Origin: an uncultured Candidatus Peribacteria bacterium
Lineage (GTDB): Bacteria; Patescibacteriota; Gracilibacteria; UBA1369
Assembly (NCBI GenBank): GCA_965231025.1
Contig: OZ246407.1
Location: 845,512-909,511 of the forward strand
DNA length: 64,000 nucleotides
Reading direction: 5' to 3'
Shown here: piece after piece, positions 1 to 64,000 of the stretch
How the letters are laid out: each line of letters starts with the position of its first letter
How positions within the stretch are numbered: the first letter of the stretch is position 1
Notes under the pieces: generated by a model
The model's input: the letters and a program-made list of their open reading frames with translations, nothing else
What the model was told of the DNA's origin: nothing
Database searches by the model: none
Translations under genes and position numbers: made by a program

Positions 1-1397
1 ACGTCGGCGACTGCGCCGGCATGGGAGCCGATCTTTTCGAAACGTACGCCGTAACGCTGATCGCCGCCATGATCCTTGCGGCCTCAACCCTCATGGATAA
101 AGTCGGAGCAAACGGCATTGAATATCCCCTCGCTCTCGGCGCCATTGCCGTCATCACTTCCATTATCGGAACCTTCTTTGTGAAACTCGGAAAAAAGAAG
201 AACATCATGGGCGCCCTATATAAGGGAATGCTCGTCACGGGACTTCTCGCGGCCGTGGGTTTCTATTTCCTCAATAGCTACTTCATCGGCGACATCTTCA
301 TTTATTACGCAGCACTGGTCGGTCTGGGCGTCACGTTCTTCATCACGATCATTACTGAATACTACACATCAACCGCTTACAGCCCGGTAAAGAAAATCGC
401 GAAATCCTCGGAGACCGGCGCAGGCACCAACGTCATCACAGGGCTCGCCGTGGGTCTGCAAAGCACCGCCGCTCCGGTCATTCTTGTGGTGGTCGCCATC
501 TTCCTTGCATACTACTTCGGTGACAATTCATCCCTGCACAACGGCGTATACGGTATTGCCATCGCCGCCGTTGCCATGCTTTCAACAACCGGCATGGTGA
601 TCGCCACCGACTCCTACGGCCCGATTACCGACAACGCCGGGGGAATTGCGGAAATGGCCGGCCTTCCGGAAAAAGTCCGCAAACACACCGACGCTCTGGA
701 TGCCGTAGGTAACACCACCAAAGCGGTCACCAAAGGTTACGCCATCGCTTCCGCTGCCCTTGCCGCACTCGTACTCTTCCAGGCGTACACGGAAGACCTG
801 TCGGCACACGCACCGAACGTGAATTTCGTTTTTGACATCACCAACCCGATGGTACTGATCGGACTCTTCATCGGAGGACTTCTTCCGTTCCTCTTTGCGG
901 CTTCCCTCATGGAATCCGTCGGCAAAACCGCTTACAAAGTTGTTGAAGAGGTACGCCGCCAGTTCAAAGAGATCAAAGGCATCATGAGCGGAAAAGAAAA
1001 ACCGGACTATGGACGCTGCGTGGACATCGTCACCAAAGCTGCTCTGGGAGAAATGGTGTTCCCGGCCGTCAGCGCGGTTGCCGTCACTATTGCCGTAGGA
1101 TGGCTTCTCGGCCCTCTGGCCCTGGGCGGTCTCCTGGGCGGTATTATCGTTTCCGGCTTCCTTCTGGCACTTATGATGTGCACGGGCGGCGGCGCGTGGG
1201 ATAACGGCAAGAAATACATCGAATCGGGCCACTTTGGAGGAAAAGGTTCCGACGCGCACAAAGCCGCCGTGGTCGGTGACACCGTCGGTGACCCGTTCAA
1301 GGATACCGCAGGCCCAGCGATCAACTCTCTCATCAAGGTCGTCAACACTATCGCGCTCATCATGGCGCCTATGCTCGCAGCAATGCTCATAAAGTAA
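1..1397 (+). CDS. hppA: H+-translocating (V-type) pyrophosphatase, C-terminal ~460 aa; 5' end cut by window edge
   Basis: The frame is open from nt 3 and reads [15 protein letters not shown], a hallmark H+-PPase motif. Later it has [22 protein letters not shown]. The protein is polytopic and hydrophobic throughout. Confidence 0.93.
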
Positions 1398-1403
1398 CAA
1401 TTG

Positions 1404-1433
1404 AAAGGGGGCCCCGCCGTAGCGGGGCCCTTT
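1404..1433 (+). terminator. GC-rich hairpin after hppA
   Basis: gggccccgc (1409-1417) pairs with gcggggccc (1422-1430) around a cgta loop. It is flanked by aaa/ttt, and the T-run is short. Confidence 0.5.
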
Positions 1434-1467
1434 CCATATCTCCCACCATTTCACCTCATTTTTACCC

Positions 1468-1743
1468 ATGGAAATATCCGCAAACAACCAGTCCCTTTCC
1501 AGGGTTGAAGCCGTGGTGACCTCCATGGATGAAAACTTTGCTGAACTTCAGATCGCCGGCAGTTACGAAACCTTCCTGTGGCCCAGAAAGGAAATCCTGC
1601 CAAACATCGCCGTCGGACAAAAAATCCTGATCGAACTCAAAAACCACCCGCTCACCGGAATCCAGAAAACAGTGGAAAAAGCCCGGGAAGAAAACAAAGA
1701 CCCCGTGCAGCAAATCAAACTTCTGGAAAGCCTGATCAACTGA
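1468..1743 (+). CDS. small hypothetical protein (DUF3006-like by eye)
   Basis: 91-aa ORF lying between two terminator hairpins. No strong motif. Confidence 0.45.
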   Translation: MEISANNQSLSRVEAVVTSMDENFAELQIAGSYETFLWPRKEILPNIAVGQKILIELKNHPLTGIQKTVEKAREENKDPVQQIKLLESLIN

Positions 1744-1774
1744 GCCGCCGACCGGCAATAAACACATCAAAGAA

Positions 1775-1803
1775 AAGAGCCCCGCCTTGTCAGCGGGGCT
1801 CTT
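1775..1803. terminator. bidirectional hairpin terminator between the convergent 1468-1743 ORF and rplY
   Basis: aagagccccgc (1775-1785) pairs with gcggggctctt (1793-1803). On the minus strand it is followed by cttttcttt. Confidence 0.6.
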
Positions 1804-1828
1804 GATAATCTCAAAACAGAAACCGTGC

Positions 1829-2497
1829 CTATTTTTTCTCTTCAGCAGCCGGAGCAGCGGCACCTTCAGCGGGAACTGCCGGAGTACCGGAAGCGGCAGC
1901 GCTTTCAGCGACGGCGGCCTCCATGGTGGTCGTCGGTTCAACCTCTTCCTTCACGACTGAGATGGAAACGACAACGTCATCAGGATTGCCGGTAAGCTTC
2001 ACGCCGGAAGGCAATTGAAGATCGCTCAAATGGATGGAGCTGTGGAGAGTCTCAAGACCGGAAACATCCACCTCGATGCTCTGAGGCAAATCCGCAGGAA
2101 GACACTTTACTTCGAGTTCATGACGGAGCGTGGTCAAAATACCGCCGAGATTCTTCACGGCTGGGGCAAGACCCACAATCACGACCGGAATGTCAGCCTT
2201 CACTTCAACATTCATGTTCACGGACACAAAATCGATATGGTCAAAATTGTCGGTCAAAGGGTTGTACTGAACGTCGTGGACAAGGACCGGCTTCTTTTTG
2301 CCGTCAATGTTGAGTTCGATCACCTGGTTTCCGCCGGCTCTTTCAAAAGCTTTGCGGAAAGTCTGGTAATCAACCTGGAGAGCCACGCTCTTCTCTTTAT
2401 CCCCGTAGAAAACAGCCGGGATTTGGCGCTGTTTGCGAAGGTAGTTTGGAGAAACCTTCACGTCACGGACCTTCACGTCCAAAAGTATCTTTTCCAT
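1829..2497 (-). CDS. rplY: 50S ribosomal protein L25/general stress protein Ctc
   Basis: N-terminal region typical of L25/Ctc (RKQRQIPAVFYG...GGNQVIELNIDGKKKPVLVHDVQYNPL..DHIDF). Ala/Pro/Glu-rich tail. Confidence 0.9.
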   Translation of the reverse strand: MEKILLDVKVRDVKVSPNYLRKQRQIPAVFYGDKEKSVALQVDYQTFRKAFERAGGNQVIELNIDGKKKPVLVHDVQYNPLTDNFDHIDFVSVNMNVEVKADIPVVIVGLAPAVKNLGGILTTLRHELEVKCLPADLPQSIEVDVSGLETLHSSIHLSDLQLPSGVKLTGNPDDVVVSISVVKEEVEPTTTMEAAVAESAAASGTPAVPAEGAAAPAAEEKK

Positions 2498-2580
2498 AGT
2501 ATTAAAATATAATAAATTTCATTTTAAGACAAAAGCACGAGCAGTTTACCTGAACGAATTGAGGAAAGCAACGTTTTTTG

Positions 2581-2609
2581 TTGACGCCCGGGAAAGGCTT
2601 CCGTACAAT
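2581..2609 (+). promoter_or_regulatory. sigma70-type promoter upstream of ybaB
   Basis: TTGACG (2581-2586), 17-nt spacer, TACAAT (2604-2609), about 80 nt upstream of the ATG at 2689. Confidence 0.5.
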
Positions 2610-2688
2610 TAAAAAGTACAGACCGCCGGGCCGGCCCCGTCGCTTGTAAAAGCACAAAAAGCCCACATATCCACTAACAAAAACCACC

Positions 2689-2982
2689 ATGGGAATGTTT
2701 GACCAGGCCAAGAACCTCTATCAGCTCCAAAAACAGGCCAAAGAGATCAAAAAAGAGCTCCAAAACATCCATATTGAAGCGGAAGTTGAGGGGGTCATCG
2801 TCATCATCAACGGGGAACAGGAGGTCGTTTCCGTGACCATTTCCGAAGACGCCCAGCAAAATCCGGGAAAACTCCAGGAAAACCTGGTGAAAGCCTTCAA
2901 CAAAGCCATCAAAAAATCCCAACAGATCGCGGCCGAAAAAATGAAGGGAGTCATGGGCGGACTGGGACTTCCGGGGGCCTGA
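2689..2982 (+). CDS. ybaB: YbaB/EbfC family nucleoid-associated protein
   Basis: 97 aa. Reads MFDQAKNLYQLQKQAKEIKKEL... and ends GLGLPG, the typical YbaB length and pattern. Confidence 0.88.
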   Translation: MGMFDQAKNLYQLQKQAKEIKKELQNIHIEAEVEGVIVIINGEQEVVSVTISEDAQQNPGKLQENLVKAFNKAIKKSQQIAAEKMKGVMGGLGLPGA

Positions 2983-3036
2983 GAACAACCCGTAAACACG
3001 GAAGGCCCCTCAAACTACACCCTAACCCGTTTCGCC

Positions 3037-4107
3037 ATGCACCGACGCCGGAACTCAAAAACCACGCTTGTTATTCTTGGAGCCCTTGCCGTACTCGCCC
3101 TGGGTTATTTTTGGTATGCCCAAAGCCGCTACCAGTACTTTATCACCACGCCCGTCAACCCGGGAAACACCATTGACGCGCCCTTCGTCATCAAGCGCGG
3201 CGACAACGTCGCGGGCATTGCCAAAAACCTCAAGGGCAAAGAGTTCATCCTGGACGAAGACGCCTTTAAAACCTATGCCAGACAAAACGACGTCGACCGC
3301 AAAATCATTGCCGGACGTTTCCTGTTGAACCAAAGTCTCACCATTCCCCAGATCGTTGAAAAAATCACGAACCCCAAACAGGGCGAACTCACTCTTACGG
3401 TTCCCGAGGGCACCACCATCCGCGGCATCGATGAAAAACTTGTCGGCCTGGGAGCCATTGATGAAGGAGAGTTCATCCGGGCGACCAAAGAGTTCAACAA
3501 CTACGCCAAATACCCCTTTCTGGACGGACAAAAGATGAAAGCGCTCCCCCATCCCCTGGAAGGGTTTCTTTTCCCGGACACCTACTTCATCGACATCGCC
3601 CACTTTAGCGCGCAGGATTTGATCGACCTCATGCTCAAGGATTTCCAGTCAAGACTCCCCGACGAACTATTGGCCGACAAAGGGGCAAAACTCACCGGAA
3701 CGGGCGGCGAAGCCCAGTTCGTTTCACTGTACGACATCATCACCATGGCCTCGATCGTGGAAAAGGAGGTCAGGACGGAAGGTGACCGCAGAACCGTTGC
3801 GGGCATCCTCTGGAAGCGCGTGGAGGAAAACTGGTTCATGGGAGCCGACGCCACCCTGCTCTACCTTAAAAGCGACCGCACCATCGATTACGAGGATTTA
3901 AAGGAAGACTCCCCGTACAACACCCGCAACCATCACGGCCTCCCCCCGGGCCCCATCAACAATCCCGGACTCAAGAGCATAGAGGCGGCAGCCAGCCCGG
4001 AACATTCCCCATACTATTTCTACCTCACCAAACCGGGAACGGGCGAAGTGGTCTACGGAAAAACCAACGACGAACACAACGCCAACAAAGCAAGGTACCT
4101 GAACTGA
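3037..4107 (+). CDS. mltG: endolytic murein transglycosylase MltG (YceG-like)
   Basis: N-terminal TM segment. Has ASIVEKE and YNTRNHHGLPPGPINNPG motifs characteristic of the YceG/MltG family. Confidence 0.88.
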   Translation: MHRRRNSKTTLVILGALAVLALGYFWYAQSRYQYFITTPVNPGNTIDAPFVIKRGDNVAGIAKNLKGKEFILDEDAFKTYARQNDVDRKIIAGRFLLNQSLTIPQIVEKITNPKQGELTLTVPEGTTIRGIDEKLVGLGAIDEGEFIRATKEFNNYAKYPFLDGQKMKALPHPLEGFLFPDTYFIDIAHFSAQDLIDLMLKDFQSRLPDELLADKGAKLTGTGGEAQFVSLYDIITMASIVEKEVRTEGDRRTVAGILWKRVEENWFMGADATLLYLKSDRTIDYEDLKEDSPYNTRNHHGLPPGPINNPGLKSIEAAASPEHSPYYFYLTKPGTGEVVYGKTNDEHNANKARYLN

Positions 4108-4170
4108 TTCACCAGCACACACGCAAAACACAACCCGTGAAACAAACCGGACCGTTTTGCACTACGACAA

Positions 4171-5733
4171 TTAGAAACCCTGAGGTACATCGTTTCCCGA
4201 AGTCGACGTCGTCGTGGTCGCAGGCGGGGTCGTTGTTACCGGCTGCTGGGTTGTTCCCGTTGTCGTGGTGACGGTTCCTGCGGGTTTGTTGTACGTGATC
4301 GTGAACTTCACTGTCTCACTCTTGTTTCCCTGCAGATCGACGGAATACATTTCGTACGTGTTCTCTCCGGAAACCAGATTGCCGCCGGCTTCGTTGGCAT
4401 AGTAGGTCCAGGATGTCGAGCCGGAAACGAACTTGCTCAGAGTATAGCCATTCACCACAACCTTATCGGCACCGTGAACCTCCCCGTCGACCTTCACCAC
4501 GCCGGTCGTGGTGGTGGAGTCCGTGGTTCCGTTATATTTCAAAACTTTGGGGGCGGATAAAGCCTCCGTAATAGCCGCTGCAGCCTTGGTATAGGTGATA
4601 CGGACATCGGCGGAGTCGCTCTTGTTTCCCGCGGCATCAACGGCGTAAAACCGGTAAATATTTTCCCCGGACTTATAGTTTCCCAGCGCTTCGGAAACGT
4701 TGTAGGTGAAACCCGCATCGCCCGCCTTGAACTTGCTCAGAGCATACTCGTCGGTATTGCCCGAAACCGTCTGGCTCACAATAACTTTGGAAGTGCCGGA
4801 ACCGACAGTCCCAATGATAACCATCTTATTCTGATCCGAAGATACGGCGGATTCGGCAGGCTGAGTAATGACCGGCGACGACAACTGTCCCGGAGTTTCA
4901 ACCGTCTGCTGGGTGGACGAGACGACCGCTCCGGACTCCTGTGTCATTCCCTCCTGGGTGCTGCCGACAGGCAAAAGCTGATTACTGATCTGACTGAAGT
5001 CCGTCGGACTTTCATCCTCGCGGCTATTCCACAGATACCAGTCCGAAAGCTTGAACTGGTCACTCAGGGCCATGAGCACGGAAGGAGTTTCGCGGTTCTG
5101 GAAGGCCTTCATCACCGCCTCGTCAAGATTCAGCTCCTGTCCGACGCCGACCTGAATGGTGTCCAGAATGGAACTCTTATCGTTATCGGTTCCAAGAATT
5201 TGAACATTCACATTTCCCTTCATCACGCGCACGGTTTCAACACTGCCGCTTTCAACTTCAAAGGTCGTTCCCACATCAATGACCAGCATGTGGGACGTTC
5301 TCACCTGTAAATCCGACTGATCCACTCCATCACTCCGGACCTTGTTCACCCAGACGGACCCGTGGTTGAGGGTTAACCCGATTTTTTCGACGTCATTGCG
5401 TTTGGTGATATCGGTAAGAACAACTTCGGTATCATCACCCAGTCGGACCATCGTCCCGTTGAAAAATTTCAAAACGCCACGGCTGTTCACTCCCGTTTTC
5501 ACCGCGTCCCCCAGGAGCATTTTGGTGCCGCTGTAGCCGGTCTCCCATTCCTTGGTGCCATACTGGAGCATCTTGGCTTTTCCCTGGGCAACGTAAAAAT
5601 ACACGTCGCCTTTTGCCGCCTGTAAATTGCTCCAGAGCTGAAAACCGAGCACCCCGATCACACCCACCCCCACAAAAATGAGAAAGGGAAGCAAATACTC
5701 AAACGGACGTTTGCGACGGTACACTCGGCGCAT
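4171..5733 (-). CDS. membrane-anchored FecR-domain protein with two C-terminal Ig-like repeats
   Basis: I prefer the ATG at 5733 (MRRVYRRKRP followed by a TM segment) over the track start at 5832. It has a FecR-like beta region and a Ser/Thr-rich linker. Two ~90-aa repeats each end in G(E)N.Y..Y(A/S)VD..GNKS. Confidence 0.6.
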   Translation of the reverse strand: MRRVYRRKRPFEYLLPFLIFVGVGVIGVLGFQLWSNLQAAKGDVYFYVAQGKAKMLQYGTKEWETGYSGTKMLLGDAVKTGVNSRGVLKFFNGTMVRLGDDTEVVLTDITKRNDVEKIGLTLNHGSVWVNKVRSDGVDQSDLQVRTSHMLVIDVGTTFEVESGSVETVRVMKGNVNVQILGTDNDKSSILDTIQVGVGQELNLDEAVMKAFQNRETPSVLMALSDQFKLSDWYLWNSREDESPTDFSQISNQLLPVGSTQEGMTQESGAVVSSTQQTVETPGQLSSPVITQPAESAVSSDQNKMVIIGTVGSGTSKVIVSQTVSGNTDEYALSKFKAGDAGFTYNVSEALGNYKSGENIYRFYAVDAAGNKSDSADVRITYTKAAAAITEALSAPKVLKYNGTTDSTTTTGVVKVDGEVHGADKVVVNGYTLSKFVSGSTSWTYYANEAGGNLVSGENTYEMYSVDLQGNKSETVKFTITYNKPAGTVTTTTGTTQQPVTTTPPATTTTSTSGNDVPQGF

Positions 5734-5796
5734 AAAAAGCTCAATAACAAAACCGCAGATAGTATAACAAGAACCGTATTGCTGTAAAGATAAAAC

Positions 5797-5871
5797 GCGC
5801 GAATTGGGAAAGTAAGTTTTCACCAAGCACACGCCTGAAAACTCTATCGTGCAAACTTTCCCAATTCGCGC
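5797..5871. repeat. perfect 17-bp inverted repeat with nested 7-bp repeat
   Basis: gcgcgaattgggaaagt (5797-5813) is the exact reverse complement of actttcccaattcgcgc (5855-5871). Inside it, agttttc (5815-5821) pairs with gaaaact (5837-5843). The element lies in the 5' leader of the FecR-domain gene. Confidence 0.7.
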
Positions 5872-5908
5872 AACCAGTTTTGTTTAAAATTGCTATTTAA
5901 AACAAACA

Positions 5909-6030
5909 CGCAACTCTCAAAATTCTCATTATGCAAGGAGACGAGATGAAACCGACTGAACCGTATTCGATATACGGTGAAGAAGGTTTCATCGCAGACG
6001 ACGCAGCAGAATGAAATTTTCAAAGTTGCG
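5909..6030 (-). other. 122-nt nested stem-loop starting 3 nt after the dnaA stop codon
   Basis: Three nested helices: cgcaact..ctcat (5909-5929) with atgaaa..agttgcg (6011-6030), gatgaaacc (5945-5953) with ggtttcatc (5985-5993), and accgtat (5960-5966) with atacggt (5971-5977). On the minus strand it is followed by tgtttgtttt. Confidence 0.45.
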
Positions 6031-6032
6031 CT

Positions 6033-7514
6033 CTAAAAGCCCATTTCGCGCTTGAGGGTATTCACGTCGCGCATCAAACGCTGATCCTCCTTGATCTGCG
6101 CCATGATCTTATTGCAGGAATGCAGGACCGTCGTATGGTTCTTTCCGCCGAAATTTTCGCCGATGGTTTCGTACGACTGATTCAAAAGTTCGCGGATGAG
6201 ATACATGCAGATCTGGCGCGGAATAATGACCTCGCGGCGGCGTTCAAGTCCTGTAAGCACGTTGCGGTCAATTTTGTAGTAGCTGGAAACCGCGTTGATG
6301 ACGTCGTCCAGCGTACGGACGGACTGGCGCTGCGGGGTATTCCCCTGCATCTGCCCGTTCATCCCGCCCTGGCCGTTGTTGTTCACAATGGCACCGTTCC
6401 CGGAAGCGGCATTGCCGATAACCAGTTGGGCCTTGTTCAGTTTCTGCAAAGCGTGCATCACGGAATTCATGGTCGGGTTCGTATTTTCCAACTGCGCCTG
6501 CCCGATGAGATTGATCAAAACGCCGATCATCTCCCGGACGCTGGTGGTGACATTGTTGGCAATAAAACTCAAGATTTCCGGATCGATAAGTTCGCCGTGT
6601 TCCTGGCATTTGCGCTGCAAAATAGCAACTCGGGTCTCAAAATCCGGAACGCAAACCTCGATGACCATGCCCATGGCAAAACGGCTGCGGAGACGGTCAT
6701 CCAGCCCGTTCAAATCACGGGGCGGACGATCGGCACTCATAATGATCTGCTTACCGGCATCGTAGAGTTCGTTGAACGTGTGGAAAAACTCCTGTTCGGA
6801 CGTGGCCTTGTTGGCAAAAAACTGGATGTCGTCAACAATGAGACAATCCACATTGCGGTACTTGTCCTTGAAAGGTTTGGTGTGGCGCTTTCCGATGGCT
6901 TCGATAATTTCGTTGATAAAATTTTCCGCCGTCATGTAGATGACGCGCATATTGGGATGGTTCTTCTGGATCTGGTTGCCGGTCGCCTGAAGCAGATGGG
7001 TCTTCCCGAGTCCAACCCCTCCGTAGATGTACAAAGGATTGTAAATATTTCCCGGCTTGGCCGCGACAGCCATGCACGCCGCGTGAACCAGTCGGTTGTC
7101 CCCGCCGGGGATATAACTGTCCAGCGAATACTTCATCATCTTGCTCCGCATTCCGTCCACCAGCACCTCCTGCTTGTTGGGAACCTTGCGGACCTTGGGC
7201 GCCTCATCCATCAGAATATTTTTCAGATCCACTTTGTCCGGATGCCCGTCGCTTAAGAGTGTGGAAATAACTTCGTACTCGATCTGGGAAATACCCGGAT
7301 CCAACGACTTGACGATATCCAGAAGTTTGATGTGATAGCGGTGGCGGATGTTGTCACGGGAAACAATTCCCGAAACCCCAACGGTCAAAATGCCGTCAAC
7401 GTAATTCGCAACGATGGTGTCCTTAAAAAAAGTCAGAAGGTGAGCCTTTCCGGCTTTTGGCGCCAATGTCAGAAGTACCTGTTCCCAAAAAACTTTCTTA
7501 TCCATCTTTTCCAT
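6033..7514 (-). CDS. dnaA: chromosomal replication initiator protein DnaA
   Basis: AAA+ Walker A GGVGLGKTHLL, IVDDIQF box, and a C-terminal DNA-binding domain (IPRQICMYLIREL...GGKNHTTVLH). Confidence 0.95.
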   Translation of the reverse strand: MEKMDKKVFWEQVLLTLAPKAGKAHLLTFFKDTIVANYVDGILTVGVSGIVSRDNIRHRYHIKLLDIVKSLDPGISQIEYEVISTLLSDGHPDKVDLKNILMDEAPKVRKVPNKQEVLVDGMRSKMMKYSLDSYIPGGDNRLVHAACMAVAAKPGNIYNPLYIYGGVGLGKTHLLQATGNQIQKNHPNMRVIYMTAENFINEIIEAIGKRHTKPFKDKYRNVDCLIVDDIQFFANKATSEQEFFHTFNELYDAGKQIIMSADRPPRDLNGLDDRLRSRFAMGMVIEVCVPDFETRVAILQRKCQEHGELIDPEILSFIANNVTTSVREMIGVLINLIGQAQLENTNPTMNSVMHALQKLNKAQLVIGNAASGNGAIVNNNGQGGMNGQMQGNTPQRQSVRTLDDVINAVSSYYKIDRNVLTGLERRREVIIPRQICMYLIRELLNQSYETIGENFGGKNHTTVLHSCNKIMAQIKEDQRLMRDVNTLKREMGF

Positions 7515-7770
7515 CGGGCCGGGGAAATCAACTAAAAAGATTTAAAAAAGTCATTAAATAATGACCTTCAAAACAGGCTGAATACTAATGACTTTTTTTG
7601 GCTTCTACAAGTGCAAAATTCCAAACGGCATCACTACAATCCCTAGCGATCTTGACACCCATTCCCTACTAGATCTTGGGAAAATCTCTAACCAAGAAAC
7701 AATTAGAAATTTCTATCAATAATCACCCCGAACTAAAAGAGTCCGGGGCGCAAGAAATTTTATAAAATTC

Positions 7771-9390
7771 TTAAAACAATTTGATGATATCACTATAGGT
7801 CACCGCCACGATGAGGATCATCAACAGAGCAAACCCGATGGTGTGGATCACGGCCTCCCACTTCCCGTTCACCTTCCTGCCGATAACCAGTTCGACGAGA
7901 ATAAAGAAGAGTCTTCCTCCATCCAGCGCGGGGAACGGCAATATATTGATGATCGCCAGACTCAACGAAAGCAGCGCCATAAAACGCAGCAGCGAAAGCA
8001 CACCCTGCTGCACGAACGTGTACGTGAGCTGGGCGATTCCCACCGGCCCGGCCACCCCATCCGGAATGGTGAACTTGGTAAAGAACGACTTCAAAACATT
8101 CCCGAACATCTGCACCGTGAGCCCGCCGAGGCGGAAAGATTCGTCAAACGCCTTCAACGGAGCAATCCACAACGGATAACGGACGTCCTGAATCTTCAGC
8201 ACAGTGGTCGGTTCATCCTTGTTATAAAGCGTCATGAACTGATTCTCGTGGGGATACAACACCGAAAGGCCCACGCCGATCAGCCCGTTCTTGTCCGGCT
8301 GAACCTGGATCGTTTTTTGCTCGCCGTTCCGTTCAAGAATATACGTTAATGTTTTTCCGGGATTCTGCTTGGTAATACCGATAACATCCTGCGGAACCGA
8401 AATCTCCTGCCCGTCCACCTGCAGCAGAACATCACCTGACCGGAAGGCGGCCTTCTCCGCGGGACTGTCCGGGAAAATATCGGAAATAATCACCCGCTGA
8501 CTGACCGGCAAATCAACCACGGTGTTCACCGTGGTATCCCCGCGCCACAACGTCATCGTAACCTGCTTGGACTTTGCCAGTTCGGCGACATACTCATCAT
8601 AGGTATAAAGAGGCTTACCGTTCAAAGTCAGAAGAATGTCACCGGGCAGAAGATTCCCGGTCGCAAACTTCACGTCAGGAGCAACTTCCCGCACCACCAT
8701 CCTCGGCAAAAAGATAAGTTCATAGGAGGAAAAACCCAGTCCGTCCTTCTCTCCGGCTTTAACGTTCAAAAATTGATGCTGCCCGTTTCTTTCGATCTCC
8801 GCGACCACCGTGGCGTTCTTGGTATTATTGACCGCGGCCAAAAGTTCATCCGCGGAAAAAATCTCTTTTCCATTCAGCTGCAACAGCTTATCCCCCGGGA
8901 GCATCCCGGCCGTTTCCGCCGCACCACCCGGTTTCACCTCTTTCACGGTCACCCCCTGCTGGGTCTGGATCGTACCATCCTGGATGGAAGCCAGAACATC
9001 GTCACCACTCAAAATCAGAGGCTGGATGCCGAACGTAAATCCGATCGTCAAAAGCAGCCAGGCCAGCAGAAAGTTCATGATCACCCCGGCGATCACCACC
9101 AGAATACGGACCCTTGCCGGTTTGCTGATAAAACTCCTTGGATTTTTCTTCACCTTGTCGTCGTGCCCGTCCTCACCCAGCAGGCGCACGAACCCCCCGA
9201 ACGGAATCGCGTTGATGGAATAGAGCGTCTCCCCTTTTTTGACCCCCCAAAGTCGCGGAGGAAGCCCGAACCCGAACTCCTCGATCTTGATCCCGCTCTT
9301 TTTGGCCACGATATAGTGACCCCACTCGTGAATAAGAACCAGCGCGGAAAAAACCAGGATAAAAACAATCGCGGTAAGAAAAAAACTCAT
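7771..9390 (-). CDS. rseP: RIP site-2 metalloprotease RseP (M50) with tandem PDZ domains
   Basis: HEWGHY zinc motif in the first TM segment, several PDZ-like GD.L..NG repeats, and C-terminal NILPFPALDGG. Confidence 0.85.
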   Translation of the reverse strand: MSFFLTAIVFILVFSALVLIHEWGHYIVAKKSGIKIEEFGFGLPPRLWGVKKGETLYSINAIPFGGFVRLLGEDGHDDKVKKNPRSFISKPARVRILVVIAGVIMNFLLAWLLLTIGFTFGIQPLILSGDDVLASIQDGTIQTQQGVTVKEVKPGGAAETAGMLPGDKLLQLNGKEIFSADELLAAVNNTKNATVVAEIERNGQHQFLNVKAGEKDGLGFSSYELIFLPRMVVREVAPDVKFATGNLLPGDILLTLNGKPLYTYDEYVAELAKSKQVTMTLWRGDTTVNTVVDLPVSQRVIISDIFPDSPAEKAAFRSGDVLLQVDGQEISVPQDVIGITKQNPGKTLTYILERNGEQKTIQVQPDKNGLIGVGLSVLYPHENQFMTLYNKDEPTTVLKIQDVRYPLWIAPLKAFDESFRLGGLTVQMFGNVLKSFFTKFTIPDGVAGPVGIAQLTYTFVQQGVLSLLRFMALLSLSLAIINILPFPALDGGRLFFILVELVIGRKVNGKWEAVIHTIGFALLMILIVAVTYSDIIKLF

Positions 9391-9412
9391 GGAGAAAATA
9401 ATAATTCATTAG

Positions 9413-18319: not shown

Positions 18320-18779
18320 CCAACGATGGGTGGCAGAACACCGCGGAGGACCGCTCAAAAAAGAGCAGCACCGGCAGCTCATTCTGTGGGCCTGCGAATG
18401 CGCCGAACATGTTTTACCGCTCCTGGGCGGAGAAATTGACGTGCGGCTGAAGAACGCGCTGCTGGTTGCAAAAGCGTGGGCACAGGGAAAGGCCACGACG
18501 GGTGAAGCCATGAAAGCGGCAGTGGAGGCCCACGCGGCGGCAAGAGCATCGGCCGATCCTGTCGCGAAAGCCGTAGCCCGGTGCATTGGACACGCGGTGG
18601 CAACGGCCCACATGGCCGACCATTCACTAGGAGTGATCTATGCCCTGAAAGCCGTGGAAATTGCGGGAAAACCGGTAAACGAAGAAAAGAAATGGCAGAA
18701 TGAACACTTGCCGCCGGGAATCAGGGAGCTTATCCTGTCCACAAGGGGTGCGAAAGAGAAAGCCTTTCAACTTAAATAA
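18312..18779 (+). CDS. helical protein, Imm5-like putative immunity protein
   Basis: ATG at 18312 overlaps the upstream stop by 8 nt. The pattern LILWACECAEHVLPLL...A..VAKAWAQGKATTGEA..AA.EAHAAAR resembles the family annotated as putative immunity protein. This is from memory only. Confidence 0.5.
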   Translation: MRDQRWVAEHRGGPLKKEQHRQLILWACECAEHVLPLLGGEIDVRLKNALLVAKAWAQGKATTGEAMKAAVEAHAAARASADPVAKAVARCIGHAVATAHMADHSLGVIYALKAVEIAGKPVNEEKKWQNEHLPPGIRELILSTRGAKEKAFQLK

Positions 18780-18905
18780 TATTTCGCCGGCCCGACTGCC
18801 TTTTAGAGTACGCTATCCGCAGGATCATTATCCATCACATTCAAAAAACGTATCGTAGAGGAAGCTTCGCATGGTACTATACCAGTGTATCCGCGCAAAA
18901 ACGAC

Positions 18906-19358
18906 ATGTCTTCAATCGATCAATACAACCACCGGCTTTTAGGATTCATCAAATGCCCCAGCAGCCTTGATTTTGTCGACAACAACGCGACCAGAGACAT
19001 TGCGGTCTATGAACTGCTGGAGGACATCCCCTCAGACGAAACATATTTTGATGGGAAAAAAGGTGACATCATCGTTGGAGGAGGAAGCGGAGAAGCGCCC
19101 GCGTTGAGAATTTCTATGCCCGAATGTTCCAATTATTTTATTCTCAAAAAGGAAGACAAATCCGGAAGCGGCAAAAAACTCTTCAAGTCCTTCTGGACAC
19201 CGACTCAAAGAGAAATCCTCTGCGAGGGCTTCAAGAAAACGGGGTGGAATACCGAAACCCCTATTGAATCGTGGCTGGCGGAAAACGTCTGCAAAACCAT
19301 GAACGGCAATGAACACACACCCCTGCAATGGACAAACATAACCGACACCTCATTATGA
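18906..19358 (+). CDS. hypothetical protein
   Basis: ORF from the ATG at 18906 (the track start at 18885 is a GTG). No recognised motif. Confidence 0.45.
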   Translation: MSSIDQYNHRLLGFIKCPSSLDFVDNNATRDIAVYELLEDIPSDETYFDGKKGDIIVGGGSGEAPALRISMPECSNYFILKKEDKSGSGKKLFKSFWTPTQREILCEGFKKTGWNTETPIESWLAENVCKTMNGNEHTPLQWTNITDTSL

Positions 19359-19609
19359 CCGACATCAAACGGAGCTGGGACATGCTCCCGAAAGAAAAAC
19401 GTAAAGCGCTGATCGACGAAATCATCACGTTTTTTAAACAGGAACGGGACGAAGAGATCGGCATCATCGCCGCGGAAGACATTCTGGACTTCTTTCTGCA
19501 AAACGCGGCAAAGGACATTTACAATAAAGGGATTGCGGACTCCAAAGAGCTGCTCAAGAAACAGTTTGAGGACCTGGAAGTCAATCTGGACCTTCTATTA
19601 CATCATTAA
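19355..19609 (+). CDS. DUF2164 family protein
   Basis: ATGA overlap with the upstream stop. LPKEKRKALIDEIITFF..ERDEEIG.IAAEDILDFFL....IYNKGI.D. Confidence 0.65.
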   Translation: MTDIKRSWDMLPKEKRKALIDEIITFFKQERDEEIGIIAAEDILDFFLQNAAKDIYNKGIADSKELLKKQFEDLEVNLDLLLHH

Positions 19610-19613
19610 CCGT

Positions 19614-20981
19614 ATGAGAAAAATTATTATCGTCTCACTAGCTCTGTTTTTAAGTATCGGCTGCATTACGCCCGCATTCGGAGAAGAAGGGGCTTTCCCC
19701 CAATCCGATTTTTTTCTTTATCTTGGCGTCCGGAATCCAGGAGCCGGCATCAGCGCGGAAAGAATTGAAAGGATATTATTCAGTTCCGCGCATATTGACG
19801 TGAAAGGAGGCAAAATAGTCTCGGACCGGCTGATTCCCATCAACTTCACGAAAGGGATTCAGGACTTTACGGGTACGGCAAGCATAAAAATGGACGGCGA
19901 CTACGACAAAACCGACGGACGACTTTCCGGCACTTTCAGTATCACGGAAGATATGAAAGACGTCTGGCACGGTGATGTTGCCGACGTTCCCTCCACATGG
20001 ATCGATACGATGAGCGGAACATTTAACGGCCAGGTCGTGGGTGACAAAGTGGTCATCCGATACAAAGGGAAAACCGCCGAGGAAGCTCACCTGGGCATGG
20101 CTGACGGCTCCGTAAAAGACGAATCACTCTCCTACGATTATAGTTCGGTTGTTGCATGGCGACTGAACGACTATGTGGTACCCGAACCTCCAAAGATTTC
20201 CGATCTGGACAAGGAATTTCTGGATAAGTACGGCAAAGCGACCGATTCCGGCGGCAGGTTCTATATGCCAAAAGGCCAGATCGAAATACACATTCCTGGA
20301 GAACCGGAAGATTCATGGCACAGCGTTGACCCTCTCACGGCTATCCCCTACGGAGCCCAAATCAAAACCGACGAGGACAGCGAGGCGATCATTTCCTTTA
20401 AGGACGGCACCACCTACATGATGAAACCAGAATCCACCATTATCATATCCGGCCCGCCCGGAGAAAGAAGCCTCACAAAACTGGTAGCCGGAAATATCTG
20501 GGTCAACATCAAAAAAATGGTTAAAGACGGATCCATGGAAATCGACCTCAACCAGGCCGTGGCCGGAATCAAAGGAACAACATTGGTAGCTTCGGTACAG
20601 GGAGACAAATCAACCTTCAAGGTGATTGAAGGGAAAATCAGCGTTACCGCCAAAAACAGCGACGAATCGATTGAAATAACAGGGGGACAAACGGCAACGG
20701 TCGACAGTGCCGGAAAAATCGAGAAAGAGAGTTTTGACATTCTTGAAGAGCAAAATACCTGGGACAATCCAGAAAAGATCGATTTTGCCGCCCTTGAAAA
20801 AATGATACCGCCGGAACAAGCACAGGCAGCACCGGCAGCGGAAACCAGAGACGCATCCCCTTCTCCATCACCTGCCGCCGCCGGAGGAAACAGCCAAAAT
20901 CAAACAACCGCCATCGCCATATTCGGAGGAATAGTGATCGCGGGAGCCATTCTGGCATTGGTCTTACGCAAGAAAAAATAA
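19614..20981 (+). CDS. FecR-domain lipoprotein with C-terminal TM anchor
   Basis: ATG at 19614. Lipobox LSIGC. FecR-like segment (GAQIKTDEDSEAIISFKDGTT..M.P.S...I...GIKGTTLV......TFKVIEGKISV). Pro/Ala-rich linker, then a TM segment and RKKK. Confidence 0.6.
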   Translation: MRKIIIVSLALFLSIGCITPAFGEEGAFPQSDFFLYLGVRNPGAGISAERIERILFSSAHIDVKGGKIVSDRLIPINFTKGIQDFTGTASIKMDGDYDKTDGRLSGTFSITEDMKDVWHGDVADVPSTWIDTMSGTFNGQVVGDKVVIRYKGKTAEEAHLGMADGSVKDESLSYDYSSVVAWRLNDYVVPEPPKISDLDKEFLDKYGKATDSGGRFYMPKGQIEIHIPGEPEDSWHSVDPLTAIPYGAQIKTDEDSEAIISFKDGTTYMMKPESTIIISGPPGERSLTKLVAGNIWVNIKKMVKDGSMEIDLNQAVAGIKGTTLVASVQGDKSTFKVIEGKISVTAKNSDESIEITGGQTATVDSAGKIEKESFDILEEQNTWDNPEKIDFAALEKMIPPEQAQAAPAAETRDASPSPSPAAAGGNSQNQTTAIAIFGGIVIAGAILALVLRKKK

Positions 20982-21000
20982 CGTTAATCCACAGCACAGG

Positions 21001-21348
21001 ATGAACAAACCGAAAAACATCGATGAATATGTATCAGCTTTCCCCAGGGAAACGCAAAAGCTGCTGGAACAACTCCGTGAAACCATCAAGAAGGCCGCCC
21101 CGAAGGCGGAAGAGGTCATCAGTTATGGAATGCCGGCATTCAAAATGAAGCGGGTGCTGGTGTACTTTGCCAGCTACTCAAAACACATCGGATTCTACCC
21201 CACACCTTCGGGAATACAGGCATTTAAAAAAGAACTTTCCGTTTATAAAGGATCAAAAGGGGCCGTCCAGTTCCCGATCGACAAGCCCATGCCGCTGGGA
21301 TTAATCACCAGAATCGTAAAGTTCAGGGTCGCTGAATCATCAATATAA
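21001..21348 (+). CDS. DUF1801 (YdhG-like) domain protein
   Basis: IDEYVSAFP.ETQ..LEQLRETIKKAAP.AEEVISYGMPAFK......VYFA...KHIGFYP. Confidence 0.75.
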   Translation: MNKPKNIDEYVSAFPRETQKLLEQLRETIKKAAPKAEEVISYGMPAFKMKRVLVYFASYSKHIGFYPTPSGIQAFKKELSVYKGSKGAVQFPIDKPMPLGLITRIVKFRVAESSI

Positions 21349-21352
21349 TCCG

Positions 21353-22042
21353 ATGGAAAACAAACCCCTCAATAAGGCAAAACTGGTACGGAAAGCCGTG
21401 GCGATATTTTTCATGGGCTTCGCGGGAATAGGACTCACGCTCTTCCTGCCGGCCTGGACCCCGGCATACTGGCCCGGGTGGCTTTTTATGGCAACCGTAT
21501 GTATTCCCGCCATCTTTGTCGTAGGATACTTCCTGAAACACGACCCAAAACTCCTGGAAAGAAGAATGCAGTACAAGGAAAAAGAGATTCAGCAGAAGCT
21601 GATCATCAAGATCGCGACACTGTTCTTCCTGGCGGGAATGGTGGTTCCGGGATTCGACTTCCGGTATGGATGGTCAAACGTACCTGCATGGCTGGTGATT
21701 GCCGCAAACGCGCTTGTTTTGGGCGGATACATCCTCATTTTTTTCGTCTTCAAGGAAAACAGCTACGCTTCAAGAATCATCACGGTGGAAAAAGGACAGA
21801 AAGTTATTTCCACCGGACCGTACGCCGTCGTCAGGCACCCGATGTACGTGGGGGCCGTAATCATGTATGCAGCGATGCCGATCGCCCTCGGCTCCTACTG
21901 GGCCCTGATTTTTTACCTTCCGATTATCCCAATCCTCGTTTTCAGAATCCTCAACGAGGAAAAAGTATTGTCCAGAGATCTTGAAGGATACAAAGAATAC
22001 TGCAAAAAGGTAAAATACCGGATGATTCCCGGAATCTGGTAA
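21353..22042 (+). CDS. isoprenylcysteine carboxyl methyltransferase (ICMT/PEMT-like) family membrane protein
   Basis: Multi-TM protein. V.TGPYAVVRHPMY.G......A.P.ALGSYWAL and EE..L...L.GY.EY motifs. Confidence 0.75.
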   Translation: MENKPLNKAKLVRKAVAIFFMGFAGIGLTLFLPAWTPAYWPGWLFMATVCIPAIFVVGYFLKHDPKLLERRMQYKEKEIQQKLIIKIATLFFLAGMVVPGFDFRYGWSNVPAWLVIAANALVLGGYILIFFVFKENSYASRIITVEKGQKVISTGPYAVVRHPMYVGAVIMYAAMPIALGSYWALIFYLPIIPILVFRILNEEKVLSRDLEGYKEYCKKVKYRMIPGIW

Positions 22043-22080
22043 AAACGGCGTCCTGACCCAACTTCCCTAACCCCAAACTC

Positions 22081-22926
22081 ATGAAAAGAAATACGGTTCT
22101 GACTTTACTCCTGATCCTCCTGATCCCCGGAATCGCCATGGCACACCAGCCGAGAATCGTTGAAGGAACGCAAATCACCGTGGAAGACCCGGAAGTGTCA
22201 AAAGCTTACTACGGCAAGCTTTCCGGCGAACCCCACACCTTCCACGTCACTTCTGACACACGCTTTACGCTTTACGCGGGACTGCTGGTTCCCGACCGGG
22301 AGGGACAACAGAAAGACGTATCCGCCGTCATTGTCGTTCCAAGCCAGGAAAACCCTCCGGTCGCTTTTTTGGACGGAATAAACTTTGAATGGAAACCGCT
22401 CTACGAGGAGTTCGGGGCCGACCATTACTTCCTGGGGCCGGAATTTCAAAAACAAGTGTCCGCCGGTAGCTACGACATCCGGGTCGGAAGCAAAGACATG
22501 AACAGCAGGTACGTCCTGGTCATAGGGGAAACAGAGACATTCCCATTGATGGAAACCCTCAACGCCATGACAACCATCCCAAGGCTGAAGCATGATTTTT
22601 TCGGCTCCTCCCCCCTGACGTTTCTCCTGACCCCGTTTGGCGTCGGGTACCTGATCATCCTGCTTATTCTTGGCGTTGTCGCGGGGTTTGCCTACCGTGC
22701 CATCCTCAAAAAAACGGCAAAAAGCAAAATCAGAAAAAGAAGTCACAACATCGGCACCAATGACCGGATTTTCCGGGCGGTACTGGGTGCCGTTCTTCTG
22801 GGTGCGGGCATCTGGACCTGGAACCCTGCCATGCTCTTCTTTGCCGGATTCTGCTTCTTTGAGGCCGTATTCAGCTGGTGCGGATTCTACGCCGCCATTG
22901 GGAAAAACAGCTGCCCGATCAACTGA
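22081..22926 (+). CDS. secreted/membrane protein with C-terminal DUF2892 (YgaP-like) module
   Basis: Signal peptide ending in AMA. The C-terminus DRIFRAVLGAVLLGAG...FFAGFCFFEAVFSWCGFY is typical of DUF2892. Confidence 0.6.
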   Translation: MKRNTVLTLLLILLIPGIAMAHQPRIVEGTQITVEDPEVSKAYYGKLSGEPHTFHVTSDTRFTLYAGLLVPDREGQQKDVSAVIVVPSQENPPVAFLDGINFEWKPLYEEFGADHYFLGPEFQKQVSAGSYDIRVGSKDMNSRYVLVIGETETFPLMETLNAMTTIPRLKHDFFGSSPLTFLLTPFGVGYLIILLILGVVAGFAYRAILKKTAKSKIRKRSHNIGTNDRIFRAVLGAVLLGAGIWTWNPAMLFFAGFCFFEAVFSWCGFYAAIGKNSCPIN

Positions 22927-22959
22927 TAACTGTTTACCGTCACCTTTCACCACACACTC

Positions 22960-23583
22960 ATGATAACTAAAAACATCAAAAAACTTCCCGTGGTATTGCT
23001 CCTCGGCATCATGACACTGATGTTGAGCGGATGTGTCGGGGAAGTCATCATCAGCCAGCACCTGCAGGAACAGGAACGCGCGGAAGAAAAAGCCAGACTC
23101 AACAAAGAATTAAAGGCCCAGGGTCTGCCCCCGATGGAAGAACCGAAACCGGCGGACGACACAACCCCGCAAGCCGCCGCCGAACCGGAAATCAACCCAA
23201 TCGCCCTGCTCTATGAAGACCGCCCCGAAGGCAAACCCGAAGAAATTTTCGCCCTGAATACCCTCATGGCGGTATTCAATGGAGGAACGTCCCCCACCGT
23301 CACATTCAAACAAAACTACTATCTCACCGAAATCCTGACGTACCACTGGAACGACAGCAAAGGATCACCGGCCGGCACGATTGCCCTCAAAGACGGCAAA
23401 GGCACGATGTACGGCCCGTGGCAGGCAACGCTGGTGAGCGGAGTGTACTGGACAGCCCAGCCATCGGTCACCATTCCCGCGGGAACATACACGGTGATCG
23501 ATTCAGATCCATCCACCTGGTCCCAGAACAGTGAGACCGGAGGAAATGGAATAGCAAACGCCCATGGAATCCCGATGAAATAA
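22960..23583 (+). CDS. hypothetical lipoprotein
   Basis: Lipobox LMLSGC. No other motif. Confidence 0.5.
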   Translation: MITKNIKKLPVVLLLGIMTLMLSGCVGEVIISQHLQEQERAEEKARLNKELKAQGLPPMEEPKPADDTTPQAAAEPEINPIALLYEDRPEGKPEEIFALNTLMAVFNGGTSPTVTFKQNYYLTEILTYHWNDSKGSPAGTIALKDGKGTMYGPWQATLVSGVYWTAQPSVTIPAGTYTVIDSDPSTWSQNSETGGNGIANAHGIPMK

Positions 23584-23614
23584 CCCTCACTTCTTCAACA
23601 ATACCGGACACACC

Positions 23615-23863
23615 ATGAACGAACGCAACCACCACCACCGCGAAACCTGGGTACGATCCCTGACCAAAACGCTCACCTACCGCGTCCTGATCCTGATCCT
23701 CGACTTCACCGTCATTTATTTCCTCACGGGAAAATTTGAAGTTGCCCTTGGATTTATGATCATCAGCAACATCTACACGAGCGTTGGCTATTATTTCCAT
23801 GAAAGAGTCTGGGACATCGTCAAATGGGGCAAAGTGAAAACCGCGAACGGCAAAAAAGCATGA
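23615..23863 (+). CDS. DUF2061 family membrane protein
   Basis: SLTKTLTYRVLILILDF.VIYFLTG......GFMIISNIYTSVGYYFHERVW. Confidence 0.7.
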   Translation: MNERNHHHRETWVRSLTKTLTYRVLILILDFTVIYFLTGKFEVALGFMIISNIYTSVGYYFHERVWDIVKWGKVKTANGKKA

Positions 23864-23905
23864 AGCGCAAAATGCCGGAATTTCCGCCGGAAACGCCGCC
23901 GGACA

Positions 23906-24757
23906 TTAATCCTTTTTCGTGGCGATCTGAACGACCTTGCGGCCCGCGAGCATCGCGAGCTCCCCGCCGGGTACGAAATTGGCCACGGCTTTGGCGAAAT
24001 CGAACAACTCGTCACTGGTGAAGGAGTTCCTCAGGCGATCGCTGATTTTGCGACCTTTTCGGATCTCCCCGGTCACACCGTCAAACTCCACCATGGACTT
24101 TTTGTTCTTGGCCTCCCAGGAAAACTCAAAGGTGTAGATCGGGTAAAAATAAAGGCAGAGTTCCTCAATGGCGATCTTCTCATCCAGGATCTGATCGGCC
24201 TTGATCGGCTTCACCAGCTGATTCAGAATTTTCCGTACCAAAAATGAAGCCTTGGTTTCCAGATTCACCACTGGAGTACCGTCGGCGGTCAATTCATCCG
24301 TACTCTGCAGCTCCTTCGTGGGAAACTGAAGGTATTTTTTAAAATCGGCTGGCTGGTCCGTCTGGGCATCCACCATGATCTCCTCCTTATAACTCTCCTT
24401 GCAGTGCTCAATGCCCTCAATTTCAAACGTATGGGCCTTATCCACCTTGTAATCTTTGCCCTCGTAATTCACGTCCTCCACGACCGTTTCCACAGGAACG
24501 CGGTAACGCGCCTTGCGTTTGTACTCAAAAAAAGATGATCCCACGATATTCCAGAAAGCCTGATAACGCTTTTCCTCGTAACTGATGGTGATATCCTCTT
24601 TTTTGGGCTGGAACAGAAAAGACTGGAGCATACCCATGGCTTTGACCTTATGCTCCTCAGCCATACTGCGGGCCTTTTCCCATCCCATGGAATCCAGGAT
24701 GAGCAAAAGCTTTTCACCCTGGACCTGAATGTTGCTGATGCCACTGCCCTGAGTCAT
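23906..24757 (-). CDS. hypothetical protein co-transcribed downstream of rny
   Basis: I prefer the ATG at 24757, 10 nt after the rny stop. No recognised motif. Confidence 0.5.
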   Translation of the reverse strand: MTQGSGISNIQVQGEKLLLILDSMGWEKARSMAEEHKVKAMGMLQSFLFQPKKEDITISYEEKRYQAFWNIVGSSFFEYKRKARYRVPVETVVEDVNYEGKDYKVDKAHTFEIEGIEHCKESYKEEIMVDAQTDQPADFKKYLQFPTKELQSTDELTADGTPVVNLETKASFLVRKILNQLVKPIKADQILDEKIAIEELCLYFYPIYTFEFSWEAKNKKSMVEFDGVTGEIRKGRKISDRLRNSFTSDELFDFAKAVANFVPGGELAMLAGRKVVQIATKKD

Positions 24758-24767
24758 ATGCTTAAGA

Positions 24768-26291
24768 TTAAACCGCAAAGGCTTCCTGACGCGTCTCACG
24801 GATCACCGTAACCTTGATCTGACCCGGATACTGCAGATCTCGTTCGATCTTGCGGGAGATATCATGACTCAGCTTGATGGCACCAAGATCATCCATATCG
24901 GAAGCGACAAAAATTCGCACCTCCGCGCCGGCCTGAATGGCATAACACTTAATAACGCCTTCAAAGGAACGGGCGGTGTTTTCAAGTTCATCGAGACGCT
25001 TGATGAAGGAATCCAGGTTTTCGCGGTTCGCACCGGGGCGGGATTCGGAAATCGCGTTCGCCGCCTGAACAATCATGGATTCAAGCGAAGCGGTATTTGG
25101 ATCGCCCATTTCGCCTTCAATCGCGCGGGTGACGTTATCCGGCAGACCAAACTTCTTGGCGATGTCACGGCCGATCACAGCGGGGTTCCCCTGGATTTCA
25201 TGATCAACGGCCTTGCCAATGTCATGGAGCAGTCCGGCCTTGCGGCAGATGTTCACGTCGGCGCCGAGTTCGGAAGCAAGATTGGCGGCCAGGAAAGAAA
25301 CCTCCATGGAGTGCTTCAAAACATTCTGCCCGAAGCTGGTGCGGAACTTGAGACGGCCAAGCAGTTTGATAAGGTTCGGATGGAGCCCGGCAACGCCTGT
25401 TTCATACGCGGCCTTTTCACCAAGTTCCTTGATCATGTTATTGACCTCTTCCTTGGTCTTTTCCACGGCCTCTTCAATACGCGCCGGATGGATACGGCCG
25501 TCGGCAATCAGTTTTTCCAAAGCCATCTTTGCAATGTACCGGCGGACCAGATCGAACCCGGAAATCACGATGGAGCCCGGGGTATCGTCAACGATGACAT
25601 CAATACCGGTCGCCTCTTCAAACGAATTGATGTTGCGGCCTTCACGTCCGATAATACGGCCTTTCAGATCATCGCTCGGAAGATTGATGACCGTAACAGT
25701 GGATTCCGTAGCGGTCTCGGCCGCGTACTTCTGAATGGCATCCGCCAGAATGAACTTGGCCTTTTCCTTGGCGCGGTCCAGAAGCTCTTTTTCCGACCGT
25801 TTAATGTGCTCGACGATCTCGGCTTTGGAATCCTCCTCCACCTGTTTCAGGAGAATGGTCTTTGCCTCTTCACGGGAAAGGTTCGCGACCTTTTCCAGCT
25901 CCGCGGATTGCAGATCATGAATCTTCTGAACATCCTCGCGCAGCTGCTTGACCGACAAAACCTTGGCATCCAGTTCAGTCTTGAGATGGTCTGAAGCCTG
26001 GATCTTTTTATCCAGCGCCTCCTCCTTTTGCACCAGGCGTTCTTCGAGTTTATCCAGCTGCTGACGCTTTTTTTCTTCTTCCGATTTTACCTTCTCGAGT
26101 TCCTTGAACGCGTCGTTCTTGGCCTCGTAAAGAATCTCTTTGGCTTTTGATTGAGCCTGCTGGAGCACTTTCTCGCCCTGGTCCACGGTATCTTTATTTT
26201 TGGCCTCAACCTGTTTCTTCTGGACAAAATATCCGACAACCGCACCAAGGACGAGAGCTACCAGCGCAACAATGATTGCACTCGGTGACAT
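24768..26291 (-). CDS. rny: ribonuclease Y
   Basis: N-terminal TM segment, long charged coiled coil, KH domain (GRIIGREGRNI) and HD domain (LLHDIGKA). Confidence 0.93.
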   Translation of the reverse strand: MSPSAIIVALVALVLGAVVGYFVQKKQVEAKNKDTVDQGEKVLQQAQSKAKEILYEAKNDAFKELEKVKSEEEKKRQQLDKLEERLVQKEEALDKKIQASDHLKTELDAKVLSVKQLREDVQKIHDLQSAELEKVANLSREEAKTILLKQVEEDSKAEIVEHIKRSEKELLDRAKEKAKFILADAIQKYAAETATESTVTVINLPSDDLKGRIIGREGRNINSFEEATGIDVIVDDTPGSIVISGFDLVRRYIAKMALEKLIADGRIHPARIEEAVEKTKEEVNNMIKELGEKAAYETGVAGLHPNLIKLLGRLKFRTSFGQNVLKHSMEVSFLAANLASELGADVNICRKAGLLHDIGKAVDHEIQGNPAVIGRDIAKKFGLPDNVTRAIEGEMGDPNTASLESMIVQAANAISESRPGANRENLDSFIKRLDELENTARSFEGVIKCYAIQAGAEVRIFVASDMDDLGAIKLSHDISRKIERDLQYPGQIKVTVIRETRQEAFAV

Positions 26292-26777
26292 ATTTTTAAA
26301 AGTGAGGGAATAAGGTCATCCCAAAAGGTGCGTTCAAATTTCGACATCAAAGAGTCCTGCTAGATAAGCAGTTTCATCAACCTGAAACCTGGTTGGTTAA
26401 CGTTTGGAGAAATCATGTGAAGTACGTCTCTGATCGGATTTTTCCCCTGACTCGATGTGATGAAAATTGAATAAAACACCTCCTGTGACTTTTTACTGAT
26501 AGCATCATAAAATACCTCGTTATGGCAAGTCAAACGGGCCTTTCCGGGGGCTTGGCATAGCTTTGTGGAAAACCAGCCTTTTGGTTCCAAAAATAGAATT
26601 GACGGAAAAACACAATATTACACAACAACCAAATGTATGGGAAGCGATATACCCCTCCCGATACTCAAAAAATCTAAAAAACACATTCCCCGGGGAACCC
26701 GGCCAAAATTTACAAAAAATTTAAAAGTTGATCATAACCCGGGCGTAGGTTGAAAGAACATCAATAACTCCACTACC

Positions 26778-28484
26778 ATGAAAAACAAAATCATCAGGCT
26801 GCTGCCGGTCATCACCATTCTGGCGCTGGTCTCACTGTTCTACAAAATCGCGTATGCCCAAACTCTGACCGAAAATCCCGCGACTCCCGAAGTATTCAGC
26901 GAACCGGGGGCAATACTGCTCATCACCGAGGTGAACCTCAAAAACAAGGAGGCAGACTGGGTGGAAATATACTATGAGTCCCCCACCCGCAAACCGCTCA
27001 ACTTTAAGAATTTTCAGTTCCAGGACGACAACGCGTTCAAAAAAATAACCGGGGATTACTGGATGAGTTCGGGCGAATACCATGTCCTGAAATTCAAAAA
27101 CACGGGCGTGGACAACCAGCAAACACACCTGCTGACCACCACGCGAACCGGACTCACCTCCACGAGTGAACAGATCATCCTCAAAGACCCCGGAGACACA
27201 ATCATCGACGCGCTCTGCTGGAGTAGTGCCACGCCAACAACCGACGAGATAAAAGACATGGAAGAACTTTTCCAGAATGAAGGCTGGGTCTCGGCCAGCC
27301 CCGCCAGCTGCTTCCCCGGCGCAAACATCAGCACGAACCAAAGCCTCATCCGGACCGGCACCGCGGACACGGACTCCGTTGGCGACTGGACGGTAACCGA
27401 CGACGGAACCCCCGGAAATGCTAACAGTGAAACACCTGATGAAACACCGGGGGAAACCGCAACAACATCCGCAAGCACGCAACCAACCGCAGTCACCGGC
27501 GGAACCCAAACTTCATCCACAAAAACGCCGGTCATTTCCACAACAAACACGACGTCTCCCACACCTGTCCCGAACCAGCCACAGGCCGCCGCTCAAAAAA
27601 CAGCAACCGCCACCAAGACGACGGCAACAAAAAAAACATCAACCGCCAAAACCACGGCGGCCAAGAAAACCGCCGCAAAAAAATACTCGGACGGAGACCT
27701 CAGTGAAAACATCGTCATTTCGGAAATTTTTCCCCGCGCGGCCAAAGACGACCGCAACAACGAATGGATTGAACTCACCAACACGGGCGACAAAGAGGTA
27801 AACCTGGGGAACTGGCAGCTGGACGACATGGAGGGAGGCAGTAAACCTTACGCACTTCCGGACACCCTGACCATCGCACCGCAAAGTTCCGTTGTCATCA
27901 AAGCTACAGAGTCCAAACTTTCCCTTTCCAACACCAAAGACCAGGTCCGGCTTTTTGACCACACGGGAGCACTCCTGCAAACCGTTGAGTTCGAAGAAGC
28001 GCCCAAGGAACAGTCCTACTCCCGGATCACCGTGACCCGCGCACCGGAAACATCAACACAGGAATCGCAAAATCCGGAAGAGCCGTTTTGGGTCTGGGAA
28101 ACCCTGCCCACTCCCGGCGAACCGAACCCATCATACCTGGAATTGACCGGCCCCATAACACAGGAAGCAGCTTTCGAAGAAAATTATTCATTCATCATGG
28201 AAGACGTGAACGGCCGGGACCACACCGTGCTGTTCAACGAAGCCCTTATTGCCGGCCCGTTGGCAAAAATCACGTTCACCGCCGGAACGGAAATAAAAAT
28301 CCTCGGCATACAGACACAGGAAGAACCATCCCTCATCGAACTGAAAAAATACGAAGTGCTCAGCGCAGGAACCCCGGCCCCACCCCAGGCTTCGCCATGG
28401 GCGCTGCTGGGTCTGATCCCGCCGGGAGGGGCCGGGGCATGGTACGGTTTGAAGAAATTAAAAAAGATATATGGTAAAATGTAG
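26778..28484 (+). CDS. secreted protein with two lamin-tail (LTD) domains and C-terminal hydrophobic anchor
   Basis: Signal peptide. LITEVNLKNKEADWVEIY and VISEIFPRAAKDDRNNEWIELTNTGDKEVNLGNWQLDD are LTD signatures. They are separated by a Thr/Ala/Lys-rich linker. Confidence 0.7.
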   Translation: MKNKIIRLLPVITILALVSLFYKIAYAQTLTENPATPEVFSEPGAILLITEVNLKNKEADWVEIYYESPTRKPLNFKNFQFQDDNAFKKITGDYWMSSGEYHVLKFKNTGVDNQQTHLLTTTRTGLTSTSEQIILKDPGDTIIDALCWSSATPTTDEIKDMEELFQNEGWVSASPASCFPGANISTNQSLIRTGTADTDSVGDWTVTDDGTPGNANSETPDETPGETATTSASTQPTAVTGGTQTSSTKTPVISTTNTTSPTPVPNQPQAAAQKTATATKTTATKKTSTAKTTAAKKTAAKKYSDGDLSENIVISEIFPRAAKDDRNNEWIELTNTGDKEVNLGNWQLDDMEGGSKPYALPDTLTIAPQSSVVIKATESKLSLSNTKDQVRLFDHTGALLQTVEFEEAPKEQSYSRITVTRAPETSTQESQNPEEPFWVWETLPTPGEPNPSYLELTGPITQEAAFEENYSFIMEDVNGRDHTVLFNEALIAGPLAKITFTAGTEIKILGIQTQEEPSLIELKKYEVLSAGTPAPPQASPWALLGLIPPGGAGAWYGLKKLKKIYGKM

Positions 28485-28486
28485 GC

Positions 28487-29230
28487 ATGTATTCACCTGG
28501 AATTGTCATCGCGTTTTTTGCGGGCGTCCTCTCCGTGGCCTCGCCGTGCATCCTCCCGATCATCCCGTCATTCATGGGATACATCACGGGGGTATCGCTT
28601 TCCGACGGCTACAGCAAACTGCATAAAAAGGTGGCCAGACGGAAACTTTTCATCAACACGCTCATTTTTGGGGCGGGATTTTCGCTCGTCTTCCTGATGT
28701 TCGGAGCGGTCATCGGAGTCATCGGTCAAACGCTGGTTCTCAACCGTCCGATTTTCCAAACCATAGGCGGAATCATCATCATATTTTTCGGCCTCCAGCT
28801 GACCGGACTCATCAACCTCAAGTTCCTCATGAAAGAGAAAAAGCTGGAACTCAGCCCGAAACTCAAAAAAATGGAGTACCTTCGCTCGCTTCTGGTGGGC
28901 ATACTTTTCGCCTTCGGCTGGGCTCCGTGCTACGGACCCATCATCGGAGCGATTTTTACGCTCGCTGCGACCGAAGCCAGCTTTGGACAGGCGATGATGC
29001 TTTTCTTCTTCTACTCGCTCGGATTTTTGGTGCCATTACTGCTCTTTACGTACTTGATCGCCCACGCGTCCCAGAAACTGAAAAAATTCCAGAAATTGGC
29101 GAAATACACTTCCATCGTCGCCGGCATATTCGTCATACTGCTCGGATTCCTCCTGATGACGAACAACTTAAACATCCTGGTGAACTGGATCAATGTGTCC
29201 TATAATATCAATAATATTTCACCTCTTTAA
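28487..29230 (+). CDS. ccdA: cytochrome c biogenesis/thiol-disulfide transporter CcdA (DsbD family)
   Basis: Six-TM protein with an ASPCILP motif in TM1 and WAPCYGP in TM4. Confidence 0.8.
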   Translation: MYSPGIVIAFFAGVLSVASPCILPIIPSFMGYITGVSLSDGYSKLHKKVARRKLFINTLIFGAGFSLVFLMFGAVIGVIGQTLVLNRPIFQTIGGIIIIFFGLQLTGLINLKFLMKEKKLELSPKLKKMEYLRSLLVGILFAFGWAPCYGPIIGAIFTLAATEASFGQAMMLFFFYSLGFLVPLLLFTYLIAHASQKLKKFQKLAKYTSIVAGIFVILLGFLLMTNNLNILVNWINVSYNINNISPL

Positions 29231-29238
29231 TCCAACTT

Positions 29239-29991
29239 ATGAATAAGAATACCAACCCGTGGATGCTTGCGACCATTTTCCTGCTCGGCATCGTGATCGG
29301 ATTCGGCACGGGAAGATACGTTCCGGGAGGAGTCAACCAGGCGGTCACCGCCCCCGCCGTCAACAACGGCAACGCTGTCGGGGCTGCCAACACCCTGGGA
29401 ACACAACCGGCGACGCTGCAAACCGATCCTCAAAACAGCTATGCGAACACCGACAAATCCACCGACACCACGGGGCATTATTCGGTCGGCAATAAAAACG
29501 CCAAGGTGAAAATAGTCGAGTTCAGCGACTTCCAGTGCCCGTTCTGCTACCGGTATTTCGCCGGCGCGTTTCCAAAAATCCTGAACGACTATGTAGCAAC
29601 CGGAAAAGTGTACTACAGCTACTACAACTTCCCGCTCAACATCCATCCTCAGGCGCCAAAAGCGGCGGAAGCCTCCCTTTGCGCGGGTGAACAGAACAAG
29701 TACTGGGAATATCACGATCTGCTTTTTGCAAACCAGAACGTATGGTCCGGAAACGACAACGATACGGAAGTGTACGCCAAACTGGCCCAGTCTCTCAGCC
29801 TTGACGGCGGGAAATTCAGCCAGTGCCTGACGTCCGGCAAATTTGCCAGCGCGGTGAGCACGGACACCCAGGCCGGTGAAGGAAAAGGGATCTCCGGAAC
29901 CCCGACCCTGTTCATCAACGACCAAAAGATCGTCGGGGCCCAGGACTACTACGTATTCAAAAAAGCCATCGAGGACGAACTCAAGAAATAA
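29239..29991 (+). CDS. DsbA-family thiol:disulfide oxidoreductase
   Basis: N-terminal TM segment and thioredoxin fold with an active-site FSDFQCPFC. Confidence 0.8.
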   Translation: MNKNTNPWMLATIFLLGIVIGFGTGRYVPGGVNQAVTAPAVNNGNAVGAANTLGTQPATLQTDPQNSYANTDKSTDTTGHYSVGNKNAKVKIVEFSDFQCPFCYRYFAGAFPKILNDYVATGKVYYSYYNFPLNIHPQAPKAAEASLCAGEQNKYWEYHDLLFANQNVWSGNDNDTEVYAKLAQSLSLDGGKFSQCLTSGKFASAVSTDTQAGEGKGISGTPTLFINDQKIVGAQDYYVFKKAIEDELKK

Positions 29992-30777
29992 CTATTTCAT
30001 GAGCCGGTACAGTATCTCCGCCAAATGCGCCCGCTTGAGCAGCGCTTTTGTGACGGTGCCTTTGGTAAGATTCGGCACCTGCGCGGGAACAACGAACGTC
30101 TCCCACGTAATGAATTTTTTCTCGTAGGCGGTCCAGACATACTGCGCATACCAGGCCCCCGCATCAAAATGGAGAGCGGTGGAAGGCGGCACTTCCAGGA
30201 ACTTGGTGTTGTACGCCATCAAAATTATTTTTAAAGCTTCCACAACCTTCACATCATTGCCGGGACCAAAAGTCCCGTCCGCGTACCCCTGAACCAAACC
30301 CTTTGCTTTGGCATAACACGCATACGGAGCATACCAGTCGTCCTTGGCGTCCTTGAAGCATGCCCGGTAAACGGCGGGGCTCGGGAACACCTTCTGGGCT
30401 TCGAACAAAAGCTTCACCAGCTCCGCGCGGGTCACCAGTTTGTCCGGCTTAAAGCTCCCGTCGACATACCCCGATATCACGTGTTTTTCCTTTAAATAAC
30501 TTATGGCGGCCGCATTCGGATGACGGGTATCGACATCCGTAAATATCGGAGTGGGAGGAGCTTCGCCGCTCAAAACGCTTGCCGGGGCAAACCCCGTAAG
30601 CAATGCGGAATTGTGCAACATGGAACGCACCGAGGGAAAGAAAAACATTCCAAACATCAGCAGAAGGGACGTGACAAAAAACACCGTCCCGAAAGAAACA
30701 ACGTGTTCCCTCTTCACCGTCAGCATTGGAAAAAATTTCGCCGCTTTATAGATTTTGTTTTTGTTTTTGAAAGTCAT
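29992..30777 (-). CDS. SLH (S-layer homology) domain protein
   Basis: N-terminal TM segment. Repeats of the type ..ISGYVDGSFKPDKLVTRAELVKLL and ..VQGYADGTFGPGNDVKVVEALKII. Confidence 0.7.
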   Translation of the reverse strand: MTFKNKNKIYKAAKFFPMLTVKREHVVSFGTVFFVTSLLLMFGMFFFPSVRSMLHNSALLTGFAPASVLSGEAPPTPIFTDVDTRHPNAAAISYLKEKHVISGYVDGSFKPDKLVTRAELVKLLFEAQKVFPSPAVYRACFKDAKDDWYAPYACYAKAKGLVQGYADGTFGPGNDVKVVEALKIILMAYNTKFLEVPPSTALHFDAGAWYAQYVWTAYEKKFITWETFVVPAQVPNLTKGTVTKALLKRAHLAEILYRLMK

Positions 30778-30853
30778 AACTCAAGATAAAACCTTATCTT
30801 GAAATTATAACATAAATTAAAGATTTAGCAAACCAGCAAATACTCAAAATCTA

Positions 30854-31960
30854 TCAATGATGGAGAATATGCTTATACTCCAGCTCATAAATATGGAGGA
30901 ACGTGAAGAAAATGGTCAAAATCAGGGGGCCGAAAATCACGCCCAAAAGCCCGAAAAGCCCGATTCCTCCAAAAACGGCCATAAACACGAGCAACGGATT
31001 GAGATTCGCCTGGTTTCCGATGAAGAAAGCCTGAAAAATATTATCAATGGTACTCACCACCAGCGTTCCCCATATCAGCAGGAACACCCCCGGAACCATA
31101 TGCCCGTTCACAATCAGAAGAAGCGCCGCCGGCAACCAGATGATGGTCGCCCCAAACAAGGGAACGAGGGAAAAAATGCCGATCGCCGTCCCCCAGAAAA
31201 GCGGATTGGGAATACCGGCGATCAAAAAACCGATCCCTCCCAAAATACCTTTAATAATGGACACCAGGAAAATACCGTACACCGTCGCACGGCTCATCTC
31301 CTTGAACTTCTTGAAAAGTTCGAGCTCGTACTCCAAAGGCAAAGGACTGACCTTCATGAGTTTCTTGGTGATTTCCTTATGATCCTTCAGCATATAGTAC
31401 ATCGCGAACAGCAAGATGAAAAAACTGAACAGGATACCACCGACGCCCTTGAGCAGGGAGGCGCTCTGCCCCACCAAAAACGTACTCACGCTGCGGGCGA
31501 GTTCCGTCAGATTTTTCTTCAAGTCCAGGGTATTCACGTCAATGAGCGAATTAAGCTGGGTTAAATTCGCCTGATAATAGTCGTAGAGGAAATTTCCCGA
31601 CTGCCACTTTAAATATTGATCAAAACCTCCGCTCGAAACCTGATGCTGGATAAAAGTGTAAATATCGACGGCCTGACGCGCCAGAAGCAGAACAAAAAGC
31701 AGCAGCGGAATAATGATGAGTGTCAGAACAAGAAAACAGGTGACCAGGGCGGAAAGCGTCGCCCTGTTCTTAAAAAGTTTATAAATCCACTTATAGAGAG
31801 GATAAAACGTAGTCGCAAATATGGCCGCCAGAATGAGCACTGTTAAAAACGGCTTCATCACCAGGTAAAGAAAGATGAACGCGAAAACGAGACACCCGAT
31901 CAGGAAATACCCCGGAAAATATTGTAAGACTACGCCGTTGCCTTTGTGTTTTGGTATCAT
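30854..31960 (-). CDS. AI-2E family transporter (PerM/UPF0118)
   Basis: 368 aa with about 8 TM segments. Typical ..GIFSLVPLFGATIIWLPAALLL.. region. Confidence 0.85.
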   Translation of the reverse strand: MIPKHKGNGVVLQYFPGYFLIGCLVFAFIFLYLVMKPFLTVLILAAIFATTFYPLYKWIYKLFKNRATLSALVTCFLVLTLIIIPLLLFVLLLARQAVDIYTFIQHQVSSGGFDQYLKWQSGNFLYDYYQANLTQLNSLIDVNTLDLKKNLTELARSVSTFLVGQSASLLKGVGGILFSFFILLFAMYYMLKDHKEITKKLMKVSPLPLEYELELFKKFKEMSRATVYGIFLVSIIKGILGGIGFLIAGIPNPLFWGTAIGIFSLVPLFGATIIWLPAALLLIVNGHMVPGVFLLIWGTLVVSTIDNIFQAFFIGNQANLNPLLVFMAVFGGIGLFGLLGVIFGPLILTIFFTFLHIYELEYKHILHH

Positions 31961-31973
31961 AAGAAAAAGTTAT

Positions 31974-32702
31974 TTATGCTGATGGTGTAAACATGAACCC
32001 GATGCCATATCCGGCCAACGCCGAAACCATGCCGATAAGCGCCATCTCCAACCCGCTCCTTCCCCAGTTGCCGATTGTCAGCCTCGCCTTAATGACCCCC
32101 ACAAAGAACAGCGCGATGGCCGAAACGATCATGGAGGAATAAATCCCCTCCTGCACCGGAAGAAAAAAGAAGGGCCACAAAGGGATCAGTGAACCGACGA
32201 TGGCGGAAAAGCCGACGACGAACGCCGCGATGAAAGGCCGTTTTTCCTCCACCGGAGTCAGTTTCAGTTCATCGCTCATCATGGTATCCAGCCAGACCTT
32301 TTCATCTGATGTTATCACCTTCACGATGTCTTCAAGCAGTTTTCCTTTAAAACCTTTTTGGCGGTAAATCTCACGGATTTCTTCAATCTCCATCTCCGGA
32401 ACATCCTTAATTTCACGTTTTTCGCGAGCCAATTCACGATAATAATAATCGCGCTCCGCCACCTTGGAGGTATAAGCGACCGCGGCCATGGAAATGGATT
32501 CGGCAAAAGTGGCCGCCAGACCTCCCGCAAGCACGATGCGCGTATCCTGCGAAGCCGCTGCAACGCCCAAAATAACCCCGAGCACATTCACGAGCCCGTC
32601 CTGCCCACCAAGAATCACTTCACTGAGCCTGTTGCCCCGATGACTCTCACTGGCGAACGCCTGTTGCTTCCCCGGCTTGTGATGAGGATCTTTTTTTGTC
32701 AT
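31974..32702 (-). CDS. VIT1/CCC1 family iron/manganese transporter
   Basis: SEVILGGQDGLVNVLGVILGVAAA, central helical domain, C-terminal TM bundle. Confidence 0.85.
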   Translation of the reverse strand: MTKKDPHHKPGKQQAFASESHRGNRLSEVILGGQDGLVNVLGVILGVAAASQDTRIVLAGGLAATFAESISMAAVAYTSKVAERDYYYRELAREKREIKDVPEMEIEEIREIYRQKGFKGKLLEDIVKVITSDEKVWLDTMMSDELKLTPVEEKRPFIAAFVVGFSAIVGSLIPLWPFFFLPVQEGIYSSMIVSAIALFFVGVIKARLTIGNWGRSGLEMALIGMVSALAGYGIGFMFTPSA

Positions 32703-32760
32703 AAACTGAATTCCTAAAAAACACCGGCATTATAACCCAGAACAGCCTCAAAAACCAATT

Positions 32761-33225
32761 TCAACGCAGTTTGAGAATATGGAAAATCCCCGCGCGCTTA
32801 TAAGGCCACAAAACACGTTTAGTGTGTTGAAACCCCGCACGCTGCTGAAACCGCAGCGAATCCTTAAAACGCGGAGTCGTGGAGGTCCAGATCTCCCGAT
32901 ACCCCTTCCTGCGGACAAAAACCAAAGCTTTTTTATACAACAGTATCCCCCACCCCCGGTGACGGTACCTTTTGGAGATATAAAACCTCCTCAGCTTACA
33001 AACAGTTCCCTTTACGCGACTGATCCCCAGCGTACCGACAATCCTTCCGTTGTGCGCGAGAACCCAAAAATTCCCGCCGCGCCGGAAATAGTACTGCGGA
33101 ATATTCAGAAGGTCCCGGTCCAGCTGCCTGGAGTACTTATACCCGAACTCACCCAAAACGCGTGAAATCAGGCGAACGACATGACGTTTGTCTTCATCAC
33201 GGTATGGTCGGATTTCCATAATCAC
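32761..33225 (-). CDS. GNAT family N-acetyltransferase
   Basis: RHRGWGILLYKKAL.F.R..GY, an acetyl-CoA binding motif (R/Q-x-x-G-x-G/A). Confidence 0.75.
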   Translation of the reverse strand: MIMEIRPYRDEDKRHVVRLISRVLGEFGYKYSRQLDRDLLNIPQYYFRRGGNFWVLAHNGRIVGTLGISRVKGTVCKLRRFYISKRYRHRGWGILLYKKALVFVRRKGYREIWTSTTPRFKDSLRFQQRAGFQHTKRVLWPYKRAGIFHILKLR

Positions 33226-33548
33226 TGGGTTAGCAACCGGTCGATTTTTGCCGCCAGAATAAAATCGTTGTCGGAAAGCCCGCCAATCACGTGCGTCGTC
33301 AATTGCAGCTTGACCCTCCCGTAAAAAATCGTCATGTCGGGATGATGCCCCTCCTCTTCGGCGACGGCAGCGACCCTTGCGACGAAATCCATGGACTCCT
33401 TAAAATTTTTGAACCGGAACTCCCTTTCAATCGACTTCTGGTGCAGCGTCCACTCGGGAATTTCCTTATGAAGATCCTGAGCCTCACGTTTTGAGATCGA
33501 CTGCATGCCTCCTTGAGAGGAAACGCAATGTTTTTGAACTAACGGCAT
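33222..33548 (-). CDS. phhB: 4a-hydroxytetrahydrobiopterin dehydratase (PCD/DCoH)
   Basis: 108 aa. F.F..F..S..FV..VA..AE.EGHHPD....Y..V...LTTH. Confidence 0.88.
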   Translation of the reverse strand: MPLVQKHCVSSQGGMQSISKREAQDLHKEIPEWTLHQKSIEREFRFKNFKESMDFVARVAAVAEEEGHHPDMTIFYGRVKLQLTTHVIGGLSDNDFILAAKIDRLLTQ

Positions 33549-33554
33549 AAATGA

Positions 33555-34094
33555 TTAATAAGAATCAAAATGAATCTCGGACCTGGACATTTTTCGGCTG
33601 AACTCCAGTTCCGGTTTTTTGGATTTGGCGTCATAGAATATCTGATCGCAACCATACCACACCAGGAACCACCCGGCCGGCTCCATAACCACGCGCACAA
33701 ACTCAAGCAGCAGAGTCTGAGTCGGCTGATGGGCGATGTACGACGACAGGAACATCAAAACAAACCCCAGGAGAGCCAAGAATGCCCCGTTCCGCACCAG
33801 CCCACGGGTTTCCTTAGTTATCTGCAAAGACTGCTTGTGAAAATAGTGATGAAGACGGTCCCTGATGATCTCTTCCTCATGGGCGTTTTTAAGGTGCTTG
33901 GGAATCAGGAACCTCATCTCAAGAGTACCGGGTTCGGCCTCACGGATCGCACGTTTCGCCTCGACCAAAAAATCGTCAGAAATGGCCCTCTCGGGATACG
34001 GACGGGGGTCAAAGTCCGAAAACAGGGCGTCGTATCCGTCCAGAATCAGGCTGATATGCGCCTTATCCAAAAGAGTTTTCAGTTCTGGAACCAT
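33555..34094 (-). CDS. hypothetical membrane protein
   Basis: 179-aa ORF with two central TM segments. Confidence 0.5.
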   Translation of the reverse strand: MVPELKTLLDKAHISLILDGYDALFSDFDPRPYPERAISDDFLVEAKRAIREAEPGTLEMRFLIPKHLKNAHEEEIIRDRLHHYFHKQSLQITKETRGLVRNGAFLALLGFVLMFLSSYIAHQPTQTLLLEFVRVVMEPAGWFLVWYGCDQIFYDAKSKKPELEFSRKMSRSEIHFDSY

Positions 34095-34105
34095 GAACGG
34101 AAGGT

Positions 34106-34552
34106 CTAACTTGTAAGATCGCCAATATGCATGCGTTCCATATAACCCCGTGCCTTATCGGAATGCGGAGTGCCGGAACCCATGGGACGCGTTTCAAAAA
34201 ACTGGGTCGCATCCATGCCGCAACCCTGGTAGATGGCCTCTTCCCCCGGATGCATGTTGCCGTATCCGCTCACGTCGTACACCTTTCCGTGAATGATAAA
34301 CCAGCAATCGTTCGGCGTCTTATGAGACGCAACGTCAGCAGCCGTATACAGCTTCACCTCGGCCTGCTGGGATGCCCCCTCCTGCTGACTGGAACCGCCC
34401 ACCGAAAGCGAAGCGGAACTTGCGACCGTGGAAACCGGTTGCTGCGTTGGAACCGTCGTATTTGCCGATTGAGTCTCACCGGTGTCCGCGCACCCGGCAA
34501 ACAATACTCCCGTAACGGTAACCAGTAAGAGAAAAGAACGGATAGCCTTCAT
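34106..34552 (-). CDS. cytochrome b5-like heme/steroid-binding domain lipoprotein
   Basis: ATG at 34552. Lipobox LFAGC. HKTPNDCWFIIHGKVYDVS.Y...HPGG-like motif (HPGEEAI). Confidence 0.7.
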   Translation of the reverse strand: MKAIRSFLLLVTVTGVLFAGCADTGETQSANTTVPTQQPVSTVASSASLSVGGSSQQEGASQQAEVKLYTAADVASHKTPNDCWFIIHGKVYDVSGYGNMHPGEEAIYQGCGMDATQFFETRPMGSGTPHSDKARGYMERMHIGDLTS

Positions 34553-34609
34553 AGAATGGGTTAAAAATAAAAAAAACAGCCACAGTTTACCCCGCTCCAC
34601 GGGAAAATG

Positions 34610-35272
34610 CTATGCGATAGAATGTTCCCTGGCCGCAGCACCGTTTTTCAGGTGAAACTGCAAAAAAATGATCAAACTCAAAATCGCCGCAAAAAAGCAC
34701 CAGACCGAAAAACAACTCACGCTGTAAAAGCGGTACGCGATAACAAAGGAAACAAAAAGACAAAAAGCAAAAAACTTCACCATGCGGTGACTTGAAACGG
34801 CGCAGCTCATACAGGTCGCCACCAGGTAGAGAAACATCATGAGGGTACCGAACGAACTTGGAACGGAATACACGATATTGTAAACGATGCTGTTAAGGGA
34901 GATGAAAGAGGTCACCGGAGTCGTCAGCACGTAATAAAACTGGGAAAGGCCCACGGTAAGACCAACGCCCAAAAAGAGCACCAACACTTTTCTCCTCACC
35001 TTGTCGTGCTCCAGGAGCATGACGGAAAAAGGGACCCAGATAGGCCAGAGCACATGGGAAAACATCACAAACGCGTAGGTGGCGACGGTATGGAACAAGG
35101 CGGAACCAAAAGAGATCCATACGAACCCCTCAATCAACTGCTGTACCCCGAAAAACAAAGGAATGAGGGCAAAGGGAAGTTCAAACCTGTTCTTTGCCTT
35201 TTTTACGGTAACCCTGCCCATCGCGGCCAACGACGCACCCGCAACAAAACTCGCCGGAGCGGAAAAACACAT
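34610..35272 (-). CDS. hypothetical polytopic membrane protein
   Basis: 220 aa with about 6 TM segments. Confidence 0.5.
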   Translation of the reverse strand: MCFSAPASFVAGASLAAMGRVTVKKAKNRFELPFALIPLFFGVQQLIEGFVWISFGSALFHTVATYAFVMFSHVLWPIWVPFSVMLLEHDKVRRKVLVLFLGVGLTVGLSQFYYVLTTPVTSFISLNSIVYNIVYSVPSSFGTLMMFLYLVATCMSCAVSSHRMVKFFAFCLFVSFVIAYRFYSVSCFSVWCFFAAILSLIIFLQFHLKNGAAAREHSIA

Positions 35273-35405
35273 AATCGATCATTATCTATTGAACCGAGCA
35301 TGACACGCCGGAAGCGCGTTTGCAAGACTGTCCATTTCCAAACCCCAAAAGCCATGTTACCATGCTGTGCGCAAAACCCTCTCACCGACTTAACCCAGCC
35401 ACAGA

Positions 35406-35657
35406 ATGTTAGTGACCCTCCACGTCGCCCTGGCGATAATCAGTACCGGCATGACAACCTACACCGCATGGAAACCGTCACGGATAAAACTGCACACCAC
35501 CTATGGCTTAAGCTTGGCAACGATCATAACAGGCATCATTTTAACGGCCTACAGCCCCCACATGATTCTGCAGGCCTGCACGATGGGGCTCTTTTATATC
35601 GGCTTTATGCTCTCGACCGTCGGCATGGCCAACCGCAGGCTGCGAGCCAACATGTAA
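35406..35657 (+). CDS. small hypothetical membrane protein
   Basis: 83 aa with 3 hydrophobic segments. Confidence 0.4.
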   Translation: MLVTLHVALAIISTGMTTYTAWKPSRIKLHTTYGLSLATIITGIILTAYSPHMILQACTMGLFYIGFMLSTVGMANRRLRANM

Positions 35658-35669
35658 TTGGCTTTCCGC

Positions 35670-37133
35670 CTATTTATCAAGATCGAGTGTTTCATCGATC
35701 CGGATTTGGGAAACAAATTCCGGAACGTGTGAAACAAGAATCATGGCACCTTCGTACTCATTGAGCGCGGCGGCAATAACGGGAATGTGTCGGAAATTTA
35801 TGTGGTTCGTCGGTTCATCCAGAATCAGCAGCCCCGGCTTCTGTAAAACCAGCCGAGCAAATGCGACCAGCCCTTTCTGCCCCTCCGAAAGGTGCCCGAT
35901 TTTGCTGTGGATCACCTCTTTGGTCAGGAGAAAACCCGCCGCGACCGAGCGGAGATTTTCCTCAAGCACTTCGTCACCCGACGACTTTAAAGCGGCATGA
36001 AGGGACTGATGAACCGTATCTTCAAAATTCAGGGTGGAAAAATCCTGACGGTAGTAACCGACCCGGATATCCCGCGCAATGACGGCATTTTTTGACTTCC
36101 CGGTGGCCAGAGACTCAAGCAGCGTACTCTTGCCGATGCCGTTTGGCCCCGTAAGGAGCAGATGCTGATTTTTCTTCAGGACGATATTCCCCTTCTTCAG
36201 GGTCGGTTTATGGTTTTTGATGACGTTGTAGGCTGAAATGTTCATAATCTCCCCGGCCATGTCCTCCTGGGCCGGAATGGTAAAGCTCCTGATGGTTTTG
36301 TCCTCCCTGCGGACTTCTACTTTATTTTCCTCGAACTCCTCGGCCTTTTCACGCATGCGCTTTGCCACAAGTCTCAACTTACCCCCCTTGTGGGCAAAAA
36401 CGTTCGCCTGCTCCTTGTTTTCCTGGATTCCCTTGGCGAGCTGGGCATTCTTTCTATTTTCCTTTTCGATGCGGATGGCAATTTCCGCCACCGCGTCATA
36501 ATAGTTGCCCACATACTGCTCCACCGTTTTGGTAAAAACATCCAGATACAAAACCCCCTCGGTAAAAGCGTTCAGAAAGTCCTCGTCATGTGAAATCACA
36601 ATGCAGGTTTTCTCGTAGTTGATGAGAAATTCGGTAAGATGCTCGATACCGGCCCTGTCCAGATTATTGGTGGGCTCATCAAGCAGCAGCAGATCGGGGT
36701 CCTGAATCAGCGCCGAAGCTAGCAGCAACCTTGCCTGCTGACCGCCTGAAAAGGAGTTGATGATACGGTCATGGGGAGCATGAAGATTGACGATTTCAAG
36801 AACGTCATCGATGCGGCGCCCGATATCGTATTTCTTTTCCTTAAAATTTTTCTGGAAAAATTCCTCAACGGTCAGATCCCTGTCTTCCGGACGGATAACC
36901 TGATGGGCAGTAGCGATGGTAAGGCGAGGCACCACGTTCACGGAACCGGATTCCGGCCTGATGACCCCGCTGATGAGTTTAAGAATAGTGCTTTTCCCCG
37001 CACCGTTCTGCCCCATGAAGGTGATCTTCGTCCCGCGGCGCACGGAAAAACTTGCCTCTTTCAGAAGCGGTTTATCGTGGACGAACTCAAACGACACGGC
37101 ATCAAAACTGACGATGGTTTCATGGTAAGACAT
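35670..37133 (-). CDS. ABC-F family ATPase (two ABC cassettes, no TM domain)
   Basis: Walker A GQNGAGKST and GPNGIGKST, signatures FSGGQQARL and LSEGQKGLV, and a charged inter-domain linker. Confidence 0.85.
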   Translation of the reverse strand: MSYHETIVSFDAVSFEFVHDKPLLKEASFSVRRGTKITFMGQNGAGKSTILKLISGVIRPESGSVNVVPRLTIATAHQVIRPEDRDLTVEEFFQKNFKEKKYDIGRRIDDVLEIVNLHAPHDRIINSFSGGQQARLLLASALIQDPDLLLLDEPTNNLDRAGIEHLTEFLINYEKTCIVISHDEDFLNAFTEGVLYLDVFTKTVEQYVGNYYDAVAEIAIRIEKENRKNAQLAKGIQENKEQANVFAHKGGKLRLVAKRMREKAEEFEENKVEVRREDKTIRSFTIPAQEDMAGEIMNISAYNVIKNHKPTLKKGNIVLKKNQHLLLTGPNGIGKSTLLESLATGKSKNAVIARDIRVGYYRQDFSTLNFEDTVHQSLHAALKSSGDEVLEENLRSVAAGFLLTKEVIHSKIGHLSEGQKGLVAFARLVLQKPGLLILDEPTNHINFRHIPVIAAALNEYEGAMILVSHVPEFVSQIRIDETLDLDK

Positions 37134-37240
37134 AATGTTGGATATGCGGCAAAAATAAAATCAGGCCAAGAGAGTATCCTATTTGGCTAGAATTAGAAAG
37201 TACTATAGTCTGAGACCGATTTCCCACACCTACCGACCGA

Positions 37241-38107
37241 ATGAATCCGATCTACAAATGCCCGGTTTGCGGCAATGGACTGATAAAAACAGACAATGTG
37301 TTTGTATGCGGCCAAAAACACAGCTACGACATTTCCAGCCGGGGCTACGTGAACCTGCTCCTGGCGAACCAGAAAAGAACAAAAGAACCCGGAGACAACA
37401 AAGAGATGGTTGAAAACAGGAAATATTTCCTGGAACAGGGATACTACGATCATTTATCCGACAGGCTGAATGAAATAATCTCGGCACATGTCTCCAAATC
37501 CTTCTCCCATGATGACAAAGAAATGAATATTTTGGATTTGGGCTGCGGCGAGGGATTTTACAGTGCCCGGCTGCTGTCGAAGCTCAGGTCGGTTTTTGAA
37601 AAATCAAAACAGGCCGGACCGATCCGGCTGTGGGGAATCGATATTTCCAAAGCCGCGATCCAAAATGCGTCCAAAAGAGATCCGGAAATTCAATACTGCA
37701 TTGGAAGCAATTTCCAGTTACCGTATCTGGACGAGTCCTTTGCCTGTATTTTTTCCATTTTTTCACCTTTTGACCCAAAAGAATTACTGAGAGTACTCAA
37801 ACCTGGAGGAAAACTCATTATCGTCCGAGCCGGGACAAACCATCTTAAAGAACTCGCTTCATTGATCTATGAAAAATTCGCACTGCAGGGTAACCCGTCC
37901 ACTCTGGCGGCGGACCTGAACCTGCAACCTGTTCAAACATTCGAGGTTAAATATCAGATTCACCTGAAGAACACCCGGGACATTGAAAGCCTGATCGGCA
38001 TGACCCCCTACTTCTGGAGCCTGGGCGAAGAAAAAAAACTGCTCCTGTCACAGAAACAAGAGCTCACCGTGACGGCGGATTTCCGGTTGTCATTATTTCA
38101 AAAATAA
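37241..38107 (+). CDS. rlmA: 23S rRNA (guanine-N1)-methyltransferase RlmA-like
   Basis: N-terminal Zn ribbon (CPVCGNGL...FVCGQKHSYDISSRGYVNLL) and SAM motif ILDLGCGEG. Confidence 0.75.
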   Translation: MNPIYKCPVCGNGLIKTDNVFVCGQKHSYDISSRGYVNLLLANQKRTKEPGDNKEMVENRKYFLEQGYYDHLSDRLNEIISAHVSKSFSHDDKEMNILDLGCGEGFYSARLLSKLRSVFEKSKQAGPIRLWGIDISKAAIQNASKRDPEIQYCIGSNFQLPYLDESFACIFSIFSPFDPKELLRVLKPGGKLIIVRAGTNHLKELASLIYEKFALQGNPSTLAADLNLQPVQTFEVKYQIHLKNTRDIESLIGMTPYFWSLGEEKKLLLSQKQELTVTADFRLSLFQK

Positions 38108-38124
38108 CGAGGAACCATCCATCC

Positions 38125-39990
38125 ATGCATACATTGCTCAAGACCTATTTTGGCTATGACTCGTTTCGTCCCCTCCAGGAAGATATTATTTCGCATATCC
38201 TTGCAAAAAAAGAGGCACTGGTCATTATGGCCACCGGAGGAGGAAAATCGCTCTGCTACCAGTTACCGGCCCTGAAATTCAAGGGTCTGACTCTGGTTAT
38301 TTCACCTTTGATCGCATTGATGAAAGACCAGGTCGACGGCTTAAACGCCAACGGCATTGCCGCCGAATTTATCAACAGCAGCCTATCGTATGAAGCGATC
38401 CGGGAAATCCAGACCCGATTGAAAAAAGGACACATTAAAATCCTGTACGTTGCGCCGGAGCGATTGGCCATTCCCGAATTTCAGGATTTTCTGGGCACAC
38501 TCAAGGTTGATCTGATCGCAATTGATGAAGCCCACTGCATTTCGGAATGGGGTCACGACTTTCGTCCGGAATACCGCAATCTCAAATCATTGCGGAAAAA
38601 CTTCCCCAACGTCCCGCTGATCGCGCTTACCGCAACAGCTACAAGCAAAGTACGTACGGATATCCTGGAACAGCTTCAACTGGGGGACGCCAGGGTGTTC
38701 CTTTCAAGTTTTAACCGGAGCAACCTCAACTACCAGGTCAGGCCAAAAAAAGACGCGCGAAACGAGTTAAAAGCCCTGTTAAAAAAATACGCGGGAGAAT
38801 CCGTCATTATCTACTGTTTTTCGCGCAAAAGTACCGAAGAGCTTGCTGCCGCCCTGCGTGAGGAAAACTTCAGGGCGCTCCCCTACCACGCGGGCCTTGA
38901 TGTTGAGAAAAGAAGAAAAACACAGGAGAAATTCATCAACGACGAGGTTTCCATCATCGTGGCGACCGTTGCTTTTGGAATGGGCATAGACAAGCCAAAT
39001 GTACGGCTGGTAGTCCACTACGACCTGCCAAAAAGCGTCGAGGGGTATTACCAGGAAACGGGGCGCGCGGGACGCGATGGATTGCCGAGCGAATGCGTTT
39101 TGTTCTATTCCTACGGCGACAAAATCAAACATCATTTTTTCATCAACCAGATCGAAGATCCCGCCCAGCGGCAGGCCGTGGCGGAAAAACTGGCCCGAAT
39201 CATCGAGTACGCCGAGATGCAGTCCTGTCGGAGGGCCTACCTTCTGGAATATTTCGGGGAAAACCCGGATATACTGTTGGGAGGACGCAACTGCTCCAGC
39301 TGTGATCATTGCCTCACCCCCAGGGAAGAGTTTGACGCCACGGACATCACCCAGAAAATTCTTTCCACCGTCATCCGGACAGAAGAACGTTTCGGACTCA
39401 GCTACGTCATTGATATTTTGAGAGGACACGAAACCAAAAAGGTGCAGGAAAGGCAGCACGGCAGACTGCCGGTTTTCGGCATTGCAAAAGAGCAAAAACA
39501 GGCCGACCTCCAGGAGATCATCGAGCTTCTGATTTCCGGGAAAATTCTCCAGAAAACTTCAGGGGAATATCCGATTCTCAAGGTAACCGACGAAGGAAAA
39601 GCACTGTTGAGAACGCGTCAAAAAGTCACTCTCATCAAATCAACGGTGCAAAAAGACTATTTACATGCCGCAACAACCACCAGGGCCAAAATTAAAAAAG
39701 ATTCGGACAGTATCGTTTCAGACTACCATCAGCCGCTTTTTGAACAGCTGAGGGTGTTGCGAAAGGAGATCGCCGATGAAAAACGGGTACCCCCCTTCAT
39801 CATATTCGGTGACGTTTCACTGCGCGAAATGGCTTTTTACCTGCCGCAAAGCAATGAAAGCTTTTCATTTATCACCGGCGTAGGCAGGGTCAAACTGGCC
39901 GAGTACGGGGAAGATTTTCTGACCGTGATCCGGGAATACGCCCGGAGCAATAATCTTGAAGATCGTTTAAACAAGGATTTACTGCTATGA
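38125..39990 (+). CDS. recQ: ATP-dependent DNA helicase RecQ
   Basis: FGYDSFRPLQ, ATGGGKSLCYQLPAL, DEAHCISEWGHDFRPEY, a Zn-binding Cys cluster and a C-terminal HRDC-like region. Confidence 0.93.
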   Translation: MHTLLKTYFGYDSFRPLQEDIISHILAKKEALVIMATGGGKSLCYQLPALKFKGLTLVISPLIALMKDQVDGLNANGIAAEFINSSLSYEAIREIQTRLKKGHIKILYVAPERLAIPEFQDFLGTLKVDLIAIDEAHCISEWGHDFRPEYRNLKSLRKNFPNVPLIALTATATSKVRTDILEQLQLGDARVFLSSFNRSNLNYQVRPKKDARNELKALLKKYAGESVIIYCFSRKSTEELAAALREENFRALPYHAGLDVEKRRKTQEKFINDEVSIIVATVAFGMGIDKPNVRLVVHYDLPKSVEGYYQETGRAGRDGLPSECVLFYSYGDKIKHHFFINQIEDPAQRQAVAEKLARIIEYAEMQSCRRAYLLEYFGENPDILLGGRNCSSCDHCLTPREEFDATDITQKILSTVIRTEERFGLSYVIDILRGHETKKVQERQHGRLPVFGIAKEQKQADLQEIIELLISGKILQKTSGEYPILKVTDEGKALLRTRQKVTLIKSTVQKDYLHAATTTRAKIKKDSDSIVSDYHQPLFEQLRVLRKEIADEKRVPPFIIFGDVSLREMAFYLPQSNESFSFITGVGRVKLAEYGEDFLTVIREYARSNNLEDRLNKDLLL

Positions 39991-39997
39991 TGCGCCT

Positions 39998-40570
39998 ATG
40001 GAAATAAGATCAGCAAAATTCATCAAGAGTATCGTGGCCGCCAATGAGATTTTGGAGGAGGACAAACTCCAGATTGCCTTCATCGGCCGCTCCAACGTAG
40101 GGAAGTCCAGCGTCATCAACTCGCTGACCAAACAGAAAGATCTGGCCAGAACCAGTTCCTTTCCGGGACGCACCCAGCAGATAAACATATTTTTGATCAA
40201 CAAAAACTACTATTTCATCGATCTTCCCGGATACGGGTACGCCAGGCTCTCGGGCAAGGAACGGAAGCAGCTGGCACTGTTGATCAACTGGTACCTGTTC
40301 GAATCGGAATATGAACAGGAAAAAGTCGTCTTCATCATCGACGCGGACACGGGACTTACCGAAAAGGATTTGGATATGCTCAGATGTCTGGAGGACGGAC
40401 AAAAGGATATTGTCGTGGTCGCGAACAAAGTCGACAAGATCAAGAAATCGGAATACGGCAGACAGATGAAAAAAATCCAGGAATCGGTGGGCGGACACAA
40501 AGTGATCCCCTACTCCTCGGAAAAAAGGACCGGAATTAAAGAGCTCCTGGGCGAAATCCTGCGCGGGTAG
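39998..40570 (+). CDS. engB: ribosome-biogenesis GTPase YihA/EngB
   Basis: GRSNVGKSSVIN, PGRTQ, DLPGYGYA and NKVDK motifs. Confidence 0.9.
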   Translation: MEIRSAKFIKSIVAANEILEEDKLQIAFIGRSNVGKSSVINSLTKQKDLARTSSFPGRTQQINIFLINKNYYFIDLPGYGYARLSGKERKQLALLINWYLFESEYEQEKVVFIIDADTGLTEKDLDMLRCLEDGQKDIVVVANKVDKIKKSEYGRQMKKIQESVGGHKVIPYSSEKRTGIKELLGEILRG

Positions 40571-40583
40571 AAGGATGAAATAT

Positions 40584-40657
40584 TGGCTGGGGATGAGGGA
40601 TTCGAACCCCCGATGCCGCCTCCAGAGGGCGGTGCCTTACCACTTGGCGAATCCCCA
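40584..40657 (-). tRNA. tRNA-Gln(CUG), CCA encoded
   Basis: 74-nt cloverleaf on the minus strand: U1-A72 acceptor TGGGGAT/ATCCCCA, anticodon arm CCGCC-CTCTGGA-GGCGG, T-arm GGGGG-TTCGAAT-CCCTC. Confidence 0.9.
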
Positions 40658-40777
40658 ACGTTTCAAGAAGACGGGACAAAACATACACGATATCCCCGAA
40701 AAACTCAAAACAAACTTTACAACAATCAAAATAAATGTAAAATAACCCCTTAAGCCAAATTCTAACCAAACACCCCT

Positions 40778-41296
40778 ATGGCAAGCCCGAAAAAAGGCCC
40801 ACAGCCGTTCCAGGGACCGGAATCCATTGACGCAGCAATGGCACAAGGCATCCGGCTTCTCAACGGTTCACTGGTTTTCAACACCCCAGGAGGACAAAAC
40901 GAAGTGGAAATCGTTGAAGTGGAACCTTATGTACACAGGGAACATGATAAATTCGTTGATCTGTTCAACAAAAAACCACGCCAATCAGGTGAAATGATGG
41001 TTACCTGGATGATGGGAAACCCTGTGGTATTCCTGGTTGTCAGCCCGGAACAGCAGCGCATCGTCCATCTCAAAAAATTCCGCCTGGGAAACAAAGTGAC
41101 GACATTCAAAAGCATTTGCGACACCCTTGGGATCGAAAAAGACCAGATTGACAGGCTCGACGGCCAAAGAATGATGGGGGCCGGCCCGGAAGCATTGGTC
41201 CGCCTCACAGAAAAACCTTCAGCTGAAATCGCCGATATCCGGGTAAAAACCGGAAAGTCGGTCAACAGCCTGGGAATCCTGTCAAAAGGGAAATAA
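40778..41296 (+). CDS. hypothetical protein with weak resemblance to Mpg/AAG 3-methyladenine DNA glycosylases
   Basis: By eye, LLNGSLVF.T.GG...EIVEVEPY..E.D parallels the LLG..LV......G.IVETEAY..D block of Mpg. The protein is short and divergent. It converges on the large operon with a 5-nt gap. Confidence 0.4.
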   Translation: MASPKKGPQPFQGPESIDAAMAQGIRLLNGSLVFNTPGGQNEVEIVEVEPYVHREHDKFVDLFNKKPRQSGEMMVTWMMGNPVVFLVVSPEQQRIVHLKKFRLGNKVTTFKSICDTLGIEKDQIDRLDGQRMMGAGPEALVRLTEKPSAEIADIRVKTGKSVNSLGILSKGK

Positions 41297-41301
41297 ACAT
41301 T

Positions 41302-44300
41302 CTACTTTTTCCCGGTTTCATGGTTGGCAAAATCCAGCATGAATATCTTTGGGAACTCGGAATGTTTGGAGTAGAGCATAAAGGCTATCTTGGTCACATA
41401 AGCCTCCGACTTTCGTTTCTTCTTTTTTCCGGACTTGGGCATGGTCGGATCAAGCTGCTGGTCAGGTTCCCCTTCAAGTTTGATATGAATATTATGCAGC
41501 ATAATGCCCCGGGCAGCCAACTCGACCCTGGTTTCTTCGGTCAAATCCTTAAAACTTCCGCCGTTCTTTTCGTAAATATCCTTGAGAAACGCTTCAGCTT
41601 CCTGTGCCTCGGCATAATAAGCTTCCTGGGCCTTAATGTGTTCAATGTCACGTGAAACCTCAAGTTCCGTCCCGTTGATCCTGAAATTCGTGTGAATATA
41701 CCCCTTGGATTCATTCACCTTGTTCTGGTCAACGGTTTTGCGTTTTCCATTCACAATCTGCGAAGTTCTGGTGAAAACAAGATTGCTTAAATCAAGCCCT
41801 GCAAGGTTCGGTTTTCCGGTTTTTTTGCAAACAAGAGTGTAATTATGGAACGGAGCCTCATCACCCGTATCAACGGCCTCAGCACGGCCGGAGTAGTCCT
41901 CCAGCACTTCAAATCCGAAATGTTTGGAAAGCTGCTCCTGGAAAACCGCGAACTGTTCCGGACTGCAGACGCGGCTTGTCATGGTCAATAGAAGCACACC
42001 GCCCTCCCTCAACACCCTGTTGAATTCAAGAAGCGCTTTCACCCGTTCAACATTTTCCGGATTCTTGAAGCTCTGATCGAGCCTGGTGAACTCAAAAGCA
42101 AGTGCGCAGTTGGCCGCATCAAGCTGGCCATCCTTGAGGAACCTTCTCATGTCGGTCATCGATCCCACGCGGGGAGTAAGCTTCGGTTCAATCATCCTTC
42201 CCCCAAAATCAAGCATGTGCTGATTTAAATCCAAACTCTGCACAGCCCGGTCTTTGCCATCCTGGTCGTACAGCTCAAAACTCCGCTCAAGCACAAGCGG
42301 TCCCGAGGCGATGTCGCCGAAATTCCTGCCGGTAATAATCCCTTTTTCCTCAAGTTCACGGATAAGTCCGACGACAAAACGCGCGTTGTTGCCGCTCATG
42401 GAAGGTTCCCAGTTCTCGCAATAGATTTCGGCGATCATGCGGCCGTACTGGGCAAAAACTTCCTGGATATACTCCACTCCACGGTTCTGCAAGGCACCCA
42501 TGACCATGGCGAGCGTACGTTTGCGGCTCAAGAGATAGTTCATGATGGCCGTTCCCACAAACAACCGTCCTTCCACCACGCGGATAGATTCCGAAATATC
42601 GGTACTATTTAATCTTTCGAGCAGAGCATAATCGTTCTCGGTAATGGAACCGCCGTATTTCAACAGTTCCGTGAGTGAATACTTGTATTCGGCATGTTCA
42701 CGGATGCCCTGGTGAACGGTACCGGACGCCTGGAGAACCGTCACCTCTACATCACGGTTGGAACCCCTCGCAAACCGTTTAACGAGCTGCGCGGTGTCGG
42801 CCTTGTTGAACGTAGGCTCCAGGACAACCGCACGGTGGATATGTTCAAACTCATTCGTCCCTTCCCTCATCGTACCGCTCACGGAAAAAATAATCGTCTT
42901 CCGGTCTTTCCGCTTGGACTTCTGTATGATTTCCTTCCGTTCTTCATCGGTCGTGGAACCGTCATAAACCAGAACATCGACCCTGTCGCCAAAATACTCC
43001 CTAAGCCTTCTGGCGAAGGACGGATCGCGGTACTCCTCATGTTCACGGGTGACACCGTATTTATACATATTCTCCGTGACGACGACCGCGTCATACTCCT
43101 GAAGATACTGTTCGAGTGTCTCAACGGCCTTGTCAAAAAGCGCCGACTTCACTTCCCTGCCCGGAGCGAAGTAAGAAGGGTTCATGATACAAAGCGAAAG
43201 CATGTTGAGCTTCTGCGTTGAATCCAAAGCGTCATTTTCAAAAATGGCCTTGTAGATTTCCCGCTCCTCCTTGTTCAGTTCGTAATCGACATATTCCACA
43301 TATTTCTCCTCCCAATCTTCCGGCTCATCAAGCAGCAGATAAAAATCCAGGAGCACGTTCCTCACCACGAGCGGATCGTTATTCCTGACGGTTGACGCAA
43401 GGGTGCTTAAACTTCCGTACTTCACCCGGTCGGCAATACGAAGCTGGGGAACAATGTCATCGGGGCCGTTGGGGGTAGGATCGCCGGACATCAGCATGAT
43501 GTGGCCATTCTCGTAAAGCCCCGGAATTTCCGTCGCCAGACGGTAAATGGAATCGGTATAGGTGCCGTCCGGATTCCTTGCCCACTGGACTTCATCCACA
43601 GTCATAAAATCAAACTGCTGCGTCTTCAGGAGCTCGACGACATCATCGCGGAGCATGCTGTAAGGGACTATGACGATTTCAGCTTCAAGTTCCCTGGCTT
43701 TCTGTTCATCGGTCATGTTGGCAACAATCCTCCCGATGGACGGAGCACCTTCCGCATCCTTCTTATAATACTTCCTGATCTCATTTGGCAATTCATCGAC
43801 GATCATCGTGGGACAGACGTAAAGCATTTTTTTTGCTCCCACATGCTCTTTGGAGAGAAACGCCGTACCGGTTTTTCCCAAACCCATAAAAAATCCGAGG
43901 AGTTTCCTGTTTCCCGACCGGACAACCTCATCCTGACCGGTCTCTTCATTCTTGCGGATAACGCGGTTCCCGTCCTTCATCTCCTTCATCGCCACGCGCT
44001 GCCGGAGGGAAGGAAAGGTGGCAAACGTCCCATCCTTTTTCTGAATCGCCGAAACCATCCTGCCTGACGGAGCAATAGATAAAACATCTTTCCAGTACGC
44101 GATCAGATCATCGAATATCTCTTTCTGTCTGGGCTTGGCCGGATCGAACTCCTTTCTCAATTCTTTCTCGATCGTCTCAAAACGGGCAACGTATGACTCA
44201 ATCGGACGGCCGTCATATCCGTCTTTTATCAGGTCTTTGTACACACGGTTGCGGTACATGATGAAAACGAGCAGACGAATTTCCGTGAGTTCAAGAAACT

Positions 44301-45081
44301 GATCCGGAGTCCCCACAATGCCTATCGGATTGCTTTGCGGAACCCTGTGCTTGCCGAGGTATTCAGACAAAATACGCACAACCTGTGAAAACCCCATTTT
44401 TACCCTCCCGGATGAAATAAGAAACTGTGCGACGGCATCCGTACCAAACTTTTCGATAAGCGGCTTAAACTCCTGAATGATATGCGCAAGCTCCTTGTCA
44501 CGGACGACGGTATAGCTGATGTCAAAATGTTCCCGCAAATCACGCGGAAGCATATCCCGGAGAACTTCCCAGGACTGTACGCCGGTACATCTGTCCGTCA
44601 CACCGGCCTTCAGGCGTTCAAAAAGACCGCTGCCGTTGGCCTCAAGCTGAATCCATTGCTGGTTGAACTTCCAGTTCTTGTCCACCGGTTTGGGCATCTT
44701 TGCGCGGACCTGGGGAACAAGTTCCGCAAGACACATCGCAAGATCTTTTCTCCTTTCCAAATCCTGCACCAGGCGGAACTCACCGAATGTCTCCCGTTTC
44801 TTTTCCTGAAAAAACAGCTCAATCAGGGATTCCTGGATCTGTTTTCTGGCCTGCGAAACAACTTCAAGGAGGGGGCCTTTCAGTCGATCCAGACGCAGAC
44901 GCTTATCCACAAGAGCGCAAAGCTCGAATACATCTGATACCTCCCCGACGCCAAAATCCGAAAAACGGACATGGAACGAATCGACGACGGTCGTAATTTC
45001 ATCCGCCAGACCGGGATTCCGCTCTGAAGCCGCCTTTGCCTGGTCTTCGACCACTTTCCCGATTTTCGTGAAATCAATCAT
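41302..45081 (-). CDS. 1259-aa fusion protein: unknown N-terminal region, SNF2-family helicase, class I SAM methyltransferase, unknown C-terminal region (operon gene D)
   Basis: Helicase motifs: I GLGKTG (aa 400-405), II DEVQ (496-499), III MSGDP (531-535), V-VI ..SGTMREGTN...LEPTFNKADTAQLVKRFARGS. MTase-like motifs: FGDIASGPL, SLDLN, DAANCALAFEF, LREGGVLLL (aa ~915-1035). Confidence 0.75.
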   Translation of the reverse strand: MIDFTKIGKVVEDQAKAASERNPGLADEITTVVDSFHVRFSDFGVGEVSDVFELCALVDKRLRLDRLKGPLLEVVSQARKQIQESLIELFFQEKKRETFGEFRLVQDLERRKDLAMCLAELVPQVRAKMPKPVDKNWKFNQQWIQLEANGSGLFERLKAGVTDRCTGVQSWEVLRDMLPRDLREHFDISYTVVRDKELAHIIQEFKPLIEKFGTDAVAQFLISSGRVKMGFSQVVRILSEYLGKHRVPQSNPIGIVGTPDQFLELTEIRLLVFIMYRNRVYKDLIKDGYDGRPIESYVARFETIEKELRKEFDPAKPRQKEIFDDLIAYWKDVLSIAPSGRMVSAIQKKDGTFATFPSLRQRVAMKEMKDGNRVIRKNEETGQDEVVRSGNRKLLGFFMGLGKTGTAFLSKEHVGAKKMLYVCPTMIVDELPNEIRKYYKKDAEGAPSIGRIVANMTDEQKARELEAEIVIVPYSMLRDDVVELLKTQQFDFMTVDEVQWARNPDGTYTDSIYRLATEIPGLYENGHIMLMSGDPTPNGPDDIVPQLRIADRVKYGSLSTLASTVRNNDPLVVRNVLLDFYLLLDEPEDWEEKYVEYVDYELNKEEREIYKAIFENDALDSTQKLNMLSLCIMNPSYFAPGREVKSALFDKAVETLEQYLQEYDAVVVTENMYKYGVTREHEEYRDPSFARRLREYFGDRVDVLVYDGSTTDEERKEIIQKSKRKDRKTIIFSVSGTMREGTNEFEHIHRAVVLEPTFNKADTAQLVKRFARGSNRDVEVTVLQASGTVHQGIREHAEYKYSLTELLKYGGSITENDYALLERLNSTDISESIRVVEGRLFVGTAIMNYLLSRKRTLAMVMGALQNRGVEYIQEVFAQYGRMIAEIYCENWEPSMSGNNARFVVGLIRELEEKGIITGRNFGDIASGPLVLERSFELYDQDGKDRAVQSLDLNQHMLDFGGRMIEPKLTPRVGSMTDMRRFLKDGQLDAANCALAFEFTRLDQSFKNPENVERVKALLEFNRVLREGGVLLLTMTSRVCSPEQFAVFQEQLSKHFGFEVLEDYSGRAEAVDTGDEAPFHNYTLVCKKTGKPNLAGLDLSNLVFTRTSQIVNGKRKTVDQNKVNESKGYIHTNFRINGTELEVSRDIEHIKAQEAYYAEAQEAEAFLKDIYEKNGGSFKDLTEETRVELAARGIMLHNIHIKLEGEPDQQLDPTMPKSGKKKKRKSEAYVTKIAFMLYSKHSEFPKIFMLDFANHETGKK

Positions 45082-47890
45082 AATTCAGTGAACTAATAAG
45101 AACATCGACTTGTGCAATAAATTCCTTCCGTTTCGCCATGAGCTGGTCAAGACGAGTCTTGACTGCCGTGCTGTCCCGCTGGAGCTTCTGAAAAGGTTCA
45201 ACCTCGTGGCAGAGATCATCGGTCTCTTGACCCAGCCTGAGAATGAGAGCCTTCATGTTTTCAGCCGTTGCCTGAAGCGTTTCGGCCTCAGAAACCAAAG
45301 GCTCCAAAACCGTTTCGTCCGGTTCCTCAGCGTACAGCAGAGCTCTGATCTTCATTTTCACGACCTCAAGCCTCCGGGTACCGGATTCAACACTTTCCCG
45401 CAGACTCGAACACTCTACTGTTTTGCTTCGCAACACTTCTTTTCTCCCGTCCAAAGCTTCCAAAATAACGGCGTATTCGGCCAATTTTTCGGTGCACGAC
45501 GCAATTTTCTGATCAAGGGTTTTGAGAACAAAAGCGAACTTGTCGATCTCCGGAGTGGATTCGTGCACCTCAACTCTTTTGTTCGGAGCTTCCTGCATAA
45601 GTTCGGCAAAATCCTCAGGCGTCAGCTTCAAACTGATAAACCCTCGCATATCCTCTTCTTCACCGCTGTCATCCGACTTTCTTTTCGCCTGTGTCACCTC
45701 ATAATTCGCACGGACCTTCTCCAGAAAAGGAAGTACCTGGAACTCCACAACGTCAATCGGACATGCCACCCTCCCTTTTTCAAGATCAACCGTGCCGAGA
45801 ATACTGACATACAACTCAACCATGTCATATAAAAAACCTTTTCTTCGCCGCTTCACGAACTGCACCTCGTCGGCCCACTGGAGAACATTCTTGATGCGTC
45901 CACCCATAAAGCTCAAACGCTCTTCCACAACCATCAACTCCTTTGCCTTCTCCTCCCTTTCCCTGGCAACGAGCTTTTCTTCAAGGCAGGCGGTGATGAG
46001 GGGATAAAAATCACTTTCCTTGCGGACAGGATATCCCCCGTGCAAACTGCCGTTGATATTCTGCGCCCATTGCCCGACTTTCCCCTGGGCAACGAACTCT
46101 TTAAGGTGACCGGCCGCATCAAGGCCTTTTTGGAATGGCACCTGATCCAGATAACGCTTGAGCAACATTACTTCCTGCGGGTAAAGAGGTCCGTCGAAAT
46201 CTTCACGGTGCCGTTCCCCCAGCATGGCCGCGTAGACCATTCCGGTCTCATCGTTCTCACAAGCCCCTTCCGTCCCTCCCACAGATTTCCCGTCATGCAA
46301 TTGGGCGACAAGACTGCCGTAATCCAGATTCAACTGACGGAAATCAAAAGAATCCGCTTCACCAAAATAGACGGCGAAATCCTCACAGGTGCTCACCGAT
46401 TGAGCAAGTTCATCCGTCAACCCGCGTTCAAACTGCCAAACCTGTTCGGTAAAATACCGCTTAAGTCTGCGCGTATTTCCAACCATTCCATGAAGTTTTG
46501 CGAAATACCGCTGAATGGCATGTCTCAACAAGACACCAACCTCCGCCATGGCCTCAACTTCCCGTTTATTGATACATATGGACATTGAATTTGGGCCGGC
46601 ATGATCGTCTCTGTTGTTCAGGAAGAACTTTTCCAGAAGTTTTTTCAAAATCCCCGCATGCACGTCGGCGGCAAATGACCTCAAAATATCGCCATGGACA
46701 TCGGCAAGTTTGACTCCGCTCAATTCCGGATCCAAAACAGGAGGAATCGGACTTCCTTTGCCGGCACATCGGTCTCCAAGGAAAGCTTCGTCCCTGACCG
46801 GGAGACCTCCGTGGATAACGTCATTAAGCATCGCCGCAATTTCGCCGTTCTCCAAACCGTTCTTCAGAGCGTGCTTCTTAAGGGCATGTTCGGCCGGAGA
46901 ACAATCCACCACGGCTTCCTTGTTTCCGTCCGGGTCCACGAGCGGATATTTATGTTTCTTGGGCATCACAAGCGCCACGGGAGTATGAATATCGTATTCA
47001 TATCCCTTTTGATACTGTTGAAAAACATCGACATCGAGAGCACCGATAACCGCAATCAAAGATTGAAGACTTTCATGAAGAACATCAACAAGTCTTTCAG
47101 CTTCGCGATGCGTAGAAAAAGCGGCCTGTATCCTGGTTTCTGTCACTCCCTTCAACAAACGACCCCAGTAATTCCTGAAAGAATCGAAACCGCATCCCCC
47201 TTTCGCCTCATAAGAATGCCTCATGAAAAGCTTCAGGTTGTCATTTTCAGCGGCCACCAGCTGGAAAAAATGGACGATAATATCCAGCAGATCTTTTGAA
47301 ATAATTTCCGTATCAGCACCGGACTGACCGATGAATCTCATATTGCGCAACCTTGCCGCGACATCCCGCCCCCAATTGGTTTCGAGAATTACAATCTGTT
47401 CAAGATAAAAACTTTCCACATCGTCAGGACAGCCTTCAAAAAGCTTATACATGTCCTGCGAAATTTCACCGACCTCCTCATCGTCTTCCGGCAATTCCTC
47501 CTCCGCGGGACGATTCTGGAAATTTGCGTTTCTTCTGACCTCGGCGCAAACATCCGTAGTATAGGTGTTCACAAGTACGGAAAGAGGCTTTTCAAGTGAA
47601 ATAAACGGAGTCGAAATGAGCGACTTGCGCAAACCCCTGAGACCGGCCCGAACTTCATCGGAAACGGCCAGCAGATCCTCATGGTAAAGCACCCGTTCTC
47701 CGGGAATGCTGTCAAGAACGCCCAAAACCGCGTCACGAACCTCAATTAATTTACTGGCGATATCCCTTTCAAACTCACCACGGTCACGCCTGCCATTCGC
47801 TTCAAAAAGACCCTTCACCTTGTCGTATCCTGCGTGAATCTTGGTTCGTAACACATTCTTGCTGACTCCGTCCATCTTGTTCATAGTCAC
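45074..47890 (-). CDS. 938-aa protein of unknown function, helical with C-terminal coiled coil (operon gene C)
   Basis: Long ORF whose stop overlaps the start of gene D by 8 nt. GTG start at 47890, or ATG at 47884. No signal peptide, TM segment or catalytic motif recognised. Confidence 0.7.
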   Translation of the reverse strand: MTMNKMDGVSKNVLRTKIHAGYDKVKGLFEANGRRDRGEFERDIASKLIEVRDAVLGVLDSIPGERVLYHEDLLAVSDEVRAGLRGLRKSLISTPFISLEKPLSVLVNTYTTDVCAEVRRNANFQNRPAEEELPEDDEEVGEISQDMYKLFEGCPDDVESFYLEQIVILETNWGRDVAARLRNMRFIGQSGADTEIISKDLLDIIVHFFQLVAAENDNLKLFMRHSYEAKGGCGFDSFRNYWGRLLKGVTETRIQAAFSTHREAERLVDVLHESLQSLIAVIGALDVDVFQQYQKGYEYDIHTPVALVMPKKHKYPLVDPDGNKEAVVDCSPAEHALKKHALKNGLENGEIAAMLNDVIHGGLPVRDEAFLGDRCAGKGSPIPPVLDPELSGVKLADVHGDILRSFAADVHAGILKKLLEKFFLNNRDDHAGPNSMSICINKREVEAMAEVGVLLRHAIQRYFAKLHGMVGNTRRLKRYFTEQVWQFERGLTDELAQSVSTCEDFAVYFGEADSFDFRQLNLDYGSLVAQLHDGKSVGGTEGACENDETGMVYAAMLGERHREDFDGPLYPQEVMLLKRYLDQVPFQKGLDAAGHLKEFVAQGKVGQWAQNINGSLHGGYPVRKESDFYPLITACLEEKLVAREREEKAKELMVVEERLSFMGGRIKNVLQWADEVQFVKRRRKGFLYDMVELYVSILGTVDLEKGRVACPIDVVEFQVLPFLEKVRANYEVTQAKRKSDDSGEEEDMRGFISLKLTPEDFAELMQEAPNKRVEVHESTPEIDKFAFVLKTLDQKIASCTEKLAEYAVILEALDGRKEVLRSKTVECSSLRESVESGTRRLEVVKMKIRALLYAEEPDETVLEPLVSEAETLQATAENMKALILRLGQETDDLCHEVEPFQKLQRDSTAVKTRLDQLMAKRKEFIAQVDVLISSLNYD

Positions 47891-47901
47891 GTTTGGTTAG
47901 G

Positions 47902-49824
47902 TCAATCGTTCGGCTTCGCCGGGACATCCTCCCGGGGCGATATAATATCCTGGGTTCTTGACCGTTCGACCAGATCGGCAAGGGATTCATCAAATATTCT
48001 CTGTTTTTCAGCCTCAAGTTTTTCCCTCGTCTCACGTTCAGTGCGTTCTTTTTCAATAAGCTGGTCCAAACGGTCAGCCTCCACCTGCGTGGCTGCGACC
48101 TCCGCTTCAAGAGCAACTTTTTTCCCCTGAAGGATATCCGCCTCCTGCTTTTTTGAAGCCATCTGGGCGCCCAAATTCTGCAACATGACATAATCGTCGC
48201 TATCCATTGCCGCCGTGGATTTGGTGCGTAACATACTGAGATCGGCCCTGAGAGAAACGATTTGGGCACCAACCTCCGCAAGTTCACGGCGTTTTCCAAC
48301 AACCCGTTGAAGCAGCGTCACAAATCGGGCCTGAGATTCTTCCCTTTGCGCTTTGGCCATTTCATCCTCAGCAGGCTGCTGAAAATCCCCCCTCACTTCA
48401 TCGATCAGGCTTGGCAAATCACTGTCTCCGCCGCTGAGTGTACGCTCCAGATTGCGAAAAATCGCCACGTGCGCGTCAAAAATCTTTTGCTGGTTTGGCT
48501 TGGCGGATACGGCGTCGCGTCCGTTAATGGTAACGACCTCTACCGACTGCATGAAATCCTCGATTTTCAAAAGTGAAAACATGACCAGCTTGCGATCATA
48601 ACAGGCCTGGTCCGCGAGAATCTTCCTGGCAGCCTCGATCTCATGGCGGACATACGAATTCCTCTGCGTTTTGGGCAGCCCGGCAATCCATTCCAGAGCC
48701 TGCAAAATGCGCCTGTCGATTTCGAGGTTCAGCTCCCCATTCCTGATATCCACCGTTACATCCAAATCATCCAGTACCGGCATGGGCACGGAATCCGGAA
48801 CTTCATTATCTTCATTCCGGACAATCTTTGCTTCTTCGTGAACTTCAACCCCGGAAGAACAAACCGCCTGTGCGGACCTTCGGTATTCATGGAACGGTCC
48901 TCCATAAACACTGGAAAAATCCGCAAACTGCCGGGTGAAATGATCTCTCGCCCACTTATTACCCGAACAACTATAATCCGGCTTATAATCAACAAATTCA
49001 TCGACAGACATGTTTTGAAAGACCTCAATGAGCCTTGCAGTGACGGTAAAAAGATAACCTTTCGTTTTGGAATCCAGTTTGTCGTTACCAAGGGTATCCC
49101 GCTGCCGCCTCAAAACGGCCAAAACAAAATCCCGTAACTGTTCAAAACTCATCCTATAACCGCGATCGCGTGCACCATCGACAAAACGATCAAGCTTGAG
49201 GAGCCAAGGTACGAAATGCTTAACCTCCTCGTTATACCTTTCAATTTTTCTTGATACATCTTTTGGAAATACCTGACGGTCAAGCAAATCAGTACCTACC
49301 ACTCCTCCATCGAGTGAAATATGACTCGCAATGCCGATCTCGACGGCATGCTTGTAGAGGAAAAAAGTCACGATATTTCCCAGTTGCAATTTGATCAAAG
49401 TCGAAGACGCCTCCCTCTTGTTCCTGTCCTTTTCTTCGATATACAAATCCCGTCCCCCCGTTGAAAAATCATAACCCTCCGCTAGAGATTTCTGTATTTT
49501 ACGTTTGTGGGCACCGACAAGTCCGAGCGCAAAATCTTTAAGTTCCCGGGGCACGCCATCCAGATTTTCCACCGATGAGGCGAACTCCGCGAACTTCGCC
49601 GCCACAGGTTTACAAAGCGATTCCAGGTCTTCCGGGAAATCAATGGAAAACGCAAATGTGCCGGATAATATTGCGGCGAGATCCCGTCGTAAAGCCTGAA
49701 CCCTGTCGCGGACGGCCTGGACGCCTTCATAATCCACGGCAAGCTCAGCATTGACCTCCTGGACGGAAGACTCAAACATGCCCATGAGCGTATCTATTCC
49801 CAATTGTCGGGGTTTCTGTGTCAT
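47902..49824 (-). CDS. 640-aa protein of unknown function, paralogue of genes A and C, C-terminal coiled coil (operon gene B)
   Basis: ATGA start/stop overlap with gene A. Shares the block ILQALEWIAGLPKTQRNSYVRHEIEAARKIL..KLVMFSLLKIEDF with gene A. Confidence 0.7.
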   Translation of the reverse strand: MTQKPRQLGIDTLMGMFESSVQEVNAELAVDYEGVQAVRDRVQALRRDLAAILSGTFAFSIDFPEDLESLCKPVAAKFAEFASSVENLDGVPRELKDFALGLVGAHKRKIQKSLAEGYDFSTGGRDLYIEEKDRNKREASSTLIKLQLGNIVTFFLYKHAVEIGIASHISLDGGVVGTDLLDRQVFPKDVSRKIERYNEEVKHFVPWLLKLDRFVDGARDRGYRMSFEQLRDFVLAVLRRQRDTLGNDKLDSKTKGYLFTVTARLIEVFQNMSVDEFVDYKPDYSCSGNKWARDHFTRQFADFSSVYGGPFHEYRRSAQAVCSSGVEVHEEAKIVRNEDNEVPDSVPMPVLDDLDVTVDIRNGELNLEIDRRILQALEWIAGLPKTQRNSYVRHEIEAARKILADQACYDRKLVMFSLLKIEDFMQSVEVVTINGRDAVSAKPNQQKIFDAHVAIFRNLERTLSGGDSDLPSLIDEVRGDFQQPAEDEMAKAQREESQARFVTLLQRVVGKRRELAEVGAQIVSLRADLSMLRTKSTAAMDSDDYVMLQNLGAQMASKKQEADILQGKKVALEAEVAATQVEADRLDQLIEKERTERETREKLEAEKQRIFDESLADLVERSRTQDIISPREDVPAKPND

Positions 49825-52427
49825 GCTTTTGATGAATGAAATTGGGCCGACTCTTGATAGGTATGCAGAAGCAAAACCCTCACATCACGGACAAATTGAC
49901 GCCTTCTCTGGTGCACCGCCTCAAGCCGGGATTTTACGGAAGCCATCTGCCCGGCCGTTTTTCTCCGCAAGTCGCGTGATTCCACCAAAGCTCCCAGCTC
50001 CTTTTGAATCTCATCGATGCGGGCGTCAATTTCCCCGATGCGGGCTTTCAGTTTCCTGGACTCGGAAATATGAACTCTCATCTCCGTAAAATGATCCTCC
50101 TTCAGCAAAGAAGGGAGTGATTCGAACAAAGCGGACCTCCGACCGTCAGCCAAAGCCTTTTCCGCAAATAAACCGGCACGTTCGCTTTCAAACGACAGTA
50201 TTGCCTGTTCAGCGCCGTCAACCCCATCGCCAAAATCGGATTCAAGCCTGAAATACTCTTCCTCAAGACCTGAAATGACAGCCTGAAATTCCCGCAGCCT
50301 TTCCTGCACGATTCTTGCGGAAGCGCTTCTGGCAGGATTTTCAAAACTCAATTCCCTGAAAATCCTGACGTACAGGGACATCAGCTCATCACTGTCCAGA
50401 CTCGTGCTGAACGCCTTGGTCGTTTCCTCAAAATCAATTTGGTCACGGAATGCCTCCAGTTTGAGGAGTGCGTAAGTGACGAGACTTTTGGGATGCTCCT
50501 CCGGGGCAGAAAGTACCTGGATCAATGCGGCGATTTCATGCCTTATATAAGTCTTTTTTTGCATTTCCGGGAACTGTCCGAACCATTCAACCACCGATTG
50601 AATACGCGTCTCCCTACCGGCAATCACGGGATCCGGCAAAACCGGGGCCTCAACGGGCCCCGACTCGCCGCCGGTAACGTCTTCATTGGCATCTTCGGTG
50701 ACCGCGTCGCCGGTAACGTCTTCGGACGCCACCTCGCAGGTTACGCTTTCGGCCGCCTGCACCGGCTCTTCCTCAGGTTGAGCCGCCGGCTTTTCCCCAA
50801 CTGCTTTTGCATCCAAAACATCCTTCCATAATGCGGCCTTGCAGGGAGTCGGATCAAATGCATACATCGACATGCGGAGGTTGACGGCCTGCAAAACACC
50901 CGGAGCCATACCCTCAAACCGCATTGCTCCAAAATCCTCAATCGGCATGTGTGCAATTCGTGCAATAACTTTCTCAAGAAGTTCCTGCTTTTTTTGAGTA
51001 TGGCCGCATAATTTCGATTTCGAGTTCGACTGAACGTATGTGGACAATCGTGACCCTAAAAACTCAAGGACTCTATCCCTCAACTGACCCAACCCAAACC
51101 CTTCGGCGGCCCCCTGGTTCAACAAAGGTTTTACCTGCTCATCAACGATCTGCAACGTTTTCCATAGAAACGTATCGACAGTCTTGAAATCAACGATCAG
51201 AGTGGCATCATTGGCATGAAGGTCATTACATCTTGTGCAGCAGTACAACCCCTGCTGTAGTGCCTCGGTAAAAAAAGGTTCATAGATCAAAAGCGCGAGC
51301 CGGTTGGAAAACTCATCCGGACTCTCCCTGTAAGCATCAGGAATCGGCTGAAAAGGTGAAGGTGGAGCTTCCGGTAAAGGGGAAACTTCCGGTGAAGCCG
51401 CTGGGGGCTCGCATTCAACGACCGGGACATCCGCGTCTGTCCCCGGTACCTGGACCTGCGGAACTCCAAGAGCGGATACCGCGGAATCCGGATCGCATTC
51501 ATCAACCTCTGCGCAAAGATTCCGGAGCTCATGTCTTTTCATCCCATCAAGAACTTTTTTTCTGTAAAAAGCCCTGGTATTCCCGAAAATCGCTGAAAAC
51601 TTCGGATGAATCCCGGCCTCCAAAAAATCACTTTCAGCCAGATGTTCCGTGTCCGTAAAAACCCCGTTGGCAAAATCTCTCAGTTCAGCAAGCGCCGGGC
51701 CTTTTATTCCGTAACACATCTTCAAATTCCCGCGCCTTTTGTTTAAAAAATTACGGAACGTGCGAACCAGATCTGAAAACCGGAAAGGTTTCTTCAAATA
51801 CTGCATGTGCTTCACATCTTCGATAATTTTATTCAACGCATCGTCAGCGAGCTGCTGCATGACATTGAGAAGGTCCTGATCGGAGGTACTCTTCGTATGA
51901 ATTCTCTCGCATCTCCCGCACAAATATCCACCTTTGTCCTCATAAACGGGAGACAAAAGCTTCGAAAAATAGATTTGAAACTGAAGCAACGCGGGTTCCA
52001 GGTTATACATGTAATCATCTCCCAACTCCAACTTCTGCTCCCCCATCTCCAAATCATACTTCTCACCAATCATTGCTTTCACCTTGCGGCGTTCGCTGAA
52101 AATAGCCCCGGTGAGATCGGTAACAACCATCGGAGAAAGCCCATACTTGGCCGCCGCTTCCTCCATGCTCGTTTTAACCGTGGCACCGATTAACTCACAG
52201 ACATGATCTAATTCAGACTGCCTCCCGATAGCCCCCGGAACCGCTTGACCTATTGAAGCGATAACATCGTCTCTTATTCGAGCCAAAGTCTTAACAATAA
52301 GCAGACTTTCCTCAGATACATCATAAGAACCGGCAATTTCGCTGTATGAAGCAGCGACGGCCTTGGTCAGGTAGTTCTGGCTTAAAATAGTCTGTTTTTT
52401 TGCCTCAGCACGCACAATTACGTACAA
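49821..52427 (-). CDS. 868-aa protein of unknown function with an internal duplication and C-terminal coiled coil (operon gene A)
   Basis: The first possible start is the TTG at 52427 (alternative GTG at 52415). Two repeat modules carry C(G/T)RC..(I/L)H. Acidic/Pro-rich linkers. Contains the block IQSVVEWFGQFPEMQKKTYIRHEIAALIQVL. Confidence 0.7.
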   Translation of the reverse strand: MYVIVRAEAKKQTILSQNYLTKAVAASYSEIAGSYDVSEESLLIVKTLARIRDDVIASIGQAVPGAIGRQSELDHVCELIGATVKTSMEEAAAKYGLSPMVVTDLTGAIFSERRKVKAMIGEKYDLEMGEQKLELGDDYMYNLEPALLQFQIYFSKLLSPVYEDKGGYLCGRCERIHTKSTSDQDLLNVMQQLADDALNKIIEDVKHMQYLKKPFRFSDLVRTFRNFLNKRRGNLKMCYGIKGPALAELRDFANGVFTDTEHLAESDFLEAGIHPKFSAIFGNTRAFYRKKVLDGMKRHELRNLCAEVDECDPDSAVSALGVPQVQVPGTDADVPVVECEPPAASPEVSPLPEAPPSPFQPIPDAYRESPDEFSNRLALLIYEPFFTEALQQGLYCCTRCNDLHANDATLIVDFKTVDTFLWKTLQIVDEQVKPLLNQGAAEGFGLGQLRDRVLEFLGSRLSTYVQSNSKSKLCGHTQKKQELLEKVIARIAHMPIEDFGAMRFEGMAPGVLQAVNLRMSMYAFDPTPCKAALWKDVLDAKAVGEKPAAQPEEEPVQAAESVTCEVASEDVTGDAVTEDANEDVTGGESGPVEAPVLPDPVIAGRETRIQSVVEWFGQFPEMQKKTYIRHEIAALIQVLSAPEEHPKSLVTYALLKLEAFRDQIDFEETTKAFSTSLDSDELMSLYVRIFRELSFENPARSASARIVQERLREFQAVISGLEEEYFRLESDFGDGVDGAEQAILSFESERAGLFAEKALADGRRSALFESLPSLLKEDHFTEMRVHISESRKLKARIGEIDARIDEIQKELGALVESRDLRRKTAGQMASVKSRLEAVHQRRRQFVRDVRVLLLHTYQESAQFHSSKA

Positions 52428-52438
52428 AAAAGGAGGTT

Positions 52439-52466
52439 ATTATAAATAAAAATACGTATTTGTCAA
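52439..52466 (-). promoter_or_regulatory. near-consensus sigma70 promoter of the four-gene operon
   Basis: Minus strand TTGACA (52461-52466), 16-nt spacer, TATAAT (52439-52444). The -10 ends 11 nt upstream of the first possible start codon. Confidence 0.55.
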
Positions 52467-52546
52467 TAGGCAGTTGGAAACCACAAAAACTGCCAAAAAG
52501 CATGACAAAACCATGAAAACCTTATCAGATCGCGCCATACTGAAAA

Positions 52547-53137
52547 CTACATCACCAAGCCCGCTTTTTGGGCACAATCCAGAATAACCTTTTCGACGTC
52601 TCCGACACACAGGGGAATCTTGTTTTCCAGACTCCAAACCTGGTAGTCAAAAAGGTCGGCCGCCGCCATCTCGCGCTGGGCGCTTTCCATGCGCCGCTGC
52701 AGCTCCTCTTCGGGAAGTTTCCCCCGCTTTGCAATGCGTTCAAGCAGTTTCTCGGGACTTTCCGCTTTCAAAAAGATCGTCACCAGATTTTCCCTGGGCA
52801 TCACCTTCCGGATCGAATGAAACCCCTGGACATCAACTTCCCTCACCACGATTTTACCGGCCTCCAGCGAATCGATGATCGGCTTCTTCAACGTCCCGTA
52901 ATAGTCCTTCTTATGGACCTGGGCCCATTCCAGAAAATTGCCCTTATCGATTTCGGACTTAAACCTCTGCTCACTGATGAAGTGGTACACCTCACCGTCC
53001 TTTTCCCCCGGCCGGATAGCTCGCGTCGTATGGGAAATCGGAAAAACAAACCGGGGATATTTTTCCTTGAGGGCGCGGATAACCGTCCCTTTTCCAACGC
53101 CCGACGGACCTGAAATAATAAAGAGAATTCCTTTCAT
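52547..53137 (-). CDS. gmk: guanylate kinase
   Basis: ATG at 53137 (MKGILFIISGPSGVGKGTV). The track's 41-aa N-terminal extension is rejected. Has TTR..R.GE.DG..Y.F. Confidence 0.92.
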   Translation of the reverse strand: MKGILFIISGPSGVGKGTVIRALKEKYPRFVFPISHTTRAIRPGEKDGEVYHFISEQRFKSEIDKGNFLEWAQVHKKDYYGTLKKPIIDSLEAGKIVVREVDVQGFHSIRKVMPRENLVTIFLKAESPEKLLERIAKRGKLPEEELQRRMESAQREMAAADLFDYQVWSLENKIPLCVGDVEKVILDCAQKAGLVM

Positions 53138-53259
53138 GGCTCCGCCTGCGAGGCTATTGACTAAAAAGTAAGAATATTTTATAATACTATAATGCTCTGA
53201 AGCACCAAAACCAAGTATAGCAAAAAAAAACTCATCCGTCGCAACCCCTTCTAAGAGCA

Positions 53260-53288
53260 TTGAAGAAAACGGGAAAAAATGCTAGAAT
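53260..53288 (+). promoter_or_regulatory. sigma70-type promoter facing the noncoding interval
   Basis: TTGAAG (53260-53265), 17-nt spacer, TAGAAT (53283-53288). Confidence 0.45.
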
Positions 53289-53294
53289 AATGAG

Positions 53295-53819
53295 ATAACA
53301 AAAAGCAAAAAATGTTCCTTGAAAACTAAAACCAACGTCGAAAAGTAGTCAGACACAAGCTATCCGGTGGAAAATGGCTTCTGCCTCCCTACTTTTCGAT
53401 GCAGTCGGCGCGACAACCGACTCACCTAAAGTAGCCTCCGTCACTACCGCCCGCCGAATATTCTTTTGCGGGCCGACGGCAGGAACTTACCCCGAGCACA
53501 CAGTGCTCAACAAAACAAAAACACACTCAACCAAAAAGTTTACTTCTCCTCGCTTCGGCCGGGAGAGAAACACAAAAAACCAAAATACAAATGGACGGCG
53601 GTGTAACCAGCGTCCTAAAATAATGCACCAAAGAACGGTAGGGAGCAAAGTTTTTCAGCATTCATGCTGAAAGACGGTAACAGGGCACATTTGTTCGCGG
53701 CCTTGTTGCCAACCGCTCCTTGATCTTCTTTATCCTCAGCGCTTCGAAAACAAGCAGCTGATAGGGTAAGATCAGAGAGCTATAAAAGGACCAGCATCTT
53801 TACGAAGCTGGTCCTTTTT
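53295..53819 (+). ncRNA. candidate large structured ncRNA (~0.5 kb), unclassified
   Basis: At least 9 hairpins or helices lie between the promoter and an intrinsic terminator. Helices at 53676-53685/53701-53710 and 53715-53734/53760-53780 contain G-U pairs that work only in the plus sense. A/C-rich single-stranded linkers. There is no credible ORF and no downstream plus-strand gene. Confidence 0.45.
53784..53819. terminator. bidirectional intrinsic terminator (candidate ncRNA on plus strand, ssb on minus strand)
   Basis: aaaaggaccagc (53784-53795) pairs with gctggtcctttt (53807-53818). T-runs follow on both strands. Confidence 0.7.
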
Positions 53820-53845
53820 CCTATGCCCCACAAGGGTCAGTTCAA

Positions 53846-54340
53846 TTAAAACGGAAGATCCTCAATCGCAACCTCATCGGCGGCGCCTGCGGCAACGGCC
53901 GGCCCCATGTCCACGCCTTCGGCCGCCTGATTTTGCTGAATCCCGGCGGCTTTGCGCGGAGCGCCAGTGTATCCGCCGCCCATTTCATCATCCCCGGACG
54001 AAGCGCCTTTTCTATCGAGAATAATGACATTTTCGGCAACAATTTCCGTCCGGTAGCGTTTCACGCCGTCTTCGCCCTCCCAATCGCGGGTCTGCATGCG
54101 TCCTTCGACATAAACCTTTGTCCCCTTCTTCACATACTGTCCAACGATTTCAGCGAGCCTTCTCCAGACCACGACGTTGTGGAACTCAGCCTTCTCCTGT
54201 TTCTGGCCAGACTGGTCCTTCCAGACAAAGTTCGTCGCGACGCTGAAAGAGGCCACGGTCTGTCCTCCCGGAATCTGGCGGAGTTCCGGATCGCGGGTAA
54301 CGTTCCCGATAATCTGGGCACGGTTCAATGACATTGCCAT
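53846..54340 (-). CDS. ssb: single-stranded DNA-binding protein
   Basis: Start MAMSLNRAQIIGNVTRDPELR (ATG at 54340 or 54334). OB fold, Gly/Ala-rich tail, and a C-terminal acidic tip IEDLPF. Confidence 0.92.
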   Translation of the reverse strand: MAMSLNRAQIIGNVTRDPELRQIPGGQTVASFSVATNFVWKDQSGQKQEKAEFHNVVVWRRLAEIVGQYVKKGTKVYVEGRMQTRDWEGEDGVKRYRTEIVAENVIILDRKGASSGDDEMGGGYTGAPRKAAGIQQNQAAEGVDMGPAVAAGAADEVAIEDLPF

Positions 54341-54464
54341 ACTGGTGTGAATTAAAAAATGATATGCCAAACAAGCAAAAGCTACTATATAAACTCGGCC
54401 ATGCCAAAACAAGCAAGTTACGCTTGCCAAAATATCGCATTAATGTTGACCTCCGCTTCCCCCG

Positions 54465-54647
54465 TCACGCCGGCTCGCAATTCACATCGGGAATCGGCTT
54501 CAACAAGGATTTGTTCAGTTCAATCTGCTCATACCTTCCGAAAAAATACCCATACCCGAAAGCAAGAACGAACAGCACAAAAACAGCCACCGCCCATAAA
54601 ACCAAATTCCGCCGGGACCATTGAACCGTTTGATGTTGCTTTTTCAT
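54465..54647 (-). CDS. possible 60-aa single-TM protein
   Basis: The internal ATG at 54647 gives MKKQHQTVQWSRRNLVLWAVAVFVLFVLAFGYGYFFG. The longer track ORF overlaps the divergent gene and is rejected. Confidence 0.3.
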   Translation of the reverse strand: MKKQHQTVQWSRRNLVLWAVAVFVLFVLAFGYGYFFGRYEQIELNKSLLKPIPDVNCEPA

Positions 54648-54671
54648 AAAAACATGAAATGATACACGGGT

Positions 54672-55925
54672 ATGACAACCTACGCATTTATTCTTGGCCG
54701 GAAACACCTGCTTTCCATAGCAGAACTCTGCACCGTACTGGGCTCCGTAAAGGGATCGAAAATCATCGACCTCGTCCCGGAAGCCCTCATCGCGGAACTC
54801 CCGCAGCCCCTCGCCAATCCGCAAGAGAGCCTGAACCGTCTTGGCGGAACCATCAGCATCGCAGAAATTTTCAGCCAGTCAAAAAAAGATAAGTCTGCCA
54901 TCGTCCCGGCAGTCGGCGAATTTCTGACGACAAAATTCCAGGGAAGACCGAACAAGCTCAATTACGGAATAAGCCTCTCCAGTTTTACAGAAAGACATGA
55001 AGAAATTTTAAAAAGAACCTTAATTTCCCTTAAAAAAGAACTGGTCAAAGCGGAAATTAAATCCCGTTTCATCAACAAGAACTTCAAAAATCCCGAAAGC
55101 GCCGCCATACACGGAGAAGAACTCCTCAAAGACGGTTCCCACATCACTGTCATTCAGGGCAATAACCACTATTTCTACGGTGAAACGAAAGCGCTCCAGG
55201 ACATTGAAAAATACAGCCAGCGCGACTATCAACGGCCGGGCCGGGACCCCCACCTGGGCATGCTCCCTCCAAAACTGGCCCAGATGATGATCAACCTCGC
55301 CGGAAAAACCCCGCTGGAAGAAAAAATCCCGGACAACAGCCTGCTCTATGACCCGTTCACCGGCATTGGGACGGTACTCACCGAAGGACTGCTCCTGGGA
55401 TTCAACGCGCTCGGTTCCGACATCAACGAACAAGCACTCCAAAAAGCCCACAATAACATCGACTGGATGATAAGGAAATACAACATCCTCACCCCCCAGC
55501 CCCGGCTCTTCATCAAAGACGCGACCCAGCTCACCAAAAAAGAGATACCCCAGTCCCCCGCCCTCATCGTGACTGAATCGTACCTTGGACCTCCGGTAAG
55601 CCAGTTCCCCGTCCCGGAAAACATCAGAAAAACCTTCAGCAGTATCCACGAAACGCTGTTCAGATTTTTCAGAACGGTCAAGCCGCTCATAGACAAAGAG
55701 ACCCCCGTCGTCATCAGTTTCCTGGCCTACAAACGCAAGGACCGGTACTTCTTCCTGGAAGACCTGGTTGAAGAAATTGCGCAAATGGGATACCGGGCAG
55801 AACCGCTCATTCCCCATGAAATCAGCAAAAAATACGGCTTGAAGGTCTACGAGCGGCTGGGACTCATCTATGACCGTCCGGACCAGATCGTCTGCCGCGA
55901 GATATGGAAGTTCGTCAAAACATAA
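54672..55925 (+). CDS. putative RNA methyltransferase (UPF0020/Trm11-like, THUMP-like N-terminus)
   Basis: Class I MTase motif LLYDPFTGIGTVLTEG..LG....GSDI followed by IVTESYLGPP, in place of the D/NPPY-type motif IV. Confidence 0.55.
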   Translation: MTTYAFILGRKHLLSIAELCTVLGSVKGSKIIDLVPEALIAELPQPLANPQESLNRLGGTISIAEIFSQSKKDKSAIVPAVGEFLTTKFQGRPNKLNYGISLSSFTERHEEILKRTLISLKKELVKAEIKSRFINKNFKNPESAAIHGEELLKDGSHITVIQGNNHYFYGETKALQDIEKYSQRDYQRPGRDPHLGMLPPKLAQMMINLAGKTPLEEKIPDNSLLYDPFTGIGTVLTEGLLLGFNALGSDINEQALQKAHNNIDWMIRKYNILTPQPRLFIKDATQLTKKEIPQSPALIVTESYLGPPVSQFPVPENIRKTFSSIHETLFRFFRTVKPLIDKETPVVISFLAYKRKDRYFFLEDLVEEIAQMGYRAEPLIPHEISKKYGLKVYERLGLIYDRPDQIVCREIWKFVKT

Positions 55926-55949
55926 ACCATAATAAAATAATCTTCCCCC

Positions 55950-64000: not shown

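Follow-up and report, generated by a model that had tools for sequence, protein, structure and literature searches.

A chromosomal gene module of Peribacteria and related lineages: helical partner proteins, a Snf2 ATPase–methyltransferase fusion and a small conserved gene

CPR bacteria (Patescibacteria) have tiny genomes, yet one lineage among them keeps 8–11 kb for a gene module without known counterpart, which implies an important function. The locus considered here occupies about 11 kb of a streamlined genome and lies on a contig of about 1.5 Mb from an uncultured Candidatus Peribacteria bacterium, within a stretch of 64,000 nucleotides that was analysed as a whole (contig OZ246407.1, positions 845,512 to 909,511; referred to as the window). 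An initial annotation had described it as an operon of three paralogous giant coiled-coil proteins (A, B and C) and a fusion of a SNF2 helicase with a methyltransferase (D).

Gene order, promoter and distribution of the module

The ORF list contains the four proposed co-directional ORFs exactly where they had been placed (Table 1), and the coordinates bear out their tight packing as well: A and B overlap by 4 nt, B and C are separated by 11 nt, and C and D overlap by 8 nt. The A/B overlap must read ATGA, because the start codon of B is ATG. Independent gene calls on the source contig yielded proteins of 864 (A), 640 (B), 936 (C) and 1259 (D) amino acids; it is thus likely that A really begins at the GTG at 52415 and C at the ATG at 47884. 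The promoter, annotated as near-consensus, is in fact a perfect match; it is placed between the stop codon of gmk and the start of A, and is the sole perfect sigma-70 consensus match in a 13-kb scan (40500–53600). The flanks, gmk on one side and a convergent small gene next to tRNA-Gln on the other, were confirmed by their coordinates. This small gene, designated E, lies beyond the coordinates of the initial annotation and belongs to the module as its third conserved component.

Table 1. Features of the module and its flanks (window coordinates)
Feature	Residues (aa)	Nucleotides	Strand	Remarks
Gene A		49821-52427	(-)	longest ORF 868 aa, TTG start
Gene B		47902-49824	(-)	640 aa, ATG start
Gene C		45074-47890	(-)	938 aa, GTG start
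Gene D		41302-45081	(-)	1259 aa
Gene E		40778-41296	(+)	172 aa, convergent on D, 5 bp between ORF ends
Promoter-like site TTGACA-16 nt-TATAAT		52439-52466	(-)	12/12 consensus positions, just upstream of A
gmk		52547-53260	(-)	flank upstream of A
tRNA-Gln		40584-40657		flank beyond E
A, N-terminal common module	8-138	52014-52406		
A, two CxxCxxxH motifs	170 and 397			
A, common middle domain	~597-700	50328-50639		
A, remainder				Pro/acidic linkers; charged helical tail
B, N-terminal common module	3-131	49432-49818		
B, common middle domain	359-465	48430-48750		followed by charged helical tail
C, N-terminal common module	7-138	47477-47872		
C, two GGxPVR motifs	361 and 618			
C, middle domain	~662-760	45611-45907		followed by helical tail
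D, N-terminal all-alpha domain	1-385	43927-45081	(-)	AF2 mean pLDDT 81.9
D, Snf2-type ATPase core	~390-805	42667-43914	(-)	
D, class I (Rossmann) SAM methyltransferase	~895-1089	41815-42399	(-)	AF2 mean pLDDT 79
D, C-terminal alpha/beta tail	~1090-1259	41302-41814	(-)	

About 20 distinct loci were found, with 20 full-length homologues of D and only about 20 D clusters among 5.8 billion proteins; all named records are MAGs of Peregrinibacteria, Peribacteria, Gracilibacteria or Patescibacteria, and a pattern-based scan, which is insensitive, found the locus in 11 GTDB species. At each locus with sequence available upstream of D, the start of D is preceded, at a distance of a few bases at most, by the end of a large co-directional ORF. 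At 13 loci a homologue of E directly adjoins D at its 3' end, in 11 cases convergent and in two (L004 and L010) co-directional, so that E stays attached to D in either orientation. The conserved unit is a partner gene, D and E, not the four-gene operon. The expectation that the cluster is kept together thus holds for the partner–D(–E) arrangement, while the four-gene array is shared only with the closest relative (L002). Arrays with several partner genes occur in the window, in L002 and in L016, partner copy number ranging from 1 to 3 across lineages; in the lineage of the window, triplication of the partner gene has given rise to A, B and C.

Genes in the neighbourhood of the loci include gmk, ssb, recQ, engB and those for PGK, RuvX, L9, IleRS, RelA, HisF and MgtE. 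The neighbours inspected were without exception housekeeping or membrane genes; neither integrases and other genes of mobile elements nor restriction-modification or defence genes were found near the inspected loci, and the window locus is syntenic with L002. A VirD4/TraG-like coupling protein is encoded two genes downstream at L004, and T4SS-pilin/PKD proteins are encoded downstream at L012. Searching 50,697 phage and 72,556 plasmid records with D by tblastn returned only unrelated SNF2 genes, in one phage and two plasmid records (13–35% coverage, 22–27% identity, helicase core only), and no full-length or methyltransferase-region relatives of D were present in these collections. Judged by neighbourhoods and tblastn, the cluster is part of no recognisable phage, plasmid or ICE module, a possibility raised for prophages and ICEs by the initial annotation; the tblastn result and the housekeeping neighbours likewise speak against a polyvalent module of a mobile element.

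The partner proteins and their rate of change

The paralogy of A, B and C, first noticed by eye, was borne out by BLASTP and by profile comparison. The common domain of A and B aligns with an E value of 5e-11, and A matches C weakly at the same motif (E 1e-3). Leave-one-out HMMs of the N-terminal ~130 aa, built from the other members, detected A at 8e-8, B at 9e-7 and C at 3e-4, and 17 of the 21 partner-family members at E <= 1e-3; the family is also joined by BLAST links, and an HMM of the middle domain retrieves members as well. On this sequence evidence, A, B and C are true paralogues with a common N-terminal module of ~130 aa, predicted to be helical, and a middle domain of ~100 aa. C, the partner adjacent to D, occupies the same slot directly upstream of D as the partner gene in related loci, and its middle domain is its best-conserved part in comparison with C2.

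Profile searches, proposed earlier as a check, assigned A, B and C to no Pfam, NCBIfam, PADLOC or PHROG family. Neither A alone nor a partner-family profile found anything beyond the proteins themselves among 5.8 billion proteins, and a search of 1.84 billion cluster representatives with C returned only itself and one relative of 40% identity. In agreement with the initial annotation, none of the three has a TM-like segment (maximum Kyte–Doolittle mean hydropathy over 19 residues, 1.5), and neither signal peptides nor recognisable secretion signals were found in the products of the module. The C-terminal ~150–250 aa of A–C are poor in Pro and Gly, contain 40–54% charged residues and show a 3.5-residue hydrophobic periodicity typical of helices; they gave weak matches only, to coiled-coil regions of SMC, PspA and SpiroCoCo (E 1e-3 to 6e-3). 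These sequence features are consistent with a coiled coil without proving one. The ends can be described as charged and helical, but the label "giant coiled-coil proteins" goes too far, since a coiled appearance is limited to the tails.

Between the window and L002, protein lengths are kept, and identities amount to 87% for gmk, 81% for ssb, 81% for E and 73% for D, as against 33% for A, 29% for B and 39% for C. From this comparison the partners evolve extremely fast while D is conserved: a conserved core enzyme is combined with obligate partners which have diverged near saturation and have been duplicated repeatedly. Instead of an arms race, the fast change of the partners could reflect helical scaffolds whose sequence is weakly constrained.

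The CPR group to which these bacteria belong is presumed to live episymbiotically. Rapid evolution might thus be a sign of conflict between symbiont and host, A–C, possibly together with D and E, being effectors delivered to manipulate the nucleic acids or chromatin of the host. The extreme divergence of A–C and their expansion by duplication, the presumed episymbiotic lifestyle, a basic KKKKRK patch in the tail of D (at aa 1219, in the closest four homologues) and the secretion-related proteins near L004 and L012 would suit such a role. We nevertheless regard it as distinctly improbable: signal peptides, TM segments and recognisable secretion signals are absent, the secretion-related neighbours occur at two loci only, D and E show the degree of conservation expected of cytoplasmic enzymes, and the basic patch might just as well serve to bind nucleic acid.

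Domains of D and E

No fold match was found for the AF2 model of the N-terminal domain of D, the best Foldseek E values being 1.7 against PDB and 1.2 against BFVD. Over its first ~60–100 aa there is a weak resemblance to the N-terminal module of the partners, which extends to a conserved SDxFxLCxxxD motif; hhalign gave a probability of 42% (E 2.7e-4), and the best non-member matches of the partner HMM were D N-termini (best E 6.5e-4). The kinship proposed for the N-termini of all four proteins hence holds for A–C, while for D it is weak and confined to ~35–80 residues.

The presence of both a SNF2 helicase and a methyltransferase in D, as annotated, is supported by Pfam matches above cut-off: SNF2-rel_dom (PF00176) scored 32.8 bits (cut-off 24.9) and Methyltransf_11 21.8 bits (cut-off 21.2), Helicase_C remaining just under its threshold (20.2 versus 23.5 bits). 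A profile of the 20 D homologues matched SMARCA5, a Sulfolobus Rad54-like protein, CHD1L and ISWI over both lobes (E 1e-13 to 1e-9), and the best match of the helicase core was phrog_62, "DNA helicase" (4e-32). Throughout the family, no variation is seen in Walker A (GxGKT), DE(V)H/Q or motif VI (QxxxRxxR); G400, G402, K403, D496, E497, Q765, R769 and R772 are invariant in the 20 D sequences, and T404 is conserved in at least 90%. By its sequence, the ATPase core belongs to the Snf2 family, with the ATPase motifs intact.

Methyltransf_11 was matched by 14 of 15 D homologues (best 8e-10). Motif I of the domain reads D-x-A-C/S-G-P, with D923, G927, P928 and D951 invariant, and the AF2 model contains the expected seven-stranded alpha/beta sandwich region. 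Foldseek returned 587 matches at E <= 1e-3, those listed being class I methyltransferases; nucleomethylin/Rrp8 (2zfu) ranked first (E 1.8e-9, target-normalised TM-score 0.72), followed by Bud23 (4qtt/4qtu/6g4w, E ~1e-7) and generic small methyltransferases. The ranking is shallow (E 1.8e-9 versus 8.5e-9 and so on), and the substrate of D therefore cannot be read from the fold. The (D/N/S)PP(Y/F) motif is absent from the domain, the region after strand 4 reading NCALA (consensus VNCALAxxYT), and none of the 15 homologues matched N6_Mtase or N6_N4_Mtase; the lack of motif IV and of these families rules out a DNA amino-methyltransferase (N6-A/N4-C). As modelled, the domain appears to be shaped like rRNA base methyltransferases, and not like a DNA m6A, m4C or m5C enzyme. 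In the C-terminal tail, H1130 and F1133 are invariant. We know of no description of an enzyme in which a new helical domain is followed by a Snf2 motor and a class I methyltransferase of non-DNA type.

As to E, its profile scores as a 3-methyladenine DNA glycosylase (AAG/MPG) fell short: PF02245 gave 11 bits where 27 are required (E 0.26), and TIGR00567 matched one family member at E 0.082. Comparison with human AAG gave an hhalign probability of 36% (E 3.7e-4, 86 columns). E of the window reads IVEVEPY where AAG has the motif I-V-E-T-E-A-Y, while the position equivalent to E125 of AAG varies across the family (E/K/C/T/S/Q/V). On sequence grounds E may resemble the AAG fold, whereas membership among active glycosylases is not supported. 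Residues ~83–145 of E also gave scores of E 0.12–0.7 with PDB profiles of SUMO2/3; hhalign against a SUMO-like beta-grasp, a target picked post hoc, yielded a probability of 49% (E 1.7e-4). A C-terminal GG for conjugation is absent. These marginal SUMO scores aside, sequence profiles retrieved no solved structure for the partner, the D N-domain or the E families, which represent three new protein families.

Proposed role and comparison with known systems

With a probability of roughly 0.38, we favour a lineage-restricted chromosomal multi-protein machine, that is, an adaptor-guided, ATP-driven complex methylating nucleic acid. Its core would consist of a fast-evolving, all-helical partner, the translationally coupled D and the small E encoded at the 3' end of D. 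The partners may self-associate via their C-terminal helical tails and dock on D via the N-terminal helical module which they have in common and which D weakly shares, a similarity that is itself marginal at the 42% given above. A–C would serve as interchangeable adaptor or target-recognition subunits; the Snf2 ATPase of D would move along a nucleic-acid duplex, in all likelihood DNA, while the methyltransferase of D would modify a base or a bound protein by a chemistry other than m6A, m4C or m5C, and E would read or process the methylation product. The combination of this enzyme architecture, the rate contrast and E offers a clean test of how adaptor subunits retarget a nucleic-acid motor.

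The purpose of such a machine is the weakest step of the proposal. A role in genetic conflict or surveillance, the partners being diversifying sensors, seems slightly more likely to us than a housekeeping role. However, the module contains no nuclease or other effector domain, which is unusual for a defence system, and its housekeeping contexts and restriction to a single CPR lineage are unlike a typical mobile defence island; this restriction and the absence from phages and plasmids fit a vertically inherited cellular function as well as defence. The CPR phylum mostly lacks CRISPR, and a defence function would mean a new immunity type from a CRISPR-poor phylum.

A lineage-specific housekeeping machine of CPR bacteria, in which A–C are drift-tolerant scaffolds, is the next most probable reading, though less likely than not. 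It could remodel the nucleoid or act in transcription, in analogy to RapA or to the Snf2 remodellers of eukaryotes, with coiled-coil proteins as scaffolds, or it could be a factor of ribosome biogenesis or RNA modification whose Rrp8/Bud23-like domain methylates rRNA. The position among housekeeping genes with synteny to L002, the perfect promoter of constitutive type, the near-housekeeping rates of D and E, a methyltransferase fold nearest to the rRNA enzymes Rrp8/NML and Bud23 and outside the DNA methyltransferase families, the occurrence in one lineage off mobile elements, and the retention of ~11 kb in a streamlined genome are all in line with it. Partner identities of 29–39% next to flanks at 81–87% are nevertheless extreme for a core structural protein, partner copy number varies from 1 to 3 between lineages, and ~20 D clusters and 11 GTDB species (the latter from the insensitive pattern-based scan) suggest that the module is not universal in the clade; moreover, Snf2 motors normally work on duplex DNA, not on rRNA. 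If correct, this alternative would bring to light nucleoid or RNA biology peculiar to one lineage of uncultivated episymbionts.

Within the proposed adaptor-guided complex, a more specific chemistry can be imagined because the methyltransferase of D is Rrp8/Bud23-like: D might place a ring-nitrogen mark on purines of DNA (m7G, m1A or m3A type), A–C choosing the targets and E reading or excising the mark. E may then be an AAG-like binder of alkylated purines whose catalytic residue was lost in most lineages. The hints from fold and sequence on which this version draws, as to both E and the subclass of the methyltransferase, are weak, and we consider it unlikely; if true, a "mark-then-process" scheme would give CPR bacteria either an immunity of new logic or a primitive system resembling chromatin.

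The initial annotation had pointed to DISARM class 1 and Druantia as possible relatives. Like the module, DISARM class 1 combines a Snf2-family ATPase, a SAM methyltransferase and large proteins in one operon; however, its helicase and the N6-adenine methyltransferase DrmMI are separate proteins, whereas both activities are fused in D, and the methyltransferase of D is a Rrp8/Bud23-like Methyltransf_11 domain without (D/N/S)PP(Y/F). The DrmD model matched four of the 20 D homologues (E 2e-8 to 4e-5) and not D of the window at E <= 1e-3, and no PADLOC match to DrmA, DrmB (DUF1998), DrmC (PLD) or DrmMI was found in A–D. Druantia likewise joins large proteins devoid of recognisable domains to a very large helicase within one operon, but DruE (DUF1998) is a helicase of another family than the Snf2 core of D, and the module adds a methyltransferase and E; DruE and DruA/B/D gave no matches, the best being DruC at E 0.077 on aa 785–918 of C, within the coiled-coil-like tail. 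With DrmD unmatched in the window and the companion genes absent, the suggested resemblance does not amount to membership in either system.

Among other PADLOC models, mad2 matched D of the window at 7.8e-5 on the Rossmann core and nine of the 20 homologues (best 8e-12), DpdE matched seven of 20, and A–C gave nothing below E 0.007. Detection of MADS requires mad6, mad7 and mad8 as mandatory genes (10.1101/2023.03.30.534895); apart from mad2, no mad gene was matched in the module, and PglZ and BrxC are absent from it. That the cluster is a divergent member of DISARM class 1, Druantia, MADS, BREX or Dpd, or else an ordinary polyvalent SNF2-methyltransferase module carried by a prophage, plasmid or ICE, is largely refuted and highly improbable: the weak mad2, DpdE and DrmD matches and the phrog_62 match of the helicase core would speak for it, but the PADLOC matches of the D family cover generic Snf2 or Rossmann cores only, with mad2 the sole one in D of the window; DrmA/B/C, DruA–E, mad6–8 and PglZ/BrxC are all lacking, the phage and plasmid matches are partial hits to unrelated SNF2 genes, and no integrase or mobile-element gene lies near any locus.

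Further comparisons concern single components. RapA/HepA is a chromosomal bacterial Snf2 ATPase in a housekeeping context, with a non-catalytic N-terminal region, and resembles D in these respects; only ~90 residues of ATPase lobe 1 align (~22 bits), however, and RapA has neither a methyltransferase nor a coupled partner gene or E, while the N-domain of D has a different, all-alpha fold. Rrp8/nucleomethylin and Bud23 (WBSCR22), which share the Methyltransf_11-like class I fold, come closest in structure to the methyltransferase of D, at 16–20% sequence identity, many small-molecule methyltransferases scoring nearly as well. These enzymes are stand-alone or Trm112-bound, and eukaryotic or archaeal; no fusion of them with a Snf2 motor is known to us. 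Lamassu LmuB and Wadjet JetC, like the partners, are long helical or coiled-coil proteins beside a conserved enzymatic partner, but their models matched the partner family marginally (E 7e-4 to 8e-2), in coiled-coil regions and at the level of composition, and the partners are devoid of the ABC-ATPase head domains of LmuB and JetC. Polyvalent proteins of phages and plasmids, e.g. of the phage P1 DarB type, contain a SNF2 helicase and a DNA methyltransferase. They resemble D in uniting helicase and methyltransferase in one giant polypeptide, and the core of D matches a phage family best; D differs in domain order and methyltransferase class, and is chromosomal and syntenic. The cluster is thus an undescribed gene module that falls outside DISARM, Druantia, MADS and the mobile polyvalent modules, and the initial statement that its gene content matches no known system is upheld by family-library, PADLOC and fold searches.

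Gene organization and flanking features

The initial annotation had described A, B, C and D as four co-directional ORFs lying behind their own promoter, between gmk and a small convergent gene next to tRNA-Gln. The ORF listing confirmed their coordinates, and the flanking genes were found as claimed (see table). Genes A and B overlap by 4 nt, B and C are separated by 11 nt, and C and D overlap by 8 nt. Independent gene calls on the 1.49-Mb source contig (ENA) gave lengths of 864, 640, 936 and 1259 aa, and the four proteins recur in 23-34 assemblies. The promoter-like site between gmk and A was the sole 12/12 match in a 13-kb scan. The genes ssb, engB and recQ also flank the locus. The ORFs of D and of E, the convergent gene, end 5 bp apart, a spacing that forces the two transcripts to overlap or to end within one another. 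A TM-like hydrophobic segment is absent from all four proteins A-D, and secreted or membrane proteins were rejected on this basis.

Features of the A-D locus and its surroundings, with amino acid identities to L002, the most closely related locus
Feature	Position	Strand	Description	Identity to L002 (%)
Gene A	49821-52427	-	868 aa, start TTG	33
Gene B	47902-49824	-	640 aa, start ATG	29
Gene C	45074-47890	-	938 aa, start GTG	39
Gene D	41302-45081	-	1259 aa, start ATG	73
D tail	41302-41814	-	KKKKRK, aa 1219-1224	
E	40778-41296	+	172 aa, convergent gene	81
tRNA-Gln	40584-40657		flank	
Promoter-like site	52466-52439	-	TTGACA-16-TATAAT	
gmk	52547-53260	-	flank	87
ssb				81
DNA methylase next to ssb	54672-55925	+	417 aa, N6_N4_Mtase type	82
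tRNA 5' half	~56594-56630	+	TCCCCTG-TA-GCTCAGTGGTAGAGC-A-ACCGG-CT...	
tRNA 3' half	~57135-57187	+	...CCGGT..ACTGGTTCGAGCCCAGT-CGGGGGA-GCCA	
Group I intron match	56881-57129	+	Rfam Intron_gpI, 62.8 bits	
HNH ORF	56648-56992	+	114 aa, ...CQLCGY...LEFHH...CANCHREVENG	

Nearly all 2-kb bins of the window (1-64000) have negative GC skew, and the cumulative curve declines steadily to -3.2, which places the entire window on one replichore. No composition break occurs at the A-D locus (GC 0.49-0.51, like its surroundings). The methylase gene between ssb and a DUF1003 gene has no obvious restriction-enzyme partner and is possibly an orphan methylase; its identity to L002 indicates conservation at the level of housekeeping genes. 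At 56590-57187 (plus strand), a tRNA gene, possibly with the anticodon UGU, is apparently split in the anticodon loop by a group I intron of about 0.5 kb that bears an HNH homing-endonuclease ORF; ARAGORN made no call of this split tRNA.

Partner proteins, D and E

The paralogy of the partner proteins A, B and C, previously proposed by eye, is borne out by profile and pairwise comparisons. A (residues 597-700) and B (359-465) share a middle domain of about 100 aa (BLASTP E 5e-11), and a weak alignment of A with C begins at the same motif (E 1e-3); B and C have no BLAST link. An HMM of the A/B domain matches the D-adjoining partners U5, U14, U9 and U7 of other loci about 250 aa from the C-terminus (E 1e-7 to 6e-3), C matches U5, U14 and U9 (E 4e-10 to 2e-4), and a curated alignment of C with C2, its L002 ortholog, has the pattern RI..h..W ... 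L.KLE ... D..L in common. The N-terminal ~130 aa, the N-module, align across all partner proteins, with a near-invariant Cys in an 'ED(L)xxLCxxV' helix, and leave-one-out HMMs of this module (query and its ortholog left out of the build) pick up the N-terminus of A (8e-8), B (9e-7), C (3e-4) and the majority of the remaining partners. With these relatives from other loci included, the paralogy is solid. The middle domain is the best-conserved stretch of each paralogue as compared to its L002 ortholog (up to 74% in C); a PDB profile search with it returned noise or marginal matches only.

Searches of A, B, C and E against Pfam, NCBIfam, PADLOC and PHROGs likewise yielded coiled-coil noise only, and none of these libraries placed A-C in a known family. 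The C-terminal ~150-250 aa of A-C, which had been described as probable coiled coil, contain little Pro or Gly, are 40-54% charged and have helical periodicity, with weak matches to coiled-coil regions of SMC, PspA and SpiroCoCo; these sequence features are compatible with a coiled coil but fall short of proof. Self-BLAST detected no internal repeats in A-C. By eye and regular expression, two CxxCxxxH motifs were spotted in A (aa 170-177, CGRCERIH, and 397-404, CTRCNDLH). Its L002 ortholog A2 keeps both at the same positions (CDKCTKIH, CDHCRTLH) despite 33% overall identity, and B, C and the other partners lack them, which suggests an A-specific internal duplication and possible metal-binding knuckles. 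C carries two copies (aa 361 and 618) of a GG(L/Y)PVR motif that follows N...(I/L)HGG. The motif recurs in C2, U14 and U17 and is a hint of an internal repeat within the variable central part of the partners that adjoin D.

D matches Pfam SNF2-rel_dom above the cut-off, and also Helicase_C. A 20-sequence profile of D matches SMARCA5, the Sulfolobus Rad54-like protein, CHD1L and ISWI over both ATPase lobes (E 1e-13 to 1e-9) as well as phrog_62, 'DNA helicase' (4e-32), and the Walker A, DE and motif VI residues are invariant across the family. The methyltransferase domain (aa ~895-1089) is of the Methyltransf_11/25/31 type in 14 of 15 homologues, none of which matches a DNA N6/N4 methyltransferase family. 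Its sequence reads 'NCALA' where a (D/N/S)PP(Y/F) motif would be expected, and a DNA m6A/m4C methyltransferase was rejected since both family match and motif are absent. The best Foldseek match of an AF2 model of aa 800-1259 (mean pLDDT 79) was the nucleomethylin/Rrp8 methyltransferase domain 2zfu (E 1.8e-9, target-normalised TM-score 0.72), followed by Bud23/WBSCR22, Trm9 and many small-molecule methyltransferases, a ranking so shallow that the substrate cannot be read from fold matches. D is unlikely to be a canonical DNA amino- or C5-methyltransferase. The basic patch in the D tail has similar counterparts in the three closest homologues, is absent from more distant ones, and might serve in binding nucleic acid or in localisation.

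The N-terminal 385 aa of D gave a confident all-alpha AF2 model (mean pLDDT 82) that retrieved nothing in fold searches of the PDB (best E 1.7) or BFVD (best E 1.2), nor did PDB sequence profiles match. The first 60-100 residues weakly resemble the partner N-module (hhalign probability 42%, E 2.7e-4, 35 columns, centred on 'SDxFxLCxxxD'), and D N-termini were the best non-member matches of the N-module HMM among 559 locus ORFs (6.5e-4 and 0.095). The earlier proposal that the N-termini of all four proteins are related is on these grounds plausible for a short module only, but not established.

E received no assignment in the family searches, and its sequence offers weak, partly competing hints. 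One is an AAG/MPG glycosylase: the window protein matches Pfam PF02245 at E 0.26, another family member matches TIGR00567 at E 0.082, and hhalign against a human AAG sequence entered by hand gave a probability of 36% (E 3.7e-4, 86 columns), with IVEVEPY in E where AAG has IVETEAY; the position of the AAG catalytic Glu is not conserved across the E family. The other is a SUMO-like beta-grasp at residues ~83-145 (PDB profile E ~0.1; hhalign probability 49%, with the target chosen post hoc).

Conservation, divergence and possible role of the module

A collection of 5.8 billion proteins contained 20 full-length D homologues (29-73% identity), one of them named 'helicase-related protein [Patescibacteria group bacterium]'. 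The genome-contig scan gave no confirmed locus with D alone and 11 loci with the D alignment; in all, pattern scans yielded 11 loci from GTDB species and 10 from metagenomes. All named locus records are Peribacteria, Peregrinibacteria, Gracilibacteria or Patescibacteria MAGs. Wherever upstream sequence exists, a large co-directional ORF (720-1409 aa) without Pfam domains directly precedes D, often with an overlap of 4-8 nt. In 13 loci a homologue of E adjoins D directly at its 3' end, tail-to-tail in 11 of them (gaps of -4 to +40 bp) and co-directional, immediately downstream, in L004 and L010. The conserved module thus consists of partner(s), D and E. L002 has the full A-B-C-D-E order downstream of gmk and ssb, and L016 (D 40% identical) has three co-directional ORFs upstream of D (>484, 640 and 819 aa, the first cut by the contig end), and the partner N-module is recognised in the 819-aa ORF and, at a marginal level, in that of 640 aa. 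In most of the remaining loci D has one partner gene. The unit is kept across loci as partner, D and E, with A and B as additional partner-gene copies specific to the lineage. The window holds no further copies of the three families.

A word-indexed search of the 5.8 billion proteins with A returned self-matches only, as did a 21-sequence partner profile among ≤8000 candidates, coiled-coil words having probably swamped the candidates; an exhaustive phmmer search with C of 1.84 billion representatives found, besides C itself, a single 40% relative. In L022, a metagenome contig, the D homologue (4865-8613) is broken into two ORFs of 749 and 500 aa, which could reflect a frameshift, a sequencing error or a pseudogene. 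Very large proteins of surface type neighbour the module in two related loci. In L003 (1-6819) these are two AF_1625_C-domain proteins (at least 1147 aa, running off the locus end, and 1381 aa), and in L012 (6599-13841), where D is shorter (1096 aa), two T4SS-pilin/PKD-repeat proteins (1605 and 800 aa) follow D immediately.

As compared to L002, the partners (29-39% amino acid identity, synonymous sites saturated) diverge far faster than everything around them (73-87%), at near-equal lengths (window/L002: A 868/869, B 640/616, C 938/941 aa). Nevertheless, they are kept and duplicated in a streamlined genome. This rate asymmetry, the variation in partner copy number and the Snf2-methyltransferase theme favour a role in genetic conflict, which we rank slightly ahead of a lineage-specific housekeeping function. 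For the latter speak synteny, the methyltransferase class of D, restriction to one lineage, and gene context. The neighbours vary by lineage and are ordinary genes (gmk, ssb, recQ, engB, PGK, riboflavin synthase, RuvX, L9, IleRS, RelA/SpoT, HisF, MgtE, and surface proteins of the SLH and PKD types). Genes for integrases, transposases, restriction enzymes or defence do not adjoin the module, and in 50,697 phage and 72,556 plasmid records D found relatives of its generic Snf2 core only; a polyvalent module of a prophage or ICE was rejected accordingly. That the products are host effectors is possible but weak.

The analysis shows the module to be a conserved, tightly coupled, lineage-restricted unit of three families with intact ATPase and methyltransferase motifs, marked by extreme divergence and duplication of the partners. 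For its mode of action we propose, with a probability of roughly 0.4, that the partners would serve as adaptor or target-recognition subunits, dimerising via their helical tails and docking to D via the common N-terminal module. D would translocate on duplex nucleic acid and methylate a base, or possibly a protein, by its non-DNA-type class I methyltransferase, and E would act on, or read, the methylation product.

Comparison with known systems

In PADLOC searches of the window proteins, D matched mad2 alone (7.8e-5, Rossmann core), and A-C gave noise. The D family as a whole matched the generic helicase or methyltransferase cores of mad2, DpdE, DrmD, BrxHII and ZorD, and the partner family showed coiled-coil noise to LmuB, JetC and PbeC. 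With RapA, only about 90 residues of lobe 1 align. Membership in DISARM (DrmA/B/C absent), Druantia (DruA-E absent) and MADS was rejected, the last in view of missing mad6-8, which are mandatory in its authors' detection model (10.1101/2023.03.30.534895), and so was membership in BREX (PglZ/BrxC absent). Since the defining genes are absent and the matches confined to generic cores, the module lies outside DISARM, Druantia and MADS. The resemblance to DISARM and Druantia noted in the initial annotation is hence superficial, and its undescribed system is to be corrected to a core of partner, D and E in a context that is not island-like; the claim itself is supported, as the module matches no known kind by gene content or protein families. 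What it has in common with DISARM, Druantia and MADS is the pairing of a Snf2 motor with a methyltransferase, and nothing further.

Follow-up and report, generated by a model that had tools for sequence, protein, structure and literature searches.

A SNF2 ATPase fused to a Methyltransf_11-type methyltransferase in a gene module of Peribacteria-type CPR bacteria

On what does a SNF2 motor act when the methyltransferase fused to it is not of the DNA type? The question is raised by gene D (P0001; positions 41302..45081, (-) strand; 1259 aa from ORF and translation), which encodes a fusion of a SNF2 ATPase with a class I methyltransferase and lies in a 64,000-nucleotide stretch of a Candidatus Peribacteria genome, analysed here as a whole (the window). 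To our knowledge, the well-studied prokaryotic systems that combine a motor with a methyltransferase (type I and type III R-M, BREX, DISARM and DarB-like) all employ N6-adenine, N4-cytosine or C5-cytosine DNA methyltransferases. A full-text literature search found no published description of the fusion or of its module, and a preprint on CPR methyltransferases mentions SNF2 domains only generically.

Architecture of the D protein

Aligned with 21 full-length or partial homologues (25-73% identity), D displays four parts, i.e., a family-specific N-terminal domain, a SNF2 ATPase, a Methyltransf_11-type methyltransferase and a small C-terminal domain. The N-terminal domain (residues 1-385; 43927..45081, (-) strand) has no Pfam or PDB match and is kept across the family alignment, with invariant residues including C55, D59, R79, W171, R277, Y281 and R360-Q361. 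We rejected it as a paralogue of any of the proteins encoded by the upstream genes A, B and C (hhalign E 0.01-0.1, not significant).

The ATPase core (residues ~385-800; 42682..43929, (-) strand) was delimited by Pfam, phrog_62 and a PDB profile search, and carries the motifs of SNF2 enzymes: Walker A GLGKTG, motif II DEVQ, motif III SGDP and motif VI QLVKRFARGS. Pfam assigns SNF2-rel_dom (PF00176) to residues 399-565 (E 5e-8, 32.8 bits against a cut-off of 24.9) and Helicase_C to residues 695-772, the PHROGs family phrog_62 ('DNA helicase') matches the core with an E of 4e-32, and a PDB profile search with the D family retrieves SsoRad54 (1z63) and ISWI. Residues G400, G402, K403, T404, D496, E497, Q765, K768, R769 and R772 are invariant in the 18 sequences compared. 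SNF2 ATPases are dsDNA translocases, and the motor of D is, to judge by its motifs, an intact SNF2 ATPase belonging to this type; as far as sequence comparison can tell, its assignment and that of the methyltransferase domain are both beyond chance. The motifs picked out in a first-pass annotation (GLGKTG, DEVQ, MSGDP, QLVKRFARGS, FGDIASGPL, SLDLN, DAANCALAFEF, LREGGVLLL and KKKKRK) are all found in the translation, and the coordinates it gave for the helicase core (aa 385-795, nt 42697-43929) and for the methyltransferase-like module (aa 915-1035, nt 41977-42339) are correct.

The same annotation had pointed to a C-terminal region with a KKKKRK patch. The patch is indeed present, but it sits in a loop that AlphaFold2 (AF2) models with low confidence and that most homologues lack; it occurs only in the four closest homologues and is thus lineage-specific. 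The conserved part is instead a small alpha/beta domain (residues ~1125-1259; 41305..41709, (-) strand; AF2) that starts at H1130-x-x-F1133, two residues that are invariant in the D subfamily, and comprises the predicted strands (E) and helices (H), in model numbering (add 835 for the protein), E297-306, H311-337, H347-355, E358-367 and E392-401.

The methyltransferase module and its acceptor

Between motor and C-terminal domain lies a class I SAM methyltransferase of Methyltransf_11 type with a Rrp8/Bud23-like fold (residues ~896-1090; 41812..42396, (-) strand; Pfam, AF2 and Foldseek). Its motifs are NNxRF (pre-I), D-[LIV]-[AG]-[SC]-G-P (I), D-L-N (II), F-D-x-x-N (IV) and ERVxxLxExNRVLKxGG (post). 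Methyltransf_11 (PF08241) matches D of the window just above its threshold (21.8 bits against a cut-off of 21.2) and is matched by all 17 D family members searched (best E 1.5e-11). Against the DNA amino-methyltransferases considered (N6_Mtase PF02384, N6_N4_Mtase PF01555, Eco57I PF07669 and MT-A70), no DNA-methylase family is among the 12 Pfam families found at E<=0.1 in these 17 members, and a regular-expression search for [DNS]PP[YFWH] returned nothing in any of 22 family members (P0001-P0022).

Structure comparison agrees with the profiles. With the AF2 model of residues 836-1259 (pLDDT 82.7), Foldseek returned 698 matches at E<=1e-3, of which the best 50 are all class I Rossmann-fold SAM-dependent enzymes and include no DNA methyltransferase. 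The leaders are nucleomethylin/Rrp8 (2zfu, chains A and B at ranks 1 and 3; E 5e-10 to 9e-9, TM 0.72-0.75 by target) and Bud23 (4qtu/6g4w), although their lead over generic small-molecule methyltransferases is modest (E 5e-10 vs ~1e-7). The Rrp8 family proper (PF05148, Methyltransf_8; gathering score 27) is not matched by D of the window, matches weakly in 4 of the 17 subfamily members (best E 0.0035), and reaches 27.2 bits (P0100) and 25 bits (P0087) in distant members of the D family. By sequence, the best PDB match of the module is ToxA, a small-molecule N-methyltransferase; PrmA is matched weakly by one family member.

The window's motif I, D-I-A-S-G-P, is atypical, its A/S variant being the family norm. 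In a comparison of 141 representative clusters, the SAM-binding residues are kept at D923 in 117 of 138, G927 in 127, D951 in 132, R1013 in 129 and G1028 in 135, and because of this conservation the methyltransferase is probably active. As to its acceptor, the first-pass annotation had proposed a small-molecule or RNA type of enzyme rather than a DNA type, had seen no (D/N/S)PP(Y/F/W) in the protein, and had suspected a target other than N6-adenine or N4-cytosine. The Methyltransf_11 and Rrp8/Bud23 matches bear out the first of these points, the missing motif extends to the whole set of 22 family members, and the third stands as well: the acceptor is probably neither N6-adenine nor N4-cytosine, given that no DNA-methylase Pfam family, no motif IV of that kind and no DNA methyltransferase in the Foldseek best 50 were found. 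The profile and structure comparisons thus place the module in a class I fold of Methyltransf_11/25 type, not among the DNA amino-methyltransferases.

Partners of D and genomic setting

Gene E (172 aa; 40778..41296, (+) strand), which is convergent with D and separated from it by 5 nt, encodes a divergent protein of AAG/Mpg fold and adjoins the 3' end of D in seven genomes (this window, L024, L004, L009, L003, L007 and L008), among which the E proteins share 25-81% identity and the flanks differ. AAG/MPG (PF02245; 1bnk, 1f4r, 3uby) is the only fold matched by its AF2 model (pLDDT 82.4): human AAG accounts for all nine of the best Foldseek matches (E 4.5e-6 to 4e-5, probability 1.0, TM 0.58-0.62 by query), and the next has an E of 0.15. 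A profile-profile comparison with canonical CPR Mpg (hhalign probability 80%, E 1.5e-5) aligns IVEVEPY with IIETEAY, and with it the catalytic motif E-x-E-x-Y (EVEPY against ETEAY), which is kept in six of eight E members. In contrast with AAG, E is shorter, falls below the Pfam threshold (11 bits, E 0.26, gathering score 27) and has lost the catalytic Glu in two of the eight members (L007 and L008). PF02245 is nonetheless the only family listed for E of the window, the eight members adding a single weak Chorismate_bind match. What we take to be the DNA-intercalating tyrosine of AAG has no obvious counterpart in E and, since the Glu is missing in two members as well, E may bind rather than cut. 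Marginal SUMO2 matches (HMM vs PDB) had suggested a ubiquitin/SUMO-like protein, an assignment overruled by the AAG-only match of the model and by the Mpg profile match; a docking module common to E and any of A, B, C or D was also discarded (no hhalign signal).

E is distantly homologous to alkyladenine DNA glycosylase and, in this subclade, is physically linked to D. Across 121 genomes of the order, all three strong E matches occur in D-positive genomes and adjoin D (hypergeometric probability 1.9e-4), i.e., E is found only beside D and is not, unlike AAG/MPG, a general repair gene. At the sensitivity used, E is missing in five of the eight D-positive genomes of the order, and hence is not obligatory. 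No canonical Mpg was found in the genome of the window.

Upstream of D, all loci examined carry between one and three coiled-coil proteins that evolve fast and are paralogues of one another. Here they are encoded by gene C (938 aa, alpha-helical, the coiled coil being C-terminal; 45074..47890, (-) strand), whose stop and the start of D share 8 nt, gene B (640 aa; 47902..49824, (-) strand) and gene A (868 aa; 49821..52427, (-) strand). By hhalign, A is paralogous to C from end to end, and B is paralogous to both over the C-terminal 250 aa (probabilities 98.4% for A-B, 82% for C-B, and 95% over 830 columns for C-A). A C-like ORF adjoins D at every locus examined and is thus the universal upstream partner, and D and its one to three coiled-coil proteins are predicted to be co-transcribed at every locus. 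Gene A is preceded by a candidate sigma-70-like promoter (TTGACA-16-TATAAT; 52439..52466, (-) strand), a pattern match only, which agrees with the consensus at 12/12 positions and is the best of the region. Compared with L024, identity is 73% for D and 81% for E, and falls to 39% for C, 33% for A and 29% for B. A PDB profile search with the C family retrieved coiled-coil proteins only, and NCBIfam and PHROGs gave nothing beyond coiled-coil noise for A, B and C; their coiled coils show weak SMC-like matches. A Cas6 match of B (PADLOC) was dismissed as spurious.

The distribution of D is sparse: of 121 genomes in the order 8 carry it, whereas the genome of the same genus does not, and of 401 in the phylum 6 do. 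Clustered at 50% identity, the family falls into at least 390 clusters, and all members whose source could be identified come from CPR-type bacteria. A phage origin was set aside, no family member being found in the viral contigs scanned. The module occupies the RecQ-gmk interval, which in a sister genome holds a ResIII helicase, a SIR2-like protein, AIPR, an Eco57I-type R-M enzyme and a serine recombinase; its location is a variable, defence-island-type interval, of which a flanking tRNA-Gln(CUG) gene (40584..40657, (-) strand; ARAGORN) may form a boundary. The neighbours of D include RlmA, YihA and RecQ, among other genes of translation and repair, and in several genomes it is flanked by housekeeping genes. 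The module in the window contains no nuclease, integrase or known defence gene. PADLOC gave a weak local mad2 match on D (E 7.8e-5, 19.7 bits, residues 947-1064) and no other mad gene in the neighbourhood, and MADS was rejected accordingly. DISARM and BREX were likewise rejected for want of matching components, there being no Drm match for D, C, B, A or their neighbours. Taken together, the best explanation is that D serves as catalytic core to an accessory module of genes that is scattered horizontally among CPR bacteria of Peribacteria type.

Candidate substrates and comparison with known systems

DNA, at an atom other than the N6-adenine or N4-cytosine amine, is the most likely substrate of D, because the motor is of dsDNA-translocase type and the conserved neighbour has an alkylpurine-DNA-glycosylase fold. 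The reading that we prefer, and to which we give somewhat less than an even chance, is an accessory system of conflict whose motor would take a methyltransferase for purine ring nitrogens along DNA, its presumed substrate, with the product being read or excised by the AAG-like partner. The SNF2 motor would track along the duplex and distort it for the tethered methyltransferase, which would modify a ring nitrogen of a purine, giving a mark of m1A, m3A or m7G type like those that Rrp8 and Bud23 make on rRNA, and would leave alone the exocyclic amines that are the targets of restriction-modification. E would then recognise or excise the methylpurine made by D, either producing abasic sites in marked, foreign DNA or serving as an antidote that cleans the host's own DNA, and the fast-evolving coiled-coil proteins would be target-selecting or scaffolding subunits. 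Its accessory or conflict character is backed by the patchy distribution, by the defence genes that share the RecQ-gmk interval in the sister genome and by the divergence of C, A and B. Against this reading count the modest Foldseek lead of Rrp8 and Bud23, the missing PF05148 match of D in the window, an E that is not obligatory and has in part lost its Glu, and a module devoid of nucleases, integrases and known defence genes. Both m1A and m3A are toxic in a cell's own DNA, and no mechanism for discriminating self from foreign DNA is evident in the module. As CPR bacteria are episymbionts, a part in conflict with the host, or in regulation, is conceivable too. That a CPR enzyme composed of a SNF2 motor and an rRNA-derived methyltransferase should purposely write a damage-type N-methylpurine (m1A, m3A or m7G) in duplex DNA, to be excised or read by a dedicated AAG-derived protein with the coiled coils picking the target, is possible but doubtful; if true, it would amount to a write-and-excise, or toxin-antidote, nucleic-acid conflict waged through enzymatic alkylation and not nuclease cleavage.

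The structural kinship of the module would also suit a D that methylates rRNA or tRNA (m1A or m7G) like its closest relatives, with the SNF2-like ATPase as an RNP remodeller or a RapA-like RNA-polymerase factor and E unrelated or RNA-binding. The rRNA base methyltransferases that lead the Foldseek ranking, the Methyltransf_8 matches of distant members and the position of D among translation and repair genes (RlmA, YihA, RecQ) are in keeping with an RNA target, which we still regard as unlikely: a module that no more than 1.5-7% of related genomes carry, and that one of the same genus lacks, fits ribosome maturation poorly, SNF2 ATPases move on dsDNA, the conserved partner has a DNA-glycosylase fold, and the partners evolve at conflict-like rates. 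Less probable still is a protein or small-molecule acceptor (the coiled-coil partners or a nucleoid protein, for instance), or a domain that only binds SAM and so regulates the motor as a sensor. Methyltransf_11-type enzymes have very varied substrates, and the ToxA match, the weak PrmA match and the atypical motif I of the window could be so read. However, an A/S motif I is the norm in this family and the acids that contact SAM are strongly conserved, which favours catalysis and is silent on the acceptor; nor would such an acceptor explain the link to a DNA-glycosylase fold.

If instead, by analogy with R.PabI, D wrote a non-canonical, tolerated self mark such as m7G along the chromosome and E were a restriction glycosylase acting on unmarked DNA, the pairing of a methyltransferase with a glycosylase in a defence-island location would be accounted for, and base-excision restriction enzymes do exist (PMC10273834). 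Yet a restriction-modification pair would be expected to retain both members, and E is missing in most D-positive genomes of the order; moreover, the AAG fold reads alkylated and not normal purines, and a specificity subunit of known kind is absent, all of which leaves this reading very unlikely. The lowest probability goes to housekeeping chromosome organisation, with A, B and C as a nucleoid scaffold, D remodelling or marking chromatin-like structures, and no part in conflict. Long coiled coils with weak SMC-like matches, a motor of SNF2 remodeller type and housekeeping flanks in several genomes are what such a role would predict, but not a sparse and patchy distribution, a hot spot that in the sister genome is home to a recombinase as well as defence genes, or coiled-coil partners diverged to 29-39% identity where D retains 73%.

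The D family thus turns into a testable question whether ring-nitrogen methylpurines are put in DNA on purpose by cells. If they are, DNA modification and defence would gain a new chemistry, and a novel type of programmable enzyme for damaging or marking DNA would become available; the orphan gene module, in organisms of largely obscure biology, would also be accounted for. With RNA or protein as the target, the family would still show bacteria putting SNF2 motors to a new use.

Among known systems, the best structural matches to the methyltransferase of D are Rrp8/nucleomethylin (PF05148, 2zfu), which makes m1A in 25S/28S rRNA, and Bud23/WBSCR22 (4qtu, 6g4w), which makes m7G in 18S rRNA. They share with D a compact Methyltransf_11-like Rossmann fold but are eukaryotic rRNA enzymes, stand-alone or Trm112-bound and without a motor, whereas the substrate of D is probably DNA. 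Rrp8 is the m1A645 enzyme (PMC3553958). The methylase-helicase polyvalent proteins of phages and conjugative elements (P1 DarB type; PHROG 62) likewise combine a methyltransferase with an SF2 motor on one polypeptide, in line with the phrog_62 match of D. Their methylase is an N-terminal N6-adenine DNA methyltransferase, in contrast with the C-terminal, Methyltransf_11-type module of the D family, which has no member in the viral contigs scanned. Dnmt5 of fungi and algae covalently couples an ATP-driven SNF2 motor to a DNA methyltransferase, but is a eukaryotic enzyme of maintenance methylation with a C5-cytosine methyltransferase domain (PF00145), which was not detected in the D family. Finally, DISARM (DrmD SNF2 helicase, DrmMI/MII) and BREX (PglX) are defence systems that resemble the D module as accessory modules in defence islands, bringing together an SF2/SNF2 ATPase, a methyltransferase and large obscure proteins. 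However, homologues of DrmA, DrmB (DUF1998), DrmC (PLD), PglZ and BrxC/L are absent from the D module by PADLOC and, while the methyltransferases of DISARM and BREX are N6-adenine or C5-cytosine DNA enzymes on separate polypeptides, that of D is of non-DNA type, is fused to the motor, and is joined by a partner of glycosylase fold.

Architecture and methyltransferase class of protein D

Protein D is encoded on the minus strand (41302..45081) by a reading frame open over 1259 codons, in which Pfam identifies an SNF2-related domain (residues 399-565, 32.8 bits against a cut-off of 24.9), a weak Helicase_C match (residues 695-772) and a Methyltransf_11 domain (residues 942-1031, 21.8 bits against 21.2). 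Residues 390-805 also resemble PHROG 62 ('DNA helicase', E 4e-32). The motifs quoted in the first-pass annotation are all present in the translation, with correct residue-to-nucleotide conversions. Among 5.8 billion proteins, a word-based search retrieved 21 relatives at 25-73% identity, 18 of them collinear and full-length; one is named Candidatus Peregrinibacteria. An 18-sequence alignment shows invariant residues both in the ATPase (G400, G402, K403, T404, D496, E497, Q765, K768, R769 and R772) and at several positions of the methyltransferase (D923, G927, D951, N991 and R1013). Searched against the PDB, the motor part of the family profile matches SsoRad54 and ISWI, and the methyltransferase part only small class I enzymes, e.g., ToxA.

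The first-pass annotation had proposed that this methyltransferase is not of the DNA type, a view that profile and structure comparison of the module supports. All 17 aligned D-family modules match Methyltransf_11, and most match Methyltransf_25, 31, 12 and UbiE, while none matches N6_Mtase, N6_N4_Mtase, Eco57I, MT-A70 or C5 DNA_methylase; the [DNS]PP[YFWH] motif is absent from all 22 D-family members. An AlphaFold2 model of residues 836-1259, with the family alignment as input, is confident (mean pLDDT 82.7, pTM 0.74), and its top Foldseek match in the PDB is the methyltransferase domain of nucleomethylin/Rrp8 (2zfu, E 5e-10, TM 0.72-0.75 on the target), followed by a structural-genomics Methyltransf_11 protein, Bud23/WBSCR22 (4qtu, 6g4w) and many small-molecule methyltransferases, with no DNA methyltransferase among the best 50 matches. 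Rrp8 is the enzyme for m1A645 of yeast 25S rRNA (PMC3553958), and the title of PDB 4qtu assigns m7G1575 of 18S rRNA to Bud23. Because the lead of Rrp8 and Bud23 over generic enzymes is modest, 'Rrp8/Bud23-like' denotes a resemblance of the modelled domain, not membership.

An exhaustive profile search over 1.84 billion representative proteins recovered 730 proteins with E<=1e-3, of which 390 have E<=1e-10. Nearly all are 800-2200 aa in length and carry the module at the C-terminus. Methyltransf_11 follows an SF2 helicase domain in the five that were scanned (SNF2-rel_dom in four, DEAD in P0111), and two of these, P0087 and P0100, match the Rrp8 family PF05148 at about threshold, which lends the Rrp8 likeness some support at the sequence level. 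Among 141 distant representatives, D923 is kept in 117 of 138, G927 in 127, D951 in 132, R1013 in 129 and G1028 in 135; this retention of SAM-contacting residues argues for an active enzyme. Motif I of D itself (D-I-A-S-G-P) looks odd, yet is the family norm. What is conserved in the C-terminal region is a small alpha/beta domain starting at H1130-x-x-F1133; the KKKKRK patch noted earlier in this region is indeed present, but lies in a low-confidence loop of the model and is confined to the four closest homologues.

Coiled-coil partners and the glycosylase-fold protein E

D closes a compact operon of four genes, following A (868 aa), B (640 aa) and C (938 aa), and a perfect match to the pattern TTGACA-16-TATAAT precedes the operon. 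Pfam, PADLOC, NCBIfam and PHROG scans of A, B and C returned coiled-coil noise only. In profile-profile comparisons, C aligns with A (probability 95%, 830 columns), A with B (98%, C-terminal 250 residues) and C with B (82%), and by this measure the three are paralogues; the N-terminal domain of D has no detectable kinship with them. Wherever the locus could be examined, a C-like ORF directly adjoins the start of D or overlaps it, and the four-gene version is found in two other loci. In a comparison of the window with L024, its nearest relative, identity is 73% for D, 39% for C, 33% for A and 29% for B, the partners thus diverging far faster than D. Two CxxC...H motifs, CGRCERIH and CCTRCNDLH, lie on either side of a Pro/Glu-rich linker in protein A; the motifs may be zinc knuckles and were not seen in B or C.

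Convergent on D lies E, a 172-aa ORF on the plus strand (40778-41296). The two stops are separated by 5 nt (41297-41301) with no terminator-like hairpin, so that the two transcripts are bound to overlap unless each ends within the opposing gene. Against Pfam, E has only a sub-threshold match to Pur_DNA_glyco. Marginal PDB sequence matches to SUMO proved misleading: the AlphaFold2 model (pLDDT 82.4, pTM 0.78) matches human alkyladenine DNA glycosylase (AAG) alone, which accounts for the best nine Foldseek matches (E 4.5e-6 to 4e-5; the tenth has E 0.15). A profile built from 12 canonical Mpg sequences of same-class genomes aligns with the E profile over 117 columns (probability 80%, E 1.5e-5), with IVEVEPY placed on IIETEAY; the Glu-x-Tyr of this motif, catalytic in AAG, is present in six of eight E proteins. 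Canonical Mpg (PF02245) occurs in 31 of 151 genomes of the class and is absent from the complete 1.49-Mb genome containing the window, where E is the sole AAG-fold gene.

Iterated HMM searches of the D loci examined place E homologues (19-81% identity to the E protein of the window) immediately after D in six further genomes (L024, L004, L009, L003, L007 and L008), whose other flanks differ. Across 121 genomes of the order, all three strong E matches fall in D-positive genomes and adjoin D, a co-occurrence with a random-placement chance of 56/287,980. E was not detected in five D-positive genomes of the order and is therefore a subclade-specific accessory of the module. Profile-profile comparison of E with A, B, C and D gave no sign of a common docking module.

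Distribution and genomic setting

Eight of the order's 121 genomes have D, and the same-genus genome lacks it; in a phylum-wide sample, D occurs in 6 of 401 genomes. Related loci come from MAGs titled Peregrinibacteria, Peribacteria, Gracilibacteria or Patescibacteria, and no family member was found on viral contigs. The sister genome has a different 13.8-kb insert between RecQ and gmk-ssb, a defence island (contig C2 136000-155999, locus 2733-16092) encoding a HEAT-like 449-aa protein, a ResIII helicase, a SIR2-like protein, an AIPR abortive-infection protein, an Eco57I/N6_Mtase type IIG restriction-modification enzyme and a large serine recombinase; the YihA and tRNA-Gln genes of the window, and its E-D-C-B-A module, are missing from it. 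Since the same flanks hold defence genes there, the window module lies in an interval that is variable and of the defence-island type.

Another version of the four-gene module (1533, 640, 819 and 1281 aa) is seen in L025, where genes for a RelE toxin and for Abi_C lie nearby (20885-22993) and again hint at defence-related or mobile surroundings. On a Gracilibacteria-labelled contig (L028, 171-18173), a distant D relative of 1739 aa sits among giant ORFs: one of 2602 aa, one of 1519 aa and, upstream, one of 1560 aa running off the locus. None of the three matches a Pfam family or detectably resembles A, B or C, and a Y1 transposase lies beside them.

Proposed activity and relation to known systems

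These results show the architecture of D, its methyltransferase class, how well its SAM site is conserved, which genes are linked to it and that its distribution is that of an accessory gene; the substrate and mechanism set out below are inferred. SNF2 ATPases translocate on duplex DNA; together with a partner derived from an N-alkylpurine DNA glycosylase, this makes DNA the most likely substrate. A purine ring nitrogen (m1A, m3A or m7G type) is a more likely acceptor than N6-A or N4-C. The SNF2 motor would give the access or distortion needed at such positions, and E would read or excise the methylated product; it might turn marked foreign DNA into abasic sites, or it might serve as an antidote that protects the host chromosome. 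The fast-evolving coiled-coil paralogues would be target-selecting or scaffolding subunits. Taken as a whole, this model is tentative, standing a little short of an even chance.

An RNA target, as for Rrp8 and Bud23, is unlikely beside a DNA-tracking motor and a DNA glycosylase relative. Slightly less probable is that the acceptor is a protein or a small molecule, or that the domain regulates the motor by sensing SAM; the conserved SAM contacts speak for catalysis. We give still less weight to self-marking of the restriction-modification kind coupled to base-excision restriction, and least to a housekeeping nucleoid machine, a role to be set against the sparse occurrence of D and its variable interval.

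We rate the module as a candidate motor-coupled methyltransferase conflict module, and regard a categorically new DNA-alkylation chemistry as less likely than not. No published description was found in the literature searched, and D has no more than a weak local match to mad2. The module would work somewhat like the motor-plus-methylase systems DISARM, BREX and DarB-type, and is conceptually akin to Dnmt5; it differs from all of these in having no DNA-type methyltransferase, and from DISARM and BREX in having no Drm, Pgl or Brx partners.

Follow-up and report, generated by a model that had tools for sequence, protein, structure and literature searches.

What is encoded in the gap between gmk and ssb in this Candidatus Peribacteria genome, and what might its product do? 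Within the window, the whole 64,000-nt stretch of DNA that was analysed, positions 53295-53819 of the plus strand appear to constitute a single-copy gene for a noncoding RNA (ncRNA) of about 0.5 kb with its own promoter and terminator. The assignment to a strand-specific, independently transcribed, structured RNA without an Rfam match is strongly supported by the sequence comparisons described below.

The gap spans 53138-53845 and is 708 nt long. The original prediction gave a length of 585 nt because the gmk ORF had been drawn too long; the alignment with relatives begins at MKGILFII, which places the gmk start codon (ATG) at 53137. The RNA is divergent from gmk and convergent with ssb, as had been described, yet gmk and ssb are themselves co-directional on the minus strand. 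The absence of a downstream plus-strand gene was borne out: the terminator is followed by the convergent ssb, and the next plus-strand gene begins at 54672. The RNA does not occupy the 5′ UTR of a same-strand gene and is in this respect unlike a riboswitch or cis-regulatory leader.

The promoter looks sigma-70-like, with an extended −10 box. The predicted sequence TTGAAG-N17-TAGAAT was recovered by the promoter scan and has TG ahead of the −10. The extended box, TGnTAnnnT, precedes the RNA in 33 of 58 homologues, and the promoter consensus in the A2 alignment is AAAAnTGnTAnAAT. Transcription would start at about 53293-53295, both transcript ends being placed from the sequence. The predicted strong terminator with its T-run is likewise present in the minimum-energy (MFE) fold, where GGACCAGC (53788-95) and GCUGGUCC (53807-14) form the stem ahead of U5 (53815-19). 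A simple terminator scan missed it because the loop is longer than 8 nt. Relatives carry a hairpin and T-run of different sequence at the same place, and in most of them a larger 3′ domain is embedded within the terminator stem. The hairpin is sufficiently palindromic to terminate transcription of ssb from the opposite side too. The features of the locus are listed in Table 1.

Table 1. Features of the ncRNA locus in window coordinates.
Feature	Positions	Strand	Basis
Promoter: −35 TTGAAG (53260-65), extended −10 TGCTAGAAT (53280-88)	53260-53288	+	Promoter scan; homologues
Predicted primary transcript of the ncRNA, ~525 nt	53295-53819	+	Fold z = −11.5; nhmmer homology 53313-53819
Conserved 5′ motif (A)UGUUCCUUGAAAAC	53311-53326	+	Conserved in alignments
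P1 helix, 53337-48 with 53389-400; encloses V1	53337-53400	+	Helix 1: 87% paired
Variable hairpin V1	53353-61 with 53376-84	+	81% paired; 9/9 pairs changed on both sides
Hairpin H2	53404-53421	+	93% paired; 4/5 pairs changed on both sides
AAAGUAG, alternative partner of CUACUUU	53428-53434	+	Window's clade; elsewhere CGUUAAGU or similar
Hypervariable insert V2, base a CCUCC/GGAGG-type stem	53435-53508	+	Alignments; length varies widely
A/C-rich tract 1 AACAAAACAAAAACACACUCAACCAAAAAG, predicted unpaired, strongly conserved	53509-53539	+	Invariant adenines in A2
Hairpin V3, UUCUCCUCG...CGGGAGAG	53538-53571	+	Helices 6-8: 53-73% paired, every pair changed on both sides; alignment imperfect
A-rich tract 2, consensus AAAAAACAAAAAUAAAAAAG	53572-53592	+	Invariant adenines; alignments
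H-type pseudoknot	53593-53629	+	Stem H4 = 53593-97 with 53611-15
Variable hairpin V4	53650-53675	+	11-bp stem in window; 54% paired on MAFFT alignment
Hairpin H5	53676-53710	+	Helices 13-14: 79% paired; 9/9 pairs of helix 14 changed on both sides
Long irregular hairpin P9, conserved UUAUCCUC and GAUAGG	53715-53780	+	RNAalifold; helices 16 and 19 82% paired
Intrinsic terminator: A4, 8-bp G+C stem (12 pairs in MFE), U5	53784-53819	+	MFE fold; relatives

A further 68 homologues, each single-copy, were identified in genomes and metagenomes of Peribacteria/Peregrinibacteria. Together with the window there are 69 loci at nhmmer E < 1e-15, with homology spanning 53313-53819. The RNA family has so far been found only in Peribacteria/Peregrinibacteria, which are CPR bacteria; viral contigs scanned with the core motif contained 0 copies. 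In all 69 loci the RNA lies on the strand opposite gmk, and wherever gmk is adjacent the RNA 5′ end is 64-368 nt from the gmk start. In one locus (L029) the RNA is 3 kb from gmk. The nucleotide conservation of the RNA holds where Gmk is only 52-56% identical. Six core elements, all present in the window, define the family: CUC(C/U)CUACUUUUCGA, the H2 loop kissing the H5 loop, two ACAAAAAYA tracts, the GGUG/CACC pseudoknot, AAAGAAC-GGUAG(G/A)GAG, and the position divergent from gmk. The fifth of these corresponds to AAAGAAC followed by GGUAGGGAG at 53630-53645 (+). Among the 68 homologues, 45 were retrieved by a motif from the RNA itself, and for these the conservation of the motif is a circular finding; the 53630-53645 motif served to retrieve the metagenome homologues and is invariant in them by construction. 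The same motif is also conserved in 22 GTDB loci found via Gmk.

The plus strand folds with an energy of −184.1 kcal/mol, compared with −123.4 ± 5.3 kcal/mol for shuffled sequences (z = −11.5), and the minus strand with z = −5.1. G.U pairs are more frequent than A.C pairs in the best-aligned helices (273 versus 148), even though the strand is A/C-rich. Both comparisons agree with the strand specificity that had been claimed for the fold. RNAalifold on 53571-53716 gave only the invariant GGUG/CACC pairing, because the variable hairpins were misaligned; the structure was therefore imposed on the alignment and its pairs were counted. Across 58 sequences, 77.1% of the cells pair in the proposed structure, versus 67.0 ± 0.3% after shuffling (0/500 shuffles reach 77.1%) and 42-47% when the partners are slid. 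The covariation score is 0.271, versus 0.142 for shuffled and 0.09-0.12 for slid partners, and 97 of 119 pairs are changed on both sides. These pair counts support the structure. The alignments were made with MAFFT, and on them the pairing of several variable helices reaches only 54-70%. As GGUG/CACC and most of P1 are invariant, covariation speaks neither for nor against these pairings.

The predicted fold contains at least eight conserved helices. V1, V2, V4 and the 3′ end vary freely in length, whereas the core and the two A-rich single-stranded tracts are almost invariant; of the 31 invariant alignment columns, 16 correspond to adenines of unpaired tracts. The family alignment supports most of the helices drawn in the original prediction, namely those at 53337-48/53389-400, 53404-21, 53538-71, 53593-615, 53650-75, 53676-85/53701-10 and 53715-80. 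The hairpins drawn at 53449-73 and 53494-508 fall within the hypervariable insert, where relatives have other hairpins of other lengths; this insert is alignable among close relatives only. The A/C-rich linkers noted earlier are real and rank among the most conserved parts of the RNA.

In the 5′ half, the conserved motif at 53311-53326 finds its commonest potential partner at about 53640 (the GGGAG region) in 39 sequences, without clean covariation. P1 can be extended into CCCUAC, and this extension covaries in a second clade, where GUAAGG pairs with CCUUAC. The alternative pairing proposed for AAAGUAG (53428-34) is present in the window's own clade but is not family-wide. The family-wide competition for the same strand is a different one, between the P1 extension and a long-range helix. 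The loop of H2, CGCGACAA (53409-16), constitutes one partner of a kissing interaction.

In the 3′ half, the H4 stem is 92% paired; one of its pairs is G-C in 39 sequences and A-U in 16, and another is G-C in 53 and C-G in 4. At the position of V4, relatives bear hairpins of other lengths. The loop segment of H5, UUGUUCGCG (53691-99), is the second kissing partner. For P9, RNAalifold predicts 19 pairs, 14 of which are changed on both sides. A GAAA-tetraloop-receptor-like element in P9 (UAUCC/GGUAAG) was considered and dropped, as it occurs in close relatives only.

The two halves appear to be tied together by three tertiary contacts: a long-range helix, an H-type pseudoknot and a pair of kissing loops. 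The long-range helix is formed between 53385-92 (CUCCCUAC) and 53638-45 (GUAGGGAG) and is 96.8% paired in the 58-sequence alignment. Its pair 53388-53642 occurs as C-G (47 sequences) or U-A (10 sequences), and was also recovered blind by mutual information. The 5′ strand of this helix overlaps the 3′ strand of P1 at CUAC (53389-92). The overlap amounts to 4-6 nt, and a static picture is therefore incomplete. More generally, two alternative partners are available to the central pyrimidine strand CUCCCUACUUUUC, namely the 5′ strand GAAAAGU(A/G)G(GG) and the distal GUAGGGAG. This choice makes a built-in conformational change or an ordered folding step likely.

In the pseudoknot, the loop GGUG (53600-03) pairs with CACC (53626-29), and the A-rich strand 53616-25 crosses between them. 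The pairing is possible in 58/58 sequences (57/58 at one of the four pairs) and is 99.6% paired but invariant. The kissing pair between the H2 loop (53409-16) and the H5 loop (53691-99) exists in about ten complementary variants, among them CGACUA/UAGUCG, CGACUG/CAGUCG, CGACGA/UCGUCG, CGAUCA/UGAUCG and CGGCAA/UUGCCG, as well as CCAACUA/UAGUUGG, CCAACA/UGUUGG, CAAUC/GAUUG and UUGACUA/UAGUCAA. The complementarity has a mean of 5.67 nt within a sequence, versus 3.61 ± 0.15 nt for loops taken across sequences. For all of these pairings, covariation fits intramolecular and intermolecular contacts alike.

No catalogued family accounts for this structure. At this locus, Rfam 15 gave no match when the whole window was searched at the gathering score and no family match in 53100-53900 in permissive mode (E ≤ 10). 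The sole sub-threshold match in the region, to Thr_leader (21.9 bits versus 55), reflects just the hairpins of P9 and the terminator. No match at E ≤ 0.1 was obtained in eight relatives, among them forms that bear the extra 3′ domain. The orphan status proposed in the original prediction withstood the comparison with Rfam, and no description of this RNA was found in a full-text literature search. The RNA stands outside the catalogued families, and its conservation extends over an entire class of ultra-small (CPR) bacteria.

We consider it probable that the locus encodes a new class of large structured RNA, a folded object that works in trans as a ribonucleoprotein (RNP) scaffold or a catalyst. 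Such an RNA would act as a compact three-dimensional object and would most probably be the RNA subunit of a ribonucleoprotein, or else a catalytic or ligand-binding RNA. The step from a folded RNA to a scaffold or catalyst is taken by analogy with other large tertiary-structured RNAs. The invariant unpaired adenines may serve tertiary packing, as A-minor contacts or in a pseudoknot triple helix, or protein contacts, or both. We infer that the RNA acts neither as an antisense regulator nor as a series of separate binding sites for proteins. A more specific proposal is tentative: the RNA may represent an unrecognised housekeeping class of Peribacteria (a ribozyme, the RNA core of an RNP machine, or an 'ornate' RNA that self-assembles) in which the P1 extension and the long-range helix would exchange strands as a built-in switch. 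In the self-assembling variant, the kissing loops would act between molecules.

The original prediction likened the RNA to protein sponges of the CrcZ type. CrcZ binds Hfq/Crc and relieves catabolite repression, and its promoter is CbrB/RpoN-dependent. Sponges of this type typically contain 5-6 unpaired CA motifs, AAnAAnAA, and those of the CsrB/RsmZ type contain many GGA/ANGGA motifs in hairpin loops. A sequestering RNA of either type would use its A/C-rich tracts to titrate a single-strand RNA-binding protein (Hfq-like, S1-like or other), and the hairpins would only present these tracts. The RNA resembles CrcZ/CrcY/CrcX and CsrB/RsmZ in having hairpins parted by A/C-rich single strands and in being an independent unit, with its own promoter and terminator, without a downstream gene. 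In addition, ACAAAAAYA recurs in both of its long A-rich tracts (53509-39 and 53572-92), which are unpaired and nearly invariant, fit the A-R-N/AAN triplet periodicity and could be protein-binding sites. However, the known sponges have 5-6 or more repeated motifs where two A-rich tracts are found here. AAnAAnAA occurs twice in the window RNA, at 53297 (the extreme 5′ end) and at 53514, and relatives have 1-7 tracts. GGA triplets number six, and ANGGA-type sites three, at 53591 (the H4 base), 53640 (the long-range strand) and 53786 (the terminator). Neither the several AAnAAnAA of the CrcZ type nor the many loop GGA/ANGGA of the CsrB/RsmZ type are therefore present, and no Rfam CrcZ, CsrB or RsmZ match was obtained. 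The RNA is also larger and has a compact fold with a conserved long-range helix, pseudoknot and kissing loops, which have no role in a sponge. We know of no sponge RNA with these three elements conserved, and of no partner protein for a sponge-type RNA in this lineage. The likeness to CrcZ was not upheld, and a sponge function is unlikely.

It is quite unlikely that the RNA is a trans-acting base-pairing regulator or a conformational riboregulator. In the first form, exposed CUCCC, CCUCC and CUCCU would pair with the Shine-Dalgarno regions of target mRNAs. Several such anti-SD-like motifs exist, but they are paired within covarying helices, and the size and tertiary complexity of the RNA are atypical of base-pairing sRNAs. 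In the second form, the competition between P1 and the long-range helix would sense a signal and control read-through into the ssb antisense strand. The competition for the strand CUCCCUAC is family-wide, the RNA and ssb converge on a common bidirectional terminator, and in most relatives the terminator stem encloses a structured domain. Against this, the RNA is separated from ssb by other genes in five loci (L005, L092, L060, L021 and L096), and two more (L107 and L049) have no ssb within the fetched DNA.

An extremely divergent form of a known housekeeping RNA (RNase P RNA, tmRNA, 6S RNA or SRP RNA) is very improbable, although the RNA shares several traits with RNase P RNA and tmRNA. These are its size, one copy per genome, lineage-wide presence, a variable periphery, pseudoknots, and a long-range helix that closes a conserved core and is flanked by conserved A-rich joining strands. 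By eye, the short purine motifs G(G/A)AAAGU and CACCAAAGAAC faintly resemble CR-I and CR-V of RNase P RNA. However, GAAAAGUAG and GGUAGGGAG, the purine strands, share a third strand as their pairing partner and do not pair with each other, so that no P4 is formed. CR-I (GGAAAGTCC; GGAAAGUCC), the T-loop GGTTCGAATCC and the SRP domain IV motif are absent from the window RNA even at up to 2 mismatches. The RNase P RNA covariance models did not reach threshold in the window, in 53100-53900 or in the eight relatives. Unlike RNase P RNA, the RNA has no P4 with GGAAAGUCC, and its 5′ and 3′ ends are unpaired in the fold, the 3′ end being the terminator hairpin. Unlike tmRNA, it has no tRNA-like domain, tag ORF, T-loop or CCA end. 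TCCACCA has no exact match, the nearest (1 mismatch) being internal A/C-rich stretches at 53527 and 53624, and ARAGORN found no tmRNA or tRNA at the locus. SRP RNA and 6S RNA gave no Rfam match, and a stem closing the 5′ and 3′ ends is absent. The lack of RNase P P4, tRNA or tmRNA T-loop and SRP domain IV reported originally was reproduced by motif searches, ARAGORN and Rfam.

A cis element of the minus strand, either a structured 3′ UTR of ssb or a 5′ leader or riboswitch of gmk, is highly unlikely. It would fit the collinear order of ssb, the gap and gmk on the minus strand in nearly all loci, and the minus strand also beats its shuffles. However, the extended −10 box and the T-run terminator are conserved in the plus orientation, the excess of G.U over A.C lies on the plus strand, and the plus-strand z-score is twice as strong. 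Moreover, a separate TGCTATACT box for gmk is located between the RNA and the gmk start codon, and in L029 the RNA is far removed from gmk. Finally, translation of the 98-aa ORF at 53374-53670 (+), which the original prediction had named as evidence that would count against an ncRNA, is extremely unlikely: the ORF exists, but it is not conserved and has no Pfam match, the longest plus-strand ORF is 48, 49 and 27 aa in the close relatives L002, L003 and L062 and ranges erratically over 19-170 aa in the family, the conserved blocks are set apart by indels of arbitrary length, and conservation tracks base pairing, not codons.

A large folded RNA that acts in trans remains our preferred reading. 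CPR/Patescibacteria form a huge radiation; these bacteria are reduced and for the most part uncultured, and their biology has largely been deduced from protein genes. To our knowledge, no such large structured RNA has been described for them, and conserved tertiary structure is rare among large bacterial RNAs. A single-copy RNA of ~0.5 kb kept beside gmk across a whole class points to a new housekeeping function. Its sequence is better conserved than the neighbouring proteins, and three tertiary contacts would hold its halves together. With the 68 homologues and the pairing scheme, the function can be tested directly.

The closest counterparts are the large 'ornate' ncRNAs of bacteria, whose functions are poorly known or not known at all: OLE, GOLLD, ROOL, HEARO and raiA/ModT. 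Large structured RNAs of known function are mostly ribozymes or essential RNP cores, and large intergenic regions have for this reason been singled out by discovery screens (PMC5737381). GOLLD, ROOL and OLE form unexpected homo-oligomeric assemblies (PMC12286853). Like these RNAs, the one described here is a few hundred nucleotides long and lineage-restricted, with many conserved helices, pseudoknots, long-range contacts and conserved unpaired adenines. It also shares with them a conserved core, variable peripheral stems and a function that cannot be read from the sequence. It differs from them in three respects. First, it matches none of their models: those of OLE, GOLLD, ROOL, HEARO and raiA in Rfam 15 gave no match in the window or the eight relatives. 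Second, 0 copies were found in viral contigs, and it occurs in CPR bacteria rather than in Firmicutes or phages. Third, it is single-copy and chromosomal, at a fixed site divergent from gmk, rather than in a prophage or mobile element.

The element at window positions 53295–53819 is strongly supported as a noncoding RNA on the plus strand. It occupies the interval between gmk and ssb. That gap had been predicted, with a size of 585 nt; its boundaries become 53138–53845 because the alignment with every Gmk relative begins at MKGILFII, whose ATG is at 53137. The longest mechanical gmk ORF (237 aa, 52547–53260, minus strand) begins 41 codons too early, and its extension would overlap the promoter region of the RNA. 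The closest relatives of the window's Gmk all come from MAGs labelled Peribacteria, Peregrinibacteria or Gracilibacteria; judged by sequence, the host is a Peribacteria/Peregrinibacteria (CPR) bacterium. Directly downstream of gmk lie four very large ORFs (1259, 938, 640 and 868 aa; 41302–52427, minus strand), of which the 868-aa ORF, the sole one tested, has no Pfam domain.

The predicted plus-strand promoter was located, with an additional TG upstream of its −10 box. Of 58 sequences, 33 have the pattern TGnTAnnnT ahead of the RNA, and many of the others are truncated. A near-consensus sigma-70-like site within the gmk 5′ region may give the RNA an additional start further upstream, and an extended −10 box on the opposite strand probably serves gmk. 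The MFE fold ends in the expected terminator, a 12-pair hairpin followed by U5, which a simple terminator scan overlooked because of its long loop. A hairpin and CCTnTTTTC form the end of the alignment consensus, which opens with AAAAnTGnTAnAAT.

Features of the RNA and its surroundings (window coordinates)
Feature	Position	Strand	Details
gmk	53137–52547	−	Pfam Guanylate_kin
Sigma-70-like site	53157–53185	+	TTGACT-17-TATAAT, 11/12
Extended −10 box	~53215–53223	−	TGCTATACT
RNA promoter	53260–53288	+	TTGAAG-17-TAGAAT
P1	53337–53348/53389–53400	+
V1	inside P1	+	9/9 pairs covary
H2	53404–53421	+	93% paired
H4	53593–53615	+	92% paired
H5	53676–53710	+	79% paired; 9/9 pairs of helix 14 covary
P9	53715–53780	+	82% paired
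Long-range helix	53385–53392/53638–53645	+	CUCCCUAC with GUAGGGAG; 96.8% paired
Pseudoknot			GGUG (H4 loop) with CACC located 10 nt beyond the stem; possible in 58/58 (57/58 at one pair)
H2/H5 loops			CGACUA/UAGUCG, CGAUCA/UGAUCG, CGGCAA/UUGCCG, CCAACUA/UAGUUGG (examples)
ssb	54337–53846	−	Pfam SSB
tRNA-Thr(UGU)	56594–57177	+	anticodon loop split by 509-nt intron
Group I intron, Rfam match	56881–57129	+	3′ part of intron, 62.8 bits

The fold has an MFE of −184.1 kcal/mol, compared with −123.4 ± 5.3 for dinucleotide shuffles (z = −11.5), and contains the helices listed in the original prediction. The complement strand reaches z = −5.1. In the eight best-aligned helices, G·U pairs outnumber A·C (273 versus 148) despite the A/C-rich strand; both comparisons agree with the strand-specific fold proposed earlier. 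For covariation, the window fold and pairs from a blind mutual-information scan were mapped onto a 58-sequence MAFFT alignment. Pairing is possible in 77.1% of cells, compared with 67.0 ± 0.3% after shuffling (0/500 reach the observed value) and 42–47% with partners slid by 1–3 columns. The covariation score is 0.271, versus 0.142 shuffled and 0.09–0.12 slid, and 97 of 119 pairs change on both sides. V1, H2, H4, H5 and P9 are well supported in this alignment. RNAalifold independently places 19 pairs in P9, of which 14 vary in both partners. Of the 31 invariant columns, 16 are adenines predicted to be single-stranded.

Three contacts tie the 5′ and 3′ halves together: the long-range helix, a pseudoknot and a loop–loop interaction. 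At one position of the long-range helix, 47 sequences have a C-G pair and 10 a U-A pair. The predicted pseudoknot has an A-rich crossing strand, like classical H-type pseudoknots; its GGUG and CACC are invariant, so that covariation speaks neither for nor against it. About ten complementary variants of the H2 and H5 loop pair occur, with a mean contiguous Watson-Crick match of 5.67 nt within the same sequence versus 3.61 ± 0.15 nt between sequences. This contact may instead be intermolecular, since covariation is compatible with such pairing. GOLLD, ROOL and OLE form homo-oligomeric complexes (PMC12286853).

P1 and the long-range helix compete for the pyrimidine strand CUCCCUACUUUUC, overlapping by 4 nt in the clade that includes the window and by 6 nt in a second one. 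Both pairings have comparative support, because in the second clade the 5′ strand GUGGGG becomes GUAAGG where the target is CCUUAC. The shared strand suggests, from these sequences, strand exchange or ordered folding. The alternative partner first proposed, AAAGUAG, is present in the window's clade alone. A partner was also sought for the conserved 5′ motif UGUUCCUUGAAAAC, and none was proven. Post hoc, the 5′ motif GAUUUGUUCCUUG (53311–53323) resembles GAGUUUGAUCCUGG, which we take to be the 16S rRNA 5′ end, and GAUC..CACCUCU in the relatives' 3′ domain resembles GAUCACCUCCUU, presumably the 16S 3′ end.

In most relatives the terminator stem contains an additional conserved domain, GGGGCAUC..UCCACCUCUGAC[hairpin]GUCAUGUGAAAUUCGA..GGUGCCCC-UUAUUU, for which the window's lineage substitutes a plain hairpin. 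Homologous loci L022, L023, L046, L053, L063, L107 and others have the 3′ domain 3′ of P9, with the motif (U)CCACCUCUG(A/C)...GUCAUGUG.

Of the 33 Peribacteria-type species representatives whose loci were fetched via Gmk, 23 have the element, 22 of them distinct; L013 and L014 are identical in the RNA region and count as one. In this pair, a 'Bacteroidia bacterium' MAG contig gives the same match coordinates, identities and scores as a same-site Gracilibacteria MAG contig, and mis-binning or mislabelling is the probable cause. A further 45 loci came from metagenomes scanned with the core motif CACCAAAGARCRGTAGRGA, whose invariance among them holds by construction; it is equally conserved in the Gmk-derived loci. 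The element occurs once in each of the 69 loci (65 distinct sequences), always on the opposite strand to gmk. Its 5′ end lies 64–368 nt from the gmk start wherever gmk is adjacent; in locus L029 it is 3 kb away. It is usually convergent with ssb, with other genes intervening in five loci, and is absent from a viral contig collection. Nucleotide similarity is detectable even at 52–56% Gmk identity. Distant Peribacteria loci (L024–L030, perhaps L031–L033) encode a shorter RNA in the same place, sharing the 5′ motif, CCCUCUCUACUUU, the AAAAACAAAAACAAAAGUAGUAGAG tract and the 3′ domain (retained in L024–L030). An HMM of the short forms reaches the long forms at E ~0.007 only; the two are probably homologous.

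Rfam 15 gives no match to a known family at gathering scores, as befits the orphan RNA first proposed. The absence of RNase P, tmRNA, tRNA and SRP signatures was likewise upheld: the RNase P CR-I, T-loop and SRP domain IV motifs do not occur in the RNA at up to 2 mismatches, and ARAGORN places no tmRNA or tRNA at the locus. UCCACCA-like matches all carry at least 1 mismatch and lie in internal A/C-rich stretches. Default ARAGORN missed the nearby intron-split tRNA-Thr(UGU); relative L025 has a sub-threshold group I intron match (L025:479–718, 44.4 bits). The RNA goes unmentioned in one full-text literature collection, including the Peribacteria genome paper, and in the 224-motif paper, a paper on a tmRNA database and a recent preprint on ncRNA mining.

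A CrcZ-type sponge, the analogy originally drawn, fits poorly: the RNA holds two AAnAAnAA and few GGA motifs, and a sponge has no need of tertiary architecture, whereas this family conserves one. Translation of the 98-aa ORF at 53374–53670 is rejected, as it has no Pfam match and is not kept in relatives; for three of the closest (L002, L003, L062) the longest plus-strand ORFs measure 48, 49 and 27 aa, and the family as a whole spans 19–170 aa. Thr_leader, the sole match under permissive Rfam filters, scores 21.9 bits against a threshold of 55 and mirrors the two 3′ hairpins.

Fold strength, covariation, homologues and the lack of a kept ORF thus bear out the structured noncoding RNA first proposed. 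We infer that it is most likely a trans-acting folded RNA, which would scaffold an RNP or form a catalytic or ligand-binding core, and which may contain a conformational switch. As it shows none of the tested defining features of RNase P RNA, tmRNA, riboswitches, OLE, ROOL, GOLLD or raiA, it is filed as a new RNA family. RNAs that act as folded objects, including RNase P RNA, tmRNA, introns, riboswitches, OLE, ROOL, GOLLD and raiA, combine a conserved core and variable periphery with a long-range helix, a pseudoknot, kissing loops and invariant unpaired adenines, and the window RNA bears the same signature.
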